Shown here piece by piece: positions 1 to 57,861 of a stretch of 57,861 bases of DNA; the first letter of the stretch is position 1, and each line of letters opens with the position of its first letter. The notes under the pieces are model-generated. The model worked only from the letters and a program-made list of their open reading frames with translations. It made no database searches and had not been told where the DNA came from. The translations under genes were made by a program, and so were the position numbers. Origin of the DNA: Candidatus Omnitrophota bacterium (lineage in GTDB: Bacteria; Omnitrophota; Gorgyraeia; Gygaellales; Profunditerraquicolaceae); NCBI GenBank assembly GCA_041650795.1, contig JBAZKK010000005.1, positions 1 to 57,861 of the forward strand. The letters run 5' to 3'.

Positions 1-568
1 GACCAGGCAGCGCCGTCGGTAAAACTATGTTCCAGATCGTGCCCCACCTTGTCGCACCTAGTGAAAACGAAGCCTCTCTTACCGACTGGGGGACAGCCAG
101 GAGCGCTTCCTGCGTAGCAGAGATAATCAAAGGCAAAACCAAGATCCCCAGGGTAAGGCTCCCCGAGAGGATCGAAACCCCGAATCCGAAGAATTTCACA
201 AAAACCGCCAGGCCGAAAAGCCCGAACACTACCGAAGGCACGCCTGCTAAATTATTGATGCTTATCCGGATAATATTAACCGCCACCCCTTTAGGGGAAT
301 ACTCGCACAGGTATATTGCACAGGCAAGCCCCAGAGGCAGGGCAAAAATAATTGCCCCCAGTGTCAGGTAAAACGTACCTACTATCGCAGGGGCTATCCC
401 GCCTTCAGTCATCCCCATGCGCGGCCCTTCGGTAATGAATTCCCAAGATATGACCTTTACCCCCCTGGCCGCGATGAAATAAATAATCGAACCTAAAAAG
501 AAAAGGGTAGCCAAGGTGCAAACTGTTAATGTCAAAAATCCCAGATTCTGGATAAGGTTCTTTTTCAT
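1..568 (-). CDS. pstA: Phosphate ABC transporter permease PstA (3' end runs off the left edge)
   Basis: Not in the ORF track because it is truncated. Manual translation from ATG at 568 gives MKKNLIQNLGFLTLTVCTLATLFFLGS...NNLAGVPSVVFGLFG...EALLAVPQSVREASFSLGATRW, a typical PstA EAA loop. It overlaps the pstC stop (ATGA). Confidence 0.93.
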   Translation of the reverse strand, partial: MKKNLIQNLGFLTLTVCTLATLFFLGSIIYFIAARGVKVISWEFITEGPRMGMTEGGIAPAIVGTFYLTLGAIIFALPLGLACAIYLCEYSPKGVAVNIIRISINNLAGVPSVVFGLFGLAVFVKFFGFGVSILSGSLTLGILVLPLIISATQEALLAVPQSVREASFSLGATRWGTIWNIVLPTALPG

Positions 569-1455
569 CCGCTCAACCCCAATTTTATCCTAAACCTCCT
601 GCTGATCGCTTCGGCAATGATATTAAAAACAAAGGTTACCAAAAACAGTATCAGCGCGATTGCAAAGAGCGCGTGGTAATGGTCTCCTCCTACCGGGGCT
701 TCCCCCATTTCCGCCGCAATCGCGGCGGTCATCGGACGTATTGGCTCCAGGTACGAATGCGGTATCACGGCAGCCCCTCCGGCGACCATCAGAACCGTCA
801 TGGTCTCCCCGATAGCACGGCTCATCCCCAAGATTATGGCCGTAGATATTCCTGAACCGGCTGCGGGTATAGTCACCTGGGTCAGGGTCTGCCACCTGTT
901 GGCGCCAACCGCAAATGACGCCTCGCGGAATGTTTTTGGCACGTAATTCAAAGCGTCGTCGGCAATGCTACAGACCGTCGGCGTAGCCATTACTCCCAAA
1001 ACCAGGCTGGCGTTCAAAGCGCAAAGCCCGGTAGGCAAATTAAACAACCTCTGCAGAAAAGGCGTCAGGACGACCATCCCGAAAAACCCATATACTACCG
1101 AGGGAATACTGGCCAGTATTTCAATCAACGGCTTGAGGACCGCCCTCTGCCGGTAGCCAGCCAATTCATGGAGGTATAAGGCGCTGCCTACTCCTAAAGG
1201 CACGCAGACAAATATAGCCCCTACCGTCACCCAGGCCGATGCCAGGATCAAAGGCAGGATGCCGAATTCCGGGGGATTATACGTAGGATACCAGGCCCTG
1301 CCAAAAATAAAATCCTGCGGTTTGACCTTGGCGAATATCGGCAGCCCCTCCTTAAAAAGCACCAGCACAATCCCTACTAAAAATGCCAATGAGGAGAATG
1401 CCAATATCGTAAAAACCCACTTGTATGCCTCTTCTTTTAGCTCTAGCCTGCTCAT
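565..1455 (-). CDS. pstC: Phosphate ABC transporter permease PstC
   Basis: Motifs FIFGRAWYP, FGILPLI, EILASIPSVVYGFFG, REASFAVGANRWQT, SRAIGETM; lies between pstS and pstA. Confidence 0.96.
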   Translation of the reverse strand: MSRLELKEEAYKWVFTILAFSSLAFLVGIVLVLFKEGLPIFAKVKPQDFIFGRAWYPTYNPPEFGILPLILASAWVTVGAIFVCVPLGVGSALYLHELAGYRQRAVLKPLIEILASIPSVVYGFFGMVVLTPFLQRLFNLPTGLCALNASLVLGVMATPTVCSIADDALNYVPKTFREASFAVGANRWQTLTQVTIPAAGSGISTAIILGMSRAIGETMTVLMVAGGAAVIPHSYLEPIRPMTAAIAAEMGEAPVGGDHYHALFAIALILFLVTFVFNIIAEAISRRFRIKLGLSG

Positions 1456-1467
1456 TCTTTAAAAAGT

Positions 1468-1503
1468 AACACTGCAGGGCGAAGTGATTTGCCCTGCAGT
1501 GTT
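1468..1503 (-). terminator. Stem-loop between pstS and pstC (terminator/attenuator or mRNA stabiliser)
   Basis: Perfect 13-bp inverted repeat aacactgcagggc (1468-1480) / gccctgcagtgtt (1491-1503), followed on the minus strand by ACUUUUU just before the pstC ATG. Confidence 0.7.
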
Positions 1504-1531
1504 GTGGAGGTTTGAGTAAACGCTTGATTTT

Positions 1532-2344
1532 TTACTTCAACCCCACAAAACCCTCTTCCTCTACAATCCTCTGGCCGTCAGCGCTCAGGATAAAATCAAT
1601 GAACTCTTTCGCTAAGCCTCGAGGCTCTTTATTGGTATACATAAACAACGGCCTGCCAACAGGATATTTGCCGGAAAGCACGCTCTCCTTGGAAGGTTTG
1701 ATGCCGTTGACATCCAAGGCTTTGACCGAAGATGAAACATATCCTAACCCCACATAGCCAATGGCACCGGGAGTGCTGGAAACGGTCGTAACAACTGCCT
1801 GGTTAGATGCCTGTAACAACGCATCGGACCTGACCTTTTCCTTATCTAAGACCAGTTCCCCGAACGCTTCGAATGTACCGCTGGAGCTGTCGCGGGAGAT
1901 AACCACGATCTTGGCGTTGCCTCCGCCTAACTGGCTCCAATTCGAGACCTTACCGGTATAGATATCCTTGATTTGTTTTTTGCTCAAGGCATTAATACCG
2001 TTAGAAGGGTTCACGATAACGCAGATGCCGTCCATCGCGATAACATTAGCTTTGGGCATCCTGCCGTTGGCTATGGCGTTATCTAACTCGCTCTCCTTGA
2101 TAGGACGCGAGGCATCGGCAATATCGCAGGTACCGTCAATAATGGAAGCGATGCCTACCCCTGAGCCCCCGCCCCGAACCGAAATCTGGGAACCGGGGTT
2201 GTTGTTCATAAATACCTCCGCCGCTTTTTGCGCGATGGGTAATACTGTGGTTGAGCCTGCCACCACGATATTTTCCGCGTAGCATGGCAAAACCAATCCC
2301 AGAACCAATAACCCCAGGATTGCTAACTTACCAAAAACTTTCAT
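1532..2344 (-). CDS. pstS: Phosphate-binding periplasmic protein PstS
   Basis: Motifs AGSTTV, GGGSGVGI, ASRPIK, SRDSSSGTFEAF, YPVGRPLFMY. Start moved to ATG 2344 (MKVFGK..., signal peptide), which follows a GGAGGAGGA RBS. Confidence 0.96.
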   Translation of the reverse strand: MKVFGKLAILGLLVLGLVLPCYAENIVVAGSTTVLPIAQKAAEVFMNNNPGSQISVRGGGSGVGIASIIDGTCDIADASRPIKESELDNAIANGRMPKANVIAMDGICVIVNPSNGINALSKKQIKDIYTGKVSNWSQLGGGNAKIVVISRDSSSGTFEAFGELVLDKEKVRSDALLQASNQAVVTTVSSTPGAIGYVGLGYVSSSVKALDVNGIKPSKESVLSGKYPVGRPLFMYTNKEPRGLAKEFIDFILSADGQRIVEEEGFVGLK

Positions 2345-2420
2345 CTCTCTTCCTCCTCCTTGCATATACACGCCGCACCAGCGCAATTAGCACTTAGCGC
2401 CGGGTGTGTCTTTCTTTTGC

Positions 2421-3701
2421 TTAGAATTTCAAATTCCAATCAACCTGAACTAGGGTTTCCGGAGCCCTCCTCCCGATCAAGCTCCAGGAACGGTAAACAT
2501 CAAGACCCAGGAAGGTATTCTTGCCTAAGCCGTAGTTTAATGCGACCTCATGGCTTCTCATACCCGTCTTTCCGCTGTAACGGTCGGAATCGGGGGTAAC
2601 ATCAAGCACTGCGTCTTTCTCAAGCATCGCGTAGATGTACTTGAGTTGCCAATCCCCGAATTTGGAGATCTTATCGTTACCTAACTGGAAGCCTAATGAA
2701 AAACCTGTATTATTGTCGGAGGTAGCGAGGTTCTCGACGTATTCGCCGAAGAGCTTCATATTCTCGATATCCAACCCCACAGCTTTGAAAGGCTCCTTGA
2801 TGCTAAACTCTAATGCTGGGCTGATAGTGCGGTAATCATACGCCCAGTTGGAGCCATTCTTGGTGTTACTGCTTTTATACCAATCTGCAGTAGGATAAGC
2901 CCTGCCCTTGGTATTGCCGCCGATATTGGCTGTAAAAGCACCCTTCAAGGACATGGAATCATTAAGCTTATAGGTAGCTCCGGGTTGGATGATATACATC
3001 ATCACCGGGTCGTTATCCGAACTGGTATCAGCGGTTTGGACCAATACGCCGGTATTCATAAAAAGGCCGGCATTATCGCCCAGCCCCTTGTTAAACTGGA
3101 GCACGCCTCCTTCAGGCGTGATATCCGTATCCCAGATCAGGTCCGTCGGTTCCCATAGCACATCATTCAAAAGCATCTTGCCGCCGACAATGGTCAACCA
3201 GGGCAAGGCGCTGTATTTGGCGTAGGCATTATCAAGCCGGATCTCCATCTTGGTGGAATAACCATCGCCGCTCCCGCCAAAGGTCATATTCGTGGAGCGC
3301 GGGTCACCGCTGGAGTTAGTGGCAATACCGACACCGACCATAATCTTCTCATTTACCTTTGTTTCTAATCCAAGGCGCATGCGCAACCGTCCGATCTGCG
3401 TATCCTTGGAATAATCGTTTGCTGCCTTCTCGTGCTTATACTGGTACCTTAAACGCAAATCGCCCTTAAGCTTGATATTCTGTACCCAGGCCGGTAAAGA
3501 AGAAAACTTGCCTGCTGCGATTTCCGCCTTCACCTGCTCCTTTGTCTCGGTGCCGATCTGCTGCGCTTCCCCTGCAGTCAAAACCTTCTTTTCAACCAGC
3601 TTTTGAAGCAAAAGGTCGATCTCCCCGGCATAGGAAGAACCTAAACCCAAACCAAAGGTCATAAAACCTGCTAAAGCCGTCATTGCCAAAAACTTTCTCA
3701 T
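2421..3701 (-). CDS. Outer-membrane beta-barrel 'putative porin', probably phosphate-related
   Basis: Signal peptide, N-terminal helical segment (EIDLLLQKLVEKKVLT), LKGDLRLRYQ first strand, alternating aromatic beta-strands, C-terminal ...DWNLKF beta-signal. Sits directly upstream of pstS with a strong RBS. Confidence 0.78.
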   Translation of the reverse strand: MRKFLAMTALAGFMTFGLGLGSSYAGEIDLLLQKLVEKKVLTAGEAQQIGTETKEQVKAEIAAGKFSSLPAWVQNIKLKGDLRLRYQYKHEKAANDYSKDTQIGRLRMRLGLETKVNEKIMVGVGIATNSSGDPRSTNMTFGGSGDGYSTKMEIRLDNAYAKYSALPWLTIVGGKMLLNDVLWEPTDLIWDTDITPEGGVLQFNKGLGDNAGLFMNTGVLVQTADTSSDNDPVMMYIIQPGATYKLNDSMSLKGAFTANIGGNTKGRAYPTADWYKSSNTKNGSNWAYDYRTISPALEFSIKEPFKAVGLDIENMKLFGEYVENLATSDNNTGFSLGFQLGNDKISKFGDWQLKYIYAMLEKDAVLDVTPDSDRYSGKTGMRSHEVALNYGLGKNTFLGLDVYRSWSLIGRRAPETLVQVDWNLKF

Positions 3702-3721
3702 TTCCTTCTCCTCCTTCTGTT

Positions 3722-3916
3722 TCAGTTATTTGCGTACAACTTCCTGATCTTCCGCAGACTATTCTCTATTTCCTTAAGGGATTCGTGCGCGTAATTACAG
3801 TTGCAGGCGCGCTCCTCCTCCATATTGCTCAATACGCCGCGCAGGCGATTGAGCTGCAAACGTAGATGACTAGTTATAAACTCCTTTCGCATCGAAGACA
3901 TATCGCGTACTTCCAT
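3722..3916 (-). CDS. Small helical hypothetical protein (64 aa), weakly CsoR/RcnR-like
   Basis: TAATG overlap with the upstream regulator and it fills the gap to the porin RBS. The segment RLRGVLSNMEEERAC has the spacing of CsoR-family RG-x5-EE-x-R-x-C. Confidence 0.6.
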   Translation of the reverse strand: MEVRDMSSMRKEFITSHLRLQLNRLRGVLSNMEEERACNCNYAHESLKEIENSLRKIRKLYANN

Positions 3917-4365
3917 TATGCCTGTCTCCTCTGCATCCTTTCCATCACGGGATCAGACTTCACCACAAAATCCTTATGCCTTACCTGAGCCAATTCTTTT
4001 ACAACCCGCATCAGTTCCCCTACGCAAAATGGCTTAGTAATATACTGGTCTGCCCCTAAAAGGTTACCGTAGAGTTTATCCTGTGTTTCGCCCTTGGCCG
4101 TCAAGATAACCACAAAGGTACCGGATGCTTTAGGGTCGTCCTTAATGGCCTTGCAGATACTGAAACCGTCCGGTCCTGGGAGCATAACATCAAGGATAAT
4201 AATATCGAAGTGTCCTTTTTTAAGCTTTTCCTGCGCTTCGTAGCCGTCATAAACGCACTCGGGATAAAAACCGCTCTTAGAAAGGTTGTAGGAAATAAGC
4301 CGGTTAACATCCCTATCATCATCAACCACCATTATTCTTTTTTCTTTTGTAGTCACAGCTTCCAC
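3916..4365 (-). CDS. Stand-alone response-regulator receiver domain (PhoB/OmpR-type receiver, no DNA-binding domain)
   Basis: IMVVDDD, IIILDVMLPGPDG (phospho-Asp), LTAK, YITKPF; only a short C-terminal tail. GTG start with a poor RBS. Confidence 0.88.
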   Translation of the reverse strand: MEAVTTKEKRIMVVDDDRDVNRLISYNLSKSGFYPECVYDGYEAQEKLKKGHFDIIILDVMLPGPDGFSICKAIKDDPKASGTFVVILTAKGETQDKLYGNLLGADQYITKPFCVGELMRVVKELAQVRHKDFVVKSDPVMERMQRRQA

Positions 4366-4520
4366 AGATTCAAACCTGGCCTAGGCGAACTGCCGGTAAA
4401 AATGATTCATAGACTGTATTTCCTCGCCGATAACATCCTCTATGAATCTCGTTATCCGAATTACAATTTTTTTTATAGCATTCCGTGCCCTGTTCAAACC
4501 TTTCTCCTTCTCTCACTTTT

Positions 4521-4574
4521 AGTTTATAAGATCGCTGTTACGAAATCCTTAAAGGACTGTGAACTTTCTGCAAA
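4521..4574 (-). promoter_or_regulatory. Putative Pho-box promoter P2 (upstream of receiver-smallORF-porin-pstSCA)
   Basis: Minus strand TTTGCA gaaag TTCACA gtcct TTAAGG atttc GTAACA gcgatctta TAAACT: four hexamers at 11-bp period, a 9-nt gap, then a -10 element. Confidence 0.75.
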
Positions 4575-4579
4575 CATTC

Positions 4580-5356
4580 TCATATGTCCAGTTTATAGCC
4601 TTCCCCCTTGACCGTAACAATAAGACAGGAGTCATGCTGGTTATCCTCCAATTTCTCCCGAAGATGGCTGATATGGACATCAATATTGCCGTATTCCACT
4701 ACCTTGTCTTCCTCCCAAACCGCATCCAGGATCTCGCTGTGGCTCAATACCCTGCCGGGATTATCAATAAAAAGCTTTAAAATCCCCCTTTCTTTCCGGG
4801 TAAGAAAGACCTCCCGGCCGTTGCGCCTGACAATAAAATCCTCGAGGTCAATCTCCAGCCGGCCGATCCTGGCAATCCTGGGTTTATGATAGCGGCCTTC
4901 AGACCTGGCAAGGACCCTTTTAATCCGCACAATCAATTCCCTCGGGCTAAAAGGCTTGGCGACATAATCATCGGTGCCGAGATCAAAGCCTTTAAGCTTG
5001 TGGTCAATCTTTGAAAGGGCGCTTAACATAATGATGGGGATGTCCCTTGTTAAAGGGTCTTTCTTGAGCTTGCGGCAGACATCCCAACCGTCAATATGCG
5101 GGAGCATGATATCCAAGATAACTAGGTCCGGCTTCTTAGCCCTGCAAGTCTCAATTGCCTCAAGGCCGTCTGCGGCAGAAAGCGCCTCATATCCGGAAAT
5201 AGTAATATGGAATGACAAAAGCCGCACCAGCTCTTTTTCATCGTCAACGATTAAAATCTTCTTTTTTGATATTGACGCGGCTTCCGGTAAAGTTTGCGTA
5301 CTTTCCAGATGAGTATTTATGATTGTCTCCTTTTTTCTTCTAAAACGCTTCTCCAT
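4580..5356 (-). CDS. OmpR/PhoB-family response regulator (second PhoB-like paralog)
   Basis: Receiver (ILIVDDE, LVILDIMLP, LSA, YVAKPFS) plus winged helix (VLSHSEILDAVW, NIDVHISHLREKL, TVKGEGY). Start codon uncertain; about 30-aa N-terminal extension. Confidence 0.92.
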   Translation of the reverse strand: MEKRFRRKKETIINTHLESTQTLPEAASISKKKILIVDDEKELVRLLSFHITISGYEALSAADGLEAIETCRAKKPDLVILDIMLPHIDGWDVCRKLKKDPLTRDIPIIMLSALSKIDHKLKGFDLGTDDYVAKPFSPRELIVRIKRVLARSEGRYHKPRIARIGRLEIDLEDFIVRRNGREVFLTRKERGILKLFIDNPGRVLSHSEILDAVWEEDKVVEYGNIDVHISHLREKLEDNQHDSCLIVTVKGEGYKLDI

Positions 5357-5370
5357 TGTTCTGTAGTAAA

Positions 5371-5424
5371 ATTATAACCGGCCATGGTTACAAAAACATT
5401 GAGATGATGTAAAATCTTTGTGAA
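5371..5424 (-). promoter_or_regulatory. Putative Pho-box promoter P1 (upstream of the PhoB-like paralog)
   Basis: Minus strand TTCACA aagat TTTACA tcatc TCAATG ttttt GTAACC atggccggt TATAAT: same geometry as P2-P4. Confidence 0.75.
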
Positions 5425-5429
5425 CTCTC

Positions 5430-6086
5430 TCAATGCCTCTTCTCTATCGCCATAAATGACCCTCCCAGCGGCAAAGAAGAAAGTTTCCCTTGGAGCAAAG
5501 CGATGACACCCTCTATCTCCTTCTTATCTGCTGTATCCGGCTTCAGGCGAAGATAATTGCGGTAATGCCTGATGGCTCCGGCGACATCATTTTTATACGA
5601 CTCCAGCAGTACCGCCAGATTATACTCTACGCCCGGGTCCTCGGAACCAAACTCCAACGCATCCTGATAGCCCCTTATCGCTTCCTCAAAAAAATTCCCC
5701 TGCAGGTAAGCATCCCCGAGTTTGGCGCTATATTCGGCGCGGGTCTTACGCACTAACCCTTCCAGATACCCCAGTTCTTTTTTGAGTCTTCGGTTTTCCT
5801 CAATTATAGAAAAGGATGACTTGCCGGAGTGGTTGCCGGAAGAGCTATCCGTATCTTTAATATCAGAGATGCATTTCATTTCATAAAAATTCGGGGTGCC
5901 GCGATAATCTATCCCGATATGCTCGCCTGTCTTCTCAACGACATCAGTTCTGACCTGCTTACCAGACTTGCAAAAAGCTGCCTCGGCTGAAGATCTCTGC
6001 GCTAAATACGCTGTTACATATAAAACCGCAACCGCAATTAATTTAATCTCTCGGCTCTTGGTCTTGGGAGGGAATCCCGGCTTCAC
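5430..6086 (-). CDS. Membrane-anchored coiled-coil + TPR protein
   Basis: N-terminal hydrophobic segment (LIAVAVLYVTAYLA), coiled coil (IIEENRRLKKEL), two to three TPRs (KLGDAYLQGNFFEEAIRGYQDAL; VEYNLAVLLE...AIRHYRNYLRLKP). Start overlaps the stop of the upstream 1,507-aa gene by 4 nt. Confidence 0.8.
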   Translation of the reverse strand: MKPGFPPKTKSREIKLIAVAVLYVTAYLAQRSSAEAAFCKSGKQVRTDVVEKTGEHIGIDYRGTPNFYEMKCISDIKDTDSSSGNHSGKSSFSIIEENRRLKKELGYLEGLVRKTRAEYSAKLGDAYLQGNFFEEAIRGYQDALEFGSEDPGVEYNLAVLLESYKNDVAGAIRHYRNYLRLKPDTADKKEIEGVIALLQGKLSSLPLGGSFMAIEKRH

Positions 6087-9000
6087 GACCGTCCGCCGGC
6101 ATCCGGAGATGCTTCTAACAATACAAGTATCTCCCTTAGCTCCGGCTTGGTTACAATTACCATCCTTTCCTCTATCCTCAGGATTTCTGCTACGCCGCTG
6201 CGGACCTTGGCTAATAACTCTCCTCTAAAACGGCTCATCCTGGCAAGCTCGTAACATTCTTTTACCTTTGAGGTTTGCGGCAGGTCTCCTTTCTTGATGA
6301 CCTCCTGCACCTGACTCCAAAGCACCTTAAAATCATTGTCATAGTCCTGGCGCAACGGTGACAAAGGCACTTCTCCTGATACGCCATTGCCGTCGTCCTT
6401 CAGGATGGTTATCGGGAGCGTCCGCAAATCAATCCCCCCCGGTAAAACCGCTCCCCCCTGAAGAGGCGCCCTGCCATCGTGCTGCAAAAAAGGAGGCATC
6501 GTTTCTTTCCCCGATGAAACAGGACCTGCTGTTTCTGCTCCGGGGGCCTTCTGGCCTACCTCTGCCAAAACGGCCCCTATCTTTGACAAACGGTAGAAAT
6601 TCTTATAGCGGTGGCTGGTGGGGTCGTATTTTTTATCCTTAATAAGAAAGCCTTCTCCTGTTACCATCTCCAGATCACGGTAGACCGTAGAATAAGAAGG
6701 CTGGATTTCGTATTCATCAACGGCAGAATATAATTGCTCTAAGGTATCCCGTATTGTAAATTCGGCATGGTTTTGTCCACTAAAAAAATCCCGAAGCATA
6801 AAGCGTCTCTTTGGGGCGTCAAATGTCGTCCTGGGTTTGCGTGTTAAAGAATGCTGATGCCGCAAGACAGCAACTCCGACCAGCTTGCCTTCTTCTCGAA
6901 AAACGCTGGGTTCGGTATATAAGCTTCCCAACCCATTCTTCAATAATTGACGGGCATAGCTGGTACCATCTAGCCTTACATACAGCGATCCGGGTTGATA
7001 AGGTATTAAGGTATTCATCTTAAGATTCTCGAGATTGCTATCCTTGGCCTTGCTGGAAAAATGTGGCCAGTATATATCAAACAACCCGTCAAAAAAATCC
7101 CATTCTTCTTTTGATCCCAGCTTCTGCGTCTCCAGGAAACGGTGTATATCCTTGCCCTCTCCGTTGGCAAGCATAATCAACGGCACTAAAAGATGCGTGG
7201 TAAGGCTGACCTGGAAACCGGAGTCGGCATGCTCTGCCAGGTATCCCTTAAGACGCGAAAGAAGCGACATGAAGCTTTGATAACGCCCGCTGTCATCAAT
7301 GCTTATTGCCATCCCTCCCCCAAAAACGGACATCTGTCTTCTCTCCTGGTTGCGCCAATCAAACAAAAACGACGAAAGGTAACGGGGGGCAAACTTATCC
7401 TTGACCTTCTGAGCCCCAACATGCTGGAATAGCTTCACGAGATGGTTAGCGGCCCCCTTCTTCTTGCGCCCGTTGCTATTGCCGTTAGTAACGAGTAAAC
7501 CCAAGTCCTGTTTCTCCATCTGTTCGCTGCCGACCCAACTGCCGAACAACTCTATATCGCCCAATATCCTGCTTTCCAGTAAAGCTTTCTTATCGGCAAT
7601 AGAACATTTGTGCGCGAACTCCGCTGCAATGCCGTTCCTGTTCTTATCCTGCAAGGCCTGGGTAACCTGGTAACCGCTGATAAGCGCCAATTCCAAGGGG
7701 GTGAGGGAACGCCCCAAGCCGGGGACCTCCGGCAGAGGCAATGGGTTAAGCGCGGTATCAACATCCCGCCCCCTCCCCAATAATACGATAGCCCTCCTGA
7801 ACCTCTGCGCCTCCAGCATCCCTTCAATGAACGATGATGCGCTTCCCTTAGTATCAGCCCTGATGCAGACGATGGAGACATCATCGCGCAATAAAGTTCC
7901 TTTGATACTATCCAGGAACCTGCGCATCTTCTCCTTTTGGTCGCTAACCACGATCACCGCCTCTGCGCTGGCAGCTTCTAAACGGAGCTCTTTGGAAAGC
8001 GACTCCAACGAATTCAGGTAAGCGTCATTCAAGGCCTTGTCCTTTAAGCCACCGGATAAGGAAGGCGCAATAGCGTTTAATTCCTTTTTTAATTTCGATA
8101 TCCTGAAAATGTTTCTATTGTGGGGGGTATCCTTCTTGCCGGTTACCTGCAGGGCATACCAAGAAAAAACCAACGGCACCAGCCCTGATAAAGACTTCGT
8201 CAACCCTAAAACCGCCTGCCCCCGCGCTGCCTGGTCAGCGGCAGCCAGGACAGAGGCAATGCCGTTAATTATAGTCCCCGGCAATGAGATTAAAAGCACT
8301 ACCGCAATAAAAGGGCTGAGCATCTCGCGGAACCAGATCCAGCCCTTCCTTGCCCCCAGCCTTACCTTCTTTCCGTGATAACAATCCTCAACCCAATTAT
8401 CCCAATCTTCAATAACGCGGTCTGCTATGCCGCTGTCTTCGCTATAGAGATTATCAATCCGGTTGCCCAGGGGGATAATCTTTCCCGTCAGCTGCTCACG
8501 CAACCTCCGGGTGGAATCTTTGAAATTACGGTTGAAACCGAATACCGCCCCTACAATAGCGGCCAGCATCCTGCCAGCCAGTGTCCTGCGGTCAAAACGG
8601 TCCCCTGAGGACATCGGTATATTCTCCACGGCGTGGAGCGTATGCTGGCATTCGTCAAGATATTCAATCATCAAAAGGAAGTCCTCCGCGTAGATTTTCA
8701 GCTGGCGCCGATTGGAACTATCAGCGGCAACGCGGATTTCAGCCATAAGGCTCTCAAGCGCCGTATATAGCTGTGAAATGGCCTCCCCGTATATCTCATA
8801 ATATTTCGTGCGGTGTTCGGTAACAAACCCGGCCTCAAAAGGCAGCATCGCCGTCAATTTTCTCGCCTTATCAAGACAAACAAGATAACCCGCGCTGCTC
8901 TCTGGGGCCTCCGCGACAGCGGATTTTAGCTCTTGCAATACCGCACTTACCGAATATTCCCAATTGTTTCTACTCTCTTGATTGTTGGTTCTTTGTGGAT

Positions 9001-10606
9001 GTGGGCGTCGGGTTACAACGCGGTCTACATGTTTTGCCGAACGGTATATCCACTTATGCGCTCCCGCGGTATTACGGGAGTCCTTCTTATCTTTAACCCA
9101 GCGAAATAGCGAATAAATGCCCAGGATTGAGATAAAAATCGCCGTTGCCGACAGCCCGGGATACCTCTGGATGGTATTGGACAAAAATGCGCCGGCATTG
9201 CCTGCCAGCTGTCCGAACTGCTGGAAAAGCCGGTCAATAGAGAAACCCTGCAGTTGCCCTTGCGCAGCTGCGGATAAGCGGGCACCGAGAGAAGGTGCCG
9301 GAGTGGCGGTTGCAGGAGCGTGGGAAAAAGTAGTTAATCCCGGAGTGAAAGGACGAGACGGTAAAGGGGTAGAAACAGGGGCGCCTGTATGACTGATGGT
9401 TGAGGAAACCGTCTTACCTATATTATTATCGTTAACTATAACTCTGTCTCCCCTAAACTCAATACCCAATGCCGGGTCGCCAGAAATAACGGGAATTAAA
9501 GGCCGGCCTCCGATGATAGTTACTGAACCCTCAGTAACGCTCGTACCTGGTTTTGGGGAAGCCGGCATTGATAGGCCTAAAGAGATGCCGCCAAAAAAAT
9601 AATTCCTTACGGCCTGGCCTTCCAGACCGAAAACTACCTCTGAACTGTTATATTCCCCGCGCTGGTATGATTTCCTGTATTCCTTGAAGTAATACTTCTT
9701 GTCCCATGGCCTTTGCGACCTTAACCCTGCCAGGCAGCGCGTATCAATGAATTCCGAATGCCTGACAAAGGTACCCCTGAAACGGCTTTTAAACCACTGG
9801 GCAAGGATGAAAGAATAATACAACTGGCGCAAGGCCGCGTATCTGTCTGAGGTATTAACCGCCTTCACTAACTGGGGCATTATTCTGGCATTGAATAACG
9901 ATAAGGCAAAATCGTTGAACCTCTTAACACGGATGTCATCGTAGTAATAATTTTGATTAAGGTATTCGTTTTCGTTCAGAACATTAAGCGTGGCTTTATA
10001 GATATAGGCGCTTTGCCCAGACTCACGGATAATGATTTCCCCGGGGACTATCCACACCCTCATAGAAACAGGGGCATCCGACCCCACCCCCCCGAATATC
10101 TCACCCGCCTTGCGGTATAATGCCTGCCAATACTGTTTCCCCGAATCGGTATACGGCGATGTAAGCCGGCCTAGCTCACTCTTGAGTTCCAGATCCGCCG
10201 CTAACATTATCCTGCCCGCATCGGTCTTGGCCATGTCGCTATCAAGCATCTGGTCTTCGGCATCCGGCCTCAGATTGACCCAATATGAATTATTAGGAAG
10301 GCTGACTGCGATGAGGAAGAACCTCAATAGTTCAGCGGCCTGGTCCCTGGCATTATCCTTATCGTTACCGCGATAATCCCCGCTGTCAACTAAGAGGCGC
10401 AAAATGTCTGAGGTTCTCTCGTAAGCAAGAGACCTTAGGTGCGGTTGGTATGCTACCAGGGGCGGGGGGAACATCGCGTTTTCAAATCCCTGTACGGATG
10501 CCCCCTGTTCGAACAAGAAAGAAAAACACAAGAGTAGCGCTACTACCTTGCGCATTGCGACAACTATGCCTGAAGTATTGGGATAACCGATGGTTTTTTT
10601 ATCCAT
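6083..10606 (-). CDS. Large (about 1,490-1,507 aa) exported/membrane protein of unknown function with N-terminal WVNLRP domain and C-terminal GGIDL motif
   Basis: Long ORF. Probable start ATG 10555 (MRKVVALLLCFSFLFEQ, signal-like). Contains a globular domain (FFLIAVSLPNNSYWVNLRPD...TDAGRIMLAADLELK), a P/T/S-rich linker, several hydrophobic helices, an internal winged-helix-like segment (SYSTVYRDLEMV) and PGGIDLRTLPI followed by a helical tail. Confidence 0.85.
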   Translation of the reverse strand: MDKKTIGYPNTSGIVVAMRKVVALLLCFSFLFEQGASVQGFENAMFPPPLVAYQPHLRSLAYERTSDILRLLVDSGDYRGNDKDNARDQAAELLRFFLIAVSLPNNSYWVNLRPDAEDQMLDSDMAKTDAGRIMLAADLELKSELGRLTSPYTDSGKQYWQALYRKAGEIFGGVGSDAPVSMRVWIVPGEIIIRESGQSAYIYKATLNVLNENEYLNQNYYYDDIRVKRFNDFALSLFNARIMPQLVKAVNTSDRYAALRQLYYSFILAQWFKSRFRGTFVRHSEFIDTRCLAGLRSQRPWDKKYYFKEYRKSYQRGEYNSSEVVFGLEGQAVRNYFFGGISLGLSMPASPKPGTSVTEGSVTIIGGRPLIPVISGDPALGIEFRGDRVIVNDNNIGKTVSSTISHTGAPVSTPLPSRPFTPGLTTFSHAPATATPAPSLGARLSAAAQGQLQGFSIDRLFQQFGQLAGNAGAFLSNTIQRYPGLSATAIFISILGIYSLFRWVKDKKDSRNTAGAHKWIYRSAKHVDRVVTRRPHPQRTNNQESRNNWEYSVSAVLQELKSAVAEAPESSAGYLVCLDKARKLTAMLPFEAGFVTEHRTKYYEIYGEAISQLYTALESLMAEIRVAADSSNRRQLKIYAEDFLLMIEYLDECQHTLHAVENIPMSSGDRFDRRTLAGRMLAAIVGAVFGFNRNFKDSTRRLREQLTGKIIPLGNRIDNLYSEDSGIADRVIEDWDNWVEDCYHGKKVRLGARKGWIWFREMLSPFIAVVLLISLPGTIINGIASVLAAADQAARGQAVLGLTKSLSGLVPLVFSWYALQVTGKKDTPHNRNIFRISKLKKELNAIAPSLSGGLKDKALNDAYLNSLESLSKELRLEAASAEAVIVVSDQKEKMRRFLDSIKGTLLRDDVSIVCIRADTKGSASSFIEGMLEAQRFRRAIVLLGRGRDVDTALNPLPLPEVPGLGRSLTPLELALISGYQVTQALQDKNRNGIAAEFAHKCSIADKKALLESRILGDIELFGSWVGSEQMEKQDLGLLVTNGNSNGRKKKGAANHLVKLFQHVGAQKVKDKFAPRYLSSFLFDWRNQERRQMSVFGGGMAISIDDSGRYQSFMSLLSRLKGYLAEHADSGFQVSLTTHLLVPLIMLANGEGKDIHRFLETQKLGSKEEWDFFDGLFDIYWPHFSSKAKDSNLENLKMNTLIPYQPGSLYVRLDGTSYARQLLKNGLGSLYTEPSVFREEGKLVGVAVLRHQHSLTRKPRTTFDAPKRRFMLRDFFSGQNHAEFTIRDTLEQLYSAVDEYEIQPSYSTVYRDLEMVTGEGFLIKDKKYDPTSHRYKNFYRLSKIGAVLAEVGQKAPGAETAGPVSSGKETMPPFLQHDGRAPLQGGAVLPGGIDLRTLPITILKDDGNGVSGEVPLSPLRQDYDNDFKVLWSQVQEVIKKGDLPQTSKVKECYELARMSRFRGELLAKVRSGVAEILRIEERMVIVTKPELREILVLLEASPDAGGRS

Positions 10607-10785
10607 GCCTGCTACTCTATCGCTTCAAAACATTCAAGGAAGCTATGCCTTGATGACAACTCTTGCTCCTTTGAGGACCTCGGACAAATCTGCCGGCCGC
10701 TAAAATTTAGGGCGGCATGCCAGAGAGCCAAATGGTGCGGCTGCTTAAAAGGCAGGCGGATATTCCCGGCAATCCCAAGGGCGCC

Positions 10786-11043
10786 CTATTTTGATGCGGC
10801 CGCCAAACCAGTGATTGGCCCGAGAGAATCCGGGAATTCCCTCCCTTGTGGCTGCGGGAATTCCCTTCTCCGTTTGATCTTCGCCATTTCCACCAAGGAG
10901 TTCCAAAGCCATACCTGCTTTTCTTGAAAATCCAGCTCAACCATCCAATCGTTGAAGAGAAGACGGCATAGTTCTCTCATTTCAACGCTTTCCTCCTCAA
11001 CGCTCCTGCTATTGCCTGTTATCATTACTGATTCTGGCAGCAT
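10786..11043 (-). CDS. Hypothetical protein (85 aa)
   Basis: Strong RBS GGAGGTGGAAG-ATG; first ORF downstream of putative promoter P3; no recognisable family. Confidence 0.55.
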   Translation of the reverse strand: MLPESVMITGNSRSVEEESVEMRELCRLLFNDWMVELDFQEKQVWLWNSLVEMAKIKRRREFPQPQGREFPDSLGPITGLAAASK

Positions 11044-11096
11044 CTTCCACCTCCGTGGCTTTAAGGGGTTAATGCAATCGTGCTCAACGCAAACAA

Positions 11097-11150
11097 AGTA
11101 TAAACTACGGCGGCTAAAAAATCCTTAAGGGAATGTAAAATCTCTGCAAC
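11097..11150 (-). promoter_or_regulatory. Putative Pho-box promoter P3 (upstream of 85-aa ORF / 1,507-aa gene / TPR)
   Basis: Minus strand GTTGCA gagat TTTACA ttccc TTAAGG atttt TTAGCC gccgtagtt TATACT: close to P2 in sequence and identical in spacing. Confidence 0.72.
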
Positions 11151-11204
11151 TTATTTTTGGGTCGGATGTTAACTCGGAGAATAAAACGAAGGGTGCGGCT
11201 GGTT

Positions 11205-12977
11205 TTACGCTAAGGGGATAGTGAAGCTAAAGGTTGAGCCCTGCTCAAGCTCGGACCTCACCCAAACCTGTCCGCCATGGGCCTGAACAATATGTTTTAC
11301 AATCGAAAGCCCGAGGCCTGTCCCGCCCAGTTCGTGGGAACGGGCCTTGTCCACACGGTAAAACCTCTCGAAGATCCTGGGGAGGTCTTTTTCAGAAATT
11401 CCTATCCCGGTATCGCTAACGTCAACCTGCAGGACATCATTGACTACCTTGGCAGCAATTGAGACCGTGCCGCCTTCCGGGGTATATTTAATGGCGTTAT
11501 CCAAGAGATTAATCATAACCTGGGAAAAACGCGTCTCATCGGCTTTTACCTTCGGAAGCCCCGAAGGAAGCTCGGTATTTAATGCGATAGATTTTGCCTC
11601 GGCCTGATTCTCTATTACGGTTGCGGCGCGCCTGATAAGCACCGTTGGGTCAAGCGGGGCAAAAGACATCTTCATCTTACCGGATTCTATTTTAGACAAA
11701 TCCAGGAGATCATTAATGAGGCTGGCAAGGCGGTTACTATTCTGATGGATAATGTTTACAAATTCCCTGGCATTTTCTTTGTCTTCCAGCGCCCCTTCTA
11801 ATAAAGTCTCGGCATATCCTTTGATGCTGGCGATAGGGGTACGCAATTCATGGGAAACATTTGCGACAAAATCCTGCCTTATCTTTTCCAGCCGCCTGAG
11901 CTCAGTGATATCGTGAAAGACTAGGATTGCCCCTTCAAGTTTATCATTACGAATAATGGGAACGCCGTTTACCTTCAGTATCTTTTCCTCCGGGATGCCG
12001 ACCGGGATCTCTTTGGTAGCGAGGCGTTGTTTGTCCTTCAATATCTTATCTGCCAGATCCTTGACTGCGATGTTCCTGATTATCTCCAGGAGCTTCTTTC
12101 CATATGGGTCGCCATCAACCAAAAAGAGCTTCCTTAAGGAGGGGTTCATTAAAATAATCTCTTCGCTCTCATTGATGACAATCACCCCTTCAAACATGCT
12201 TGACAACACCAGCCCTAACCTTGCCTTCTCGGCATTTATCTTTTCGATCTTATCCTTTATCTCCTCGGACATGCGGTTTAAGGACCGCGCCAATTGGCCT
12301 ATTTCATCTTGCGAATAAGCCGGGGCCTTTTTAGAAAAATCCCCTCTGGCCATTGCCCGGGCGATACCCGCCATTTCCGTGAGCGGCCGGGATAACGATA
12401 TAGAAACCAGGAATGTCAAGCCCAGGCTTAAAAACAATATTCCGGCGGCGCCTATTCCAACCGTCTTACGCATCTTTGCCTCGAGGGATTCTATCTCGCT
12501 CAGGGCAACCGCAAATCTCAATACGCCTTTGGCCCTGCCTTTACCGAAAGGAACGGCAATATAAAGCATATTTTTTCTGATGGTATAACTAAAACGGAGG
12601 CTCTCCCCAAACCCCTTGTTAAATGCATCCCGGACCTCAGGCCTGTTGGAATGGTTCTCTACCGCAGCCAACCTCTCCTTGGTGATATCCGTATCACCCA
12701 GAACTCTGCCATCGGAAGAAATAACGGTTACCCTTAAATTAAGGGTCTTGCCCGTTTCAGAAGCAAAAACTTGAAAATCAACCGGAGAAAGCGGGTTATT
12801 TAAAGACGCCTCCAGAAAATCCCGCCCCAGGAAAAGTTGACGCTTGATATTATTGCGGAGGTTATTTTCTATGTAGGAGTTCAGATGGACAATATAGTAA
12901 AGGTAGCCCGCCGAAATTGCCAGGACGGCTATAACGCAAAAAACAAGGACCAGTTTCCAATGTAGCTTAATCCGCAT
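11205..12977 (-). CDS. phoR: Phosphate regulon sensor histidine kinase PhoR (TM-dCache-like periplasmic domain-TM-HAMP-PAS-HisKA-HATPase)
   Basis: H-box DFVANVSHELRTPIASIKGYAETL, NLLDNAIKY, DTGIG, FERFYRVDKARS, GGTGLGLSIVKHIV. Start moved to ATG 12977, which overlaps the phoB 3' end. Confidence 0.92.
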   Translation of the reverse strand: MRIKLHWKLVLVFCVIAVLAISAGYLYYIVHLNSYIENNLRNNIKRQLFLGRDFLEASLNNPLSPVDFQVFASETGKTLNLRVTVISSDGRVLGDTDITKERLAAVENHSNRPEVRDAFNKGFGESLRFSYTIRKNMLYIAVPFGKGRAKGVLRFAVALSEIESLEAKMRKTVGIGAAGILFLSLGLTFLVSISLSRPLTEMAGIARAMARGDFSKKAPAYSQDEIGQLARSLNRMSEEIKDKIEKINAEKARLGLVLSSMFEGVIVINESEEIILMNPSLRKLFLVDGDPYGKKLLEIIRNIAVKDLADKILKDKQRLATKEIPVGIPEEKILKVNGVPIIRNDKLEGAILVFHDITELRRLEKIRQDFVANVSHELRTPIASIKGYAETLLEGALEDKENAREFVNIIHQNSNRLASLINDLLDLSKIESGKMKMSFAPLDPTVLIRRAATVIENQAEAKSIALNTELPSGLPKVKADETRFSQVMINLLDNAIKYTPEGGTVSIAAKVVNDVLQVDVSDTGIGISEKDLPRIFERFYRVDKARSHELGGTGLGLSIVKHIVQAHGGQVWVRSELEQGSTFSFTIPLA

Positions 12978-13662
12978 CGTCCTCCTCGAATCTATACCCC
13001 AGACCGCGGATTGTTTCAATCGCCCTGCCTAACCTGCCGAGCTTTTCTCTCAAGCGTTTGATATGGGTATCAACGGTACGGGTATAAATATCGGCATTTA
13101 TATCCCAGACGTCAGAAAGCAGCCTCTCACGAGACTGCACCCGTCCTGCCCGTTCAATTAGAATAACCAATAGCTTAAATTCTATCGGGGTAAGCTCAAT
13201 CTCATTATTGCCCACGGTAACTTTATGCTTCGGCACATCAATGACTAGGCCGCCTCTCTTAATGGTATCTTTTGCGGCCTCCTCGGGTTTGCCTCTTCTT
13301 AAAATCGCCTTAATACGCAAAATAAGCTCCCTGGCGCTGAAAGGCTTTACCATATAATCATCCGCGCCAAGCTCAAGGCCAACAACCCTATCAACCTCTT
13401 CTCCTTTGGCGGTAAGCATAATAATAGGGGTGTTTTTAAGTTTGTCGCTTTGCTTTATGAGACGGCAGGTCTCAAAGCCGTCCATCTTAGGCAACATGAT
13501 ATCCAACACTACGAGGTCCGTCTTCTGCTTTGCTAAAATTCCAAGCGCATCCTCGCCATTATCAGAGATAAAACACTTATAGCCGTTCTTTTCCAAGTTG
13601 TACTGCAGCAATTTTGAAATATGCCTGTCGTCTTCAACTATCAATATTTTCTCTTTCGACAT
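12967..13662 (-). CDS. phoB: Phosphate regulon response regulator PhoB/PhoP
   Basis: Receiver plus winged helix with TRTVDTHIKRLREKL and IETIRGLGYRF; coupled to phoR. Start moved to ATG 13662 (MSKEKILIVEDD). Confidence 0.9.
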   Translation of the reverse strand: MSKEKILIVEDDRHISKLLQYNLEKNGYKCFISDNGEDALGILAKQKTDLVVLDIMLPKMDGFETCRLIKQSDKLKNTPIIMLTAKGEEVDRVVGLELGADDYMVKPFSARELILRIKAILRRGKPEEAAKDTIKRGGLVIDVPKHKVTVGNNEIELTPIEFKLLVILIERAGRVQSRERLLSDVWDINADIYTRTVDTHIKRLREKLGRLGRAIETIRGLGYRFEEDDAD

Positions 13663-14350
13663 CGTAACCTCTACCTTTTCTATTCTCTCCGCGGCAGACA
13701 TTTACGCAGACCCCACAGATATACTGGTCCGTTAAACGCTGCTTCTGGAAACTTTTAAGCTTCTCAAAACAGAGAAGATGGTCAAACGAGGCGCTGTCTT
13801 CCTTTATTGCGCCTGCCGGACATATTTTAACACAAAGCAGGCACTTCCCGCAGTCTTTTCTTAAAGGGCTATCTGCCTCCAGAGGCATATCGGTAAGGAT
13901 GGAGACGAGGCGCAGCTGGCTTCCGAATGAGGGATTAACCAAGAGATTATTCCTGCCTACCCAACCTAATCCTGCCAGATAGCCGATTCTCTTATGCGAA
14001 AGGTGCCCCTTCTGGTTCTGCCAGTCTAATATCTGGGAGGCAGGAACCGGAAGCGCACGGTAACCCTTGCGTTGAATGTAATTGCAGGTTCGAAGAGCTG
14101 CTTGGTCAAGAAAGGCATTGACAGTGCGGTAATGATGGAAATAAATCCGAGTGGGCGCATTCTCAATATCAGAGAGTATTGCCGAGGACAACCTCGCCCC
14201 CAGCGATACCCCTCTTTTGAGGCCGGCCAGGGAACGTTTTGAAAGCGCGAAGTCTTGCTTTACCCCGGAGATATCGGCGACCCCAAAGAGGTCCACCCCC
14301 ATATCGAGGCAGAAATCTTTAAGGGCGCTGTAGTTTTTGCCTTTGCTCAT
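13634..14350 (-). CDS. Epoxyqueuosine-reductase-like (QueG/COG1600-type) 4Fe-4S protein
   Basis: LSHKRIGYLAGLGWVGRNNLLVNPSFGSQLRLVSILTD followed by CxxCxxCxxxCP and a C-terminal CxxCxxxC. True QueG activity cannot be established from sequence alone. Confidence 0.75.
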   Translation of the reverse strand: MSKGKNYSALKDFCLDMGVDLFGVADISGVKQDFALSKRSLAGLKRGVSLGARLSSAILSDIENAPTRIYFHHYRTVNAFLDQAALRTCNYIQRKGYRALPVPASQILDWQNQKGHLSHKRIGYLAGLGWVGRNNLLVNPSFGSQLRLVSILTDMPLEADSPLRKDCGKCLLCVKICPAGAIKEDSASFDHLLCFEKLKSFQKQRLTDQYICGVCVNVCRGENRKGRGYDVERENIDS

Positions 14351-16199
14351 TGAGCTTCCTGAGGTACACCATTAATATCGCAACTGCTGCCGGGGTCACC
14401 CCTGAGATACGGGAGGCCTGGCCAAGGTTTATGGGCTTTGAGCTTTTAAGTTTTTCACGAATCTCCCGCGATAATCCGCTGAGAAGGTTATAGTCCAATT
14501 CCGCAGGCAGCCTTATCCTCTCCAGGTTCCTGAATCTCTCTACCTCGGCAAGCTGGCGCTGGATAAACCCAGAATATTTTACTTCAATTTCCATCTCTCT
14601 TCCAATACTTTCCGGAATATTCCCAAGCAACCCCACTCCCCTTAAATCCTCAATACTTACCTCAGGCCGCCTCAAGAGTTCTTCTAAGCTAACCGCCTTT
14701 TTGAGGGGAGGTGTTGCCTGTTTCTTGAGAATATCGTTTATGCCGGAGCCAAAACCAATGCGCTTTTCTTTTAAGAAAGCGATTCCCTCCTCAATACTGC
14801 GGGATTTCTCTTCAGTCTGGCGATAGGTCCAGGAATCAACCAAACCGACGCCATAGCCGATTTTGCGTAACCGTAAATCCGCGTTATCCTCCCTTAGGAT
14901 GAGGCGGTATTCGACGCGCGAGGTAAACATACGGTAAGGCTCATTAGTGCCCTTTGTAGTTAGATCGTCGATTAAAACCCCGATGTAACCCGAGCTGCGG
15001 TCTAACACCAACGGCTCCTTCCCTTTAGAGCTTAGGGCAGCGTTAATACCGGCAATCAGGCCCTGAGCAGCTGCCTCTTCATAACCGGTAGTGCCGTTGA
15101 TCTGTCCGGCCAGATAAAGATTCTTGATTAACTTCGTCTGGAGGCTCGGGTAAAGCTGAAGAGGATCAACCACGGTATGCTCAATGCCGTAACCGAATTT
15201 TAATACCTTGGCGTCCTCCAGCCCCTCGATGGAATGCAGCATTTCCAACTGCACGTCCTCGGGGAGGCTGGTGGCCAGGCCGTTGGGATAAACCTCTCTT
15301 GCGTCGTATCCCTCAGGCTCCAGGAATACCTGGTGCCTGGCTCTCTCCTTGAATTTTACAACCTTGTCTTCAATGGAAGGGCAATAACGCACTCCGGTTG
15401 CCTGTATTACCCCGGTATAAAGAGGGGAACGGTCAAGGTTATCCAGTATGAGCCGGTGCGTATTTTCGTTAGTATAAGTTATATAGCAAGGTATCTGCCT
15501 CTGTTTAATCTCACGAGTGGAAAAAGAGAAAGGCTTGGGAGGATTGTCTCCTTCTTGAGCCGCAAGACGCGAAAAATCAATGGTATCCTTATCCAGGCGG
15601 GGGCAGGTGCCGGTCTTAAAACGCAACAGCCTAAAGCCTAACCTCTTCAAGTTATCGCTTAATTCTACGGCAGCAGGCTCGTCAATGCGCCCGGCGCTGA
15701 AATGCTTAAGACCTACGTGGATGACCCCGTTTAGAAAGGTCCCCGGAGCAAGCACTACCGCGGAAGACTCCAGCGCTCCAGCAGCATCCGTAAGCACTCC
15801 TTTGACGCTGCCGTCTTCCACTATCAAGGACCTTACATGGGCTTCCTTTACCTTGAGGTTATGCTGACTGCTGACTGCGGCGCGCATATAATTCTTATAC
15901 AGCTTGCGGTCAATCTGGCACCGTGAAGATTGCACTGCTGCGCCCTTGGAAGCATTCAGGATGCGAAACTGTAGGCCTGAAGAGTCTGCTGCGCGGGCCA
16001 TCTCTCCTCCTAACGCATCAATCTCCTTGACAAGCTGGCCCTTGCCAACCCCGCCGATTGCCGGATTGCAGCTCATCTGGCCGATAGTTTCTGCGCTTAA
16101 GGTTACCAAAAGCGTGCTCTGCCCCATGCGACTTGCTGCCAAAGCTGCCTCTATACCGGCGTGCCCGGCCCCGACTACTACCACATCATATGTATCCAT
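14319..16199 (-). CDS. mnmG: tRNA uridine-5-carboxymethylaminomethyl(34) synthesis enzyme MnmG (GidA)
   Basis: VVGAGHAGIEAA, MSCNPAIGG, RFKTGTCPRL, GVRYCPSIEDK, AGQINGTTGYEEAAAQG, YRMFTSRVEYRL. Confidence 0.98.
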   Translation of the reverse strand: MDTYDVVVVGAGHAGIEAALAASRMGQSTLLVTLSAETIGQMSCNPAIGGVGKGQLVKEIDALGGEMARAADSSGLQFRILNASKGAAVQSSRCQIDRKLYKNYMRAAVSSQHNLKVKEAHVRSLIVEDGSVKGVLTDAAGALESSAVVLAPGTFLNGVIHVGLKHFSAGRIDEPAAVELSDNLKRLGFRLLRFKTGTCPRLDKDTIDFSRLAAQEGDNPPKPFSFSTREIKQRQIPCYITYTNENTHRLILDNLDRSPLYTGVIQATGVRYCPSIEDKVVKFKERARHQVFLEPEGYDAREVYPNGLATSLPEDVQLEMLHSIEGLEDAKVLKFGYGIEHTVVDPLQLYPSLQTKLIKNLYLAGQINGTTGYEEAAAQGLIAGINAALSSKGKEPLVLDRSSGYIGVLIDDLTTKGTNEPYRMFTSRVEYRLILREDNADLRLRKIGYGVGLVDSWTYRQTEEKSRSIEEGIAFLKEKRIGFGSGINDILKKQATPPLKKAVSLEELLRRPEVSIEDLRGVGLLGNIPESIGREMEIEVKYSGFIQRQLAEVERFRNLERIRLPAELDYNLLSGLSREIREKLKSSKPINLGQASRISGVTPAAVAILMVYLRKLNEQRQKLQRP

Positions 16200-16238
16200 T
16201 TTTAACGATTTGTCCGGGAGCTGAAGAAAGGAAGCCCC

Positions 16239-16991
16239 TTAAGGCTTGACTTCTATTTTCTGAAGAAATCTTTCGGTTTTTATTATACCATTGCGGTCGG
16301 AGTTTTTCTGGAATATTTTTTTTGCTACCAGGAGACTTTCACGCGCCTCTTGATACTTGCCGGTATTATAATAAGCCTGGGCAAGAAGAAGGTAGGCATC
16401 AGCATCCTCCGGGTGAAGTTTTAAAGCGGCGAAAAGATAGGCTATGGCTTTTTGAAAATCCGTAAGCGCAAAGTATATCGCGCCAAGGTTATAATTGATA
16501 TCGGGGTCTTTGGGGTTAAGCTCCCATGCCTTTTCCAAAGAAACAGCCGCGTCTTGATAATTCCCCTTCCTCATGTCGCGGAATCCCTTAAAAAGGTATA
16601 CGGCACACTGCTTGCTGATGGAGCCATTCTTTACTCCTTCCAGGACCCCCAAGGCGCCGTTGATATCGGCAAGCTCATCGTTAAATTCTCTTTGGGCCTC
16701 CTCAAAATTTCCTCCCGCGGCTAAATCCATTCCTTTTTCGAAACCGGAGGCTGAAAGACCCGCCTCATTCGTTTCGCCGCTTGAAAAAGCAGAATTATCT
16801 TCAGCAATACTCTTTATGTACTTGTTCTCGAAATAGACCTCGCTGCTGTTGTATTTTATTTTTAGATAATCCGGCGTTCTTTCTATTATCTTGCCTTGTA
16901 TCTCTTTGCCGGATTTAAGCACAACGGTATCCGCTAAAGCGGTATTGAAGAAAAAAACGGCGAACATTGACACCCAAAAGATTTTTCTCAT
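16239..16991 (-). CDS. Exported TPR protein
   Basis: Signal peptide (MRKIFWVSMFAVFFFNTALA), small beta domain (DTVVLKSGKEIQGKII), about four TPRs (YNLGAIYF..., YLLLAQAYYNTGKYQEA). Confidence 0.82.
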   Translation of the reverse strand: MRKIFWVSMFAVFFFNTALADTVVLKSGKEIQGKIIERTPDYLKIKYNSSEVYFENKYIKSIAEDNSAFSSGETNEAGLSASGFEKGMDLAAGGNFEEAQREFNDELADINGALGVLEGVKNGSISKQCAVYLFKGFRDMRKGNYQDAAVSLEKAWELNPKDPDINYNLGAIYFALTDFQKAIAYLFAALKLHPEDADAYLLLAQAYYNTGKYQEARESLLVAKKIFQKNSDRNGIIKTERFLQKIEVKP

Positions 16992-17040
16992 TTCTAAGTA
17001 ATTAGTCGTTATTACTGCCTCGGTTCCGTCCTAAGAACTA

Positions 17041-17094
17041 AAAATACTGCGTTTTTGTAACATAATCTTTAAGAAAATGCAAACTTTTCGCAAA
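17041..17094 (-). promoter_or_regulatory. Putative Pho-box promoter P4 (upstream of TPR-mnmG-queG-like-phoB-phoR)
   Basis: Minus strand TTTGCG aaaag TTTGCA ttttc TTAAAG attat GTTACA aaaacgcag TATTTT: same spacing as P1-P3. The -10 is weaker and the first hexamer overlaps the upstream terminator U-tract. Confidence 0.6.
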
Positions 17095-17138
17095 AAAAAA
17101 GGCGGCTCCCGAAACCATGGTATTTCTTGGAATCCTCC
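17092..17138 (-). terminator. Rho-independent terminator after apgM
   Basis: Imperfect GC-rich stem (GGAGGATTCCAAGAAA...TTTCGGGAGCCGCC) followed by nine T on the minus strand. Confidence 0.6.
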
Positions 17139-17195
17139 TATATTTAAAAGAATTAAGCTGGAAAGGGAGTAAAAAATATTAAATTTACCCTGCTA

Positions 17196-18476
17196 TTAAC
17201 GTGCCATATTTACAAGGAGAGGCATGATGTCGCGGCCTTTTAATGCGCCGATGGAGCCGAGCTTCGAGGACTTCTCGGAAAAACTCAAAGAACCGTCGGG
17301 CTTGATGTTCCCGCCGCAGACCAGCAAGGGCACCGGATCGGCAGAATGGGCCTTGATGGCGCAAACCGTAGAATGGTCAGCCGTTACCGCTACGATAGTA
17401 TCGCTAAGGTCAAGGCTGGGAAGGAGGTTGCTAAAAAAGAACTTGTCGATCGCCTCGATGATATCCTTTTTCTTCCTGTAATCTCCGTCATGGGCAGGCT
17501 CGTCAGGACCCTTGATATGCACATAGATGCCGTCGTAAATCTTCAAGGACTCCAGGGCCACCTTTGCCCAAACCGGATAATCTACGTCAAGGTGGCCGGT
17601 GGATTCCGGCACCTCGATAATCTCCATCCCGGTCAAAAGAGCAATCCCCTTCTCCACCGGCATCTGCACAAAGGAGCCGAACCTAAGCTTGTAGACATCG
17701 CCCATCTTAGGGAATTTCGGAAGGCGGTCACCGGCATCGCGCGATAAAATCACATTGGCCGGGAGTTTCCCTTCGGCAAGCCTCTTCTTATTCAGGGCAC
17801 ATTCATTGAGGACGAGATTGGACTTTTGGGTAAATTCATTCAGGAGGTTCGCGGCCTCCGCTGCCTCGGAGGAATCCTCATATCCCGGCATAGGCGCTGA
17901 AACGGAAACGGTATTCTCAAATTTCTCCTTGGCTACGCCAAATACCCCTTCGCGGTCATAGGCAGGGTCGGTATTGGTAATCCAGCCTGATAACTTGGAA
18001 CGCATCCCGCGTATCACCAGCACCCCGCGGTGGCCGATGGTGTTCTTAAACTCAAATGTGCCGTTGGTAAGGGCGACCTTGGAATTTATCTCCTTGGAAA
18101 GCGCGGTGGCCTCTTCGGTAACAAGGTTCCTGCCTACCCGGCGGTCCTTGATGGCTTTGCCGTCAGCTCCAACAGTGGCGAAATTCACCCTGAAAGCCAC
18201 GTCTCCGTCATTAACGCTTAAGCCCTCGGCAAAGGACTCTAAAGGACCCCTGCCGGTATAATACTTGTGCGCATCATACCCCAACAGGCTGATTACCGCG
18301 ATATCGGATTCGGGAGCAATGCCCTCCCCTACCGTATAGACAAATCCCGTAATGCCTTTTTGCGCCAGGCGGTCAAGATTAGGGGTAAGCGCAGCCTCAA
18401 GGGGGGTCTTGTCATCCAAATCCTTAAGCGGCAGGTCCCCTAAACCGTCCAGCACAATATATAATATTTTTTTCAT
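17196..18476 (-). CDS. apgM: 2,3-bisphosphoglycerate-independent phosphoglycerate mutase, archaeal type
   Basis: IVLDGLGD, TPLEAALTPNLDRLA, PESDIA (catalytic Ser), VAFRVNF, HIKGPDEPAHDG, TADHST. Confidence 0.9.
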   Translation of the reverse strand: MKKILYIVLDGLGDLPLKDLDDKTPLEAALTPNLDRLAQKGITGFVYTVGEGIAPESDIAVISLLGYDAHKYYTGRGPLESFAEGLSVNDGDVAFRVNFATVGADGKAIKDRRVGRNLVTEEATALSKEINSKVALTNGTFEFKNTIGHRGVLVIRGMRSKLSGWITNTDPAYDREGVFGVAKEKFENTVSVSAPMPGYEDSSEAAEAANLLNEFTQKSNLVLNECALNKKRLAEGKLPANVILSRDAGDRLPKFPKMGDVYKLRFGSFVQMPVEKGIALLTGMEIIEVPESTGHLDVDYPVWAKVALESLKIYDGIYVHIKGPDEPAHDGDYRKKKDIIEAIDKFFFSNLLPSLDLSDTIVAVTADHSTVCAIKAHSADPVPLLVCGGNIKPDGSLSFSEKSSKLGSIGALKGRDIMPLLVNMAR

Positions 18477-18492
18477 TATTTACTCTCCTGCC

Positions 18493-20799
18493 CTAACACT
18501 TTGAAAACCCGCAGGCATGACACTTGACGCAGCCTTCCTCATGCCGCAGCGCACCCCCGCAATCAGGGCAAACCCCTACGATATTTCCGTGGGTTTTATT
18601 ATCCTTCAGCTCGCTGCCGTCCTCGCTGGAATGCTTCATGGCTACGCTGGCAGCCTCCACCTCCTCGGGAACAACATTTACATTTGCGTTAACCAGTCTC
18701 TTCTCAACCACCCGCGCAATGGCGTCTGCGCAGGAGAATATACGCTGCCCCTTTTCCCAGGAAGGAGAAGGGCAACGGATATTGCGCAACTGCTCAATTA
18801 TGGATTTTACCTCAATGCCCGAACGGAAACCCAGCGAAACCAGGCGGCCGATCGCCTCCAACTGCGATGCGGCGCAACCGCCGGCCTTGCCCATCTGGGT
18901 AAAAAGCTCGAAGGGCTTTCCCCGCTCGTCAACGTTGATAGTCACGTAAAGGTTGCCGCAACCGGTGGAGACCTTGGTAGTAGTGCCGATAATCACCTCC
19001 GGACGCGGCCGCGGAGCGATCTCTTTATTTACGGGCTGCGCTGCCGCTTGCCCCTCGGATTTAGCATCCTTGACTGTCCCAATATTCAAAACCTGCTCCT
19101 CGCGGCTCCTGTCGCGGTAAATGGTAATACCTTTACACCCCAGCTCATAAGCCAAAAGATAAGATTTCCTTACGTCATCAATGGTAGCCTCATGCGCAAA
19201 ATTTATGGTCTTGGAAGTAGCGTTGTGCACGTATCTCTGGAAAGCTGCCTGCATACGCACGTGCCACTCCGGCGAGATGTCGTGGGAGGTAACGAAGATG
19301 CGCTTGACGTCTTCGGGAACCTCCGGGATATCCTTGAGGCACCCTTTATCCGCAATCTTCTGCATCAGCTGAAGGCTGTAGAAACCGCGCTGGCGCGCAA
19401 CCTCTTCAAATATGGGGTCCACCTCCAGCAGCTTATCGTTATCCATGACGTTACGGTGATACACTATGGCAAACAAGGGCTCGATGCCAGAAGAGCATGG
19501 ACCTGCGATAATACTGATGGTGCCGGTAGGGGCAATGGTGGTAAGAGTGGCGTTACGCACCTTGATGCCCTTTTCCTTCCTGTCATAAATACTGCCTTTA
19601 TATGCCGGGAAGGCCCCTTTTTCTTTTGCCAACTCCTGGGATTTTTTCGTCGCCTCATCCAGGATAAAAGCCATCACCTTCTCTGCAAGGGCTACCGCCT
19701 CTTCGGAATCATACGGGATACCCAGGCGGATAAGCAGGCTTGCCCATCCCATCACGCCTAAGCCTATCTTGCGCGTCAGCTTAGTGGCCTTCTCAATCTC
19801 CGGCAGAGGGTACCTATTTACATCGATAAGGTCATCCAGAAAATGCACTGCCAGGCGGCTTACCTCTTTGAGTTTCTGCCAGTCTATCTCTGCGCGGCCG
19901 TTTATCTTCCTGCACATGCGCTCAAGGTTAATCGAACCCAGGTCACAGCTCTCATAGGGCAGGAGAGGCTGCTCTCCGCAGGGATTGGTGCTTTCAATCC
20001 TCCCCAGTTTCGGGGTGGGGTTTTCCTGATTGACACGGTCGATAAAGATAATGCCCGGCTCGCCGTTCTTGTGCGCCTGCTTTACAATCAACTCAAATAC
20101 ATCCTTGGCATTAAGGCGCCCCACTACTTTCTTCCCGCGAGGGTCAATTAAATCGTAATCCTCCCCTGACTTGAGTTTTTTCATGAAATCATCGGTAATG
20201 GCGACCGAGATGTTGAAATTGTTGATGGACCTGTTATTCTCCTTGCAGGTGATAAACTCCAGGATGTCCGGGTGGTCTACCGCAAGTATCCCCATGTTTG
20301 CGCCTCGGCGGGTACCCCCCTGCTTTACGGCCTCGGTAGCGGAATCATAAACCTTCATAAAGGAAACCGGGCCCGATGCCACCCCTCCGGTAGTCTTGAC
20401 TACCGAGTTCTTGGGGCGAAGCCGCGAAAAAGAAAACCCGGTCCCTCCACCGCTCTTATGTATGATGGCAGTGGCCTTTAAGGTCTCGAATATCGACTCC
20501 ATCGCGTCATCGATAGGCAGGGTAAAGCAGGCGGAGAGCTGCCCCAGATCCCTGCCTGCGTTCATAAGGCAAGGGGAATTAGGAAGGAATTCCAGCGCCG
20601 TCATTGCGCGGCAGAATGAATCCGCCACCCCTGCTACCTCTTTCTCTTCTGCGCCGTAAAGCTTTTCCGCCTCGGCAATGGCCCGAGCCACCCTACGGAA
20701 CAACTCTTCAGGGGTTTCCACCACTTCTCCTTCGGTATTTTTTTTGAGGTAACGCCTCTCTAGGACCTTCAGGGAATTTTGGGATAATTTCAATGACAT
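18493..20799 (-). CDS. nrdJ: Class II (adenosylcobalamin-dependent) ribonucleotide reductase with TSCPD domain and C-terminal Zn ribbon; no ATP-cone
   Basis: FLPNSPCLMNAG, QLSACF, GGGTGFSFS, QGGTRRGANM, STNPCGEQPL, TTIAPTGTIS, GCKGITIYRD, TGCGNLYVT, CPDCG...CHACGFSKC. Confidence 0.96.
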   Translation of the reverse strand: MSLKLSQNSLKVLERRYLKKNTEGEVVETPEELFRRVARAIAEAEKLYGAEEKEVAGVADSFCRAMTALEFLPNSPCLMNAGRDLGQLSACFTLPIDDAMESIFETLKATAIIHKSGGGTGFSFSRLRPKNSVVKTTGGVASGPVSFMKVYDSATEAVKQGGTRRGANMGILAVDHPDILEFITCKENNRSINNFNISVAITDDFMKKLKSGEDYDLIDPRGKKVVGRLNAKDVFELIVKQAHKNGEPGIIFIDRVNQENPTPKLGRIESTNPCGEQPLLPYESCDLGSINLERMCRKINGRAEIDWQKLKEVSRLAVHFLDDLIDVNRYPLPEIEKATKLTRKIGLGVMGWASLLIRLGIPYDSEEAVALAEKVMAFILDEATKKSQELAKEKGAFPAYKGSIYDRKEKGIKVRNATLTTIAPTGTISIIAGPCSSGIEPLFAIVYHRNVMDNDKLLEVDPIFEEVARQRGFYSLQLMQKIADKGCLKDIPEVPEDVKRIFVTSHDISPEWHVRMQAAFQRYVHNATSKTINFAHEATIDDVRKSYLLAYELGCKGITIYRDRSREEQVLNIGTVKDAKSEGQAAAQPVNKEIAPRPRPEVIIGTTTKVSTGCGNLYVTINVDERGKPFELFTQMGKAGGCAASQLEAIGRLVSLGFRSGIEVKSIIEQLRNIRCPSPSWEKGQRIFSCADAIARVVEKRLVNANVNVVPEEVEAASVAMKHSSEDGSELKDNKTHGNIVGVCPDCGGALRHEEGCVKCHACGFSKC

Positions 20800-20843
20800 G
20801 GCGCGCTCCGCGTTAAAATGTTGATTGATGATCGATAGAGAAA

Positions 20844-20872
20844 AGTATAAATGTTATTGCAATGTTTGTCAA
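20844..20872 (-). promoter_or_regulatory. Sigma70-type promoter of nrdJ
   Basis: Minus strand TTGACA-17 nt-TATACT. Confidence 0.85.
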
Positions 20873-20879
20873 CAAAAAA

Positions 20880-20926
20880 ATACAATATCTGGTAGGTGAT
20901 CTGTTTAAATATACAACAAGTTGTAT
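20880..20926. promoter_or_regulatory. Tandem NrdR boxes
   Basis: ATACAATATCTGGTAG (20880-20895) and ATACAACAAGTTGTAT (20911-20926), 31 bp apart, matching the acaCwAtATaTwGtgt NrdR consensus, just upstream of the nrdJ -35. Confidence 0.82.
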
Positions 20927-21957
20927 TATTTCCCGAGCGGGCGGCAGGATTCCCGGATCACGAGTTCCGTCGGCAAAACCCTTTTTTTAGGGGCGTTATC
21001 CTTGCTTTTGGAATTCATGATATTGTATAATTCCTTGACGCTCTCCTCTGCCATCTTTATTAACGGCTGTTTCACGGTAGTCAGGGCAACCGGTCCATAA
21101 AGCCCCGAAGGGTTATCATCAAAACCGATAATGGATAAGTCGCGCGGTATCTCTCTCGCCATTTCTCTGGCTACCGCCATCACCTCCAGCGCCATAGAGT
21201 CTGAGGCTACAAATACCGCGCTGGGAGGCTCCTTCATCTTTAAGAGCGTCTCTGCTGCCTGGCGCGCCTGGCCGCGCGAGTAATCAGTTTTAAAAACCAA
21301 TTCCTCCTTGAAAATGATGTTATTCTTATCAAGGGCCTTCTTGTACCCCTCAAAACGCTGTGCTGCCGCCTGGGTTACCAGGTCGCCGCTGATGTGCGCT
21401 ATTTTCTTATGGCCGAGGCTAATGAGGTAATTCACCGCAGCCTCGGCCCCTCCGACATTATCCACCGCTATACAACTGACCGGAAGGTCCTGAAGGTAAT
21501 TATTAATAACGACACAGGGGATGCCGCCTGCGACAGCATCCTCCACCTGGGCGCGGTTGCCGATAATATCCGAGAATATCACCCCTCCCAGGCCCGTTAG
21601 ATTCAACTGGGTGCGCGTATCCGTAAGATGCAGAAGGAGGTCAAGTTTGAGCGCTTCGCAAAGTGTGCCGATGCCGCGGATTAACTCCAGGGCGTAGAAT
21701 GAATAAAATACCCCTTCGTAACGCGGTATCACCAGGGCTACGATGTTGCTCCTGCCGCTGGCAAGCTGCTGCGCGAGGCTGGAAGGCTGGTATTTAAGCT
21801 GCTTCATCACCTCTAATACCCGCCGCCGGTTCGCCTCCTTGACTGAAGGGAATTTATTGATGACGCGCGAAACCGTCGTAATGGAAACCCCGCTTAAGCG
21901 GGCGACGTCATGAATGGAAACTGCCTTGCCGGAGGTTGGTTTTTTAGTGCGGGTCAT
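20926..21957 (-). CDS. LacI-family transcriptional regulator
   Basis: SIHDVARLSGVSITTVSRVIN helix-turn-helix, YQPSSLAQQL hinge, IGFDDN, LTTVKQP, LVIRESC. Confidence 0.96.
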   Translation of the reverse strand: MTRTKKPTSGKAVSIHDVARLSGVSITTVSRVINKFPSVKEANRRRVLEVMKQLKYQPSSLAQQLASGRSNIVALVIPRYEGVFYSFYALELIRGIGTLCEALKLDLLLHLTDTRTQLNLTGLGGVIFSDIIGNRAQVEDAVAGGIPCVVINNYLQDLPVSCIAVDNVGGAEAAVNYLISLGHKKIAHISGDLVTQAAAQRFEGYKKALDKNNIIFKEELVFKTDYSRGQARQAAETLLKMKEPPSAVFVASDSMALEVMAVAREMAREIPRDLSIIGFDDNPSGLYGPVALTTVKQPLIKMAEESVKELYNIMNSKSKDNAPKKRVLPTELVIRESCRPLGK

Positions 21958-21973
21958 TTATATGAAGACTCTG

Positions 21974-23140
21974 TTACTTTATAATATCGCCTACCTTGAT
22001 GGGGGTCTTTTCTTCCTTGATGTCACAGGCGGTAATACCCTTGCGCGCCTGCACCACCTCGATAGTCCCCACCAGTTTCCCCGAACGGTAAACATGAAAG
22101 ATATCTCCGATCTTCAAACCATAATCCTCTCCCAGGTCAATGATAATGAACCTGCTCTCGCGGTTTACCTCGAGTATCCTGCCAATCCCTTCGGTGGCGG
22201 CTGAGATGCGCTCTGCAGGCGCAGGCATTTCTGAGCCGGGCCGCACCACAATCGGTGGCAGCTCCACTGATTCCTTCTTGGGTTCGTTTGTCTCTGGTTC
22301 TTCTCCGCTGCGGATAGCCTGAAGCTTCTCTTTGACGTCTCCCATCTGGTACATCTTACTCTCCAGCATTGTTCCCATCTCGTCAAACTGCCGCTGGAGG
22401 GCAGCCTTATCTTCCTGGAGCTTCTGCAACTTGTTCTCCAGGTATGTCTTGCGGCTGCCAAGATACCTCAATTGTCTGCGGAGAGAGGAATTTTCCTTCT
22501 TGACGGCCGCGAGGTTATCCTGGATTTTCATCTTGGCGTTCTTTTCCCTCACCAGGTCTATGCTGATGCTATCCATCCCCTGCACCTGCTGCTCAAGAAT
22601 CTCTTTGTCGCGGGCAAGGTTCTTCAAGTCCAACTCCAGGGACCCCTTGTCGCGCTTGAGCTGTTCATTTGCAATCTTGAGCCTCTCCAATTCGCTGCGC
22701 AGCCCCTCCACCCGCACCGAGAGGTCCGTTTTATCCTTCAATACCTTTGCCCAATAAGACTCTTCCTTGGAAGATGCGCTCTCGGAGACCCCTTGCCTGG
22801 CCTCGCCAATCTGGTCTTTCAACCTTTCCTGCGTTGCATCCCTTTCCTTAACCAGGGCCTCATATTGTTTCTGGAGCTCGTCCCTACGGGATGCAAGTTC
22901 ATCCTTCTCTTTGGCAAGTTTATCCAGCTCTTCCTTTAAGGCACCGAACTTATTCTCAATCTCCTTTTTATCCTTAATGCCATCCTCGACCTTTTTGGCG
23001 AGAGAGGCATTTTCTTCTTTGAGGGCGTCCCTGGCGAGCTCCGCTGCCTTGCGGGAATTGCAACTCTGGAAGTTGGCAAAGACGCTGATTAATAAGGCTG
23101 CTGCCAGGCCTATTGCCACAAACTTTATCTTATCTTCCAT
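21974..23140 (-). CDS. Membrane-anchored long coiled-coil protein with C-terminal beta domain
   Basis: N-terminal hydrophobic anchor (FVAIGLAAALLISVFA), about 270 aa of heptad repeats, Pro-rich linker, C-terminal GRILEVNRESRFIIIDLGEDYGLKIGDIFHVYR (FlgT-C-like by eye). Confidence 0.75.
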   Translation of the reverse strand: MEDKIKFVAIGLAAALLISVFANFQSCNSRKAAELARDALKEENASLAKKVEDGIKDKKEIENKFGALKEELDKLAKEKDELASRRDELQKQYEALVKERDATQERLKDQIGEARQGVSESASSKEESYWAKVLKDKTDLSVRVEGLRSELERLKIANEQLKRDKGSLELDLKNLARDKEILEQQVQGMDSISIDLVREKNAKMKIQDNLAAVKKENSSLRRQLRYLGSRKTYLENKLQKLQEDKAALQRQFDEMGTMLESKMYQMGDVKEKLQAIRSGEEPETNEPKKESVELPPIVVRPGSEMPAPAERISAATEGIGRILEVNRESRFIIIDLGEDYGLKIGDIFHVYRSGKLVGTIEVVQARKGITACDIKEEKTPIKVGDIIK

Positions 23141-23162
23141 AAACCTTCCTTCATCTTTTAAG

Positions 23163-24398
23163 CTATAGCAGGCGCGCGAATATCTTCTGGGCCACCAGGC
23201 TTGCCGCCCCCGCTGCCACGGCGTTCTCCCTGAGGGCCGAATAAATAATCCTTAGGTCCTGCGTCTCTTCCCTAAAGGCCCAGTCTTTGACAGTGGAATT
23301 TACGGCCTCCAAGAATCTCTCACCGGCATCCTCCAGTCCCCCTCCGATAATGACCGTTTCGGGGTTCAACAAATTCACGAGATAGGCGATCTTGATGCCT
23401 AACCTCTTGGCAGCCCTCTCTAATGCCGCAACCGAGGTAGGATCGTTCTCCTGGGCTGCGCTTAAGATTGTCTTGAGCTCGAGACTGGTCGAATCAACCG
23501 AAGTCATTTTAAAGAACTTCTCCGCAGCCCTATGGTCGCGGGAGAATACCGTCTTTAAGTCCTCCGTTATCCCGAGGTCGGTCTCCCAGCGTTTCAGGAA
23601 ACAGTTATTGCCTATTTTGCAATTAAAGAGGTCGTCCTGGCGATAATTATAAATGGAGACCTCTCCTGCATAACCGTTGGTGCCGGTGTAGATTTCTCCG
23701 TTGATGATTATACCACAGCCTACCCCGGAAAACATATAAATGACATTTTTGAATTCGCGCTCGATGTCCATCCATTGCTCTCCGAAACAGGCGCAGGTAG
23801 CGTCATTCTCTATTAAGACCGGCAGGTCGAACTCGTTCTCAATAAGCTCGGCCAGCGAGAGGTCAACCGAGGCATAGGTATAATAATGGTCCATCCTCTG
23901 CGGCCAGTGGATGGAGCCGTCCTTTTTATTAATGAGTCCTGCGATGCCGACCCCGATGCCCTTGATATTAGCAGTGTACTGCTTGGAGCGCTTAAGGATC
24001 TCGCGGATAATCTCCAGCACGCACTCCGCAATCTCCTTGACGTTGGCGCGGGGCCTGGCAATCTGGGTCTTGGTAAGAATATTGCCCTTGAGGTCTACCA
24101 GGAGGCCGACCATATTCATAAGGTTCAAACCCACGCCTATGATGTAACCGCCGTGGGGGTTTAGTTCTATTAGGGTGGGACGCCTCCCTCCTTCAGATAC
24201 ATCGAGCTCCTTCTCGTAAACAAGCTTATTCTTCAGGAAATCATCGATGTAATTGGAGACGGTAACTACGTTTATTCCTATTTCTTTGGAGATGTCCGGC
24301 CGGCTGATAGGGCCTTTTTTCCTGAGGATTTCGAGGATCCGGATGTTGCGTCTTTCCTTTTCGCTGAATTCCTGTTTTTGCAGGTCGATATTCCTCAT
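23163..24398 (-). CDS. ROK-family transcriptional regulator (NagC/XylR-like)
   Basis: N-terminal winged helix (ISRPDISKEIGINVVTVSNYI), GGRRP linker, GIGVGIAGLI, PVLIENDATCACFGE, GVGCGIIINGEIY, VNLLNPETVIIGG. Confidence 0.92.
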   Translation of the reverse strand: MRNIDLQKQEFSEKERRNIRILEILRKKGPISRPDISKEIGINVVTVSNYIDDFLKNKLVYEKELDVSEGGRRPTLIELNPHGGYIIGVGLNLMNMVGLLVDLKGNILTKTQIARPRANVKEIAECVLEIIREILKRSKQYTANIKGIGVGIAGLINKKDGSIHWPQRMDHYYTYASVDLSLAELIENEFDLPVLIENDATCACFGEQWMDIEREFKNVIYMFSGVGCGIIINGEIYTGTNGYAGEVSIYNYRQDDLFNCKIGNNCFLKRWETDLGITEDLKTVFSRDHRAAEKFFKMTSVDSTSLELKTILSAAQENDPTSVAALERAAKRLGIKIAYLVNLLNPETVIIGGGLEDAGERFLEAVNSTVKDWAFREETQDLRIIYSALRENAVAAGAASLVAQKIFARLL

Positions 24399-24443
24399 CC
24401 GGCAGAATTAGTTTTTTTGAAATATGTCCTTAATTAAGACTTA

Positions 24444-24472
24444 TTTATACTATTAAATATACTATAAGTCAA
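24444..24472 (-). promoter_or_regulatory. Sigma70-type promoter of the ROK-coiled-coil-LacI unit, flanked by a GACTTAT/ATAAGTC inverted repeat
   Basis: Minus strand TTGACT-17 nt-TATAAA. Inverted repeat arms at 24438-24444 and 24464-24470 (possible operator). Confidence 0.7.
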
Positions 24473-24492
24473 GTATTTTTAAGAACTAAGGA

Positions 24493-26181
24493 TTAGGGGG
24501 TCCCGGGGGAATCGTAAACATCCACGATATCCAGATTACGGTCAACAACCCCGCTAGCGGAGACTATTACCAGGTTTACCTCCTTGCTTCCGTTGTGGAT
24601 GTACTGGGTAGTAAAAGCGGACTGGCTGGTGTCGGGCTTGGTCAGCCCCCGGCTATCCGGAGCTGTGGATGAATCATTGCTTACATCATGATAAGCCCCC
24701 AGGTGCCCTGACCAGAGATACTGGAATTCCGGCTGCAGGCATCCGTTATCGCCGTAATAATAAGAGGAACTTATATTAACATCCTGGTTCCTGGGGCTGC
24801 GGTAAGGATGGCAGTTCAATTCAAATTTAGTGCGGTCAGACTGGACATCCTGCGGTCTTAACGAAACATCTATGAAGGTCTTGAGGTTATATTCTATCGG
24901 CCTGGACCCGTCCAGTTCAGCAATCCTCTCGTTGGCAAGCGCCACCGTTTCTCTAAAACCATCCCCGGCCTTATCCTTAAGAGCCAGGTAATAACGGCGG
25001 GCTTCTTCATTCTTGCCCTCCCACTGCGCCAGGAGCCCCAGCTGATAGATGGCTGAGATTACCTGCGGGCTGACCTTATCGCTATCGGATAATTTTGTAA
25101 AATATCCCCTGCCTCCCGAGATGTCGCGCATGATATAGGTCGTGATGATTCCTAATTTATACTGCGCTTCGTCATTTTCTGGGTTATCCGGAAAAGAAGC
25201 CACGAAATCCCTGTATCTATCCTTGGCCGCAAGGAAATCTTTACCTTTTTCCAGGTTGAACGCGCGAAGATACATCAACTTCTCATCAAGGGCTTCTTTA
25301 CCCCCCAGTTCCTCTATTCTGGCAAATACCTTCTCGGCATAAAGAGGGTCGTTGGGCCTGTTGTCGCCGTAGGAAAATTGCCTCGCAATCTCAATCAGCT
25401 CCGGGGCAGCCGCAGCACCTTGCGCCTGCGCTATCCTTTCTATGTAAGCGTCGTAAACGGCCTCTGCCAAGTCCAGGTTGCCTTGGCTGTAGAAACCCAG
25501 GGCGGCCTTCTTTATTTTTCCGCTCTCCTCGCCGGGCGCAACAATTTTAGCGACGTATATCTTATATAACTGACGGGCGTTCCCCTTTTCATTGTAAGAT
25601 GAAAGCTCATCCGCTGCGGTTTTTATCAGGCCGATATCAGCCGCGTTTCCGGCGGCATACTCCTCGGTTTCAGCCATTAACCCTGAAAGCTGTAATTCTC
25701 TAGCCGGGTCCTGCTGATCCTGGTAAAACCTCCAGAGTAGAAGACGGCTTAAGATGCGCAAGGGGTCAGCCGTTGTGGTCCCCTCAAGCACCTTTGCGAT
25801 AGAACCGGTTATTTGAGTGCGCCAGGAATTCTGATTTGCAAAATACTCCTCCCATAACTGGTTATCCTCCAGGTACTTTAACTGCCTGTAGCGGGCAAGG
25901 GCAGTATAATAATCGTTCCATAATGCCAGGCCCTTGTTATCGCCGCCGCCTACAGAGGATAACGCCGTAAGAAAACCGTCAAAATCGTTATTGTTAAAAT
26001 AAAGCTCCCCCAGTTCATTAAATAGGGCGTGAAGCTTGGCGCTGTCTTTAGTTTTGTTTATCTCTGTGACTAAAAGGCTTGCCTTTTTTTGCTCGCGGCT
26101 GTCTAATGCGAATGCCGGCATAGAAAGGCAGACTAAAAAAAACAAAACAATGATGACGGTTCTGGCTAAAAGTGTTTTCAT
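24493..26181 (-). CDS. Exported TPR/alpha-solenoid protein
   Basis: Signal peptide, helical repeats (AKDRYRDFVASFPDNPENDEAQYKLG; AIYQLGLLAQWEGKNEEARRYY), small C-terminal beta domain. ATGA overlap with the upstream glycoside hydrolase gene. Confidence 0.75.
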   Translation of the reverse strand: MKTLLARTVIIVLFFLVCLSMPAFALDSREQKKASLLVTEINKTKDSAKLHALFNELGELYFNNNDFDGFLTALSSVGGGDNKGLALWNDYYTALARYRQLKYLEDNQLWEEYFANQNSWRTQITGSIAKVLEGTTTADPLRILSRLLLWRFYQDQQDPARELQLSGLMAETEEYAAGNAADIGLIKTAADELSSYNEKGNARQLYKIYVAKIVAPGEESGKIKKAALGFYSQGNLDLAEAVYDAYIERIAQAQGAAAAPELIEIARQFSYGDNRPNDPLYAEKVFARIEELGGKEALDEKLMYLRAFNLEKGKDFLAAKDRYRDFVASFPDNPENDEAQYKLGIITTYIMRDISGGRGYFTKLSDSDKVSPQVISAIYQLGLLAQWEGKNEEARRYYLALKDKAGDGFRETVALANERIAELDGSRPIEYNLKTFIDVSLRPQDVQSDRTKFELNCHPYRSPRNQDVNISSSYYYGDNGCLQPEFQYLWSGHLGAYHDVSNDSSTAPDSRGLTKPDTSQSAFTTQYIHNGSKEVNLVIVSASGVVDRNLDIVDVYDSPGTP

Positions 26182-27521
26182 TTTTTACGCGGGGGGTCAG
26201 TGAGGACGGGATTCTTCCAGAATTCCCTGACCAGATAATACGCCTTGCGGGGAATGCGCCTGTCCAGCCCGGATTCGTCCTCTTTGGACAATGCCACAAT
26301 CCCAAACCATTCCTCGTTCATATTCTTGTTATTAGCGGCTTTGATGTCAAAGTAATAACTGGGGTTGGACCAATTGGATTCGGCATCGTGGCGGCTCCAT
26401 CCGTCGGCATCATATTCGTTATGCTTCCACCACTCATCCGCCCATTCGAACATCGCGCCTCCGATGCAGTTACCCGCGCCGCCCTTAGTGGTAGCGAGGT
26501 TCTGATAAATCTGCCTCCACTGCGCCTGGAGGAAAAATGCCTGCATGTTCTGGTCCTCTTTCCCCAGATAAGCGTCGTAGCTGTCTGCGCCGAATTCAGA
26601 GATGAGGATCGGACGGTCAAAGATGCTTTTTAAGGAATTGAAGATATTGCCGAAGCCCTTGCCGCGATAGATGATGCATGCCACCACGTCTATATCAGGC
26701 GAGACATCACGAGCAACCTCCAGCCCCAGGAGCTCGCCGTTACCCAGGGCCACCGGGTGATTGGGGTCGATCTTATGGATTTCAGCTGCCAGCTCATTCA
26801 CGAAAGAATAATACACCCTGGCGCGCATCAGGTTCTGCTTTGCGGGGTCGGTCTCCTTATCTATTTCATCGGTGGACCATGGGTTGACCTGGCCGAAACA
26901 GGAATAATTGTTTTCATTGCCCAGGATCCACATGAGTACGCCGGGCTCGTCCTTATAGAGCCTGACCATATCAAGAACTTCTTTCTTAACCCTCTCCTGG
27001 AATTCCTTTCCGCCGTAAAGAGGGCAGGGGTATTCCCAGAACCCCAGCCAGTGCCCCATGACGGTGCGTATGCCGTAGATATTATACATATCGCTGATGA
27101 CCTTCTTGACACTGCCGGGGTTATTGCCGGCTTTGTATATGCGCACGGTATTGACGCCCATCTCCTGCATTAGCCTGCCGTCTGTCAACCAGGGCTTATT
27201 GGGGTCTGACCACCAGTCATAATCCTGCCCTTTGCCGATAGGAATAGGGTTATAACATACCCCCTTTACAACATAGGGCTTGCCTGCTGCCATCAACTCA
27301 TAACGGCTGCCTTTAAATTTCTTAACCCAAACTGCGGGCTTGGGCCTGGAAGCCATCCCCACAATGAAAAAGCAAAGCGCCAAGCAAGAAGCCGCAAGCA
27401 AGAACACCTTGCGGCTTCTAAACCCTTTTAACCTGACCTCTAACACCCGGCTGCTAACCCCTGTTTTTTTATTCGTATTTGATCTCATCCAGGTAGAAGG
27501 TCGCCCCTTCGGGATTGACAT
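26178..27521 (-). CDS. Clan GH-A glycoside hydrolase (GH2-TIM-barrel/GH5-like), membrane anchored
   Basis: YVVKGVCYNP, MGVNTVRIY, acid/base WILGNENN, nucleophile ISEFGAD, MFEWADEWWK, NEEWFGI. True start probably at or after ATG 27488. Confidence 0.82.
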   Translation of the reverse strand: MSIPKGRPSTWMRSNTNKKTGVSSRVLEVRLKGFRSRKVFLLAASCLALCFFIVGMASRPKPAVWVKKFKGSRYELMAAGKPYVVKGVCYNPIPIGKGQDYDWWSDPNKPWLTDGRLMQEMGVNTVRIYKAGNNPGSVKKVISDMYNIYGIRTVMGHWLGFWEYPCPLYGGKEFQERVKKEVLDMVRLYKDEPGVLMWILGNENNYSCFGQVNPWSTDEIDKETDPAKQNLMRARVYYSFVNELAAEIHKIDPNHPVALGNGELLGLEVARDVSPDIDVVACIIYRGKGFGNIFNSLKSIFDRPILISEFGADSYDAYLGKEDQNMQAFFLQAQWRQIYQNLATTKGGAGNCIGGAMFEWADEWWKHNEYDADGWSRHDAESNWSNPSYYFDIKAANNKNMNEEWFGIVALSKEDESGLDRRIPRKAYYLVREFWKNPVLTDPPRKK

Positions 27522-28653
27522 CGGCGTTGGTAACCCAGCAGAAGCCGCCGATAATATAGGACATATCCTTGCCTTTTAGGTCAATGGTGTATTGAGTCCA
27601 TTCCTTGTTTAATATCACCGGCCCTATGCTGGCGGAATCGGAATCAGAATATTCCCCCATAATACCGCCGATCTTAAACTCCTCAATTCTCTCCCCGCCT
27701 TTTTCTCCGCGCGCCCAGAAGGTAAGCTGCTTAGCGCGGGAAAGGTCAAAACCGGCGTCAACAGTACCCCAGTTATTGGGAGGGTTCTGCCAGTAGACGC
27801 CTGCCCAACGTACCCCTTGAGCGGCTTTAGCGGTATATACCATTTTAATGCAGCTGTTGCCAAGATAAGGGTCCGTATTGGAAGCGATATCAACCTTTAC
27901 ATCGCCGTAGCTGCCCATAAACCCTGAAGGAGTAAAATGGTTGGTTATGGAATTTCTGTCGGCGTAGACGTAAAAAGGCATGTTCTCCACCTTGTGGTCC
28001 TCGGGCTTCATGGTAGGGTCGGCCTCGAATTTAATATCATCCAGATAAAAGGTGGCGCCCTGAGGGTTTAAATCAGAGTTGGTAACCCAGCCAAATGCGC
28101 CGCTGATATAACTTAGGTCCTTGCCGGCAAGGTTAATCGCATATTGTTTCCAGGTATCGGTGAGCTCAACCGGGCCGAACTTAACCGCCGCGGTATCGGG
28201 ATAGGTCCCCTTGATGCCTCCGACCATAAATTCCCTGATAACCTCGCCGCCTTTGGCGCCCTTGGCCCAAAAGGTAAGCTTGGTCATGCCGCTAAGGTCA
28301 AAACCGCCCTTCCTCGTTCCCCAGTTATTTGCGGGATTCTGCCAGTAAACCCCTGACCAGCCCTGCCCCTGGCTGTTTTTTGCGGTGTATACAAATTCAA
28401 TGCCGGTAGCACCGCTATGAGGGTTGGCCATGTATTGATCGTTAATCTTGATGTCACCGACATCGCCCATAAACCCCGAAGGTATATAATGATTGTCCCT
28501 GGAGTTTCTATCATTGTAAATAATAAACTCCTTGGGCGCCAGGGTTGCGGCGGAAGACCCCTCTTTAGCTGTTTCGGATGAGGTCTCTGCCGATAAAAGA
28601 CAGGTCGGCAATGCTAAAAACAGGACTGCCAGGACTAAAAACATTCTTTTCAT
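27469..28653 (-). CDS. Exported protein with two tandem carbohydrate-binding-like (CBM11/galactose-binding-fold-like) domains
   Basis: Signal peptide, then two copies of about 170 aa (PSGFMG...W[SA]GVYWQNP[AP]NNWG...GFDLS...LTFWA[KR]G[AE]KGGE...GATFYLD[DE]IK[FY]E); strong RBS. Confidence 0.72.
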   Translation of the reverse strand: MKRMFLVLAVLFLALPTCLLSAETSSETAKEGSSAATLAPKEFIIYNDRNSRDNHYIPSGFMGDVGDIKINDQYMANPHSGATGIEFVYTAKNSQGQGWSGVYWQNPANNWGTRKGGFDLSGMTKLTFWAKGAKGGEVIREFMVGGIKGTYPDTAAVKFGPVELTDTWKQYAINLAGKDLSYISGAFGWVTNSDLNPQGATFYLDDIKFEADPTMKPEDHKVENMPFYVYADRNSITNHFTPSGFMGSYGDVKVDIASNTDPYLGNSCIKMVYTAKAAQGVRWAGVYWQNPPNNWGTVDAGFDLSRAKQLTFWARGEKGGERIEEFKIGGIMGEYSDSDSASIGPVILNKEWTQYTIDLKGKDMSYIIGGFCWVTNADVNPEGATFYLDEIKYE

Positions 28654-28677
28654 TTCCTACTCCTCCTTTTTCATTAT

Positions 28678-28705
28678 ATTTTACCAGGGACGGTTCTGAA
28701 GTCAA
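28678..28705 (-). promoter_or_regulatory. Possible internal sigma70 promoter upstream of the CBM-like gene
   Basis: Minus strand TTGACT-16 nt-TAAAAT within a GGGAC...GTCCC imperfect palindrome. Confidence 0.45.
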
Positions 28706-28754
28706 TCCTAAAGTGTCCCCTTAGCAACACCTTTGTTTCGGGTCCAGAACCTCC

Positions 28755-31088
28755 CTAATCCTGATCTTGATGCCAAGCCTCTTTGTAGTAATAATACGCC
28801 TGGCGCAAATGTCTTAGAAAAGGGCTCTCTTTACCGTTGCCCTGGCCGCATACCCCCAGCCACTCCTCGTGCATATAGCCGTCTGGAAAGGGCCCTGTAA
28901 ATAACCCCTTGGTATCATGTAGTGAAGGCTCGTAGGCCTTCCACCATTCATCCAGCCACTCAAAAACAACCCCTCCCAGGGCATTACCGGCTCCCCCATG
29001 GAATGCCATATTGGCCTCAATATCTTCCCAGGCTGCGCGGTGGTACTCTGACTGCAGCCGCTCTGCCTCTTCGGGGCTCTTGCCGTCAGCGTGAGCAGGA
29101 CAGCCGTATTCCGTAATGAAAGCCGGTTTATCCGCTTCCTCCTTTACCTGCCGGAAGAGAAAACCAAAACCGTAATCCCCGCGGTAGGCATTGGTGCCGA
29201 AGATATCAATGTCAGGGCAGTCCTTGCCGAATTTATCCAGGAAGAGTATATCGCCGCTACAGATTGCTACCGGGTGCTCCGGGTCAAGCCCCTTAATACG
29301 AAGGGCTGCCTCGTTGGCAAATTTGAAAAAGGCATCCGGTTCTTTATCGGCATTGCAGGCAAAACCGTAAACATTCTCATTACCAAGCAGCCAAAAGAGG
29401 ATATAGGGCTCGCCCTTGAATTCCTCAACCATCTGGGTTACCGATTCCAGCATCTTCTTCTTATGCTCGGGGTTACTATAGTCCGTGCCAGGATACCAGG
29501 GCGCGCCGGAACCGATGGCGTATTTGCCGAGGAAATCCCCCATGATCACCCTGATGCCGTATCTGCGGTAAAGTTCCCGCAACAGTTCCTTGTTGACCTT
29601 GGAAGGATGATGGTAGAGCCGGATGGTATTTACGCCCATTTCCTGCATCAATCTAAAATCACCCACGGACGGCTCGTTTTTATCATGGGCGCTGTTGTTG
29701 TTGGCGTCCACAAAGGAATCATAGGGCCCGTCGATTTTGCCGTTCCTGTTGAAATCTTCATACATCCAGTTGCCGAGCGTGCCTTCATCCGGAGATTGGC
29801 CTATCTTGGTGGGGGTATAGGTAATGCCTTTGATAATATAGGGTTTACCATCAACCAACAACTGCCAGTCACCGCTCTCGTATTGGACAAGATGCACCTT
29901 GCCTTCGCCCAGGCGTTTCTTAATACCCAAGGGCTCCGGATTCGGTTTGGGCTTGGGTTTTTCCAAGGGGCGGATCTTGACGAACCTGCCGGGATTGACC
30001 ATCGCAACGTCATTGGAGACATCGTTATCAAAACCGTTGATAATCCTGATGTCTGCTCCTTCAAGGCGGTAACCCAATTGTGGGTTGCGTTTCAACAAAA
30101 AATTTATCTTGGAGATCGCGGCCTGCCCAACGTACCAGGGGGTCTGCCAGTAGGTCCACCCGTAGCTGCCGGGAAAATGCACGACGATGGCGTAATAGCA
30201 TTTGATGGCGTGCTCGATAAGGCCGGAGTTTTCCAGGATCAGGCCGGTATAGAACAATTTTATACCCTTGGGTTCCGAGCAGGTTGCCCATTTCAGAAAA
30301 GCTGCCTCCAGATCCGGAGAATGCACAAAATCCCAGACATTACCATCCAGCCTGTTTTCTTTCTGCGCCTTCTTGAGCGCCGGGTCACGGCGCACGGATG
30401 AGGTATTGGGGTGAATCCCTTCCCCCACTGCCGCGCTTAACCCCTGCTGGTCGCTGATAATATAGGCATAATCTTTGGTAGCGGCATCCTTAAACTCGCC
30501 GTATTTGGAATAATCCACAAAATCCTCTTTGCCGGGGTCATAAAGGATAACCTTGGTGGCAAGCCGGCTAGGTCTGTTTTTATTTTCCATCTCAATAGAG
30601 CCGGTCTCAATCTTCTTGATGCTCTGCTGGGCCGCGGTCCCCAGCTGCCAATACCAGCCGCGCTGATCCCAGGCCTGGGCGTAAGGGTATTTATCGGAGA
30701 TCAGCTGGAATATCTTCTTGGCCTCTTCTGTTTTTTGCTGGCGCAGCAGGCTTTCCGCCTGGATAAAATAGGCCGTAGCCACGTCGTTCAAAACCGCCAC
30801 CTGCTCAATCTCCGCCTTGTTCCTGGGGAGCGCCTTCAAAGCGGACTGTTCCCTGTCCGCTTCCTCTTTATACAGCCTTATGCATTCGCCGGTATAGCGC
30901 AGGGTCGCCTCCGCGTCTCTCTTGCCGTGCGCCTCCCAGGCCTTATCAATGAGCTCGCCGCAAGACGGCTTGACCTCTCCGGCATAAAGTTTGTGTAATG
31001 TAAGCGGCCTGATGTGCAATGAAAAAAAGACGGCGAGCCACATTAATGCATGGCGCATTATCCTTTTAACATTATACCGTCTTTTCAT
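28755..31088 (-). CDS. Exported TPR-like + clan GH-A glycoside hydrolase
   Basis: Signal peptide, helical N-terminal region, then IIKGITYTP, MGVNTIRLY, WLLGNEN, ITEYGCP, VFEWLDEWWK, HEEWLGV; clearly a paralog of 26178-27521. Confidence 0.82.
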   Translation of the reverse strand: MKRRYNVKRIMRHALMWLAVFFSLHIRPLTLHKLYAGEVKPSCGELIDKAWEAHGKRDAEATLRYTGECIRLYKEEADREQSALKALPRNKAEIEQVAVLNDVATAYFIQAESLLRQQKTEEAKKIFQLISDKYPYAQAWDQRGWYWQLGTAAQQSIKKIETGSIEMENKNRPSRLATKVILYDPGKEDFVDYSKYGEFKDAATKDYAYIISDQQGLSAAVGEGIHPNTSSVRRDPALKKAQKENRLDGNVWDFVHSPDLEAAFLKWATCSEPKGIKLFYTGLILENSGLIEHAIKCYYAIVVHFPGSYGWTYWQTPWYVGQAAISKINFLLKRNPQLGYRLEGADIRIINGFDNDVSNDVAMVNPGRFVKIRPLEKPKPKPNPEPLGIKKRLGEGKVHLVQYESGDWQLLVDGKPYIIKGITYTPTKIGQSPDEGTLGNWMYEDFNRNGKIDGPYDSFVDANNNSAHDKNEPSVGDFRLMQEMGVNTIRLYHHPSKVNKELLRELYRRYGIRVIMGDFLGKYAIGSGAPWYPGTDYSNPEHKKKMLESVTQMVEEFKGEPYILFWLLGNENVYGFACNADKEPDAFFKFANEAALRIKGLDPEHPVAICSGDILFLDKFGKDCPDIDIFGTNAYRGDYGFGFLFRQVKEEADKPAFITEYGCPAHADGKSPEEAERLQSEYHRAAWEDIEANMAFHGGAGNALGGVVFEWLDEWWKAYEPSLHDTKGLFTGPFPDGYMHEEWLGVCGQGNGKESPFLRHLRQAYYYYKEAWHQDQD

Positions 31089-32584
31089 TCTTGCCGCCTG
31101 TCTCCTTTTCGCCTGTCTTCTTCCATCCGCCTCTCTTCCTGGCCTCGCCTTTCTCCTCTGCGCCGCTCTACCTGCGCGCGGATCTCGCCCGCCTTGGCTT
31201 CGGTGATGTCAAAAGTCAGGATAATGAAAATCGCGATCAAAGAGGTAATGATGGGTATCCCGATATCGCAGACCCTCATCCAGAATAAAGAGCTGGCCGA
31301 TTGCTCGGCGCCAAACGCGATATTGAAGCCGGTCATGTTAAGAAGGATGCCGGAGATAAGCGAGGAAATCGCCAGCCCCAGCTTTACCATCCACCAGTAA
31401 ATAGCGCCGAACAGGCCTTCCCTGCGCGTGCCGGTCAGGAGCTCGTCAAAATCGCAGACATCGGCCACCATGGAGCTGACCAGCGTGAAAAGCGACCCCA
31501 GGCCAAAGGCGATGAAAGGGGCTGCAATCAAGAGCCGGTACGGGTAATGCGGATTATACCCTATCCACTTCAGGGCGTAACCTATGATAGAGATAGAGAT
31601 GGTTATCAAAAAGGTGTTGCGCTTGCCGATCCTTGTGGAGAGCCAAGTGGCTATAAAAATGACGCAAAAAGTGCAAAGAGAACTAAGCGAACCGAACCAT
31701 CCCAGAAGCGTTCCGCCTTTTGAATAATCGCCGTGGTAAACATAGAAGAAAATAACATATGCCGTAAAAGCGCTGGCAAGCATAAATCCGTTGAAGATCA
31801 GGAAGGTTGCCACGCAAAGCTTGACGAACGGACGGCATTTGAAGGCGCTCGCAAACCCCCTGAAGAAATCCCTGGTGATATTCCAGGGCCCCTTGCCTCT
31901 TTCAGGCTTGGGTATGTCGGCGAAACGCTCTTTGATAAAAATTGCCGGCAGTATTCCGCCCAATACGATAAAGACGCCGAGGATTATCGAGAGGACCCGC
32001 GCGCCCTGGACAATATCCGTAAACCAGGACTTGTTGTCCATAATCTTGAAAAACCAGGGGGCGATCACCCAGGCAAGCTGGCCGACAAAATTGCTGGCTG
32101 CCTGCAGCCTTGTGCGCTCGTGATAATCGGGCGTCATTTCGTAGCCCAGCGCGATCCAGGGGATGGAAAAACAGGTGAATCCGAGAAAATAAAGGCTCTG
32201 GAACGCCGCGAAATACCAGAAATAAAAACTTTCGCTGTGCCCTTTATAGAACTGAAACATCAGCGCAAAAAGGATGCCTCCGGCAATCGCTCCAAAGAAT
32301 ATAACCGGCCTGCGCCTGCCCCATCTGGTCCGGAAATTATCCGAGAAATAACCTGTAGCGGGATCCGATATGGCATCGAGAATGCGGGGGATGGCCCCCA
32401 CCAAACCCACCAAAGCGGGATTCACGCCTAATCCGATGTTCAAAACAATAACCATCGCACCAATGGCGGCGGATTGGATGCTGTTAACCAGCCCTCCTAT
32501 GCTGTATGCTACCTTTTGCAAAATTGGGATGCGGTCTTCGCGGGCCGTAAGATGGCGCTTCGGTTGAGCGATCGTCTCTTCCAT
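31085..32584 (-). CDS. MFS glycoside-pentoside-hexuronide (MelB-like) sugar:cation symporter
   Basis: ILDAISDPATGYFSDNFRTRWGRRRP, LGYEMTPDYHERTRL, MVADVCDFDELLTGTRREG; about 12 TM; unusual Arg/Glu-rich tail. Confidence 0.92.
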   Translation of the reverse strand: MEETIAQPKRHLTAREDRIPILQKVAYSIGGLVNSIQSAAIGAMVIVLNIGLGVNPALVGLVGAIPRILDAISDPATGYFSDNFRTRWGRRRPVIFFGAIAGGILFALMFQFYKGHSESFYFWYFAAFQSLYFLGFTCFSIPWIALGYEMTPDYHERTRLQAASNFVGQLAWVIAPWFFKIMDNKSWFTDIVQGARVLSIILGVFIVLGGILPAIFIKERFADIPKPERGKGPWNITRDFFRGFASAFKCRPFVKLCVATFLIFNGFMLASAFTAYVIFFYVYHGDYSKGGTLLGWFGSLSSLCTFCVIFIATWLSTRIGKRNTFLITISISIIGYALKWIGYNPHYPYRLLIAAPFIAFGLGSLFTLVSSMVADVCDFDELLTGTRREGLFGAIYWWMVKLGLAISSLISGILLNMTGFNIAFGAEQSASSLFWMRVCDIGIPIITSLIAIFIILTFDITEAKAGEIRAQVERRRGERRGQEERRMEEDRRKGDRRQE

Positions 32585-32654
32585 TAACTACCCTCCTCTT
32601 TCCTTTTTAACTGAATTGGCGCTCCTGCCTGACGCAGGCAATTATGAGTGTTGC

Positions 32655-32683
32655 ATTATAACAAATATAACCGTTGCAAGCAA
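32655..32683 (-). promoter_or_regulatory. Sigma70-type promoter upstream of the MFS gene
   Basis: Minus strand TTGCTT-17 nt-TATAAT with TGn extended -10. The spacer contains TGCAACGGTTATA, loosely resembling a LacI-family operator. Confidence 0.6.
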
Positions 32684-32723
32684 TAATTATTATCCTCGTC
32701 GTAAGCATCCGGCCGCCCGGCAA

Positions 32724-33572
32724 TCAGCTCAATACCGCTCCGGAGGATATCCCCTTCACGATATACTTCTGCATCAGCATATACACCAGGATGATAGGCA
32801 GGGCTGTTATAGTCAGGCCGGCCATCAAAAGCGGATAATTGGTCAGAAATTCCCCCTGGAATACCATTAATGCCCGTTGGAGAGGCATAAGGCTCTTGGT
32901 GTCGAATATTATCATCGCCAGCACGTATTCGTTCCAGACATTCAGGGCGTTAAAGACCACTACCACCGCCAGTACCGGTCGCGCCAGGGGCATCGCCACA
33001 TGCCACCAGACCCCGAACTTGGAAGAACCGTCAATCCTGGCGGCGTCTTCCAGCTCCCGTGGCAATTTATCAAAAAATGTCTTTAAAAGGAATATGCTCA
33101 TCGACAATCCGACGTTTATCATGCACAGGATATAGCCGAAGGCAGTATCCCTCAGGTGTAATTTGTTGAGGAGCACATAGAGGGGCACGAAGCTCCCGGG
33201 CACAGGGATCATCATTGCCGCCATAAATATAAAAAAGAGGACGTTCTTGCCTGGAAAGCGAAGGCGCGAAAAGGCGTAAGCAGCCAGAGAAGCCACGATA
33301 ACTATCCCGGACACAACCGACACCGTATAGAAAATGCTGTTTAAAAAATACCGGCCGAAACCGCCCTGCTGCCAGGCGAGATAATAATTCTCGAAATGAA
33401 AACCATGGGGTATAAACGACATATCCTTGAAGATGGTCTGCTGCGTCTTCAGGCTCGAAGAGACCATCCACAAGAGCGGGAAAAGGCAGGTTACGGCAAC
33501 GCTGATAAGAAAGGCGTGTATCAGGATATTGATGGCGGTTTTTTTAGCTCTGTAATATAAACGCGTTCTCAT
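32724..33572 (-). CDS. Carbohydrate ABC transporter permease (MalG/UgpE-like)
   Basis: FPLLWMVSSSLK, LAAYAFSRLRFPGK, EAA loop LPRELEDAARIDG, WNEYVLA. Confidence 0.95.
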   Translation of the reverse strand: MRTRLYYRAKKTAINILIHAFLISVAVTCLFPLLWMVSSSLKTQQTIFKDMSFIPHGFHFENYYLAWQQGGFGRYFLNSIFYTVSVVSGIVIVASLAAYAFSRLRFPGKNVLFFIFMAAMMIPVPGSFVPLYVLLNKLHLRDTAFGYILCMINVGLSMSIFLLKTFFDKLPRELEDAARIDGSSKFGVWWHVAMPLARPVLAVVVVFNALNVWNEYVLAMIIFDTKSLMPLQRALMVFQGEFLTNYPLLMAGLTITALPIILVYMLMQKYIVKGISSGAVLS

Positions 33573-33576
33573 GACA

Positions 33577-34455
33577 TCAAGCCTGCCTGGCGTATCTTGA
33601 AAAGCGATACTGGATGAAGGAGATCGTCATCAATATTGCGCCGAAGGTAATGCTCTGGGCGCAGGCGTAACCGAACCGCGAAGAACCCCGCATTGCCGCC
33701 AGGATCCGCAATACCGGCACCTGGGTATGGTATGCCGGGCCACCGTCGGTCATGGCAATAATCAAAACGAACCCCTGCATCGTCCCCAGGATAGTAAGTA
33801 TAGCCACCAATACCACTACCGGCACCATCAGAGGCATAGTAACTTTGCGGAAACAAACCCAGGCATTGGCGCCGTCTACCCGCGCCGCTTCGTAGAATTC
33901 CCGCGGTATGGTCTGTAAACCTGCCAGGAATATCAGGAAACCCCAACCAAACCCTTTCCAGCAATGCACGATCGCCACCGTAGTCAGGGCGGTATTGGGG
34001 TCTGAGAGCCAGTTTCTGACAAGATTGCTTAACCCTAACTGCCCCAGCCAGTTATTGAGCAGCCCGTAATTGCCGTCTAGGATCCATTGCCACACCAGCC
34101 CCACCACTATCTCGGAGAGGACAGGCGGGATGAAGAATATCAGGCGGTAAAAATTCTTCATCCGGATCTCGCGGTCGCAGGCCCAGGCAAGCAAAAAGGC
34201 GAGGGCGTTCTGGAAAGTCAACGCAATGAGGGTGATGTACCCGGCATTAAGCATCGCCCCCCACCAGATCTTATCCTGGAGGATTATCTCTTTAAAATTG
34301 CTAAGGCCAACGAAGGCCTTGGTAGGAAGGATACCGTCCCAGCTGTAAAGCCCGAGCTGGAACACCCAGATGAAAGGTATGATATAGAATACCGCAAAAA
34401 TGGCTGCTGCAGGCAGGACAAAAAGATAGTTCTCGAAGGCAGGCTTAATCCTCAA
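33577..34455 (-). CDS. Carbohydrate ABC transporter permease (MalF/UgpA-like)
   Basis: FVGLSNF, FFIPPVLSEIVVGLVW, FLAGLQTIPREFYEAARVDGA, MTDGGP. TTG start overlapping the upstream stop. Confidence 0.95.
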   Translation of the reverse strand: MRIKPAFENYLFVLPAAAIFAVFYIIPFIWVFQLGLYSWDGILPTKAFVGLSNFKEIILQDKIWWGAMLNAGYITLIALTFQNALAFLLAWACDREIRMKNFYRLIFFIPPVLSEIVVGLVWQWILDGNYGLLNNWLGQLGLSNLVRNWLSDPNTALTTVAIVHCWKGFGWGFLIFLAGLQTIPREFYEAARVDGANAWVCFRKVTMPLMVPVVVLVAILTILGTMQGFVLIIAMTDGGPAYHTQVPVLRILAAMRGSSRFGYACAQSITFGAILMTISFIQYRFSRYARQA

Positions 34456-35750
34456 CGCGCCATCTCTCTTTCTTTGACCATCTCTACCTGCGCCGCTACC
34501 TGCTCCGGGGTCTTCTCGCCGATGATGATGGATTGGATGCCCTTGTCAAAAGCCTCGATTACCTGCGGATACTCCGAAATCCCCCAAGTATTGGGGTGCG
34601 TGGTTATCTCCATGTCGTTGGCGAACTCCGCCATAATAGGGGCTATGTTGCTCAAGGAATCCTTGTTGGAAGGAAGGTTATCGGTGGCTTCGGCCAGATA
34701 CACCTGTTGGTCGCGATCCGTCAGCCATTCCAGGAATTTCACCGCCCCTTCCTTATTCTTGGAACGGGCATTTACGATAAAGGACGAGCCCGCCCCTCCC
34801 CAGATGCTCATCGGGAATTTATCCGATGCCTTCGGAGGCAGCATCGGCGCATAATTCAGGTTCGGGTTCATTTCTTTATAGACGTTGAGACACCAGGAAC
34901 CGTTAAAAGCGAATACCGCCCTTTCGTTGGCAAAGAGTTGTTCGGCATTTTTATTAACCATGGTCACGATGCCGCTCGCCAACGCGCCGGAATCCTGCAT
35001 CTGTTTGAAGAGCGTAAAAACCCTTACCCAATCCGGGTCGGTGTAAGGAACCTTGCCCCTGATAGTATCCAGGATCTTGTCCTTGCCCATAATATTAAAG
35101 GCGTAATCATTCGCGAGGCAGTCAATCATCCAGATCTCGCCCCATCCGGAAACTAAACCCTGCATATTATTATCTTTGATTTTTCTTCCGATCTCCAGAA
35201 ATTCCGCAAAGGTCGCAGGCGGCCTGTCAGGGTTAATCCCCAATTTCCTGAATAAATCCTTATTGTAAAGCATCTGGATGGTCATGATATCTACGGGGAC
35301 CCCGTAGATGCCAGGCGTGATGCCGTAGGCGTTATCGGAAGAAAACTCGTTGACTGCCAGGGCTTTGGCAAAAAACCTCTTCTGCCATGCGCCGCCAGAA
35401 TCCTGCATATAGGGGGTGAGGTCTAAGATGTGCCCTGCCTTGATAAAGGAAGCGAAGTCGCGCTTTTCGCCGAGCAGGCCGAAGATGTCCGGCAGGTTAT
35501 TTCCCTGCGCTGCGGCGCGCACCTTCTGGGAATAAGCGTCCGAAGGAGCGTAGAGCTCAAAATTCACCCGCACCCCGGTCCTGGCTTCATATCTCTTGGC
35601 TAATTCTTGGAAGGCAGGATCGCGGTCAGTCATCCAATGCCAGACCGTAATGGTATTACTTGGTTTTCCGGAAATTTTCTGTCCGCAGCCTGCGGTAATT
35701 AATAATAAAAGAAGGAGGGCGGTTGTTAATACCGGGGAATTTCTTTTCAT
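34452..35750 (-). CDS. Sugar ABC transporter substrate-binding lipoprotein
   Basis: Lipobox ITAGC, TITVWHW, LPDIF, LDLTPY, MLYNKDLF, FNGSW, AVKFLEWL. Confidence 0.93.
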   Translation of the reverse strand: MKRNSPVLTTALLLLLLITAGCGQKISGKPSNTITVWHWMTDRDPAFQELAKRYEARTGVRVNFELYAPSDAYSQKVRAAAQGNNLPDIFGLLGEKRDFASFIKAGHILDLTPYMQDSGGAWQKRFFAKALAVNEFSSDNAYGITPGIYGVPVDIMTIQMLYNKDLFRKLGINPDRPPATFAEFLEIGRKIKDNNMQGLVSGWGEIWMIDCLANDYAFNIMGKDKILDTIRGKVPYTDPDWVRVFTLFKQMQDSGALASGIVTMVNKNAEQLFANERAVFAFNGSWCLNVYKEMNPNLNYAPMLPPKASDKFPMSIWGGAGSSFIVNARSKNKEGAVKFLEWLTDRDQQVYLAEATDNLPSNKDSLSNIAPIMAEFANDMEITTHPNTWGISEYPQVIEAFDKGIQSIIIGEKTPEQVAAQVEMVKEREMAR

Positions 35751-35864
35751 GCGAATTTGCTCATTATCTCACTTCAGGGGATAGAATATTTTGGAGGGAT
35801 ACTACCCCGCCATAAAAATCTTCCTTACCTTGCCATAAGTTGCCTGGGCGGTCAAGGCATTTGG

Positions 35865-36191
35865 CTATTGATGTTCCTCCAGCCACAAGACACGCGCCAA
35901 ACCCATAAGTTCTGCTCTATCCAGACGCACGCCGATACGCTTGTTACCGATGCCGGGATTGGCGCCTGCCCACATTACCCTACCGCGGGTATAAAGCGGC
36001 TCGTGCTTGTCAGGTATATTCAGCCACATCTCCAGAGGGGTCCTATTTGTCAATTCCTGGTTAGTTACAAAACCCACGCCGTTGGCGCTGATATCAGTCG
36101 TTTCTCCCACGCCTTCGCTGCCGTCAACCGGATTTAAAAAACGCACGGGCAGCCGGGTATTTATCCGGGCGAATACTCTATTGTCTTCCAT
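35865..36191 (-). CDS. Single-domain PilZ protein (putative c-di-GMP receptor)
   Basis: RxxxR (RVFAR) and DxSxxG (DISANG); strong RBS AGGAGG. Confidence 0.88.
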   Translation of the reverse strand: MEDNRVFARINTRLPVRFLNPVDGSEGVGETTDISANGVGFVTNQELTNRTPLEMWLNIPDKHEPLYTRGRVMWAGANPGIGNKRIGVRLDRAELMGLARVLWLEEHQ

Positions 36192-36251
36192 ATCTTCACC
36201 TCCTTCCTATGAGTATTTTTGCTCCGTGGCTGATTTTTATCTACGGTAGTT

Positions 36252-36270
36252 ATTATAGCACAATTTGCTA
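36252..36270 (-). promoter_or_regulatory. Extended -10 promoter overlapping a TAGCA-N5-TGCTA palindrome
   Basis: Minus strand TGCTATAAT, AT-rich upstream, no clear -35. Inverted repeat tagcacaatttgcta at 36256-36270. Confidence 0.5.
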
Positions 36271-36303
36271 TTTTGGCTACTATTTTATTTTATTAAAAAA
36301 TAC

Positions 36304-36642
36304 TTATGCAAAGGGTTGATTTAACCTTAAAACCCTCGAAAAACCCATTAGTTCCGGCCTCGCCAACTCTACTCCGATGCGGTATCTGCCGTCAAACAAG
36401 GGCCTGGACCACGCCACCGAACCTTGGGTGTAAAGGTCAGCAAAACCATCCGGAATATCCAGCCATATCCCCAAAGAAGTGCGGGGCTTCAAGGGTTCGC
36501 TGCTGATAAACCCCACCCCCTTGGCGCTGACATCGCAGGCCTGCCCATGCCCAACCTTGTTTGCATCCAGGTCCATGAAGCGCAGGGGCAAATCTGTAGC
36601 GATGCGCTCAAACAGCCTCTTATCCTTTACCAATATCCTCAT
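36304..36642 (-). CDS. Single-domain PilZ protein (paralog of 35865-36191)
   Basis: RLFER and DVSAKG motifs; shares ...ELMG[LF][AS]RVL C-terminus with its neighbour. Start set at ATG 36642, 8 nt after AGGAGG. Confidence 0.88.
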   Translation of the reverse strand: MRILVKDKRLFERIATDLPLRFMDLDANKVGHGQACDVSAKGVGFISSEPLKPRTSLGIWLDIPDGFADLYTQGSVAWSRPLFDGRYRIGVELARPELMGFSRVLRLNQPFA

Positions 36643-36679
36643 CCATGCCACCTCCTTTTTCCTTTCTCCGTGGCTGTTT

Positions 36680-39600
36680 TTAAGATACTGTCGCGTTACC
36701 TGCCATTCTATTCAGTAACTCGGACATTTTAATGCTGTCTCTCGCGCTATCCAGAACCGCGGCTGCATCAAAACTGGGATGATGCCACTCTGAACCGCTA
36801 TTAACCTTAAGCACCTCGGCTCCGGCTCCGTTCTCGTTAAGAATGCCCTGGATTTCTTCTCTGGTCAGGGAGCCAATCGGAGCTACCAACATTGCGTATT
36901 GGTGTTTGTTATTATATTTAAAAAATACGGAAAATGTGGGGTCAATATACATCCACGGGCGATTATCCTGATACATTACTATAGCGTGATGCGGCCAAGG
37001 CGCGGGAGTAAAGCTTTTCACTTCAATATTTATAAATTCGATGCGCCTCGGCCCCTGGGATGAAATAACAAAGTCGTAACCGAGCCCATGCAACTCCTGC
37101 TGCAGCAGAAGCGCAAAAACCGTTGCGCCGTCGCAACAATCAATATTATTCCAACCATAGATCTCTTCCATGGCCTGGAGAAAACCTTGGCGATGGTCAG
37201 TATCGTCCGGACTCTCCATCTGTTTTATAAACTGCACCGCTTCATCCTGAAGCCGTCTATTGGATTGCTGGAAATCGGCTGGCTGCACAGAGAATGATTC
37301 TTGTTTTGCCGTACCGGTCGTAGCGGGAATTATCTCTTCCGGATGCGAAGCTGAGGCAGAAGCGGAAGGTGCCTTAAATCTTAACCCGGCGTAGAATTCC
37401 TTATATAAATTATATAATTTCTCGGCTTCTTGCTCTCCCATAACACCTATTACCTCGCTCTTTATTTGAGAAATAATTTTTGATCCCTCCAAGCCGACTG
37501 CTTCAGCTAACAGCAGCTGTAAAATAAGCGCAGATAAAATGACCGGGTGCTTCTTGACCAAACCAACTAATTCATCGTTTTTGAAATTAAGCCAATTTTC
37601 AAGAGCTATTTTTGCCCGAGGCTCAAGCCCCTCACGTACCTTTTCTCTTCCAAGTATCTCTATAGCAACCCGGTCGGCGATTAATTCTAATAAGTTATTG
37701 GTAAATCTCCCCTGGTCCTGCTGGCAACCTCCGTGATTAACAAAATCAAACTTATTCCATTCCAAATAAGGGTGCCTTTGCATATCCTGCCCTAAAGCCT
37801 CACGTTTAGAAATGACATCTAACAATTTATACAAATCGTCTGCGGGATCAAAAACAATGTGCCCAAGTTCATGGGCAAGATATAGCCGTAATTCTTCATC
37901 TGATAAATTAAACTTTTTACCGTCAAAGGAAGGAAGAAAATTCATAGCCATAAAGATGCCGGGGTCGGACGGACTCCCCATCAATGTTACTGCCATGTCT
38001 ATCTCTGGTTCCGGCTCATAAGAAAACCTGTGTACCTTCTTCAAATTTATGCCGAATTTACGCATCCCAGCATAAATTTCATTCAGATACACTCCAATCA
38101 ATCTATCCCAGTACAAGGTTTGAGCAAGTAATGCGATTAATCTTTCTTCTTTGCCTCTTGTAAATTCGAAGAATCCAGAGATATCGCTAAATCTGGTGTT
38201 GGTTAAATAACATCCCCAGAGGGCCAGGGCTTCGTAAAAATTATCTGAAGAAACCAGGGGATCCTTCCTTAAACTGCTAACAAATTCCTCGGCAATTGAA
38301 GTAGCTAACACCAAATAACCATCACCCTGTTTTTCTAAGGCATAGAGCTCGCTTCTGATGGGGTTACGGATGCCTATCTGGGTTGCCTGGCGGTGTGCTT
38401 GTTCGTGGGTTCTGATTTCGCTAAGGAGCGTGTCGGATTCTTTTTCGGTGAGGACTTGGTTCTTGATTATTTCATGGAGCAGTGACTGAAGCTCTTCTTC
38501 GCTGGTGCGGTCATTGGCAAGGGGATGGAAAAAGGCGTTGCACCTCTGCCTTGGGCTTGGAGAGCCTCTTGTGCCGTTTATCCCGGCTGTCTTCCACAAG
38601 GCTACCTTATAGCCTAATTCATATATTTCCTCATAATGCGCTGCCTGGGGTTTTCCGGCCAGCCTAAGGAATTTAGCAAATAGCCACTGGAAGGCGGAGA
38701 CGAAGTTGTGGTTTTTCCTTTCCTGCGCAAAAAGAGAAAGCTGTTCTGCCTTTTCTGGTTGACTTTCTTGCGGCGGCATCTTAGGGTTGATAGCAGCGGA
38801 CTTGTGTAAAGTGACCTTCCAGTCCTGGGGTTCTTCCTCAAACAGAACGTATTCCATGTCGTTAAGAAAACTCAAGGCTTTATCCTGGAACTGCCTCGAG
38901 ACCAAAAGAACATCCAATTCCTGCCTTTTGAACTGGAAGAATATAGGCAGGCGCGCTTCGGGCCTTAGATTAAAAATATTACCTATTCTATAACCTGGCT
39001 GCAAATCCTCTTCTAAAATAGCGGCGGTATCTGATATGTCTGCTACGATGACAAACGGCCCCGGTTTATATTTTTCGATCAACTCTAAAAGCCGGCTGAT
39101 CTTGACTATCTTAACGTGTTTTATCCCGTGTTCGGTTAACCAGGATAATGCCCTTTCCCCTGTGCCTGCCATGGCATTAATCAGGGTCTGGCTGGATTTA
39201 TTGCTTCCCCGCCCTGCTTTATCCCTTTGATATTTAAGATACTCTTCCAGGGGCTGGGGGCCTTTGGTCTGGATGTAATTTAATGCCCTCATGGCCTTGC
39301 GTAACAATGCCAGGCAGTAAGAAAGCTCTCCGGCAGGAACAAGCAAGACATACGGGTTATTGAGTTCTTTAGCTATATCTTGTGTCTCATTGATTAAACT
39401 CTCAATCCTCTCCAACCTTTTCTGGCTTATAGGAGCCGAATTGACAAACATCAGATTAACATCGTCTAAATCCAGAGTCTCTTTCAATTTCAGGTATTCT
39501 TGACGGCAATAATAGCTAAGGTCGCTTAAAAGATTATCCATGGCGCCCCCCAACTCCTCGAGCGCCTCCGAAACCAACCTCTTTAAAATACCTTTTATCT

Positions 39601-42600
39601 TTTCAATATTCTCCTGGGCTAATAAATCTTCCTCGCTATGCAAGGGAGCCTGCTGCGAGTTGAATGCCAGACCGAAAACAAATGGCAAGGCAAAACCCAA
39701 ACCATAAGTTCCATTTTTTAATAACGCGTAGCCCGCCAAACCGGAAAGGATTAAAGTAAATAACGAGCCAATGGCAAGGCTGATACCGCTTCTTCTCTGA
39801 ATCAAGCGTTCCAGCCCTTCATCCTTAGTACCCCTGCCTTCGAGCACATACCATAAGCCGGGGTTACCAGCGCGCCCTAAGATATCGTTTTCATTAACCT
39901 CGGGCCGGTAAAAAATAATGATATCTGCCTGATAACCGGCCGGCAGATTTCCGATTTCGCCTTTCTTGGTTGTCTGGGCAATAATCACGTTTTTATCAAA
40001 TTCTTCCTGCATATTTTTTGTGGTTGCCCTACCTTTTAAAACTCCGATTCCGATGCCCAACGGCCTCAGGGATCCTGTCAGGGCCGAGAGAATCTTATCC
40101 GCGCTAACAGACTCATAAGCCACGATTAATATCTTTAAACCCGGCAGGCGGGCATTATTCTTCACTAACCCTGGCACATTTCTAACTATCCAATCCAGCT
40201 TGGGATGCTCCAGAAGGTAACGCCCATCCTCCGCTGCGGTGTCGATGTCTCTCAATAAAGAGGCAACATTCTCTTTTATGGAATTAATCTGAGCGGAGTA
40301 CTTGGTAAAAATACGCCAGGAGGCAAAGAATCTTCTTGTCGCCAGCATTATCTCATCGTGTTCTTCTTCGTCGCCGCCTTTAAATGGCGCGATGAGGTTA
40401 TATTCTCCCCTGCGGTGCCTGCACTGTGCCTCTTCGGTAAATATCTGCCTTACCTTCTTGGGGTTTATGGGTGAAGTTAAAAACTCAGCCTCCAGCCTTG
40501 CATCAATCTTATCATCATTAGACAGGTATCTTGACAACTCCTGCCAGGACAAGCCTAAATAAGCGCCAACTACCCTCCTTACCGCCTCTTCCTTTCTCTC
40601 CAGGTAGTCCTTTAACTCCGTCACCCCAGACTGCTCAAGGTGCTCCAGCGCCAGGTAAATTATCCACAGGAAGCTTACATCCGCTAAAGCATTCTGCCTG
40701 CGGCGATAATCCTGGGATATATTCTCTCTTATAAAACTCTTCATCTGTTGGTGGCGGCTAAAGCTCATCTTCTCGCGGTGCTCTTTAAGATAATCCAAGA
40801 CCTCGGGAGTCAGAGGATGCTGCATCCGGCCGGGGCGGTAATACGGGGCGTATCTCTTAAGAGCCTCCAGCCCATCACAATACATTTCCTCCAAAGCATC
40901 CAAAATATTCTGCCAACGTGAATCAGCAGGCAAAGAGAGGAGTTTTACTATCCTGCCTGTATCGGAGTCCTCCAAACCGCGGGTTTTTCTTTCCAGCCGA
41001 AGGCATTCCTTTTCTGCTGCCTTACGGAAAATATTACCCTGTCCTTCAACCTTGAAAAATCTTCTTGCGTCAACGTATTCGGATATGCCGTCGTTCCACT
41101 GCGCTTCATTACAAATACAAAGGCACCCGTCGGCATTCAGAAAGGGGTAGATTTTATCAATAAATTCCGGCAGGCGTCTCAGAGGAATCCACAGTTTTAT
41201 AACGTTGTTTAAGGCAATAAAATCCACCTTACCGTCAAAAGGCAGAGGTTCCCCGCTCATAAAATTGTAGCATTGGAATATTTTCTCCCTAAAACGGATA
41301 TCATCTTTATCTCCGAATATGACTTTAAAATTCTTAATCTCTTCATCCAGGCCGGGCTTCTCCCCGAAAAAATGCGCTATGGCCTTCTGGTAGGTTCGGG
41401 CTCTGGCAGCCTTGATATCCGTAGCGTCTAAATCCGTAGCAATAATTTCAAAATCATCCCCGCTTAACCCCTGCTTTATAGCTTCAGCCGCAAAATGATA
41501 GGCCTCTTCACCGCTGGCAGAGGCCGCGAACCAAATCCTGATTTTATCTTTGCGCCCTGCCTCTTTCATTCTGTAGATTTCCTGAACTATAAATCCTACC
41601 TGGCTTTTGACCTCTTCGCGCTCAAAAGAGGTATAGCTGACATCCACCACGTTATCCAGAAAATCCAGAAACCCTTTATCCTGGATAAGGAGTTTCTCAA
41701 GGACGCTGACAAAAGGCGCTCCCTCGTGGATAAACCACTCATCCGTATAGTTGTGGCGGATGGCCTCGACGTTTCTTAAATTACGGTCGCTTCTGCCGTA
41801 TATCAATATGCCGGTCTTGATATATACATACCTAAAGACCATCTTAAACATCAGGCGGTCAAACAGCTTGAACGCGATAGGGATTAACTTTTCTTTAATA
41901 TCGGCATATGTAGCTTCGCCGCCTAAGCCCTTTGCAACATTAATAATCGCTCTTTTCAAACGCAAGTTATTAAACACGGCCTCGGCAAGCTGTTCTGATA
42001 TCAAACCCAAAGGCCATAAAAGAAAATACGTCGCCGCAAAACGCAGGTTAAATATGGCACAAGAAGCAAAAGACGTTTTAGTGCCGATTCTACACGATAC
42101 CTGCTCTTCCAGCGCCGCGCACTTTTCATGCGGATAGCCTGATATAGCCGCAGTTTCATGAAGGATAGTCTTAGTTAATTCAGGGAGGTTATTCAGGAAG
42201 GCTGGATTGATGACAATGTAGCCGCGGTAGTTAAAGCCGTATAGCCGTATGCCGAAGAAAAACAAAAAGCTAAAGAGCCACTTTGGTCCAGCACGAATAA
42301 GTCCTTTTGCAGCTATTTCCTCTGATAATCTCTCAAGGCCATTTTCCCCTGCCTGTCTTAAGGCCTGGGCGGCTGCCTGGGTTGCCTTGTGGTTATCTGC
42401 CCCCCCAAAACCTCTGGAGAAATTATCGGATAACTTATATACTAGAGAGGTAACTGCATTCAATACCGACTTCTGCCAAGGAGGCAATTCTTTACCGTTC
42501 ATAGTGCGGGTGGAATCCGTAATCCCAGTTGCCGCAGCATTATTCAACGATTCGGAATACGGAACTGTCGTGCCTTCTTCTCCCTCTATACCGTCAAAAG

Positions 42601-45600
42601 AAGAATTAAGCATAAGGTCGCTCAACGCCTCTTCCTGCATCTTTAATAATTCATCATAGGTAACTACTGATATGCCTTTAGAATTGACATATTCTACTAT
42701 CTGCCTGAAAACATCTAAATCGAGCTCAGTGTAAACACTGGGCTGGCCTGGAGTAAATTTATGGAACAAGAGCCCTAAGGTGGCGTTGTTAGCAGCTGCT
42801 TTGTCTATCTGAGAGATTGTTTCAGCTAAGGTATCATTTGTTGCCGCATTACCATACGCATCTACTTGTTCAGGAACAAAAACATATAACTTATAAGGAT
42901 TAAAAGGAAACTGATAGCGTCTTATCTCATCGTTTGTTTCAATTTGATGAGAGGTAAAATGGTTATAAATCATCTCCAGGGTATCCTGGTCATATCTAAA
43001 ACGCGGGGAGGTATATGAATCAGCAACAAAACCCAGCATCCTTAATGTATTGGCGTTGCCAAAAGTCTCGTAGAATTTGACGTAATAGGGCTCATTTGGC
43101 ATATCGTCGACCCCGGAATGGGTCCCTATCTGGTTACCTTTAGCAGCCAGCTCCCGGATATCCTGCAGGCTCATATAACTGGCTGTCTGGTCATTGCCTT
43201 TGGCCATTTCATCCCAAATGGCAGATGGAATAATATTGTAAACCCCGCGATAACCGTATTGTTCCAATATATCGGTTGCCTCTAACGCCGATCTCCATCC
43301 GTCGTCAAAACGGAATACAATATGCGGCTTATTCAATAAGTCCGCGGCAACTGAATCAATCACTCTGGAAAAACGCACTCCATCAACGTACACATTCAAT
43401 GTTCCGTTATATCTTTGGGCCTTAATTGATATGCTTATAAACCCCACCTTCTGGCTGGAAGGAGAGTATTGCCGGGTAATATAATCTATGCCCTTAGAAG
43501 ATAATAACGCATAAGGCAATCTATTCAAATGACTCATGTTATTATCGTATTCATCTATAAACAAAATAATCCCTCCGTCATCAAGAGTCTCGGCGTTAAT
43601 CATAGCTTGCAATACATAAGTATTTCCGGAATCGACGTGGATTAAATCAGAATGCGCTTCTCCGGACGTTGTAATACGCAGGGAATTTTTCGCTGAAGGG
43701 GCTACCCCGTGATTATTATAATCTATACTCCAGCCTTCTAACGGTAATGTCCATCCCGCAGAGGCATTGCTTTTATTGTTAAGATAATCATTGATACTCT
43801 CAAATTTTCTTTCTCCTTTGGAATAAGCATAATATTCAATATTAGTTACAATATCTGCGGAGATTCGCTTGCTTGGCAAAAACAACATGAAAAACGAAGA
43901 TAAAAACAACGGCAATACAATCAAACCGGCATAAAAAACTCTACGTAAATAACCGATCTTATTATCTGCGGGAAAATGCTGCTTCTTGCTTTTAACGGGC
44001 TTGGCGGATGCTGAAGCCTTCGGCGAAACCGACCTGGTGGACCAGCCGTTATGCCCTAATGTCAAAAAAGCATAATAGTTGAGCGGGCCCAAGACCAGAA
44101 TATAGAGATACATATAAGCCACCCCGTAAATAAAATCTGATTTGCCTTTCTTAGCGAGATAATAAAGCGAACAAAGAAACGGCACAAAAGATACTCCCAG
44201 AATATACGACCAGGCCATCGCTCCATTGACCAGGGTATTCCAGATCAAAGCATAGAAAATAACTGCCGGTGAGAAAAGTGAAATAAATACCGATAAGTAA
44301 TAAGGAACAGATACGGCAGGATTTTTCTTCCACATAAAGCGACTGGCTACGGTCAGGGATTCTCTCCCCCAGGACCTCTTCCAACGCAACTGCTGCTTAA
44401 AATATTGCCTGAATGTCTCCGGAACGATAGTTGTCGCCTTGGCCTCGGAATGATAAATTACTTTCTTGCCTTCTCTCAATGTAAGATTGGTAAGGTTGCG
44501 GTCGTCGCCAAATGTGCATTTCTTACCGTGGAATTTCTGGTTTTCAAAATCAGGCAATATATCCAGGAGGTATTCGCGCCGATAAGCTGAGAAACACCCC
44601 GGGCAGCAGGATACCGCCCCAAAGACGCTCTCCGCCGCTTTAAATATTCTAAACATCACATAATACCAGACCTCCTGCATGCGGGTTAAACCATTCTTAT
44701 CCCAATTCACCACCTCGGTATGACCGGCAACCGCTCCTATCCTTTTATCTATCAAAGGTTGCACTATTTTATAAAGAGAGCCTTCTTCCAGGCGGCTATC
44801 CGAATCCACAAATACCATAATCTCACCCTTAGCCTGCCTAATCGCGGTCCCCATGGCTTGCCTCTTGCCGTGATTGATATGGAAGTTAATCACCCTGACA
44901 TTCCTATAAGGCCTGGCTGTTTCTTCAATAACTTTTAAGGTATTATCGCGAGAGCCGTCATTTACTACAATAACCTCAAGTTTATCCGCAGGATAACCGG
45001 TGTTAAGACAACTGGTGATGGTTTCCCTGACGCTTTCTCCTTCATTGTAAGCAGGGATAGCCACGGTTACGGAAGGATAATAATTTGCTGGCTTGGGAGC
45101 GCGATAGAAAAAAGATGTAATTATGCGGCTAAAAACATAGACTACCGTAATAATGCCGTAATTTTTAAATAACCAGGGGAGAGTGGAATGCTGGACAGAA
45201 GTATACTTAAGATAAACTATTGCTAAAAATACAGCCCCTGCTACAATTACACCGGCCAGGGTGGAAAATTTTAAAGGGCCTTTTTGGGAAACTTCATTTG
45301 TAGCTGAAGGGCTTGGTATATCAAGAGTATTTTTTTGTTGAATTCTAAGCCTTAATTTAAGGGATGGCTTTTTATTGGCAAATACCGCAGCTGCAATTTC
45401 ATAAGCCAAGGACCTGTTTTCTCCTTCGCTTGCCCCTTCTGGAATAATAATATAGGCGTCTCCATTTCGGCGGCAACGCACAATGCCTTTTGACCACGAC
45501 GGCGGAGCGCGCACAAAATTTATCTTACCTAACTTGACCGGCCTTACGGTAATCTTTAATTTTTCCAAATAAGCTACCGCCTGCTTGATTTCCGGAGACT

Positions 45601-48600
45601 CAACATTGATCTTTTCCCAATCCTTAAGCAGGCCGTGCCGCAGCTGAGCCAGGTTTACCGCTCTGTTTACCGCTTGCTTAGGCGATCTGTTGGCTTCGAC
45701 AAAATGATGCAGCGATAACCCGCGCACAAGCGAGGTCAACTCTTTATCCTGATTTTCAAATAGCTCCTCCTGCAATACCCTTAACAGATAATGCGGGCTG
45801 CTCTGCCAACCCGGTTTCCAATTCTCTGCGCGGATAAATCTGATGGTACGGCTGCTTAAATTAATACGGGCTTCTTCTCTTTGGATGCCCACTTTAAGAA
45901 CCCTGTTTTTCAGCTCCATTCTCAATGCGCCTGTCTGCGCCAGATGCTCGCCTATTTCATGGAAGATGGCAAGGGGGTTATTTAGGACGGCTTGTTGTAC
46001 CGCAATGAGTTGCGGCTCAGCCATGCTAAAACCGAAAAGGTCTCCTAAAATACCGGAGAAGGTGTAGAACCTAGGGGGGGATTTCTCTAAATTCTCCAGA
46101 AAAGCCTCAAGTATATAATTCCCCTCATTGTTTTCATCGTTGAACAAACCTTCCAATGACCACCGGAAGGCCTTATTGCTGCTTCTGACAAGTTTTAATT
46201 CTCCCAACTCGTTGCCGCTCTTTACGCTTATTACCTTCGCAATCCTCCTGCCTTCTTCCTCTTCGCTTACCGTATTTACCGCAGCTAACTTGCCTATCTG
46301 GCCAGTTGTCTTTTGCTTGTCAACAAAAAGCACCATGGCCTTGCCCCTTTTTACATTTAACCCCGCCTCCTCTAAGGCTGCCGGGGCTTTTACCCAAGAC
46401 ATTGAAACTGCCGGAAGAGATAACTCTTCGGTCAATAAGTCTTTTACTAAATCATACCCCACAGAAAACATCATTATGGTGTTTTCATCTGTCGCCACAG
46501 AGTAAAATTCTTCCCCGACATCAATAAGGTCTAATCCTGAAATAACCGAACCGTCGGAAATAACCTCTACCTTGTTTTCATCCAGGAATTTTCCTAAGAA
46601 TGACGGCTGCCTTACTTCGTATCTATCAAGTAATTTCTTTAAGTCCTCTAAATCATAGTTATCATCGATGGGCTTGGCATTTGCGGCAATCACCACTTTA
46701 TAGCCGAGCTTCAGAACCTCCCGTATTAAGACTAAACAATACAGCACCTCTCCGGAGTTATCAACGTTAAAGAGCACGGTTTTATTGATTCTTTCCTTTT
46801 TGGGCACTTTCAGGAGGCGTTCGGCAACTTCCTGGGCCTGGTCAAGCGCAAAGTATCCTTTATCATCGATCATATTCAAAACCCCGTTGACAGTCTCACC
46901 ATAATGAATATTCTGTAAAACAGTATTGAACTTCCTTGGCGCAAGGCTAAGTTCATCGTGAAATGATTCCGGACGCCGGCGGTCAAAGAAGTTGAGGTTG
47001 GCTAAAGCTACTGTTTTCATCGCCAGGCTTAGGCGCTGATAGGCGTTTGGCGAAGAATCCAAAAGCCTGATTAAGTCCAGGCTTAGGGGAAGGGCATCCT
47101 CATCTGATTCTCTCTTAACCAGCTCAAAAGGCGACTCGGCATAAACCCAAACAATCTGCCAGAGTAACGCCTGAACTTCATAAAAGGTGAGCCCGTCTAC
47201 CCAATGGCTTTCCATAAGGGTCTCCACGGCAGCCCAAACCTTAAACATAAATTCAGCGGTAAACCGCCTGTCATCGTGCAGTTCAATAAATAAATCCCTT
47301 GCCGCAGAAATACTCTCCATAATATGGTTACCCAAGACAGTTACCGCGTCCTCGTGCCTGGATTTGATCTCGCCGAACGTCAAGGGGAGCTGCTTTCTTT
47401 TTCCTCCGGCAATAAGGCTATAGCGGTTTATTGCCCTAAGTGGCTTAAATCTTAAAGCCAATATGCCGTTTGCACCTTTTTTCAATTCATGGTCGCTAAT
47501 AACGCCCGTTAATTTTATCTTCTGGTCTGAAGTAACTATGTTAGAATAAGGCCGGATTATCTCATCTTCTAAAAGCCCGGCGTCATCGATTTCGCTCCCC
47601 TCATAAAACAGGCAGTTTATGGCTCTAAGCCTGGAGAGCTTGGCATTAGTCCCTACATAGGTATTACGCAAGGAAACTACGGGGCCCAGCACCGCTTCTT
47701 TCCTGACCCTGCTCTTGCCTAATATATTCACATAGGAGTGCACCACCGCGCCCGGCTCTACCTTGGCCTCCTCAGAGACATAAATTGTTGACGGCTCGCC
47801 CCTGATTACAACCCCGCTTTTGATAAGCCTGGCGTATAGGGGTTTGTTTACCGATAATGACGAAACCCCGTCCTTGTTTAGTTCATTGGATGGTTCAATG
47901 CCTATCTCGCGGAGGCCAAAACGCATTTCTTCTCTCCCCATAGCAACGCTCTTCCTGCCCACTACCAACTGCCCGTCTTCTATTGCTGAACCGATAATGA
48001 TTGAATCGGCAATATAACAATCCTTACCGATTGCCGCTCCTCTTCTTATAATAGTTTGATCTTCTGCGCTAATCCTGGCGTTATCCCCTATTTTAACCTT
48101 GCCCAAATAAATCAACCCCTCTGAAGCATCCAGGATTACGTTTTTGCCGAAACACCGCGGGAATTCTTCGGTCAAATGCTTAAATTCTTCAGCATAAATA
48201 TAGATATTAGCCGCGTCGTTAATAATTATGTTTTTGCCGCTGGCGTATAAGCCGGACAAAAGAACCGCATGGTCCTTAAGACAGACTATTTCCCCTGACA
48301 TATCAACTTCTTTAGCCAGAATATTATCAATATCAAGCGGCGCGTTTACCAATAGCATCGCCGAATGCTTGGGTATCCCTTTAAATTCTTCAATCTTCTC
48401 CGGGTTTTTGGCCATTAAAATATGAATAAAAGGCTTGCGGCTCTGCATCTGCCATAGGCTTTCAGCATTGCCTTGGCCCATAGCAACAACGCAAAAAGTA
48501 CTCTTATCCTTAAATTCCCTAAGGAAGCTGCCGCTTAATTTGGCAGCCGGAGTTGCGAACATCCTTGAACCGGAAGAAATCACCTTGAGGCGCACCTCTG

Positions 48601-51600
48601 AATAATTCTTAAAATAACCCAGCCGTCTTAGCTCACCAAGTAGTGCAACGGCGTCCTGAGATGTTATATCATTGATTACGGGGACATCACGGCTGGCGAT
48701 AACTACGTTAAAACCGGATTCCAAAAGGAAACTCGCCAACAACATCACCAACACTGTCTCTCCGGCGTTATCGGTCAATATAATCACCTTGGGCCTGGCT
48801 TCATCAAATATAAACCTAAAAGCGCCCAAAGAAACCATGGCCTTCAGCTTAACCGAGGCAAGTATCTCAAAAAATTCATCAAGCTGCTTTTTATACAGCC
48901 CCCGGCTGGCAACTTCTTCTATTTTCTGGATAAGCCAGGATTCTTCGTTAAATCCTGCCTCGGAAGCCTCTTTCTGGAAACGGGGATCCCCGAAATCCAT
49001 GGCATTGGCTGCGGCGCAGATTACGCAAATCCTCTCCAGCGCCCTGTAAAAAGTGGTCAGTTCGAATAGATAATCCGGCGACACCCCATCCCCCATCTCT
49101 TGCTTATATTCACTCCAAGCCTTCTGCACTGCCAAAGGAACCTGCCTTAACCCCGGGTATTCTATCTTTAATACATCAGTGTAGGCTCTTGCCATCTTGA
49201 TAAACTTACCTATACGGCCGGAAAGCGTAGCCTTCATCTTATCCTCTTCGGGTATGGGCCAATCTAAAACTCCGGCAAAGGTATTATAAATACGGGGGAA
49301 TATCTTAAGCGCGGCGGAGTTAGCGCGCTCCTTCTCCTCGCGATAGAAATCTCCAACTCCAAAGATATCCTGCCTTTTTAATTCGGCATCATAATACAAA
49401 ACAAAGGTGGGCTTTGCCGCGTAAAGCGGCTCGTAAATCTTGGCAAAGATGTCGGCGTAAAAACTGACTAAACGCCTGTAGAAAACAACTTGCCTATCCG
49501 TCCAATGCGTATCCTTAAAGTCCTCATATTGAATCAATAAAAGCGCCCGCAGGGCTCTATGCATATCCCGTTCAAGATCCCTGACCAGATTATCGCGCTG
49601 CTGATAGGTTTTAATCCTAGGCATCTTTTGTCGTAAGGACTCAAACCCGGCATTCAGTCCATTAAGCACCGACTTAACAACATCCTTTTGGGCCGCCAGC
49701 TGCGCAAAACTATCCTTAAATTCCTTATCCATCTGGCGGTCATTGCTTAACCCCAGAAGATTAGCGCGCACCTTCCGTAATTCCTCCAGCCCCCCCTCGG
49801 AAAAGGCGCTATCAACAAAGGCATCTTTATACTCTATCCTTAGCTCTTCCGGCAATTGTTCCCTGAATTCCTCAGGGGCAGTCCGCGCCATCTCAATATA
49901 GGCCTCAATAAACAAATCAACCACTGCCTGTTCCTTTGGCTCGAAGGACAGGTATATTTCCTTAAGAAAATATTTACGCACATTGCGCGGCAGAAACGTC
50001 AGGTGGCCGCTTGTTAAAATGTCCGCAAACCCCTTTACGCCTCCTGTGATCAAAGGCGTCCCCCAGAGACCCTTGCCTACATAGTTCTCTTTGGGGAAAA
50101 TATTTAAATCCAGCAGGAGATATTTCCCTGCCTCTTCGTACTCTATGATATTCCCGCTGAGGCAGAGCTCTTTTAAAGCTCTTTGCAGCCCGGATTGGGA
50201 TACTCTCCTTTTAAGATTCCACGGCATCTGGGCCGCTATTTCTTCAAGCGTTACTGCAACATTTTCCTGAAAGGTCTGGGCTAAAAATTCCAAAACCCTT
50301 TTCTTTAATTCTGCGCCTGGCACATCCGACCTGAAATATGGCGCCTCGCTTGATAAAGCCCCCGCCTCATCTTCACCTTCACGATGGGCCTGCTCATGCA
50401 AATCTAAAGCCCCGCGCGTAAACAATGATAGTTTGGATGGCGGGATAAAATATTTTGTATCTTGCCCGGAGGTAGTAGCTGTGGGAAGGAATAAGCTTAC
50501 AATCAAAGTAACAGTGAGTATCAACGGCGATAAAGGCAGGCCTAAAATATACCCGATATAATACGGAGGGGCACGGATGGAGCGGGAAGTCAGATACAGC
50601 GCTCTTTTGAACCAGGTTTCAGCGCCTACGCGCAAAAATCCAAAAGCCACCTTTGGTTGCGAGCAATGCCGCCGCGCCTCCCAAAGTTGCCTGACAGGAC
50701 GCGAGTGGTTAATGGCTTCGCTGCGCGGCAAAAGCCCCTTGGCGTCAAAAATATCTTCCAAGACATTAATAAGATTATCCGTGGCTCGTGGTAGAGTTGG
50801 ATCATAGAATACCACCAAATGTTTTTTTACAAGCCGCGCCGAAGTACCGCGGTTGCAGCGGATAACGACATTAATTTTTTCTATTCCTTTGTTATCGAGG
50901 TGCCCTTTGGCAGCCAAGGTTTCTATACAAGCGGCGGCTTTAGCCCACTCGCTGCTCAATGTCTTCCCGTCGGTGATTCCCTTGACGCTATAGAGGAACT
51001 GCTTGGGGGGACGGTTAAACTCAAGTATAAAAGCATTAATCATACCGGCCCCCTTAAGATTGTTTGCCAAAACGCGGTAGTTACCGTCAAGGACATAGTA
51101 AATATTCTTTATAGAAGGGTGCTTCAAAAGAACTATCGGGGCTTCCTGGATTTCCGCATCATTATTAACTATCCTGACTTTATTAAATTCGAATGAATTC
51201 CTTGTAGGCACAACACGGCTAACCGGTATTACGGTCTCTGTGATTTCTAACGACGCGCCAAACTTTTTCTCAAGCCTTGCTTTTTCAGCAGAAGCCCGCT
51301 GAAGGGAAAAATTCCTCATCAGCCATCTCTTTATATTCCTGGATAGCTTGCCAGGATAAAGGCTATCTACCTCATGCACAAAAATCTGGATATTGTCTAT
51401 CATAGCCGTTCCTAAGAAGCTGCTAAGCAGGTTGCGCACGGAAGGAAAATAGGGCGTGGTAATTACCATGGTCTTCCTTTCTCCTTCCGCATCTTTCTCC
51501 GCTAAAAATTTAATGCCTGCTGTTGATTTCCCCGCAACAAAGTTAATCTTTACGCTACCGATATTTTGATAGTCAGCATATAAAAAGAATAAACCCAGAG

Positions 51601-54600
51601 TTTCCGCTAGCTCCGGAGATTTAAGCGATAGCTGTTTCCTAATCGAAGCTGCGTCAACAGCGGCAATATGTTCAAGATTAATCCTAATCTCCTGATTTCT
51701 TATCCCTAGCATTCTCAAAATAGAATCGGCATTCTCCAGTCCGTTTACCAAATAGTGCACTTCGGACTCTAATGTGGCATCAAGATTATCCATAGCCCCC
51801 AAGCTTACCGCCACCACGCAAATTCCGGCTATGCGCCCTGCTGTTTCAGCCGAATCTTCAAAATGGATTAGCTGTTCCGGTCTGGTATTTAATTCGCGCA
51901 TAATCTTGCGCATTGCCCCGGCCTTGCTTAAATACTCCTCCGGCACGCCGCTTCTTATTGCAAGGGACATTATCTCTTCTGGATAAATAGCGTAAATATG
52001 CCTCTCTCCTATAAACTCTAACAGTCCTCTTCTGCGCAATTCATCAATTAATAAATCCTTCTCGCCATCGCTTACCACAAAAATCTCCACTCCTGCGCTT
52101 CTTAATGACGAAAGGATAGCCTTAGTTTGCAACAGGTAGCTATCATTTAATATTATGCTCCCGTCAAAAGACGCTGCCTTTAAATCTCTCAACTGGGGAT
52201 TTAAGGATACTGCCCCTCTTAAACTCAATTCTCTTTTGACCCTAGAGGTCTCCGGTTTTATATCCGGCTCGCGCCCTATGATTTTCCTTACGGCGTAATT
52301 AACCAAAGGCCCCACGGATACCTGCTGCTGGGCAGGGAAACCGTCTGGCAACTCTACGGATTTTGTGGAAAGGAGGAGCCGGGGAGGCATCAGCTCGCGC
52401 TCCTTATCTATGTATTTCAGCGTTGGCTCTATCCTCTTCCTTTTTTCTATAGCCGCCAGTATTTCCTTTTCGCTGCGGCCGGTATTGAATACTTTTAGGC
52501 CGTGGGAGAACTTCCCGTGCACTACCCCGGTCAGGATCCTATGCCAGAAAACCCCTACTTTTCTTACCAAGGCATAGGTTGCAGCCATTATTGTCCCGCC
52601 GGAGGAGGTTTCATCGTCAATCACAAAAACCCAACAGTCTCTCACGGGCCTTCCTGCGACCAGTTTGATTTTACGGCCGTCTTTATCTAAGATAAAACCT
52701 GGTATCACGACAGTGGTAGAAGTGGTCCTTACCTTATCCATATAACCGCAATAAACCCTTAAACTGACGCCGTAATTATATTCTACGTACCCCTCCAGCA
52801 CAGCGGCTGCCTCGCATATATACTTGTAGGCCCCGTCATCGGGGGCAACCAATAACAGAGGGTGCTTCTTGAACTCTTCCTCCAGGCGCTCCGGCCTTAC
52901 CCATCTTATTAACTTCTCGAAAAGGCTTTCGGCAATCTGCACGAACGCATTGAGGTTATATATCTTATAAGGATATCCGTCTAGGCCGGTATAACCGCTT
53001 TCTTTCCCATAATGGATGTTTAAAACAAAATAATTATCCACCAGGTTGTCTATGCTTTTTAACATCACAGCAGCGCTTACGCCCTGCCCCGGCCGGAATA
53101 TTTTGTCCTGCCTGGAATAAGCCGCGTAGAGATTGATGAGCGATATGCTGCCCACCCCTGCCCGGCGAAGAGCAGAAAGCATGAGCCACAATTCCGCAAT
53201 ATCAACGCTATTTTCAGTGCTATGCAATAGAACTACATTCTTACCCTTTATGCCATCTGGCAAAGATATCTCCCAGTCCAAAGGGTTTGTTTTATTCTTT
53301 ATAATATTGGCCCTTTCAGCGCTTATATTGATTTCTCCTGCCGCTTCTTTAGCATCATCCTCTAGCCGTTCATGTTGATAAAGAACCTTATCTATCCATA
53401 TCGGGAACTCCTTCTTATCTAAAAGCGGCTGGGGACTGGCATCCCAATCTTTGAGTACGCCGTTTTTCTCGTAACCCACGCTATCGCTAAAACTACGCAA
53501 GAAATCCCCCAGGCCATTGCTAAAGGAACTGCCCGGCCTGTTCGTTATCAACCGGATAGTCTTGGCCTTGTAACTCCGCAAGAGCTCCAAAGTCAATATC
53601 ACCCTCACTAAATCATCCGGTGACCCGATATTATGCCTTAGGTTCACATTTGCCCGTTTTACAGTATAAGGATTTAAAATTACAGGGCCCCATTCTCCAT
53701 CCGGGAAACGAGTAAATTCTATGCCTATGGACGAACCCTCATCAGTTTGTGCTATGATTACCTCTGTCCCTATTGTTCTTTCTGAAGCCAGATAACCGAT
53801 AAATTCCTCCTCTACTTTAAGGTTCTCTTTATGGTTTAATCCCTGAACCGCTCCCAATTCATGCAATACGGTTAAACTTAACTGGGTAGGGTCTGTCAGG
53901 ATAGTGTTGTCAAGATATAAGGCGCCTTTATAAAAAGCCCCGTAAATTAACTTAAAGGGAGCGAAATGTATTTTATTGCGTTCTGACAAAATCCTGTCTA
54001 AATCCCTTACCCAGTCCTGGCGGCCGCTATCATTTAAGAAGTCGCGAGCCGGCTTGCAAAAATCCCTCAGTTTAAGATGCTGGGAATCGCTGCATACGCT
54101 GGAGTTGTCCTGGTTTTTCCTTAGCTCCTCTTCAATCTGTTCTTCGCTTAAAGATGCGCCGGATTTGGACCGCGCGAAATCATGCTTACCCAATGTTGCG
54201 ACTACCCATCCGACGCTCGCCCCCCAGGGGGATTGGAAAAATGTATCGCGAGGCAAGCCAAAGGGGTCAATTTTATTTTCCCAAGAGGTAAACAATTCCA
54301 CGTTCGCTTTCGGCAATGAATGCTTTAGGGCCTCCTTCATTACTACCAGGCGCGTGATAGCTTCATAGTCATCACCGTTATATATGGACGGCGCGAAATA
54401 AATCCTCCCATTGGGTTTTACCTGCTTCGCCAAAGAGGCAGCGTGGCTCCTCATTTCATTAGGATAGATTAAAAGATTCATTGAAATAACAACATCGGCA
54501 GGCCCTAATTCCTCTTTATTGGCGTCCGCAAATACAAAAACAAGATTGGAGAGCTTCCTTTTCCTCTCTGCCTCTATTATCGCGGCAACATCATAATCTA

Positions 54601-57600
54601 CACCGACCACAACTGCCGAGCTATCCTGCTTTTGATAGTATTTTGCCATATTGCCGGCAGCCTCTGCGAATTGGCAACCGACATCTAAAACGCGCAAACC
54701 TTTTCCTTTGGGCCAGGGGTTAAGCCTGGCTCTTTTGACTGCTATTTCAATCTCGCTCCTTGTTTCAGGATGCTGCTTGGCAATCTCAGCAAATACCATC
54801 CTTACAATAATGCTGCGCACTAATATTGAACTATCTCCTGAAAGAGACTTAATCAACGCCTGACGTATCTCTTGCTGCTTCAACTTGTAAACTTCCCCTA
54901 AAAGCAATGCTGCCTTGGCGCGCATCCAGGGCCTGTTATCTTTTTGCAATATCCTTATTAAAAACTGGATTCCTTCTATGCCGGCATCGCGGATCTCCTG
55001 GACTATCGCTTCATCTCTGGCATGATTAACAGTCCGGCTCGTACCTTCCCCTTCTATCTTAAGGTATTCTTCAACTGGAAAATCCCGGCGGTCAAGTCCG
55101 GACATTACAAATAGAGCGGCCCCGGCCACCCCTAACATTTGTTTCCCCACCAGCCACGGAGAGGTCAAAGCAAAGAGGGCGAGACCGAGGCCAAATCCAA
55201 TCATCACGGCGGTTTTAATCTCAGGGATACGAGGGGTCCTAGTGAGGTCTCCCGGGGAAGTCGTCCGGGCACCAGGACCCACATCGCATCCTGAGTTCGG
55301 TACTAAAGCGGCCTCGGCTAATCCTGTTTTTGCTTGACCCTCACCAGCCACGGAGAGTTGGGTAAGCCAGGTTAAACCGAGGCCAATTAAAGAAACCGCT
55401 TTCTCTTTGGCAAAATAAAAAATAGCTTTGATTTTGCAGTAACCTAAACCATTTAAATATTCCTCTTCTAATTTAATCTTAGAAAAAACAACTGCTTTTA
55501 ATAATTGACTCAACTCTTCCGGATGGTTCTTAAAATACTCATAGCTTTCCTGGCAGGCGAGTTGGTGGGAGTTGGTTTCTAATTCTTCGGTTTCGTGGCG
55601 GATGATGTCATTAATTAATGCCTGGAAGTCTTGGGAAAACGGCTCATTCAGGTTAAACGGCGGGGCGCGGGAAGCCAGTCCGCTTAGCACCGCTACCTTA
55701 CCAGAGATGGTCTTGACATCGGCGATCTTGCCGGTTAGGGTCTCATCTACGAATACTACTTCGTTGTTTCCAAAATACCGCTTGAGGTTCTCCAGTTGCT
55801 CTATGGTAGGTTTAATTAACTCCCCTGCGAGGCGAGCGGGGTAGGTTTGCCTTTCTAAATCCGAAGGTAAAATAGAGAAATCGGGACTAACTGACTCATC
55901 GACCTGGGCCATACTTTTCTCTGGTAATTGCGTTGCGGCTTTCTCCATTTTCTCATGGAGAACAGCAAGGCTGTGACTAGCTTTTTTATCGTTTGGCTTC
56001 ACTTCAAGCGCTTGTTGATAATAGGATTCTGCCTTACCATATTCACCTAATACCTCGCAGAGGAAACCAAGATTATAATATGCCCTCATATCTTTGGGAT
56101 CAGAGGCTAAGGCCTCCTCATATAGGGCTCTTGCTTCTTCGTATCTTTCTAATTTATAGCAAAGGACGCCGAGGTTATTAAGCGTCCTGGTATTTTTAGG
56201 CCCGGACTCAAGTGCCTTCCGATAATAATCCTCTGCCTCTGAGTATTTATCTGACTTCTCCCTGAAAACTCCTAAATTATTAAGTGTCACTGTGTCATCG
56301 GAGTTAACTTGCAGCGCTTTTAGGTAATAAGCTTCTGCCTCCTGGCAATTACCTAATTTTTCAGAAATGATACCGAGGTTATTCAGAGTTACAACATCAT
56401 CAGGAGCAAGCTCAAGGGCTTTTAGATATTGCTCTTTTGCCTGTGGGTAGTTGTGAATTTTTTCGTAAAGGCGGCCGAGATTATCGTAGACTTTAGGATC
56501 TCTGGAATTAGTCTCAACTGACTTTTTGTAACAATCTTCTGCTTCGTCATATTTGCCCAATTTCTCAGAGACAAAAGCGAGATTTCCGAAGATAATCGGG
56601 GTTAAGCCATAATCGCTAGTTATCTGTAACCGCTCATAAAGAAGCGCAAGGCATTCATCAGGTGCCACGGGATTCCCTTTATAAAGATTTTCTCTTGCCT
56701 TAGCTAATTTTTCGTCTGGGACCTGATGCAGCAGGCTTAAAACAAGATAAGCTCCCCGGCGCTGGTAACACTCTCTGACTCTTATTTTTTCAATTCTCCG
56801 TAAAGCGAAATCAATAAATATGGCCTCATCGTTGGAAATCCAAAGCTCTATAAGGGCGCGCCCGGATGCCGAAACGCCGTAAACACCGTAACCTAACAGG
56901 CTAAATAGGATATAAGTAAGCTGTGGGAGGGCGGCGTATGAAAAAATTCTTTTTTCAAATGACCTTCTTCTCCCAAAGCTGATTCTTGAATCTTCCAAAG
57001 CTGTAATTACATCCGCTGCGCTATCTCCAAGGCCGCTAACCAAAATTCTAAGAAGTGGATGGACGCGGGAATTGCTGTTTATCCCCTGCATTTCAAGGAA
57101 ATTCCTCATTTTTCTTATGAAGCTCATTAAACTATCGGCATCTTTCCTGGAAGGCGCCTCTTTCCGGAATTCATCGAAACTCCCGCTTTTGAATATACTC
57201 CAGAATTCCGCTGAAATCATTTCAATATTATTCAAAGGATAACCTAATTGCTCAAGTATCTCCTTTAGCCTATCATTAAGTTCAGGTGCTACAGGGACAC
57301 CGGTAGTCTGTCCGTAAGCAGAGGGTTGAATACTTATCCCTGCTTGAAACGCAAAGATCTCCCCTTCAGATAACTCAGGATTATCTTTATGGAAATTCTC
57401 GTGTCTGTAGATAAAATCTATGAAGCCCGATATTTCATTATTGCTAAAGCCGCGGCCTTTTAGCAATTTTCCTGTTTTACTCTCATTTAATCCACCGAAT
57501 ATATTACTTAAGGCAGACGCAAATTCTATCTTTTCTGTTGAAGGGTTGTAGTGGGCGACTTCAACAGGAGGACCTTTAATCTTCCCTGAAACACTAAGCC

Positions 57601-57861
57601 ATTCTTCCAATATTTGCAATGCCTCGGCATACCTCTTCCATTGACCGGCGGTTGCCGAATTAACATTGCGACTATTAATAAAAGCTAGTAACTCTTCGGA
57701 GGTTATCTTGCGGATGTCTGAACCGGAGGGAGTTGTATCTTGATTTTTCTGGTTTTCTTTACCATATCTCTTCAGCGCCACATTCGCCTTAAGGTACTCT
57801 TCCTTGTCCTTGCCTTCGATATCAAGGGTTCTGCCGCCTAATTTCTCGGTGATGGGGGGGG
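36680..57861 (-). CDS. Giant multidomain protein (more than 7,050 aa; 5' end outside the window)
   Basis: Track ORF of 7,033 aa from GTG 57781. I translated the remaining 80 nt and found no stop (…PPITEKLGGRTLDIEGKDKEEYLKANVALKRY), so the gene continues past the edge. Many recognisable enzyme motifs (see findings). Confidence 0.93.
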   Translation of the reverse strand, partial: PPITEKLGGRTLDIEGKDKEEYLKANVALKRYGKENQKNQDTTPSGSDIRKITSEELLAFINSRNVNSATAGQWKRYAEALQILEEWLSVSGKIKGPPVEVAHYNPSTEKIEFASALSNIFGGLNESKTGKLLKGRGFSNNEISGFIDFIYRHENFHKDNPELSEGEIFAFQAGISIQPSAYGQTTGVPVAPELNDRLKEILEQLGYPLNNIEMISAEFWSIFKSGSFDEFRKEAPSRKDADSLMSFIRKMRNFLEMQGINSNSRVHPLLRILVSGLGDSAADVITALEDSRISFGRRRSFEKRIFSYAALPQLTYILFSLLGYGVYGVSASGRALIELWISNDEAIFIDFALRRIEKIRVRECYQRRGAYLVLSLLHQVPDEKLAKARENLYKGNPVAPDECLALLYERLQITSDYGLTPIIFGNLAFVSEKLGKYDEAEDCYKKSVETNSRDPKVYDNLGRLYEKIHNYPQAKEQYLKALELAPDDVVTLNNLGIISEKLGNCQEAEAYYLKALQVNSDDTVTLNNLGVFREKSDKYSEAEDYYRKALESGPKNTRTLNNLGVLCYKLERYEEARALYEEALASDPKDMRAYYNLGFLCEVLGEYGKAESYYQQALEVKPNDKKASHSLAVLHEKMEKAATQLPEKSMAQVDESVSPDFSILPSDLERQTYPARLAGELIKPTIEQLENLKRYFGNNEVVFVDETLTGKIADVKTISGKVAVLSGLASRAPPFNLNEPFSQDFQALINDIIRHETEELETNSHQLACQESYEYFKNHPEELSQLLKAVVFSKIKLEEEYLNGLGYCKIKAIFYFAKEKAVSLIGLGLTWLTQLSVAGEGQAKTGLAEAALVPNSGCDVGPGARTTSPGDLTRTPRIPEIKTAVMIGFGLGLALFALTSPWLVGKQMLGVAGAALFVMSGLDRRDFPVEEYLKIEGEGTSRTVNHARDEAIVQEIRDAGIEGIQFLIRILQKDNRPWMRAKAALLLGEVYKLKQQEIRQALIKSLSGDSSILVRSIIVRMVFAEIAKQHPETRSEIEIAVKRARLNPWPKGKGLRVLDVGCQFAEAAGNMAKYYQKQDSSAVVVGVDYDVAAIIEAERKRKLSNLVFVFADANKEELGPADVVISMNLLIYPNEMRSHAASLAKQVKPNGRIYFAPSIYNGDDYEAITRLVVMKEALKHSLPKANVELFTSWENKIDPFGLPRDTFFQSPWGASVGWVVATLGKHDFARSKSGASLSEEQIEEELRKNQDNSSVCSDSQHLKLRDFCKPARDFLNDSGRQDWVRDLDRILSERNKIHFAPFKLIYGAFYKGALYLDNTILTDPTQLSLTVLHELGAVQGLNHKENLKVEEEFIGYLASERTIGTEVIIAQTDEGSSIGIEFTRFPDGEWGPVILNPYTVKRANVNLRHNIGSPDDLVRVILTLELLRSYKAKTIRLITNRPGSSFSNGLGDFLRSFSDSVGYEKNGVLKDWDASPQPLLDKKEFPIWIDKVLYQHERLEDDAKEAAGEINISAERANIIKNKTNPLDWEISLPDGIKGKNVVLLHSTENSVDIAELWLMLSALRRAGVGSISLINLYAAYSRQDKIFRPGQGVSAAVMLKSIDNLVDNYFVLNIHYGKESGYTGLDGYPYKIYNLNAFVQIAESLFEKLIRWVRPERLEEEFKKHPLLLVAPDDGAYKYICEAAAVLEGYVEYNYGVSLRVYCGYMDKVRTTSTTVVIPGFILDKDGRKIKLVAGRPVRDCWVFVIDDETSSGGTIMAATYALVRKVGVFWHRILTGVVHGKFSHGLKVFNTGRSEKEILAAIEKRKRIEPTLKYIDKERELMPPRLLLSTKSVELPDGFPAQQQVSVGPLVNYAVRKIIGREPDIKPETSRVKRELSLRGAVSLNPQLRDLKAASFDGSIILNDSYLLQTKAILSSLRSAGVEIFVVSDGEKDLLIDELRRRGLLEFIGERHIYAIYPEEIMSLAIRSGVPEEYLSKAGAMRKIMRELNTRPEQLIHFEDSAETAGRIAGICVVAVSLGAMDNLDATLESEVHYLVNGLENADSILRMLGIRNQEIRINLEHIAAVDAASIRKQLSLKSPELAETLGLFFLYADYQNIGSVKINFVAGKSTAGIKFLAEKDAEGERKTMVITTPYFPSVRNLLSSFLGTAMIDNIQIFVHEVDSLYPGKLSRNIKRWLMRNFSLQRASAEKARLEKKFGASLEITETVIPVSRVVPTRNSFEFNKVRIVNNDAEIQEAPIVLLKHPSIKNIYYVLDGNYRVLANNLKGAGMINAFILEFNRPPKQFLYSVKGITDGKTLSSEWAKAAACIETLAAKGHLDNKGIEKINVVIRCNRGTSARLVKKHLVVFYDPTLPRATDNLINVLEDIFDAKGLLPRSEAINHSRPVRQLWEARRHCSQPKVAFGFLRVGAETWFKRALYLTSRSIRAPPYYIGYILGLPLSPLILTVTLIVSLFLPTATTSGQDTKYFIPPSKLSLFTRGALDLHEQAHREGEDEAGALSSEAPYFRSDVPGAELKKRVLEFLAQTFQENVAVTLEEIAAQMPWNLKRRVSQSGLQRALKELCLSGNIIEYEEAGKYLLLDLNIFPKENYVGKGLWGTPLITGGVKGFADILTSGHLTFLPRNVRKYFLKEIYLSFEPKEQAVVDLFIEAYIEMARTAPEEFREQLPEELRIEYKDAFVDSAFSEGGLEELRKVRANLLGLSNDRQMDKEFKDSFAQLAAQKDVVKSVLNGLNAGFESLRQKMPRIKTYQQRDNLVRDLERDMHRALRALLLIQYEDFKDTHWTDRQVVFYRRLVSFYADIFAKIYEPLYAAKPTFVLYYDAELKRQDIFGVGDFYREEKERANSAALKIFPRIYNTFAGVLDWPIPEEDKMKATLSGRIGKFIKMARAYTDVLKIEYPGLRQVPLAVQKAWSEYKQEMGDGVSPDYLFELTTFYRALERICVICAAANAMDFGDPRFQKEASEAGFNEESWLIQKIEEVASRGLYKKQLDEFFEILASVKLKAMVSLGAFRFIFDEARPKVIILTDNAGETVLVMLLASFLLESGFNVVIASRDVPVINDITSQDAVALLGELRRLGYFKNYSEVRLKVISSGSRMFATPAAKLSGSFLREFKDKSTFCVVAMGQGNAESLWQMQSRKPFIHILMAKNPEKIEEFKGIPKHSAMLLVNAPLDIDNILAKEVDMSGEIVCLKDHAVLLSGLYASGKNIIINDAANIYIYAEEFKHLTEEFPRCFGKNVILDASEGLIYLGKVKIGDNARISAEDQTIIRRGAAIGKDCYIADSIIIGSAIEDGQLVVGRKSVAMGREEMRFGLREIGIEPSNELNKDGVSSLSVNKPLYARLIKSGVVIRGEPSTIYVSEEAKVEPGAVVHSYVNILGKSRVRKEAVLGPVVSLRNTYVGTNAKLSRLRAINCLFYEGSEIDDAGLLEDEIIRPYSNIVTSDQKIKLTGVISDHELKKGANGILALRFKPLRAINRYSLIAGGKRKQLPLTFGEIKSRHEDAVTVLGNHIMESISAARDLFIELHDDRRFTAEFMFKVWAAVETLMESHWVDGLTFYEVQALLWQIVWVYAESPFELVKRESDEDALPLSLDLIRLLDSSPNAYQRLSLAMKTVALANLNFFDRRRPESFHDELSLAPRKFNTVLQNIHYGETVNGVLNMIDDKGYFALDQAQEVAERLLKVPKKERINKTVLFNVDNSGEVLYCLVLIREVLKLGYKVVIAANAKPIDDNYDLEDLKKLLDRYEVRQPSFLGKFLDENKVEVISDGSVISGLDLIDVGEEFYSVATDENTIMMFSVGYDLVKDLLTEELSLPAVSMSWVKAPAALEEAGLNVKRGKAMVLFVDKQKTTGQIGKLAAVNTVSEEEEGRRIAKVISVKSGNELGELKLVRSSNKAFRWSLEGLFNDENNEGNYILEAFLENLEKSPPRFYTFSGILGDLFGFSMAEPQLIAVQQAVLNNPLAIFHEIGEHLAQTGALRMELKNRVLKVGIQREEARINLSSRTIRFIRAENWKPGWQSSPHYLLRVLQEELFENQDKELTSLVRGLSLHHFVEANRSPKQAVNRAVNLAQLRHGLLKDWEKINVESPEIKQAVAYLEKLKITVRPVKLGKINFVRAPPSWSKGIVRCRRNGDAYIIIPEGASEGENRSLAYEIAAAVFANKKPSLKLRLRIQQKNTLDIPSPSATNEVSQKGPLKFSTLAGVIVAGAVFLAIVYLKYTSVQHSTLPWLFKNYGIITVVYVFSRIITSFFYRAPKPANYYPSVTVAIPAYNEGESVRETITSCLNTGYPADKLEVIVVNDGSRDNTLKVIEETARPYRNVRVINFHINHGKRQAMGTAIRQAKGEIMVFVDSDSRLEEGSLYKIVQPLIDKRIGAVAGHTEVVNWDKNGLTRMQEVWYYVMFRIFKAAESVFGAVSCCPGCFSAYRREYLLDILPDFENQKFHGKKCTFGDDRNLTNLTLREGKKVIYHSEAKATTIVPETFRQYFKQQLRWKRSWGRESLTVASRFMWKKNPAVSVPYYLSVFISLFSPAVIFYALIWNTLVNGAMAWSYILGVSFVPFLCSLYYLAKKGKSDFIYGVAYMYLYILVLGPLNYYAFLTLGHNGWSTRSVSPKASASAKPVKSKKQHFPADNKIGYLRRVFYAGLIVLPLFLSSFFMLFLPSKRISADIVTNIEYYAYSKGERKFESINDYLNNKSNASAGWTLPLEGWSIDYNNHGVAPSAKNSLRITTSGEAHSDLIHVDSGNTYVLQAMINAETLDDGGIILFIDEYDNNMSHLNRLPYALLSSKGIDYITRQYSPSSQKVGFISISIKAQRYNGTLNVYVDGVRFSRVIDSVAADLLNKPHIVFRFDDGWRSALEATDILEQYGYRGVYNIIPSAIWDEMAKGNDQTASYMSLQDIRELAAKGNQIGTHSGVDDMPNEPYYVKFYETFGNANTLRMLGFVADSYTSPRFRYDQDTLEMIYNHFTSHQIETNDEIRRYQFPFNPYKLYVFVPEQVDAYGNAATNDTLAETISQIDKAAANNATLGLLFHKFTPGQPSVYTELDLDVFRQIVEYVNSKGISVVTYDELLKMQEEALSDLMLNSSFDGIEGEEGTTVPYSESLNNAAATGITDSTRTMNGKELPPWQKSVLNAVTSLVYKLSDNFSRGFGGADNHKATQAAAQALRQAGENGLERLSEEIAAKGLIRAGPKWLFSFLFFFGIRLYGFNYRGYIVINPAFLNNLPELTKTILHETAAISGYPHEKCAALEEQVSCRIGTKTSFASCAIFNLRFAATYFLLWPLGLISEQLAEAVFNNLRLKRAIINVAKGLGGEATYADIKEKLIPIAFKLFDRLMFKMVFRYVYIKTGILIYGRSDRNLRNVEAIRHNYTDEWFIHEGAPFVSVLEKLLIQDKGFLDFLDNVVDVSYTSFEREEVKSQVGFIVQEIYRMKEAGRKDKIRIWFAASASGEEAYHFAAEAIKQGLSGDDFEIIATDLDATDIKAARARTYQKAIAHFFGEKPGLDEEIKNFKVIFGDKDDIRFREKIFQCYNFMSGEPLPFDGKVDFIALNNVIKLWIPLRRLPEFIDKIYPFLNADGCLCICNEAQWNDGISEYVDARRFFKVEGQGNIFRKAAEKECLRLERKTRGLEDSDTGRIVKLLSLPADSRWQNILDALEEMYCDGLEALKRYAPYYRPGRMQHPLTPEVLDYLKEHREKMSFSRHQQMKSFIRENISQDYRRRQNALADVSFLWIIYLALEHLEQSGVTELKDYLERKEEAVRRVVGAYLGLSWQELSRYLSNDDKIDARLEAEFLTSPINPKKVRQIFTEEAQCRHRRGEYNLIAPFKGGDEEEHDEIMLATRRFFASWRIFTKYSAQINSIKENVASLLRDIDTAAEDGRYLLEHPKLDWIVRNVPGLVKNNARLPGLKILIVAYESVSADKILSALTGSLRPLGIGIGVLKGRATTKNMQEEFDKNVIIAQTTKKGEIGNLPAGYQADIIIFYRPEVNENDILGRAGNPGLWYVLEGRGTKDEGLERLIQRRSGISLAIGSLFTLILSGLAGYALLKNGTYGLGFALPFVFGLAFNSQQAPLHSEEDLLAQENIEKIKGILKRLVSEALEELGGAMDNLLSDLSYYCRQEYLKLKETLDLDDVNLMFVNSAPISQKRLERIESLINETQDIAKELNNPYVLLVPAGELSYCLALLRKAMRALNYIQTKGPQPLEEYLKYQRDKAGRGSNKSSQTLINAMAGTGERALSWLTEHGIKHVKIVKISRLLELIEKYKPGPFVIVADISDTAAILEEDLQPGYRIGNIFNLRPEARLPIFFQFKRQELDVLLVSRQFQDKALSFLNDMEYVLFEEEPQDWKVTLHKSAAINPKMPPQESQPEKAEQLSLFAQERKNHNFVSAFQWLFAKFLRLAGKPQAAHYEEIYELGYKVALWKTAGINGTRGSPSPRQRCNAFFHPLANDRTSEEELQSLLHEIIKNQVLTEKESDTLLSEIRTHEQAHRQATQIGIRNPIRSELYALEKQGDGYLVLATSIAEEFVSSLRKDPLVSSDNFYEALALWGCYLTNTRFSDISGFFEFTRGKEERLIALLAQTLYWDRLIGVYLNEIYAGMRKFGINLKKVHRFSYEPEPEIDMAVTLMGSPSDPGIFMAMNFLPSFDGKKFNLSDEELRLYLAHELGHIVFDPADDLYKLLDVISKREALGQDMQRHPYLEWNKFDFVNHGGCQQDQGRFTNNLLELIADRVAIEILGREKVREGLEPRAKIALENWLNFKNDELVGLVKKHPVILSALILQLLLAEAVGLEGSKIISQIKSEVIGVMGEQEAEKLYNLYKEFYAGLRFKAPSASASASHPEEIIPATTGTAKQESFSVQPADFQQSNRRLQDEAVQFIKQMESPDDTDHRQGFLQAMEEIYGWNNIDCCDGATVFALLLQQELHGLGYDFVISSQGPRRIEFINIEVKSFTPAPWPHHAIVMYQDNRPWMYIDPTFSVFFKYNNKHQYAMLVAPIGSLTREEIQGILNENGAGAEVLKVNSGSEWHHPSFDAAAVLDSARDSIKMSELLNRMAGNATVS
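55945..56610 (-). repeat. Array of about seven TPR repeats within the giant protein
   Basis: 34-aa periodic units, e.g. VTLNNLGIISEKLGNCQEAEAYYLKALQVNSD / VTLNNLGVFREKSDKYSEAEDYYRKALESGPK / RTLNNLGVLCYKLERYEEARALYEEALASDPK. Confidence 0.9.

Follow-up and report, generated by a model that had tools for sequence, protein, structure and literature searches.

A predicted polysaccharide synthase cassette with carbohydrate-binding-like and CE4-like domains embedded in a giant Omnitrophota protein

Results

A giant open frame carries a GT2, CBM-like and CE4-like cassette

The DNA analysed here (the window) is one whole contig of 57,861 nt from an uncultured Omnitrophota bacterium. A giant open frame on its minus strand (Table 1) encodes TPR, methyltransferase, PRPP-synthetase-like, ARMT1-like, GT2, CE4 and CheR-like domains together with several transmembrane (TM) segments, as identified with Pfam and from hydropathy. 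At least 10 segments of this protein are strongly hydrophobic, and the GT2 is accompanied by two methyltransferase-type domains. The gene is followed by two small PilZ-domain proteins, the first of which is a possible c-di-GMP receptor; any tie between it and the cassette is one that we infer.

The bounds of the cassette were set by homology, from its collinearity with the homologous proteins P0002-P0004 and P0128 and with the cassettes of the related genomes G052, G288 and G405. An initial annotation of this DNA had placed a cassette at 42650-45275. That cassette is real, but the span ends slightly short, since homology extends to about 42545; a tail with the pattern LSDL.LNS.FD.GIEGEEGT follows the CE4-like domain both in the window cassette and in archaeal homologues. 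All nine motifs quoted in the annotation were found in the minus-strand giant frame and the GT2 is intact. GC content is 41-43% in the cassette, 45% in the giant gene and 50% in the remainder of the window. Base composition gives no clear signal of foreign origin, as other parts of the giant gene are equally low in GC.

Table 1 Features of the giant frame, the cassette and the adjoining genes (positions in the window)
Feature	Position	Strand	Residues	Remarks
Giant open frame	36680..57859	minus		7,059 codons without stop; 5' end cut by contig end
Stop of giant frame	36680-36682	minus		
Whole cassette (GT2, CBM-like, CE4-like), homology-defined	42545..45292	minus	~4190-5105	Of a 7,059+ aa frame
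N-terminal TM hairpin	45113..45274	minus	TM1 4196-4224; TM2 4229-4249	AF2 helices, hydropathy
GT-A catalytic domain (cytoplasmic) and interface helix IF2	44324..45076	minus	4262-4512	
IPAYNE	45041-45058	minus		
VVNDGS	44951-44968	minus		
FVDSDS (DxD)	44795-44812	minus	4350-4355	Aligned with DSD of NodC and HAS
SCCPGCFSAYRR	44576-44611	minus		
GDDRNLTN	44486-44509	minus	4451-4458	Catalytic base motif
QQLRWKRSWGRE	44360-44395	minus		
TM3, TM4 and hydrophobic interface helix IF3	44063..44320	minus	TM3 4514-4545; TM4 4550-4571; IF3 4574-4599	AF2; superposition on CvHAS and XlHAS1
WSTR	44033..44044	minus	4606-4609	Counterpart of conserved WGTR; Gly to Ser against family consensus
TM5	43886..43969	minus	4631-4658	Preceded by Lys/Arg-rich loop
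CBM4/9/16/22-like beta-sandwich	43352..43762	minus	~4700-4836	
CE4 (NodB-homology) fold domain	42617..43324	minus	~4846-5081	
RFDDG (MT1)	43298-43312	minus	4850-4854	
HSGVD (MT2)	43106-43120	minus		
LLFH (MT5)	42761-42772	minus	5030-5033	
Conserved tail after CE4, LSDLMLNSSFDGIEGEEGT	42560..42616	minus		Common to Methanobacterium proteins
PilZ-domain protein, 115 aa	36304..36651	minus		Directly downstream of giant gene
Second PilZ-domain protein, 108 aa	35865..36191	minus		

The GT2 domain has a predicted hyaluronan synthase-like fold

The GT2 match is far beyond chance. Pfam returned Glycos_transf_2 (PF00535, E=1.6e-34) and Chitin_synth_2 (1.4e-22), the best NCBIfam model was NodC (TIGR04242, E=1.5e-59, covering 378 of 395 profile positions), and a sequence search of the PDB found hyaluronan synthases (HASs) at 3.9e-37 and 2e-31. 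The catalytic motifs align with those of NodC and HAS, and GDDRNLTN and QQLRW (residues 4489-4493) are invariant columns in an alignment of 61 family members. Along the GT-A domain lie IPAYNE, VVNDGS, FVDSDS, SCCPGCF at the switch-loop position, GDDR and QQLRW.

An AF2 model of the GT2 (pLDDT 85.8) predicts five TM helices together with interface helices. Its helices H10-38 and H43-63 correspond to TM1 and TM2 and align with TM1-TM2 of Xenopus HAS1. With Foldseek, the model superposes best on Chlorella virus HAS (CvHAS; TM 0.68, rmsd 2.8 Å over ~420 columns including the TM region), followed by BcsA and ScChs1. TM3, TM4 and IF3 together with the N-terminal hairpin make up a putative translocation channel, and by way of TM5 the chain would reach the outer face of the membrane. 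The DxD, the catalytic base and QxxRW of the processive membrane-embedded GT2 superfamily (HAS/NodC/chitin/cellulose synthase) are all found, and its channel helices are predicted by the model; matches, motifs and model agree with a complete, apparently active processive GT2 of HAS-like TM architecture lying in frame in a giant protein, as first annotated.

These observations bear on whether the cassette might be a decaying passenger, carried without function in a giant gene that evolves fast. Between genomes of the same genus, the interior of this gene is indeed highly mosaic. However, no stop interrupts the open frame, the window copy has every GT2 catalytic motif intact, and at least six other genomes encode homologues (31-62% identity) in which GT2 motifs are present, in some copies as variants, so that we consider decay extremely improbable.

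A carbohydrate-binding-like domain and a CE4-fold domain follow the synthase

As proposed in the annotation, the GT2 is followed by one TM helix and then, judging by the model and the homologues, by a beta-sandwich resembling carbohydrate-binding modules and a domain of CE4 fold whose metal site is altered (CBM/CE4 model: pLDDT 83.6, pTM 0.82). The strands of the CBM-like domain (68-174) are modelled at pLDDT > 90, and Foldseek matches the fold to CBM16, CBM4, CBM22 and CBM70 at TMt 0.5-0.6. This domain has a separate set of homologues, matching query residues 38-175; PF02018 was matched by 7 of 48 homologues but not by the domain of the window itself.

A PDB sequence search with the CBM/CE4 part returned nothing at E up to 1, and the CE4 domain scores below the Pfam thresholds, with 17.0 bits against 23.1 for Polysacc_deac_1 (PF01522) and 24.5 against 26 for DUF2334. 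We nevertheless assign it to CE4 because its homologues match PF01522 (378 homologues were found, and 40 of 48 aligned pass at E < 1e-3) and because the confident model matches CE4 structures. With Foldseek these were PdaC 6h8n (TMt 0.70), 7fbw (0.75), 7ax7 (0.66), SpPgdA 2c1g and ClCDA 2iw0 (0.59), and they include an acetylxylan esterase (0.75) and fungal chitin deacetylases.

MT1 retains the catalytic-base and metal Asp residues and aligns with FDDG of 40+ homologues, and MT5 retains the catalytic-acid His and aligns with their L.FH. The replacement of the second metal His noted in the annotation is borne out: relatives have H-[ST]-x-x-H at MT2, whereas in HSGVD the first His is kept and the second is Asp. 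Loss of the second His extends to P0002, P0126, P0128 and the Methanobacterium proteins; G002, G052, P0129 and P0130 keep it.

It is therefore worth asking whether the synthase is active while the CE4-like domain is a pseudo-enzyme that, with the CBM, only binds, guides or anchors the emerging chain without deacetylation. The loss is shared by the whole of the nearest subclade, with Asp in the window and Tyr, Glu, Gln or a gap in the nearest relatives, whereas deeper branches keep H-x-x-x-H, and the sub-threshold Pfam score points the same way. Conversely, the catalytic-base Asp, the metal Asp, the first His and the catalytic-acid His (LxFH) stay conserved after the loss across Omnitrophota and Methanobacterium members, and an Asp in place of the lost His could still bind metal. 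On this evidence a pseudo-enzyme is a possibility to be taken seriously, if a somewhat unlikely one.

The two parts are predicted to lie on opposite sides of the membrane

The topology first proposed, with the GT inside and the CBM and CE4 outside, agrees with that of NodC, with the positive-inside distribution of Lys and Arg and with the domain order of a same-genus relative. The catalytic core and C-terminus of NodC were mapped to the cytoplasm (PMC4132801). In the window, loops rich in Lys/Arg precede TM1, follow TM4 and precede TM5. In the relative, G002, the CBM-CE4 part precedes the GT domain (an order also seen in P0130) and a single hydrophobic segment lies between them, and therefore the two would again be on opposite membrane sides. 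NodC/HAS topology, charge distribution and this single-TM arrangement together suggest that the GT2 and the CE4 face opposite sides. Hydropathy gives no clear return TM helix after the CE4 until weakly hydrophobic segments at ~5186-5204 and 5263-5287, and no outer-membrane export component was seen.

The GT2 groups with a large prokaryotic family whose genes adjoin CE4 and GH18 genes

The initial annotation described the GT2 as closely paralleling class I HASs and called for a GT2 phylogeny. The parallel holds for the fold, CvHAS and Xenopus HAS1 being the best structural match and sharing the arrangement of TM and interface helices as well as the GDDRxLTN, QQxRW and WGTR-type motifs. It does not extend to the family. 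In a quick tree in which the HAS rows are fragments, two HAS sequences and NodC cluster (SH-aLRT 95) and the window GT2 falls outside them in a different clade (SH-aLRT 93); four rows of this tree, L001, L008, L014 and L084, sat on very long branches, probably through extraction of a wrong frame, and their placement was disregarded. By this phylogeny, the window GT2 is not a HAS orthologue but a member of a very large prokaryotic clade. Identity to class I HAS is 22-25%, with CCPGCF in the switch loop where HAS has C[IV][SG]GPL, and class I HASs lack a CBM or CE4, whereas GT2 genes of the window's clade have CE4 and GH18 genes as partners. In its switch loop, this clade departs from NodC as well as from HAS.

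NodC likewise shares the DxD, (G/E)DD and QQLRW motifs and has a CE4 partner, NodB, encoded next door. The window GT2, however, lies outside the NodC clade at 31-33% identity and scores 202 bits against the NodC model, far under the equivalog cut-off of 550. NodC differs further in having three TM helices and making short oligomers, and NodB is a separate cytoplasmic protein.

The prokaryotic GT2 family is very large, with >3,800 matches, and no characterised member was found in it. Its free-standing members are 41-49% identical to the window over the whole GT2, fall in the same tree clade and share the signatures TCC[SP]GCFSAYRR, GDDRSLTN, QQLRWKRSW and WGTR. These proteins span 430-570 aa, and some carry a PilZ domain at the C-terminus; their CE4 is a separate, adjacent gene, whereas in the window it is fused via a TM helix and the CBM and the unit is embedded in a giant frame. 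CE4 genes shared the operon at 5/5 loci examined and GH18 at 4/5, the order in Paenibacillus being CE4-GT2-CE4-GH18. Automatic annotation names the family 'hyaluronan synthase' or 'N-acetylglucosaminyltransferase'. The tblastn matches include the gene named hasA on the Bacillus anthracis pXO1 plasmid (33.6% identity).

The cassette recurs in giant Omnitrophota proteins and in Methanobacterium

Six-frame searches of related genomes located homologues in giant frames. Other giant Omnitrophota proteins and Methanobacterium conserve the entire unit at 31-62% identity, and we saw the cassette only in giant Omnitrophota proteins (or short open contigs) and as a stand-alone Methanobacterium gene. The fused form is rare: 3/401 genomes in an Omnitrophota-wide sample carry it, plus three more among close relatives. 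Bacterial cassettes occur in five frames of 4,315+ (contig-limited) to 54,392 aa and on two further short contigs that are open end to end. Giant frames with a cassette include those of G002, G052, G288 and G405; a protein of the family-mate genome G011 bears the NCBI name Candidatus Omnitrophica. DxD, (G/E)DD-type and QxxRW motifs are kept in G002, P0128 and G288, while G052 and G405 keep QQLRW and have GVDR as a variant; the DxD of G052 is of DSDT type. Giant-length (3,900-12,000 aa) cassette homologues were absent from an index of 5.8 billion proteins; a genome-collection scan returned nothing with a single cassette protein and GT2-only relatives alone with an alignment.

The stand-alone Methanobacterium copies are nested within the Omnitrophota clade (AU p=0.0024). 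The annotation had suggested looking for free-standing cassettes as donors. Such genes do exist, in Methanobacterium, but the tree suggests that they derive from the Omnitrophota module rather than having donated it.

Their existence also raises the possibility that the giant frame is a polyprotein from which the cassette is cut out, to work as an ordinary ~900-residue protein like the Methanobacterium versions, and cleavage of giant Omnitrophota proteins has been raised as a possibility (preprint 10.1101/2023.11.21.568195). Against this, Pfam detected no protease domain in the 7,059 residues, and self-BLASTP found no repeated spacer module in the giant protein at E < 1e-3. We think a polyprotein unlikely.

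Discussion

On balance, with confidence slightly better than even, we read the cassette as a polysaccharide synthase-translocase module, complete in itself and embedded in the membrane, that forms part of a giant multi-domain protein of the inner membrane. The fusion of a GT2 with a CE4 is already known from Streptomyces MatB (SCO2962), a bifunctional PNAG synthase/deacetylase in which the GT2 is intracellular, the CE4 extracellular and the link between them spans the membrane (PMC5972031). Both combine GT2 and CE4 in a single polypeptide of a synthase-dependent GlcNAc-polymer system, the function being predicted for the window. In MatB, however, the GT2 is PgaC-type, the CE4 is joined by one TM helix without a CBM, and the protein is of ordinary size. 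The window has a NodC/HAS-type GT2 with five TM helices, an interposed CBM-like domain and an altered CE4 metal triad, within a protein of >7,000 residues.

From gene context, in which the free-standing clade members share operons with CE4 and GH18, we favour as the product a GlcNAc polymer of chitin-like type that would be trimmed or bound on the outside of the membrane; NodC as the best NCBIfam model fits this reading. Pairing a synthase with a CE4 is the known logic of NodC/NodB, PgaC/PgaB and MatB (PMC5972031).

The predicted architecture, the same as in MatB (GT2 inside, TM helix, CE4 outside; PMC5972031), with PgaC/IcaA (TIGR03937) the second-best NCBIfam model, could be taken to indicate partly deacetylated poly-beta-1,6-GlcNAc (PNAG), as made by PgaC/PgaB, IcaA/IcaB and the fused MatB. 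PgaC is nonetheless clearly more distant than NodC or HAS, at 27-31% against 31-36% identity and 133.7 bits against 202 for NodC, the former far from its own cut-off of 422.3. PgaC also lacks the GDDRxLTN, QQxRWxxS and WGTR signatures, and the relatives are accompanied by GH18 rather than GH153/GH20-type hydrolases. PNAG is accordingly a very unlikely product.

Alternatively, the GT2 could be a true HAS that alternates UDP-GlcNAc and UDP-GlcA and coats the cell in hyaluronan (HA). Xenopus HAS1 and CvHAS are the best PDB matches in sequence and fold, and free-standing relatives are labelled 'hyaluronan synthase' by JGI. The genome encodes a TuaD-like UDP-glucose 6-dehydrogenase and a UDP-sugar dehydrogenase gene adjoins one free-standing relative, so a GlcA-containing polymer is possible. 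The JGI label is automatic, however, and since the PDB holds no closer bacterial relative, a best match to HAS mirrors what has been solved. The sampled HAS sequences cluster with NodC, apart from the window's clade, whose conserved partners, CE4 deacetylases and GH18, act on GlcNAc polymers and have no known role in processing HA. Taken together, this makes HA an improbable product. Two further lines of argument were set aside. One, against HA on the basis of precursor supply, was rejected in view of the TuaD-like enzyme; the other, a discrimination of HA from chitin at the residue level, was dropped, as Lys177 and Arg341, the GlcA ligands of CvHAS, recur in every QxxRW-type GT2 compared and the switch loop of the clade fits neither HAS nor NodC.

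For the favoured chitin-like product, the GT domain would draw on cytoplasmic UDP-GlcNAc, assemble a GlcNAc-rich chain of beta linkages, most likely beta-1,4 as in chitin, and extrude it through the GT2's own TM channel. Beside the channel exit on the outer face, the tethered CBM and CE4 would catch the nascent chain and might partly de-N-acetylate it or, should the altered metal site be inactive, do no more than hold it. The outcome would be a chitosan-like surface or periplasmic polymer, and the two downstream PilZ proteins may place the cassette under c-di-GMP control. What such a polymer would do is a matter of speculation: it might serve adhesion to prey or host, a surface coat, or the camouflage that the annotation put forward beside adhesion.

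The giant proteins of Omnitrophota rank among the largest known. Those of the 'Archaeovorin' type (Kizina et al. 2022, as cited in the preprint of West-Roberts et al. 2023) resemble the window in having a very long frame, many TM helices and GT and methyltransferase domains (West-Roberts et al. 2023 preprint). Their reported GTs, however, are mainly GT5 and GT1, and the divergent SecA DEAD-helicase (SecA-like) domain typical of them is not among the Pfam matches listed for the 7,059 residues in the window, the N-terminus lying beyond the contig end. Two preprints on giant Omnitrophota proteins stress attachment and degradative domains; they mention no deacetylase or chitin and do not describe the cassette. 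Here, a complete processive polysaccharide synthase is found within such proteins, with domains that would act on its product outside the membrane. This proposes a concrete biosynthetic activity for part of a giant protein, in a module (~900 aa) small enough to express alone. The GT2-CE4-GH18 operon family could in turn be an unrecognised bacterial chitin- or chitosan-like exopolysaccharide system.

A same-genus positional orthologue of the giant gene, with flanking genes 79-99% identical, carries a cassette of different lineage and domain order. From such non-orthologous versions with differing domain orders in positional orthologues, one may picture the cassette as a portable 'polymer spinneret', which this Omnitrophota family swaps in and out of its giant surface proteins and uses where it touches archaeal prey or hosts, to deposit or reshape a chitosan-like polymer that is cationic; the nested Methanobacterium genes would then go back to a gene that the archaeal partner took up from the bacterium acting as its predator or epibiont. 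We offer this picture tentatively and think it unlikely to hold as a whole. The tree itself gives statistically supported gene flow between Omnitrophota giant genes and Methanobacterium, which bears on the proposed predatory or epibiotic lifestyle of Omnitrophota on methanogens.

A processive-type GT2 embedded in a giant open frame

The cassette, comprising a GT2, a CBM-like and a CE4-like domain, lies within a giant open frame on contig C5, which the window covers completely (57,861 bp, in a genome of 1.19 Mb in 64 contigs). All nine motifs quoted in the initial annotation were recovered in this frame at the positions assigned to them, and the segment singled out there corresponds to residues about 4195-5070. 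The length of the open frame (21 kb), together with related giant frames in other genomes, argues against an assembly artefact. In the same genome, contigs C30 (13,544 bp) and C50 (4,965 bp) each consist of one end-to-end open frame (4,514 and 1,654 aa), and C38 begins within a frame of 1,612 aa. These are further giant-gene pieces, and one of them may supply the 5' portion that the window's gene lacks.

Coordinates of the giant gene, the cassette and neighbouring genes. Residues are numbered in the giant frame.
Feature	Position	Strand	Remarks
Giant open frame	57859 down to 36680	minus	7,059 codons without interruption; 5' end off the contig
Cassette	residues about 4190-5105 (window 42545-45292)	minus	within the 7,059-codon frame
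Two N-terminal TM helices	residues 4196-4224, 4229-4249		AlphaFold model
GT-A domain	between N-terminal TM pair and QQLRW interface helix		AlphaFold model
Interface helix with QQLRW	residues 4483-4512		AlphaFold model
Next two TM helices	residues 4514-4545, 4550-4571		AlphaFold model
Hydrophobic interface helix	residues 4574-4599		AlphaFold model
WSTR loop	residues 4606-4609		AlphaFold model
Fifth TM helix (TM5)	residues 4631-4658		AlphaFold model
Two small PilZ proteins (115 and 108 aa)	35865-36651	minus	directly downstream of the giant gene

Pfam searches of the giant frame matched Glycos_transf_2 (E=1.6e-34) and Chitin_synth_2 (1.4e-22). The top NCBIfam model for the GT2 was NodC, with 202 bits over profile positions 17-394 of 395, followed by PgaC/IcaA with 134 bits, both scores being far under the equivalog cut-offs. 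The closest solved structures by sequence were Xenopus HAS1 (3.9e-37) and Chlorella virus HAS (CvHAS, 2e-31), and these alignments span the membrane helices as far as the WGTR motif. An AlphaFold model of the GT2, with 60 homologues as input (pLDDT 85.8, pTM 0.82), was matched by Foldseek to CvHAS with a TM of 0.68 and an rmsd of 2.8 Å over about 420 columns, with BcsA cellulose synthase and yeast Chs1 as the next matches. The five TM helices of the model and its superposition on CvHAS speak against the concern, raised in the initial annotation, that there are too few helices to form a channel. In a GT2 tree including NodC, PgaC and two HAS sequences (fragments), NodC and HAS formed one clade (SH-aLRT 95), and the window GT2 fell into a different clade (SH-aLRT 93) with free-standing proteins, a Paenibacillus enzyme and fused versions. 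The proposed close parallel to class I hyaluronan synthases therefore holds for the fold but not for the family.

Operon context of the GT2 family and the likely product

Searching with the GT2 alone revealed more than 3,800 free-standing prokaryotic relatives (430-570 aa, 41-49% identity), auto-annotated as 'hyaluronan synthase' or 'N-acetylglucosaminyltransferase' and in some cases carrying a C-terminal PilZ domain. A CE4 gene was present in the operon at all five free-standing loci inspected, and GH18 at four. The arrangements were CE4-GT2-CE4-GH18 in Paenibacillus, GH18-GT2-CE4, dehydrogenase-GT2-CE4-x-GH18 and, at two loci, GT2-x-(TPR+CE4) with GH18 present or absent. Operons of this family (L105, L106, L107, L108, L109) also encode unannotated proteins of ~650-670 aa, and the TPR+CE4 proteins at two of them are about 1,300 aa long. 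The free-standing GT2/CE4/GH18 family has the look of a synthase-dependent GlcNAc-polymer system, widespread in bacteria but so far undescribed.

Pairing of a synthase with a CE4 enzyme is the established logic of NodC/NodB and PgaC/PgaB. In Streptomyces MatB, synthase and CE4 reside within one polypeptide (PMC5972031). On the basis of this logic and of the CE4/GH18 operons we favour a GlcNAc polymer as the product of the cassette, and the GH18 partner genes point to a beta-1,4, chitin-like polymer. Hyaluronan is possible: the genome encodes a TuaD-like UDP-glucose dehydrogenase, and the GlcA-binding residues of CvHAS are conserved in all enzymes compared and do not discriminate. PNAG is less likely than a chitin-like product because PgaC is clearly more distant from the window GT2. 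The TuaD-like UDP-glucose 6-dehydrogenase is encoded on contig C11 (13556-16149 and neighbours, loci L097 and L098) with a TviC-like epimerase and a second NDP-sugar dehydrogenase, nearest to UDP-ManNAc / UDP-GlcNAc dehydrogenases. Synthesis of uronic-acid sugar nucleotides is probably within this organism's capacity.

The outer domains and their proposed membrane topology

Residues 4660-5105 had no sequence match in the PDB and only matches below threshold in Pfam. Exhaustive searching of 1.84 billion representatives with HMMER identified 378 homologues, which match the query in two separate parts (residues 38-175 and 183-435); among the aligned homologues, 40 of 48 carried Polysacc_deac_1, 7 of 48 CBM_4_9 and 7 of 48 GT2. 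The model of the region (pLDDT 83.6, pTM 0.82) comprises a beta-sandwich followed by an alpha/beta domain, and Foldseek matched it to the CE4 enzymes PdaC (TMt 0.70), acetylxylan esterase (0.75), SpPgdA and fungal chitin deacetylases, as well as to CBM16/4/22 modules and the CBM70 hyaluronan-binding module. Alignment with the homologues shows motif 1 (RFDDG) of the CE4 domain conserved, along with the leading His of motif 2 and, in motif 5 (LLFH), the catalytic His. Where the second metal His is expected, the window has Asp, a replacement that the initial annotation had noticed; the nearest relatives have Tyr, Glu, Gln or a gap at this position, and H-x-x-x-H is intact in deeper CE4 branches.

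When both outer domains were taken together, the model of window 42545-43882 had its top Foldseek match in 8qpg_TA, the capsid 'turret' protein of Haloferax tailed virus 1, at E=3e-15 and TMq 0.43 with 413 columns aligned. It seems that a comparable pair of jelly-roll and CE4-like domains is displayed by this archaeal virus.

The catalytic core and C-terminal region of NodC have been mapped to the cytoplasm (PMC4132801). By homology, both the WSTR loop and the stretch rich in Lys/Arg ahead of TM5 would be cytoplasmic, and TM5 would carry the chain outward, placing both CBM and CE4 on the external face. Lys and Arg are concentrated ahead of TM1 and TM5 and behind TM4, and the TM3-TM4 interval is uncharged, a distribution that agrees with this topology. 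G002, an Omnitrophota genome of the same genus, offers an independent check: CBM-CE4 lies ahead of the GT domain there, as it does in the homologous protein P0130, and the single hydrophobic segment between the two parts in G002 would again put them on opposite sides of the membrane. The arrangement originally proposed, with GT inside and CBM/CE4 outside, is thus consistent with the NodC mapping, the charge distribution and the G002 order. No obvious candidate for a return helix after CE4 was found in the window's frame.

Distribution of the cassette in Omnitrophota and Methanobacterium

The fused cassette is rare, occurring in 4 of 61 genomes (the window's own and 60 relatives) and in 2 of 400 others sampled phylum-wide. 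In bacteria, the copies sit in open frames that are very long or limited by the contig: 54,392 aa in G288, 22,454 aa in G405, at least 17,179 aa in G002 (beginning at a contig end), at least 7,059 aa in the window (cut by the contig end), at least 4,315 aa in G052 (an entire contig), and 1,202 and 1,196 aa for P0002 (from G011) and P0128, on short contigs open end to end. The window's genome belongs to Omnitrophota: the homologue from family-mate G011, 62% identical to the window protein, bears the NCBI name 'Candidatus Omnitrophica bacterium', as do other close homologues. G052 has only the cassette in common with the window protein. In the majority of copies, GT2 and CBM are separated by a multi-TM insert several hundred residues long, for which no Pfam match was found in the relatives; the window, G052 and P0128 have a short one-helix link instead, and in the CE4 tree the forms with this short link do not make up a monophyletic group. 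The insert occupies residues about 470-870 in P0002 and about 470-900 in P0003 and P0004, and is also present at loci L110 and L111.

Methanobacterium chromosomes carry full-length stand-alone cassettes of about 1,400 aa among cell-surface glycan genes. In Methanobacterium sp. ACI-7 (L100, CP166866.1: 1725700-1745926), the neighbours are GT2/GT4 glycosyltransferases, a Polysacc_synt flippase and UDP-galactopyranose mutase, and the cassette protein has an additional C-terminal hydrophobic anchor behind CE4. In the rooted CBM+CE4 tree, the Methanobacterium copies branch from within those of Omnitrophota, with supports of 99/97 and 95/96, and Omnitrophota monophyly was rejected (AU p=0.0024, for a grouping named after the first tree had been seen). 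Free-standing cassettes, which the initial annotation had suggested seeking as donors, exist, but nested inside the Omnitrophota copies, and the direction of transfer rests on the outgroup root of this tree.

Glycosyltransferase domains have already been reported in the giant Omnitrophota 'Archaeovorins' (preprint 10.1101/2023.11.21.568195), and a GT2+CE4 fusion is already known in MatB (PMC5972031). In the two preprints on giant Omnitrophota proteins consulted, we found no description of a processive synthase of NodC/HAS type that is joined to an altered-metal CE4 through an interposed CBM, nor of such a unit as an exchangeable module of giant proteins or as common to Omnitrophota and Methanobacterium. 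What the cassette makes, how it lies in the membrane, how it is processed and what it does for the cell are inferences, as is any activity of its CE4 domain.

A hypervariable giant gene with conserved neighbours

The G002 gene is the positional orthologue of the window's giant gene, with a C-terminus 72% identical, and the seven genes that follow, two PilZ genes among them, retain their order at 79-99% identity. The syntenic segments (window 28755-36651 and G002:C4:51585-59521, 79-99% identical) encode the PilZ pair, a sugar ABC binding protein and two permeases, an MFS_2 transporter and a GH2-like protein. The PilZ proteins are 91% and 99% identical in G002, and control of the synthase by c-di-GMP in trans is conceivable, since free-standing GT2 homologues often have a fused PilZ domain. 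In contrast to these neighbours, the giant-gene interior is shuffled between window and G002 (31-77% identical), and the giant gene is a hypervariable locus within conserved surroundings. The G002 cassette has the opposite domain order, is only 31-50% identical to that of the window and falls on another branch in the CE4 tree. Positional orthology and conserved neighbours, yet a different cassette, suggest that the module was replaced while its function seems to have been retained.
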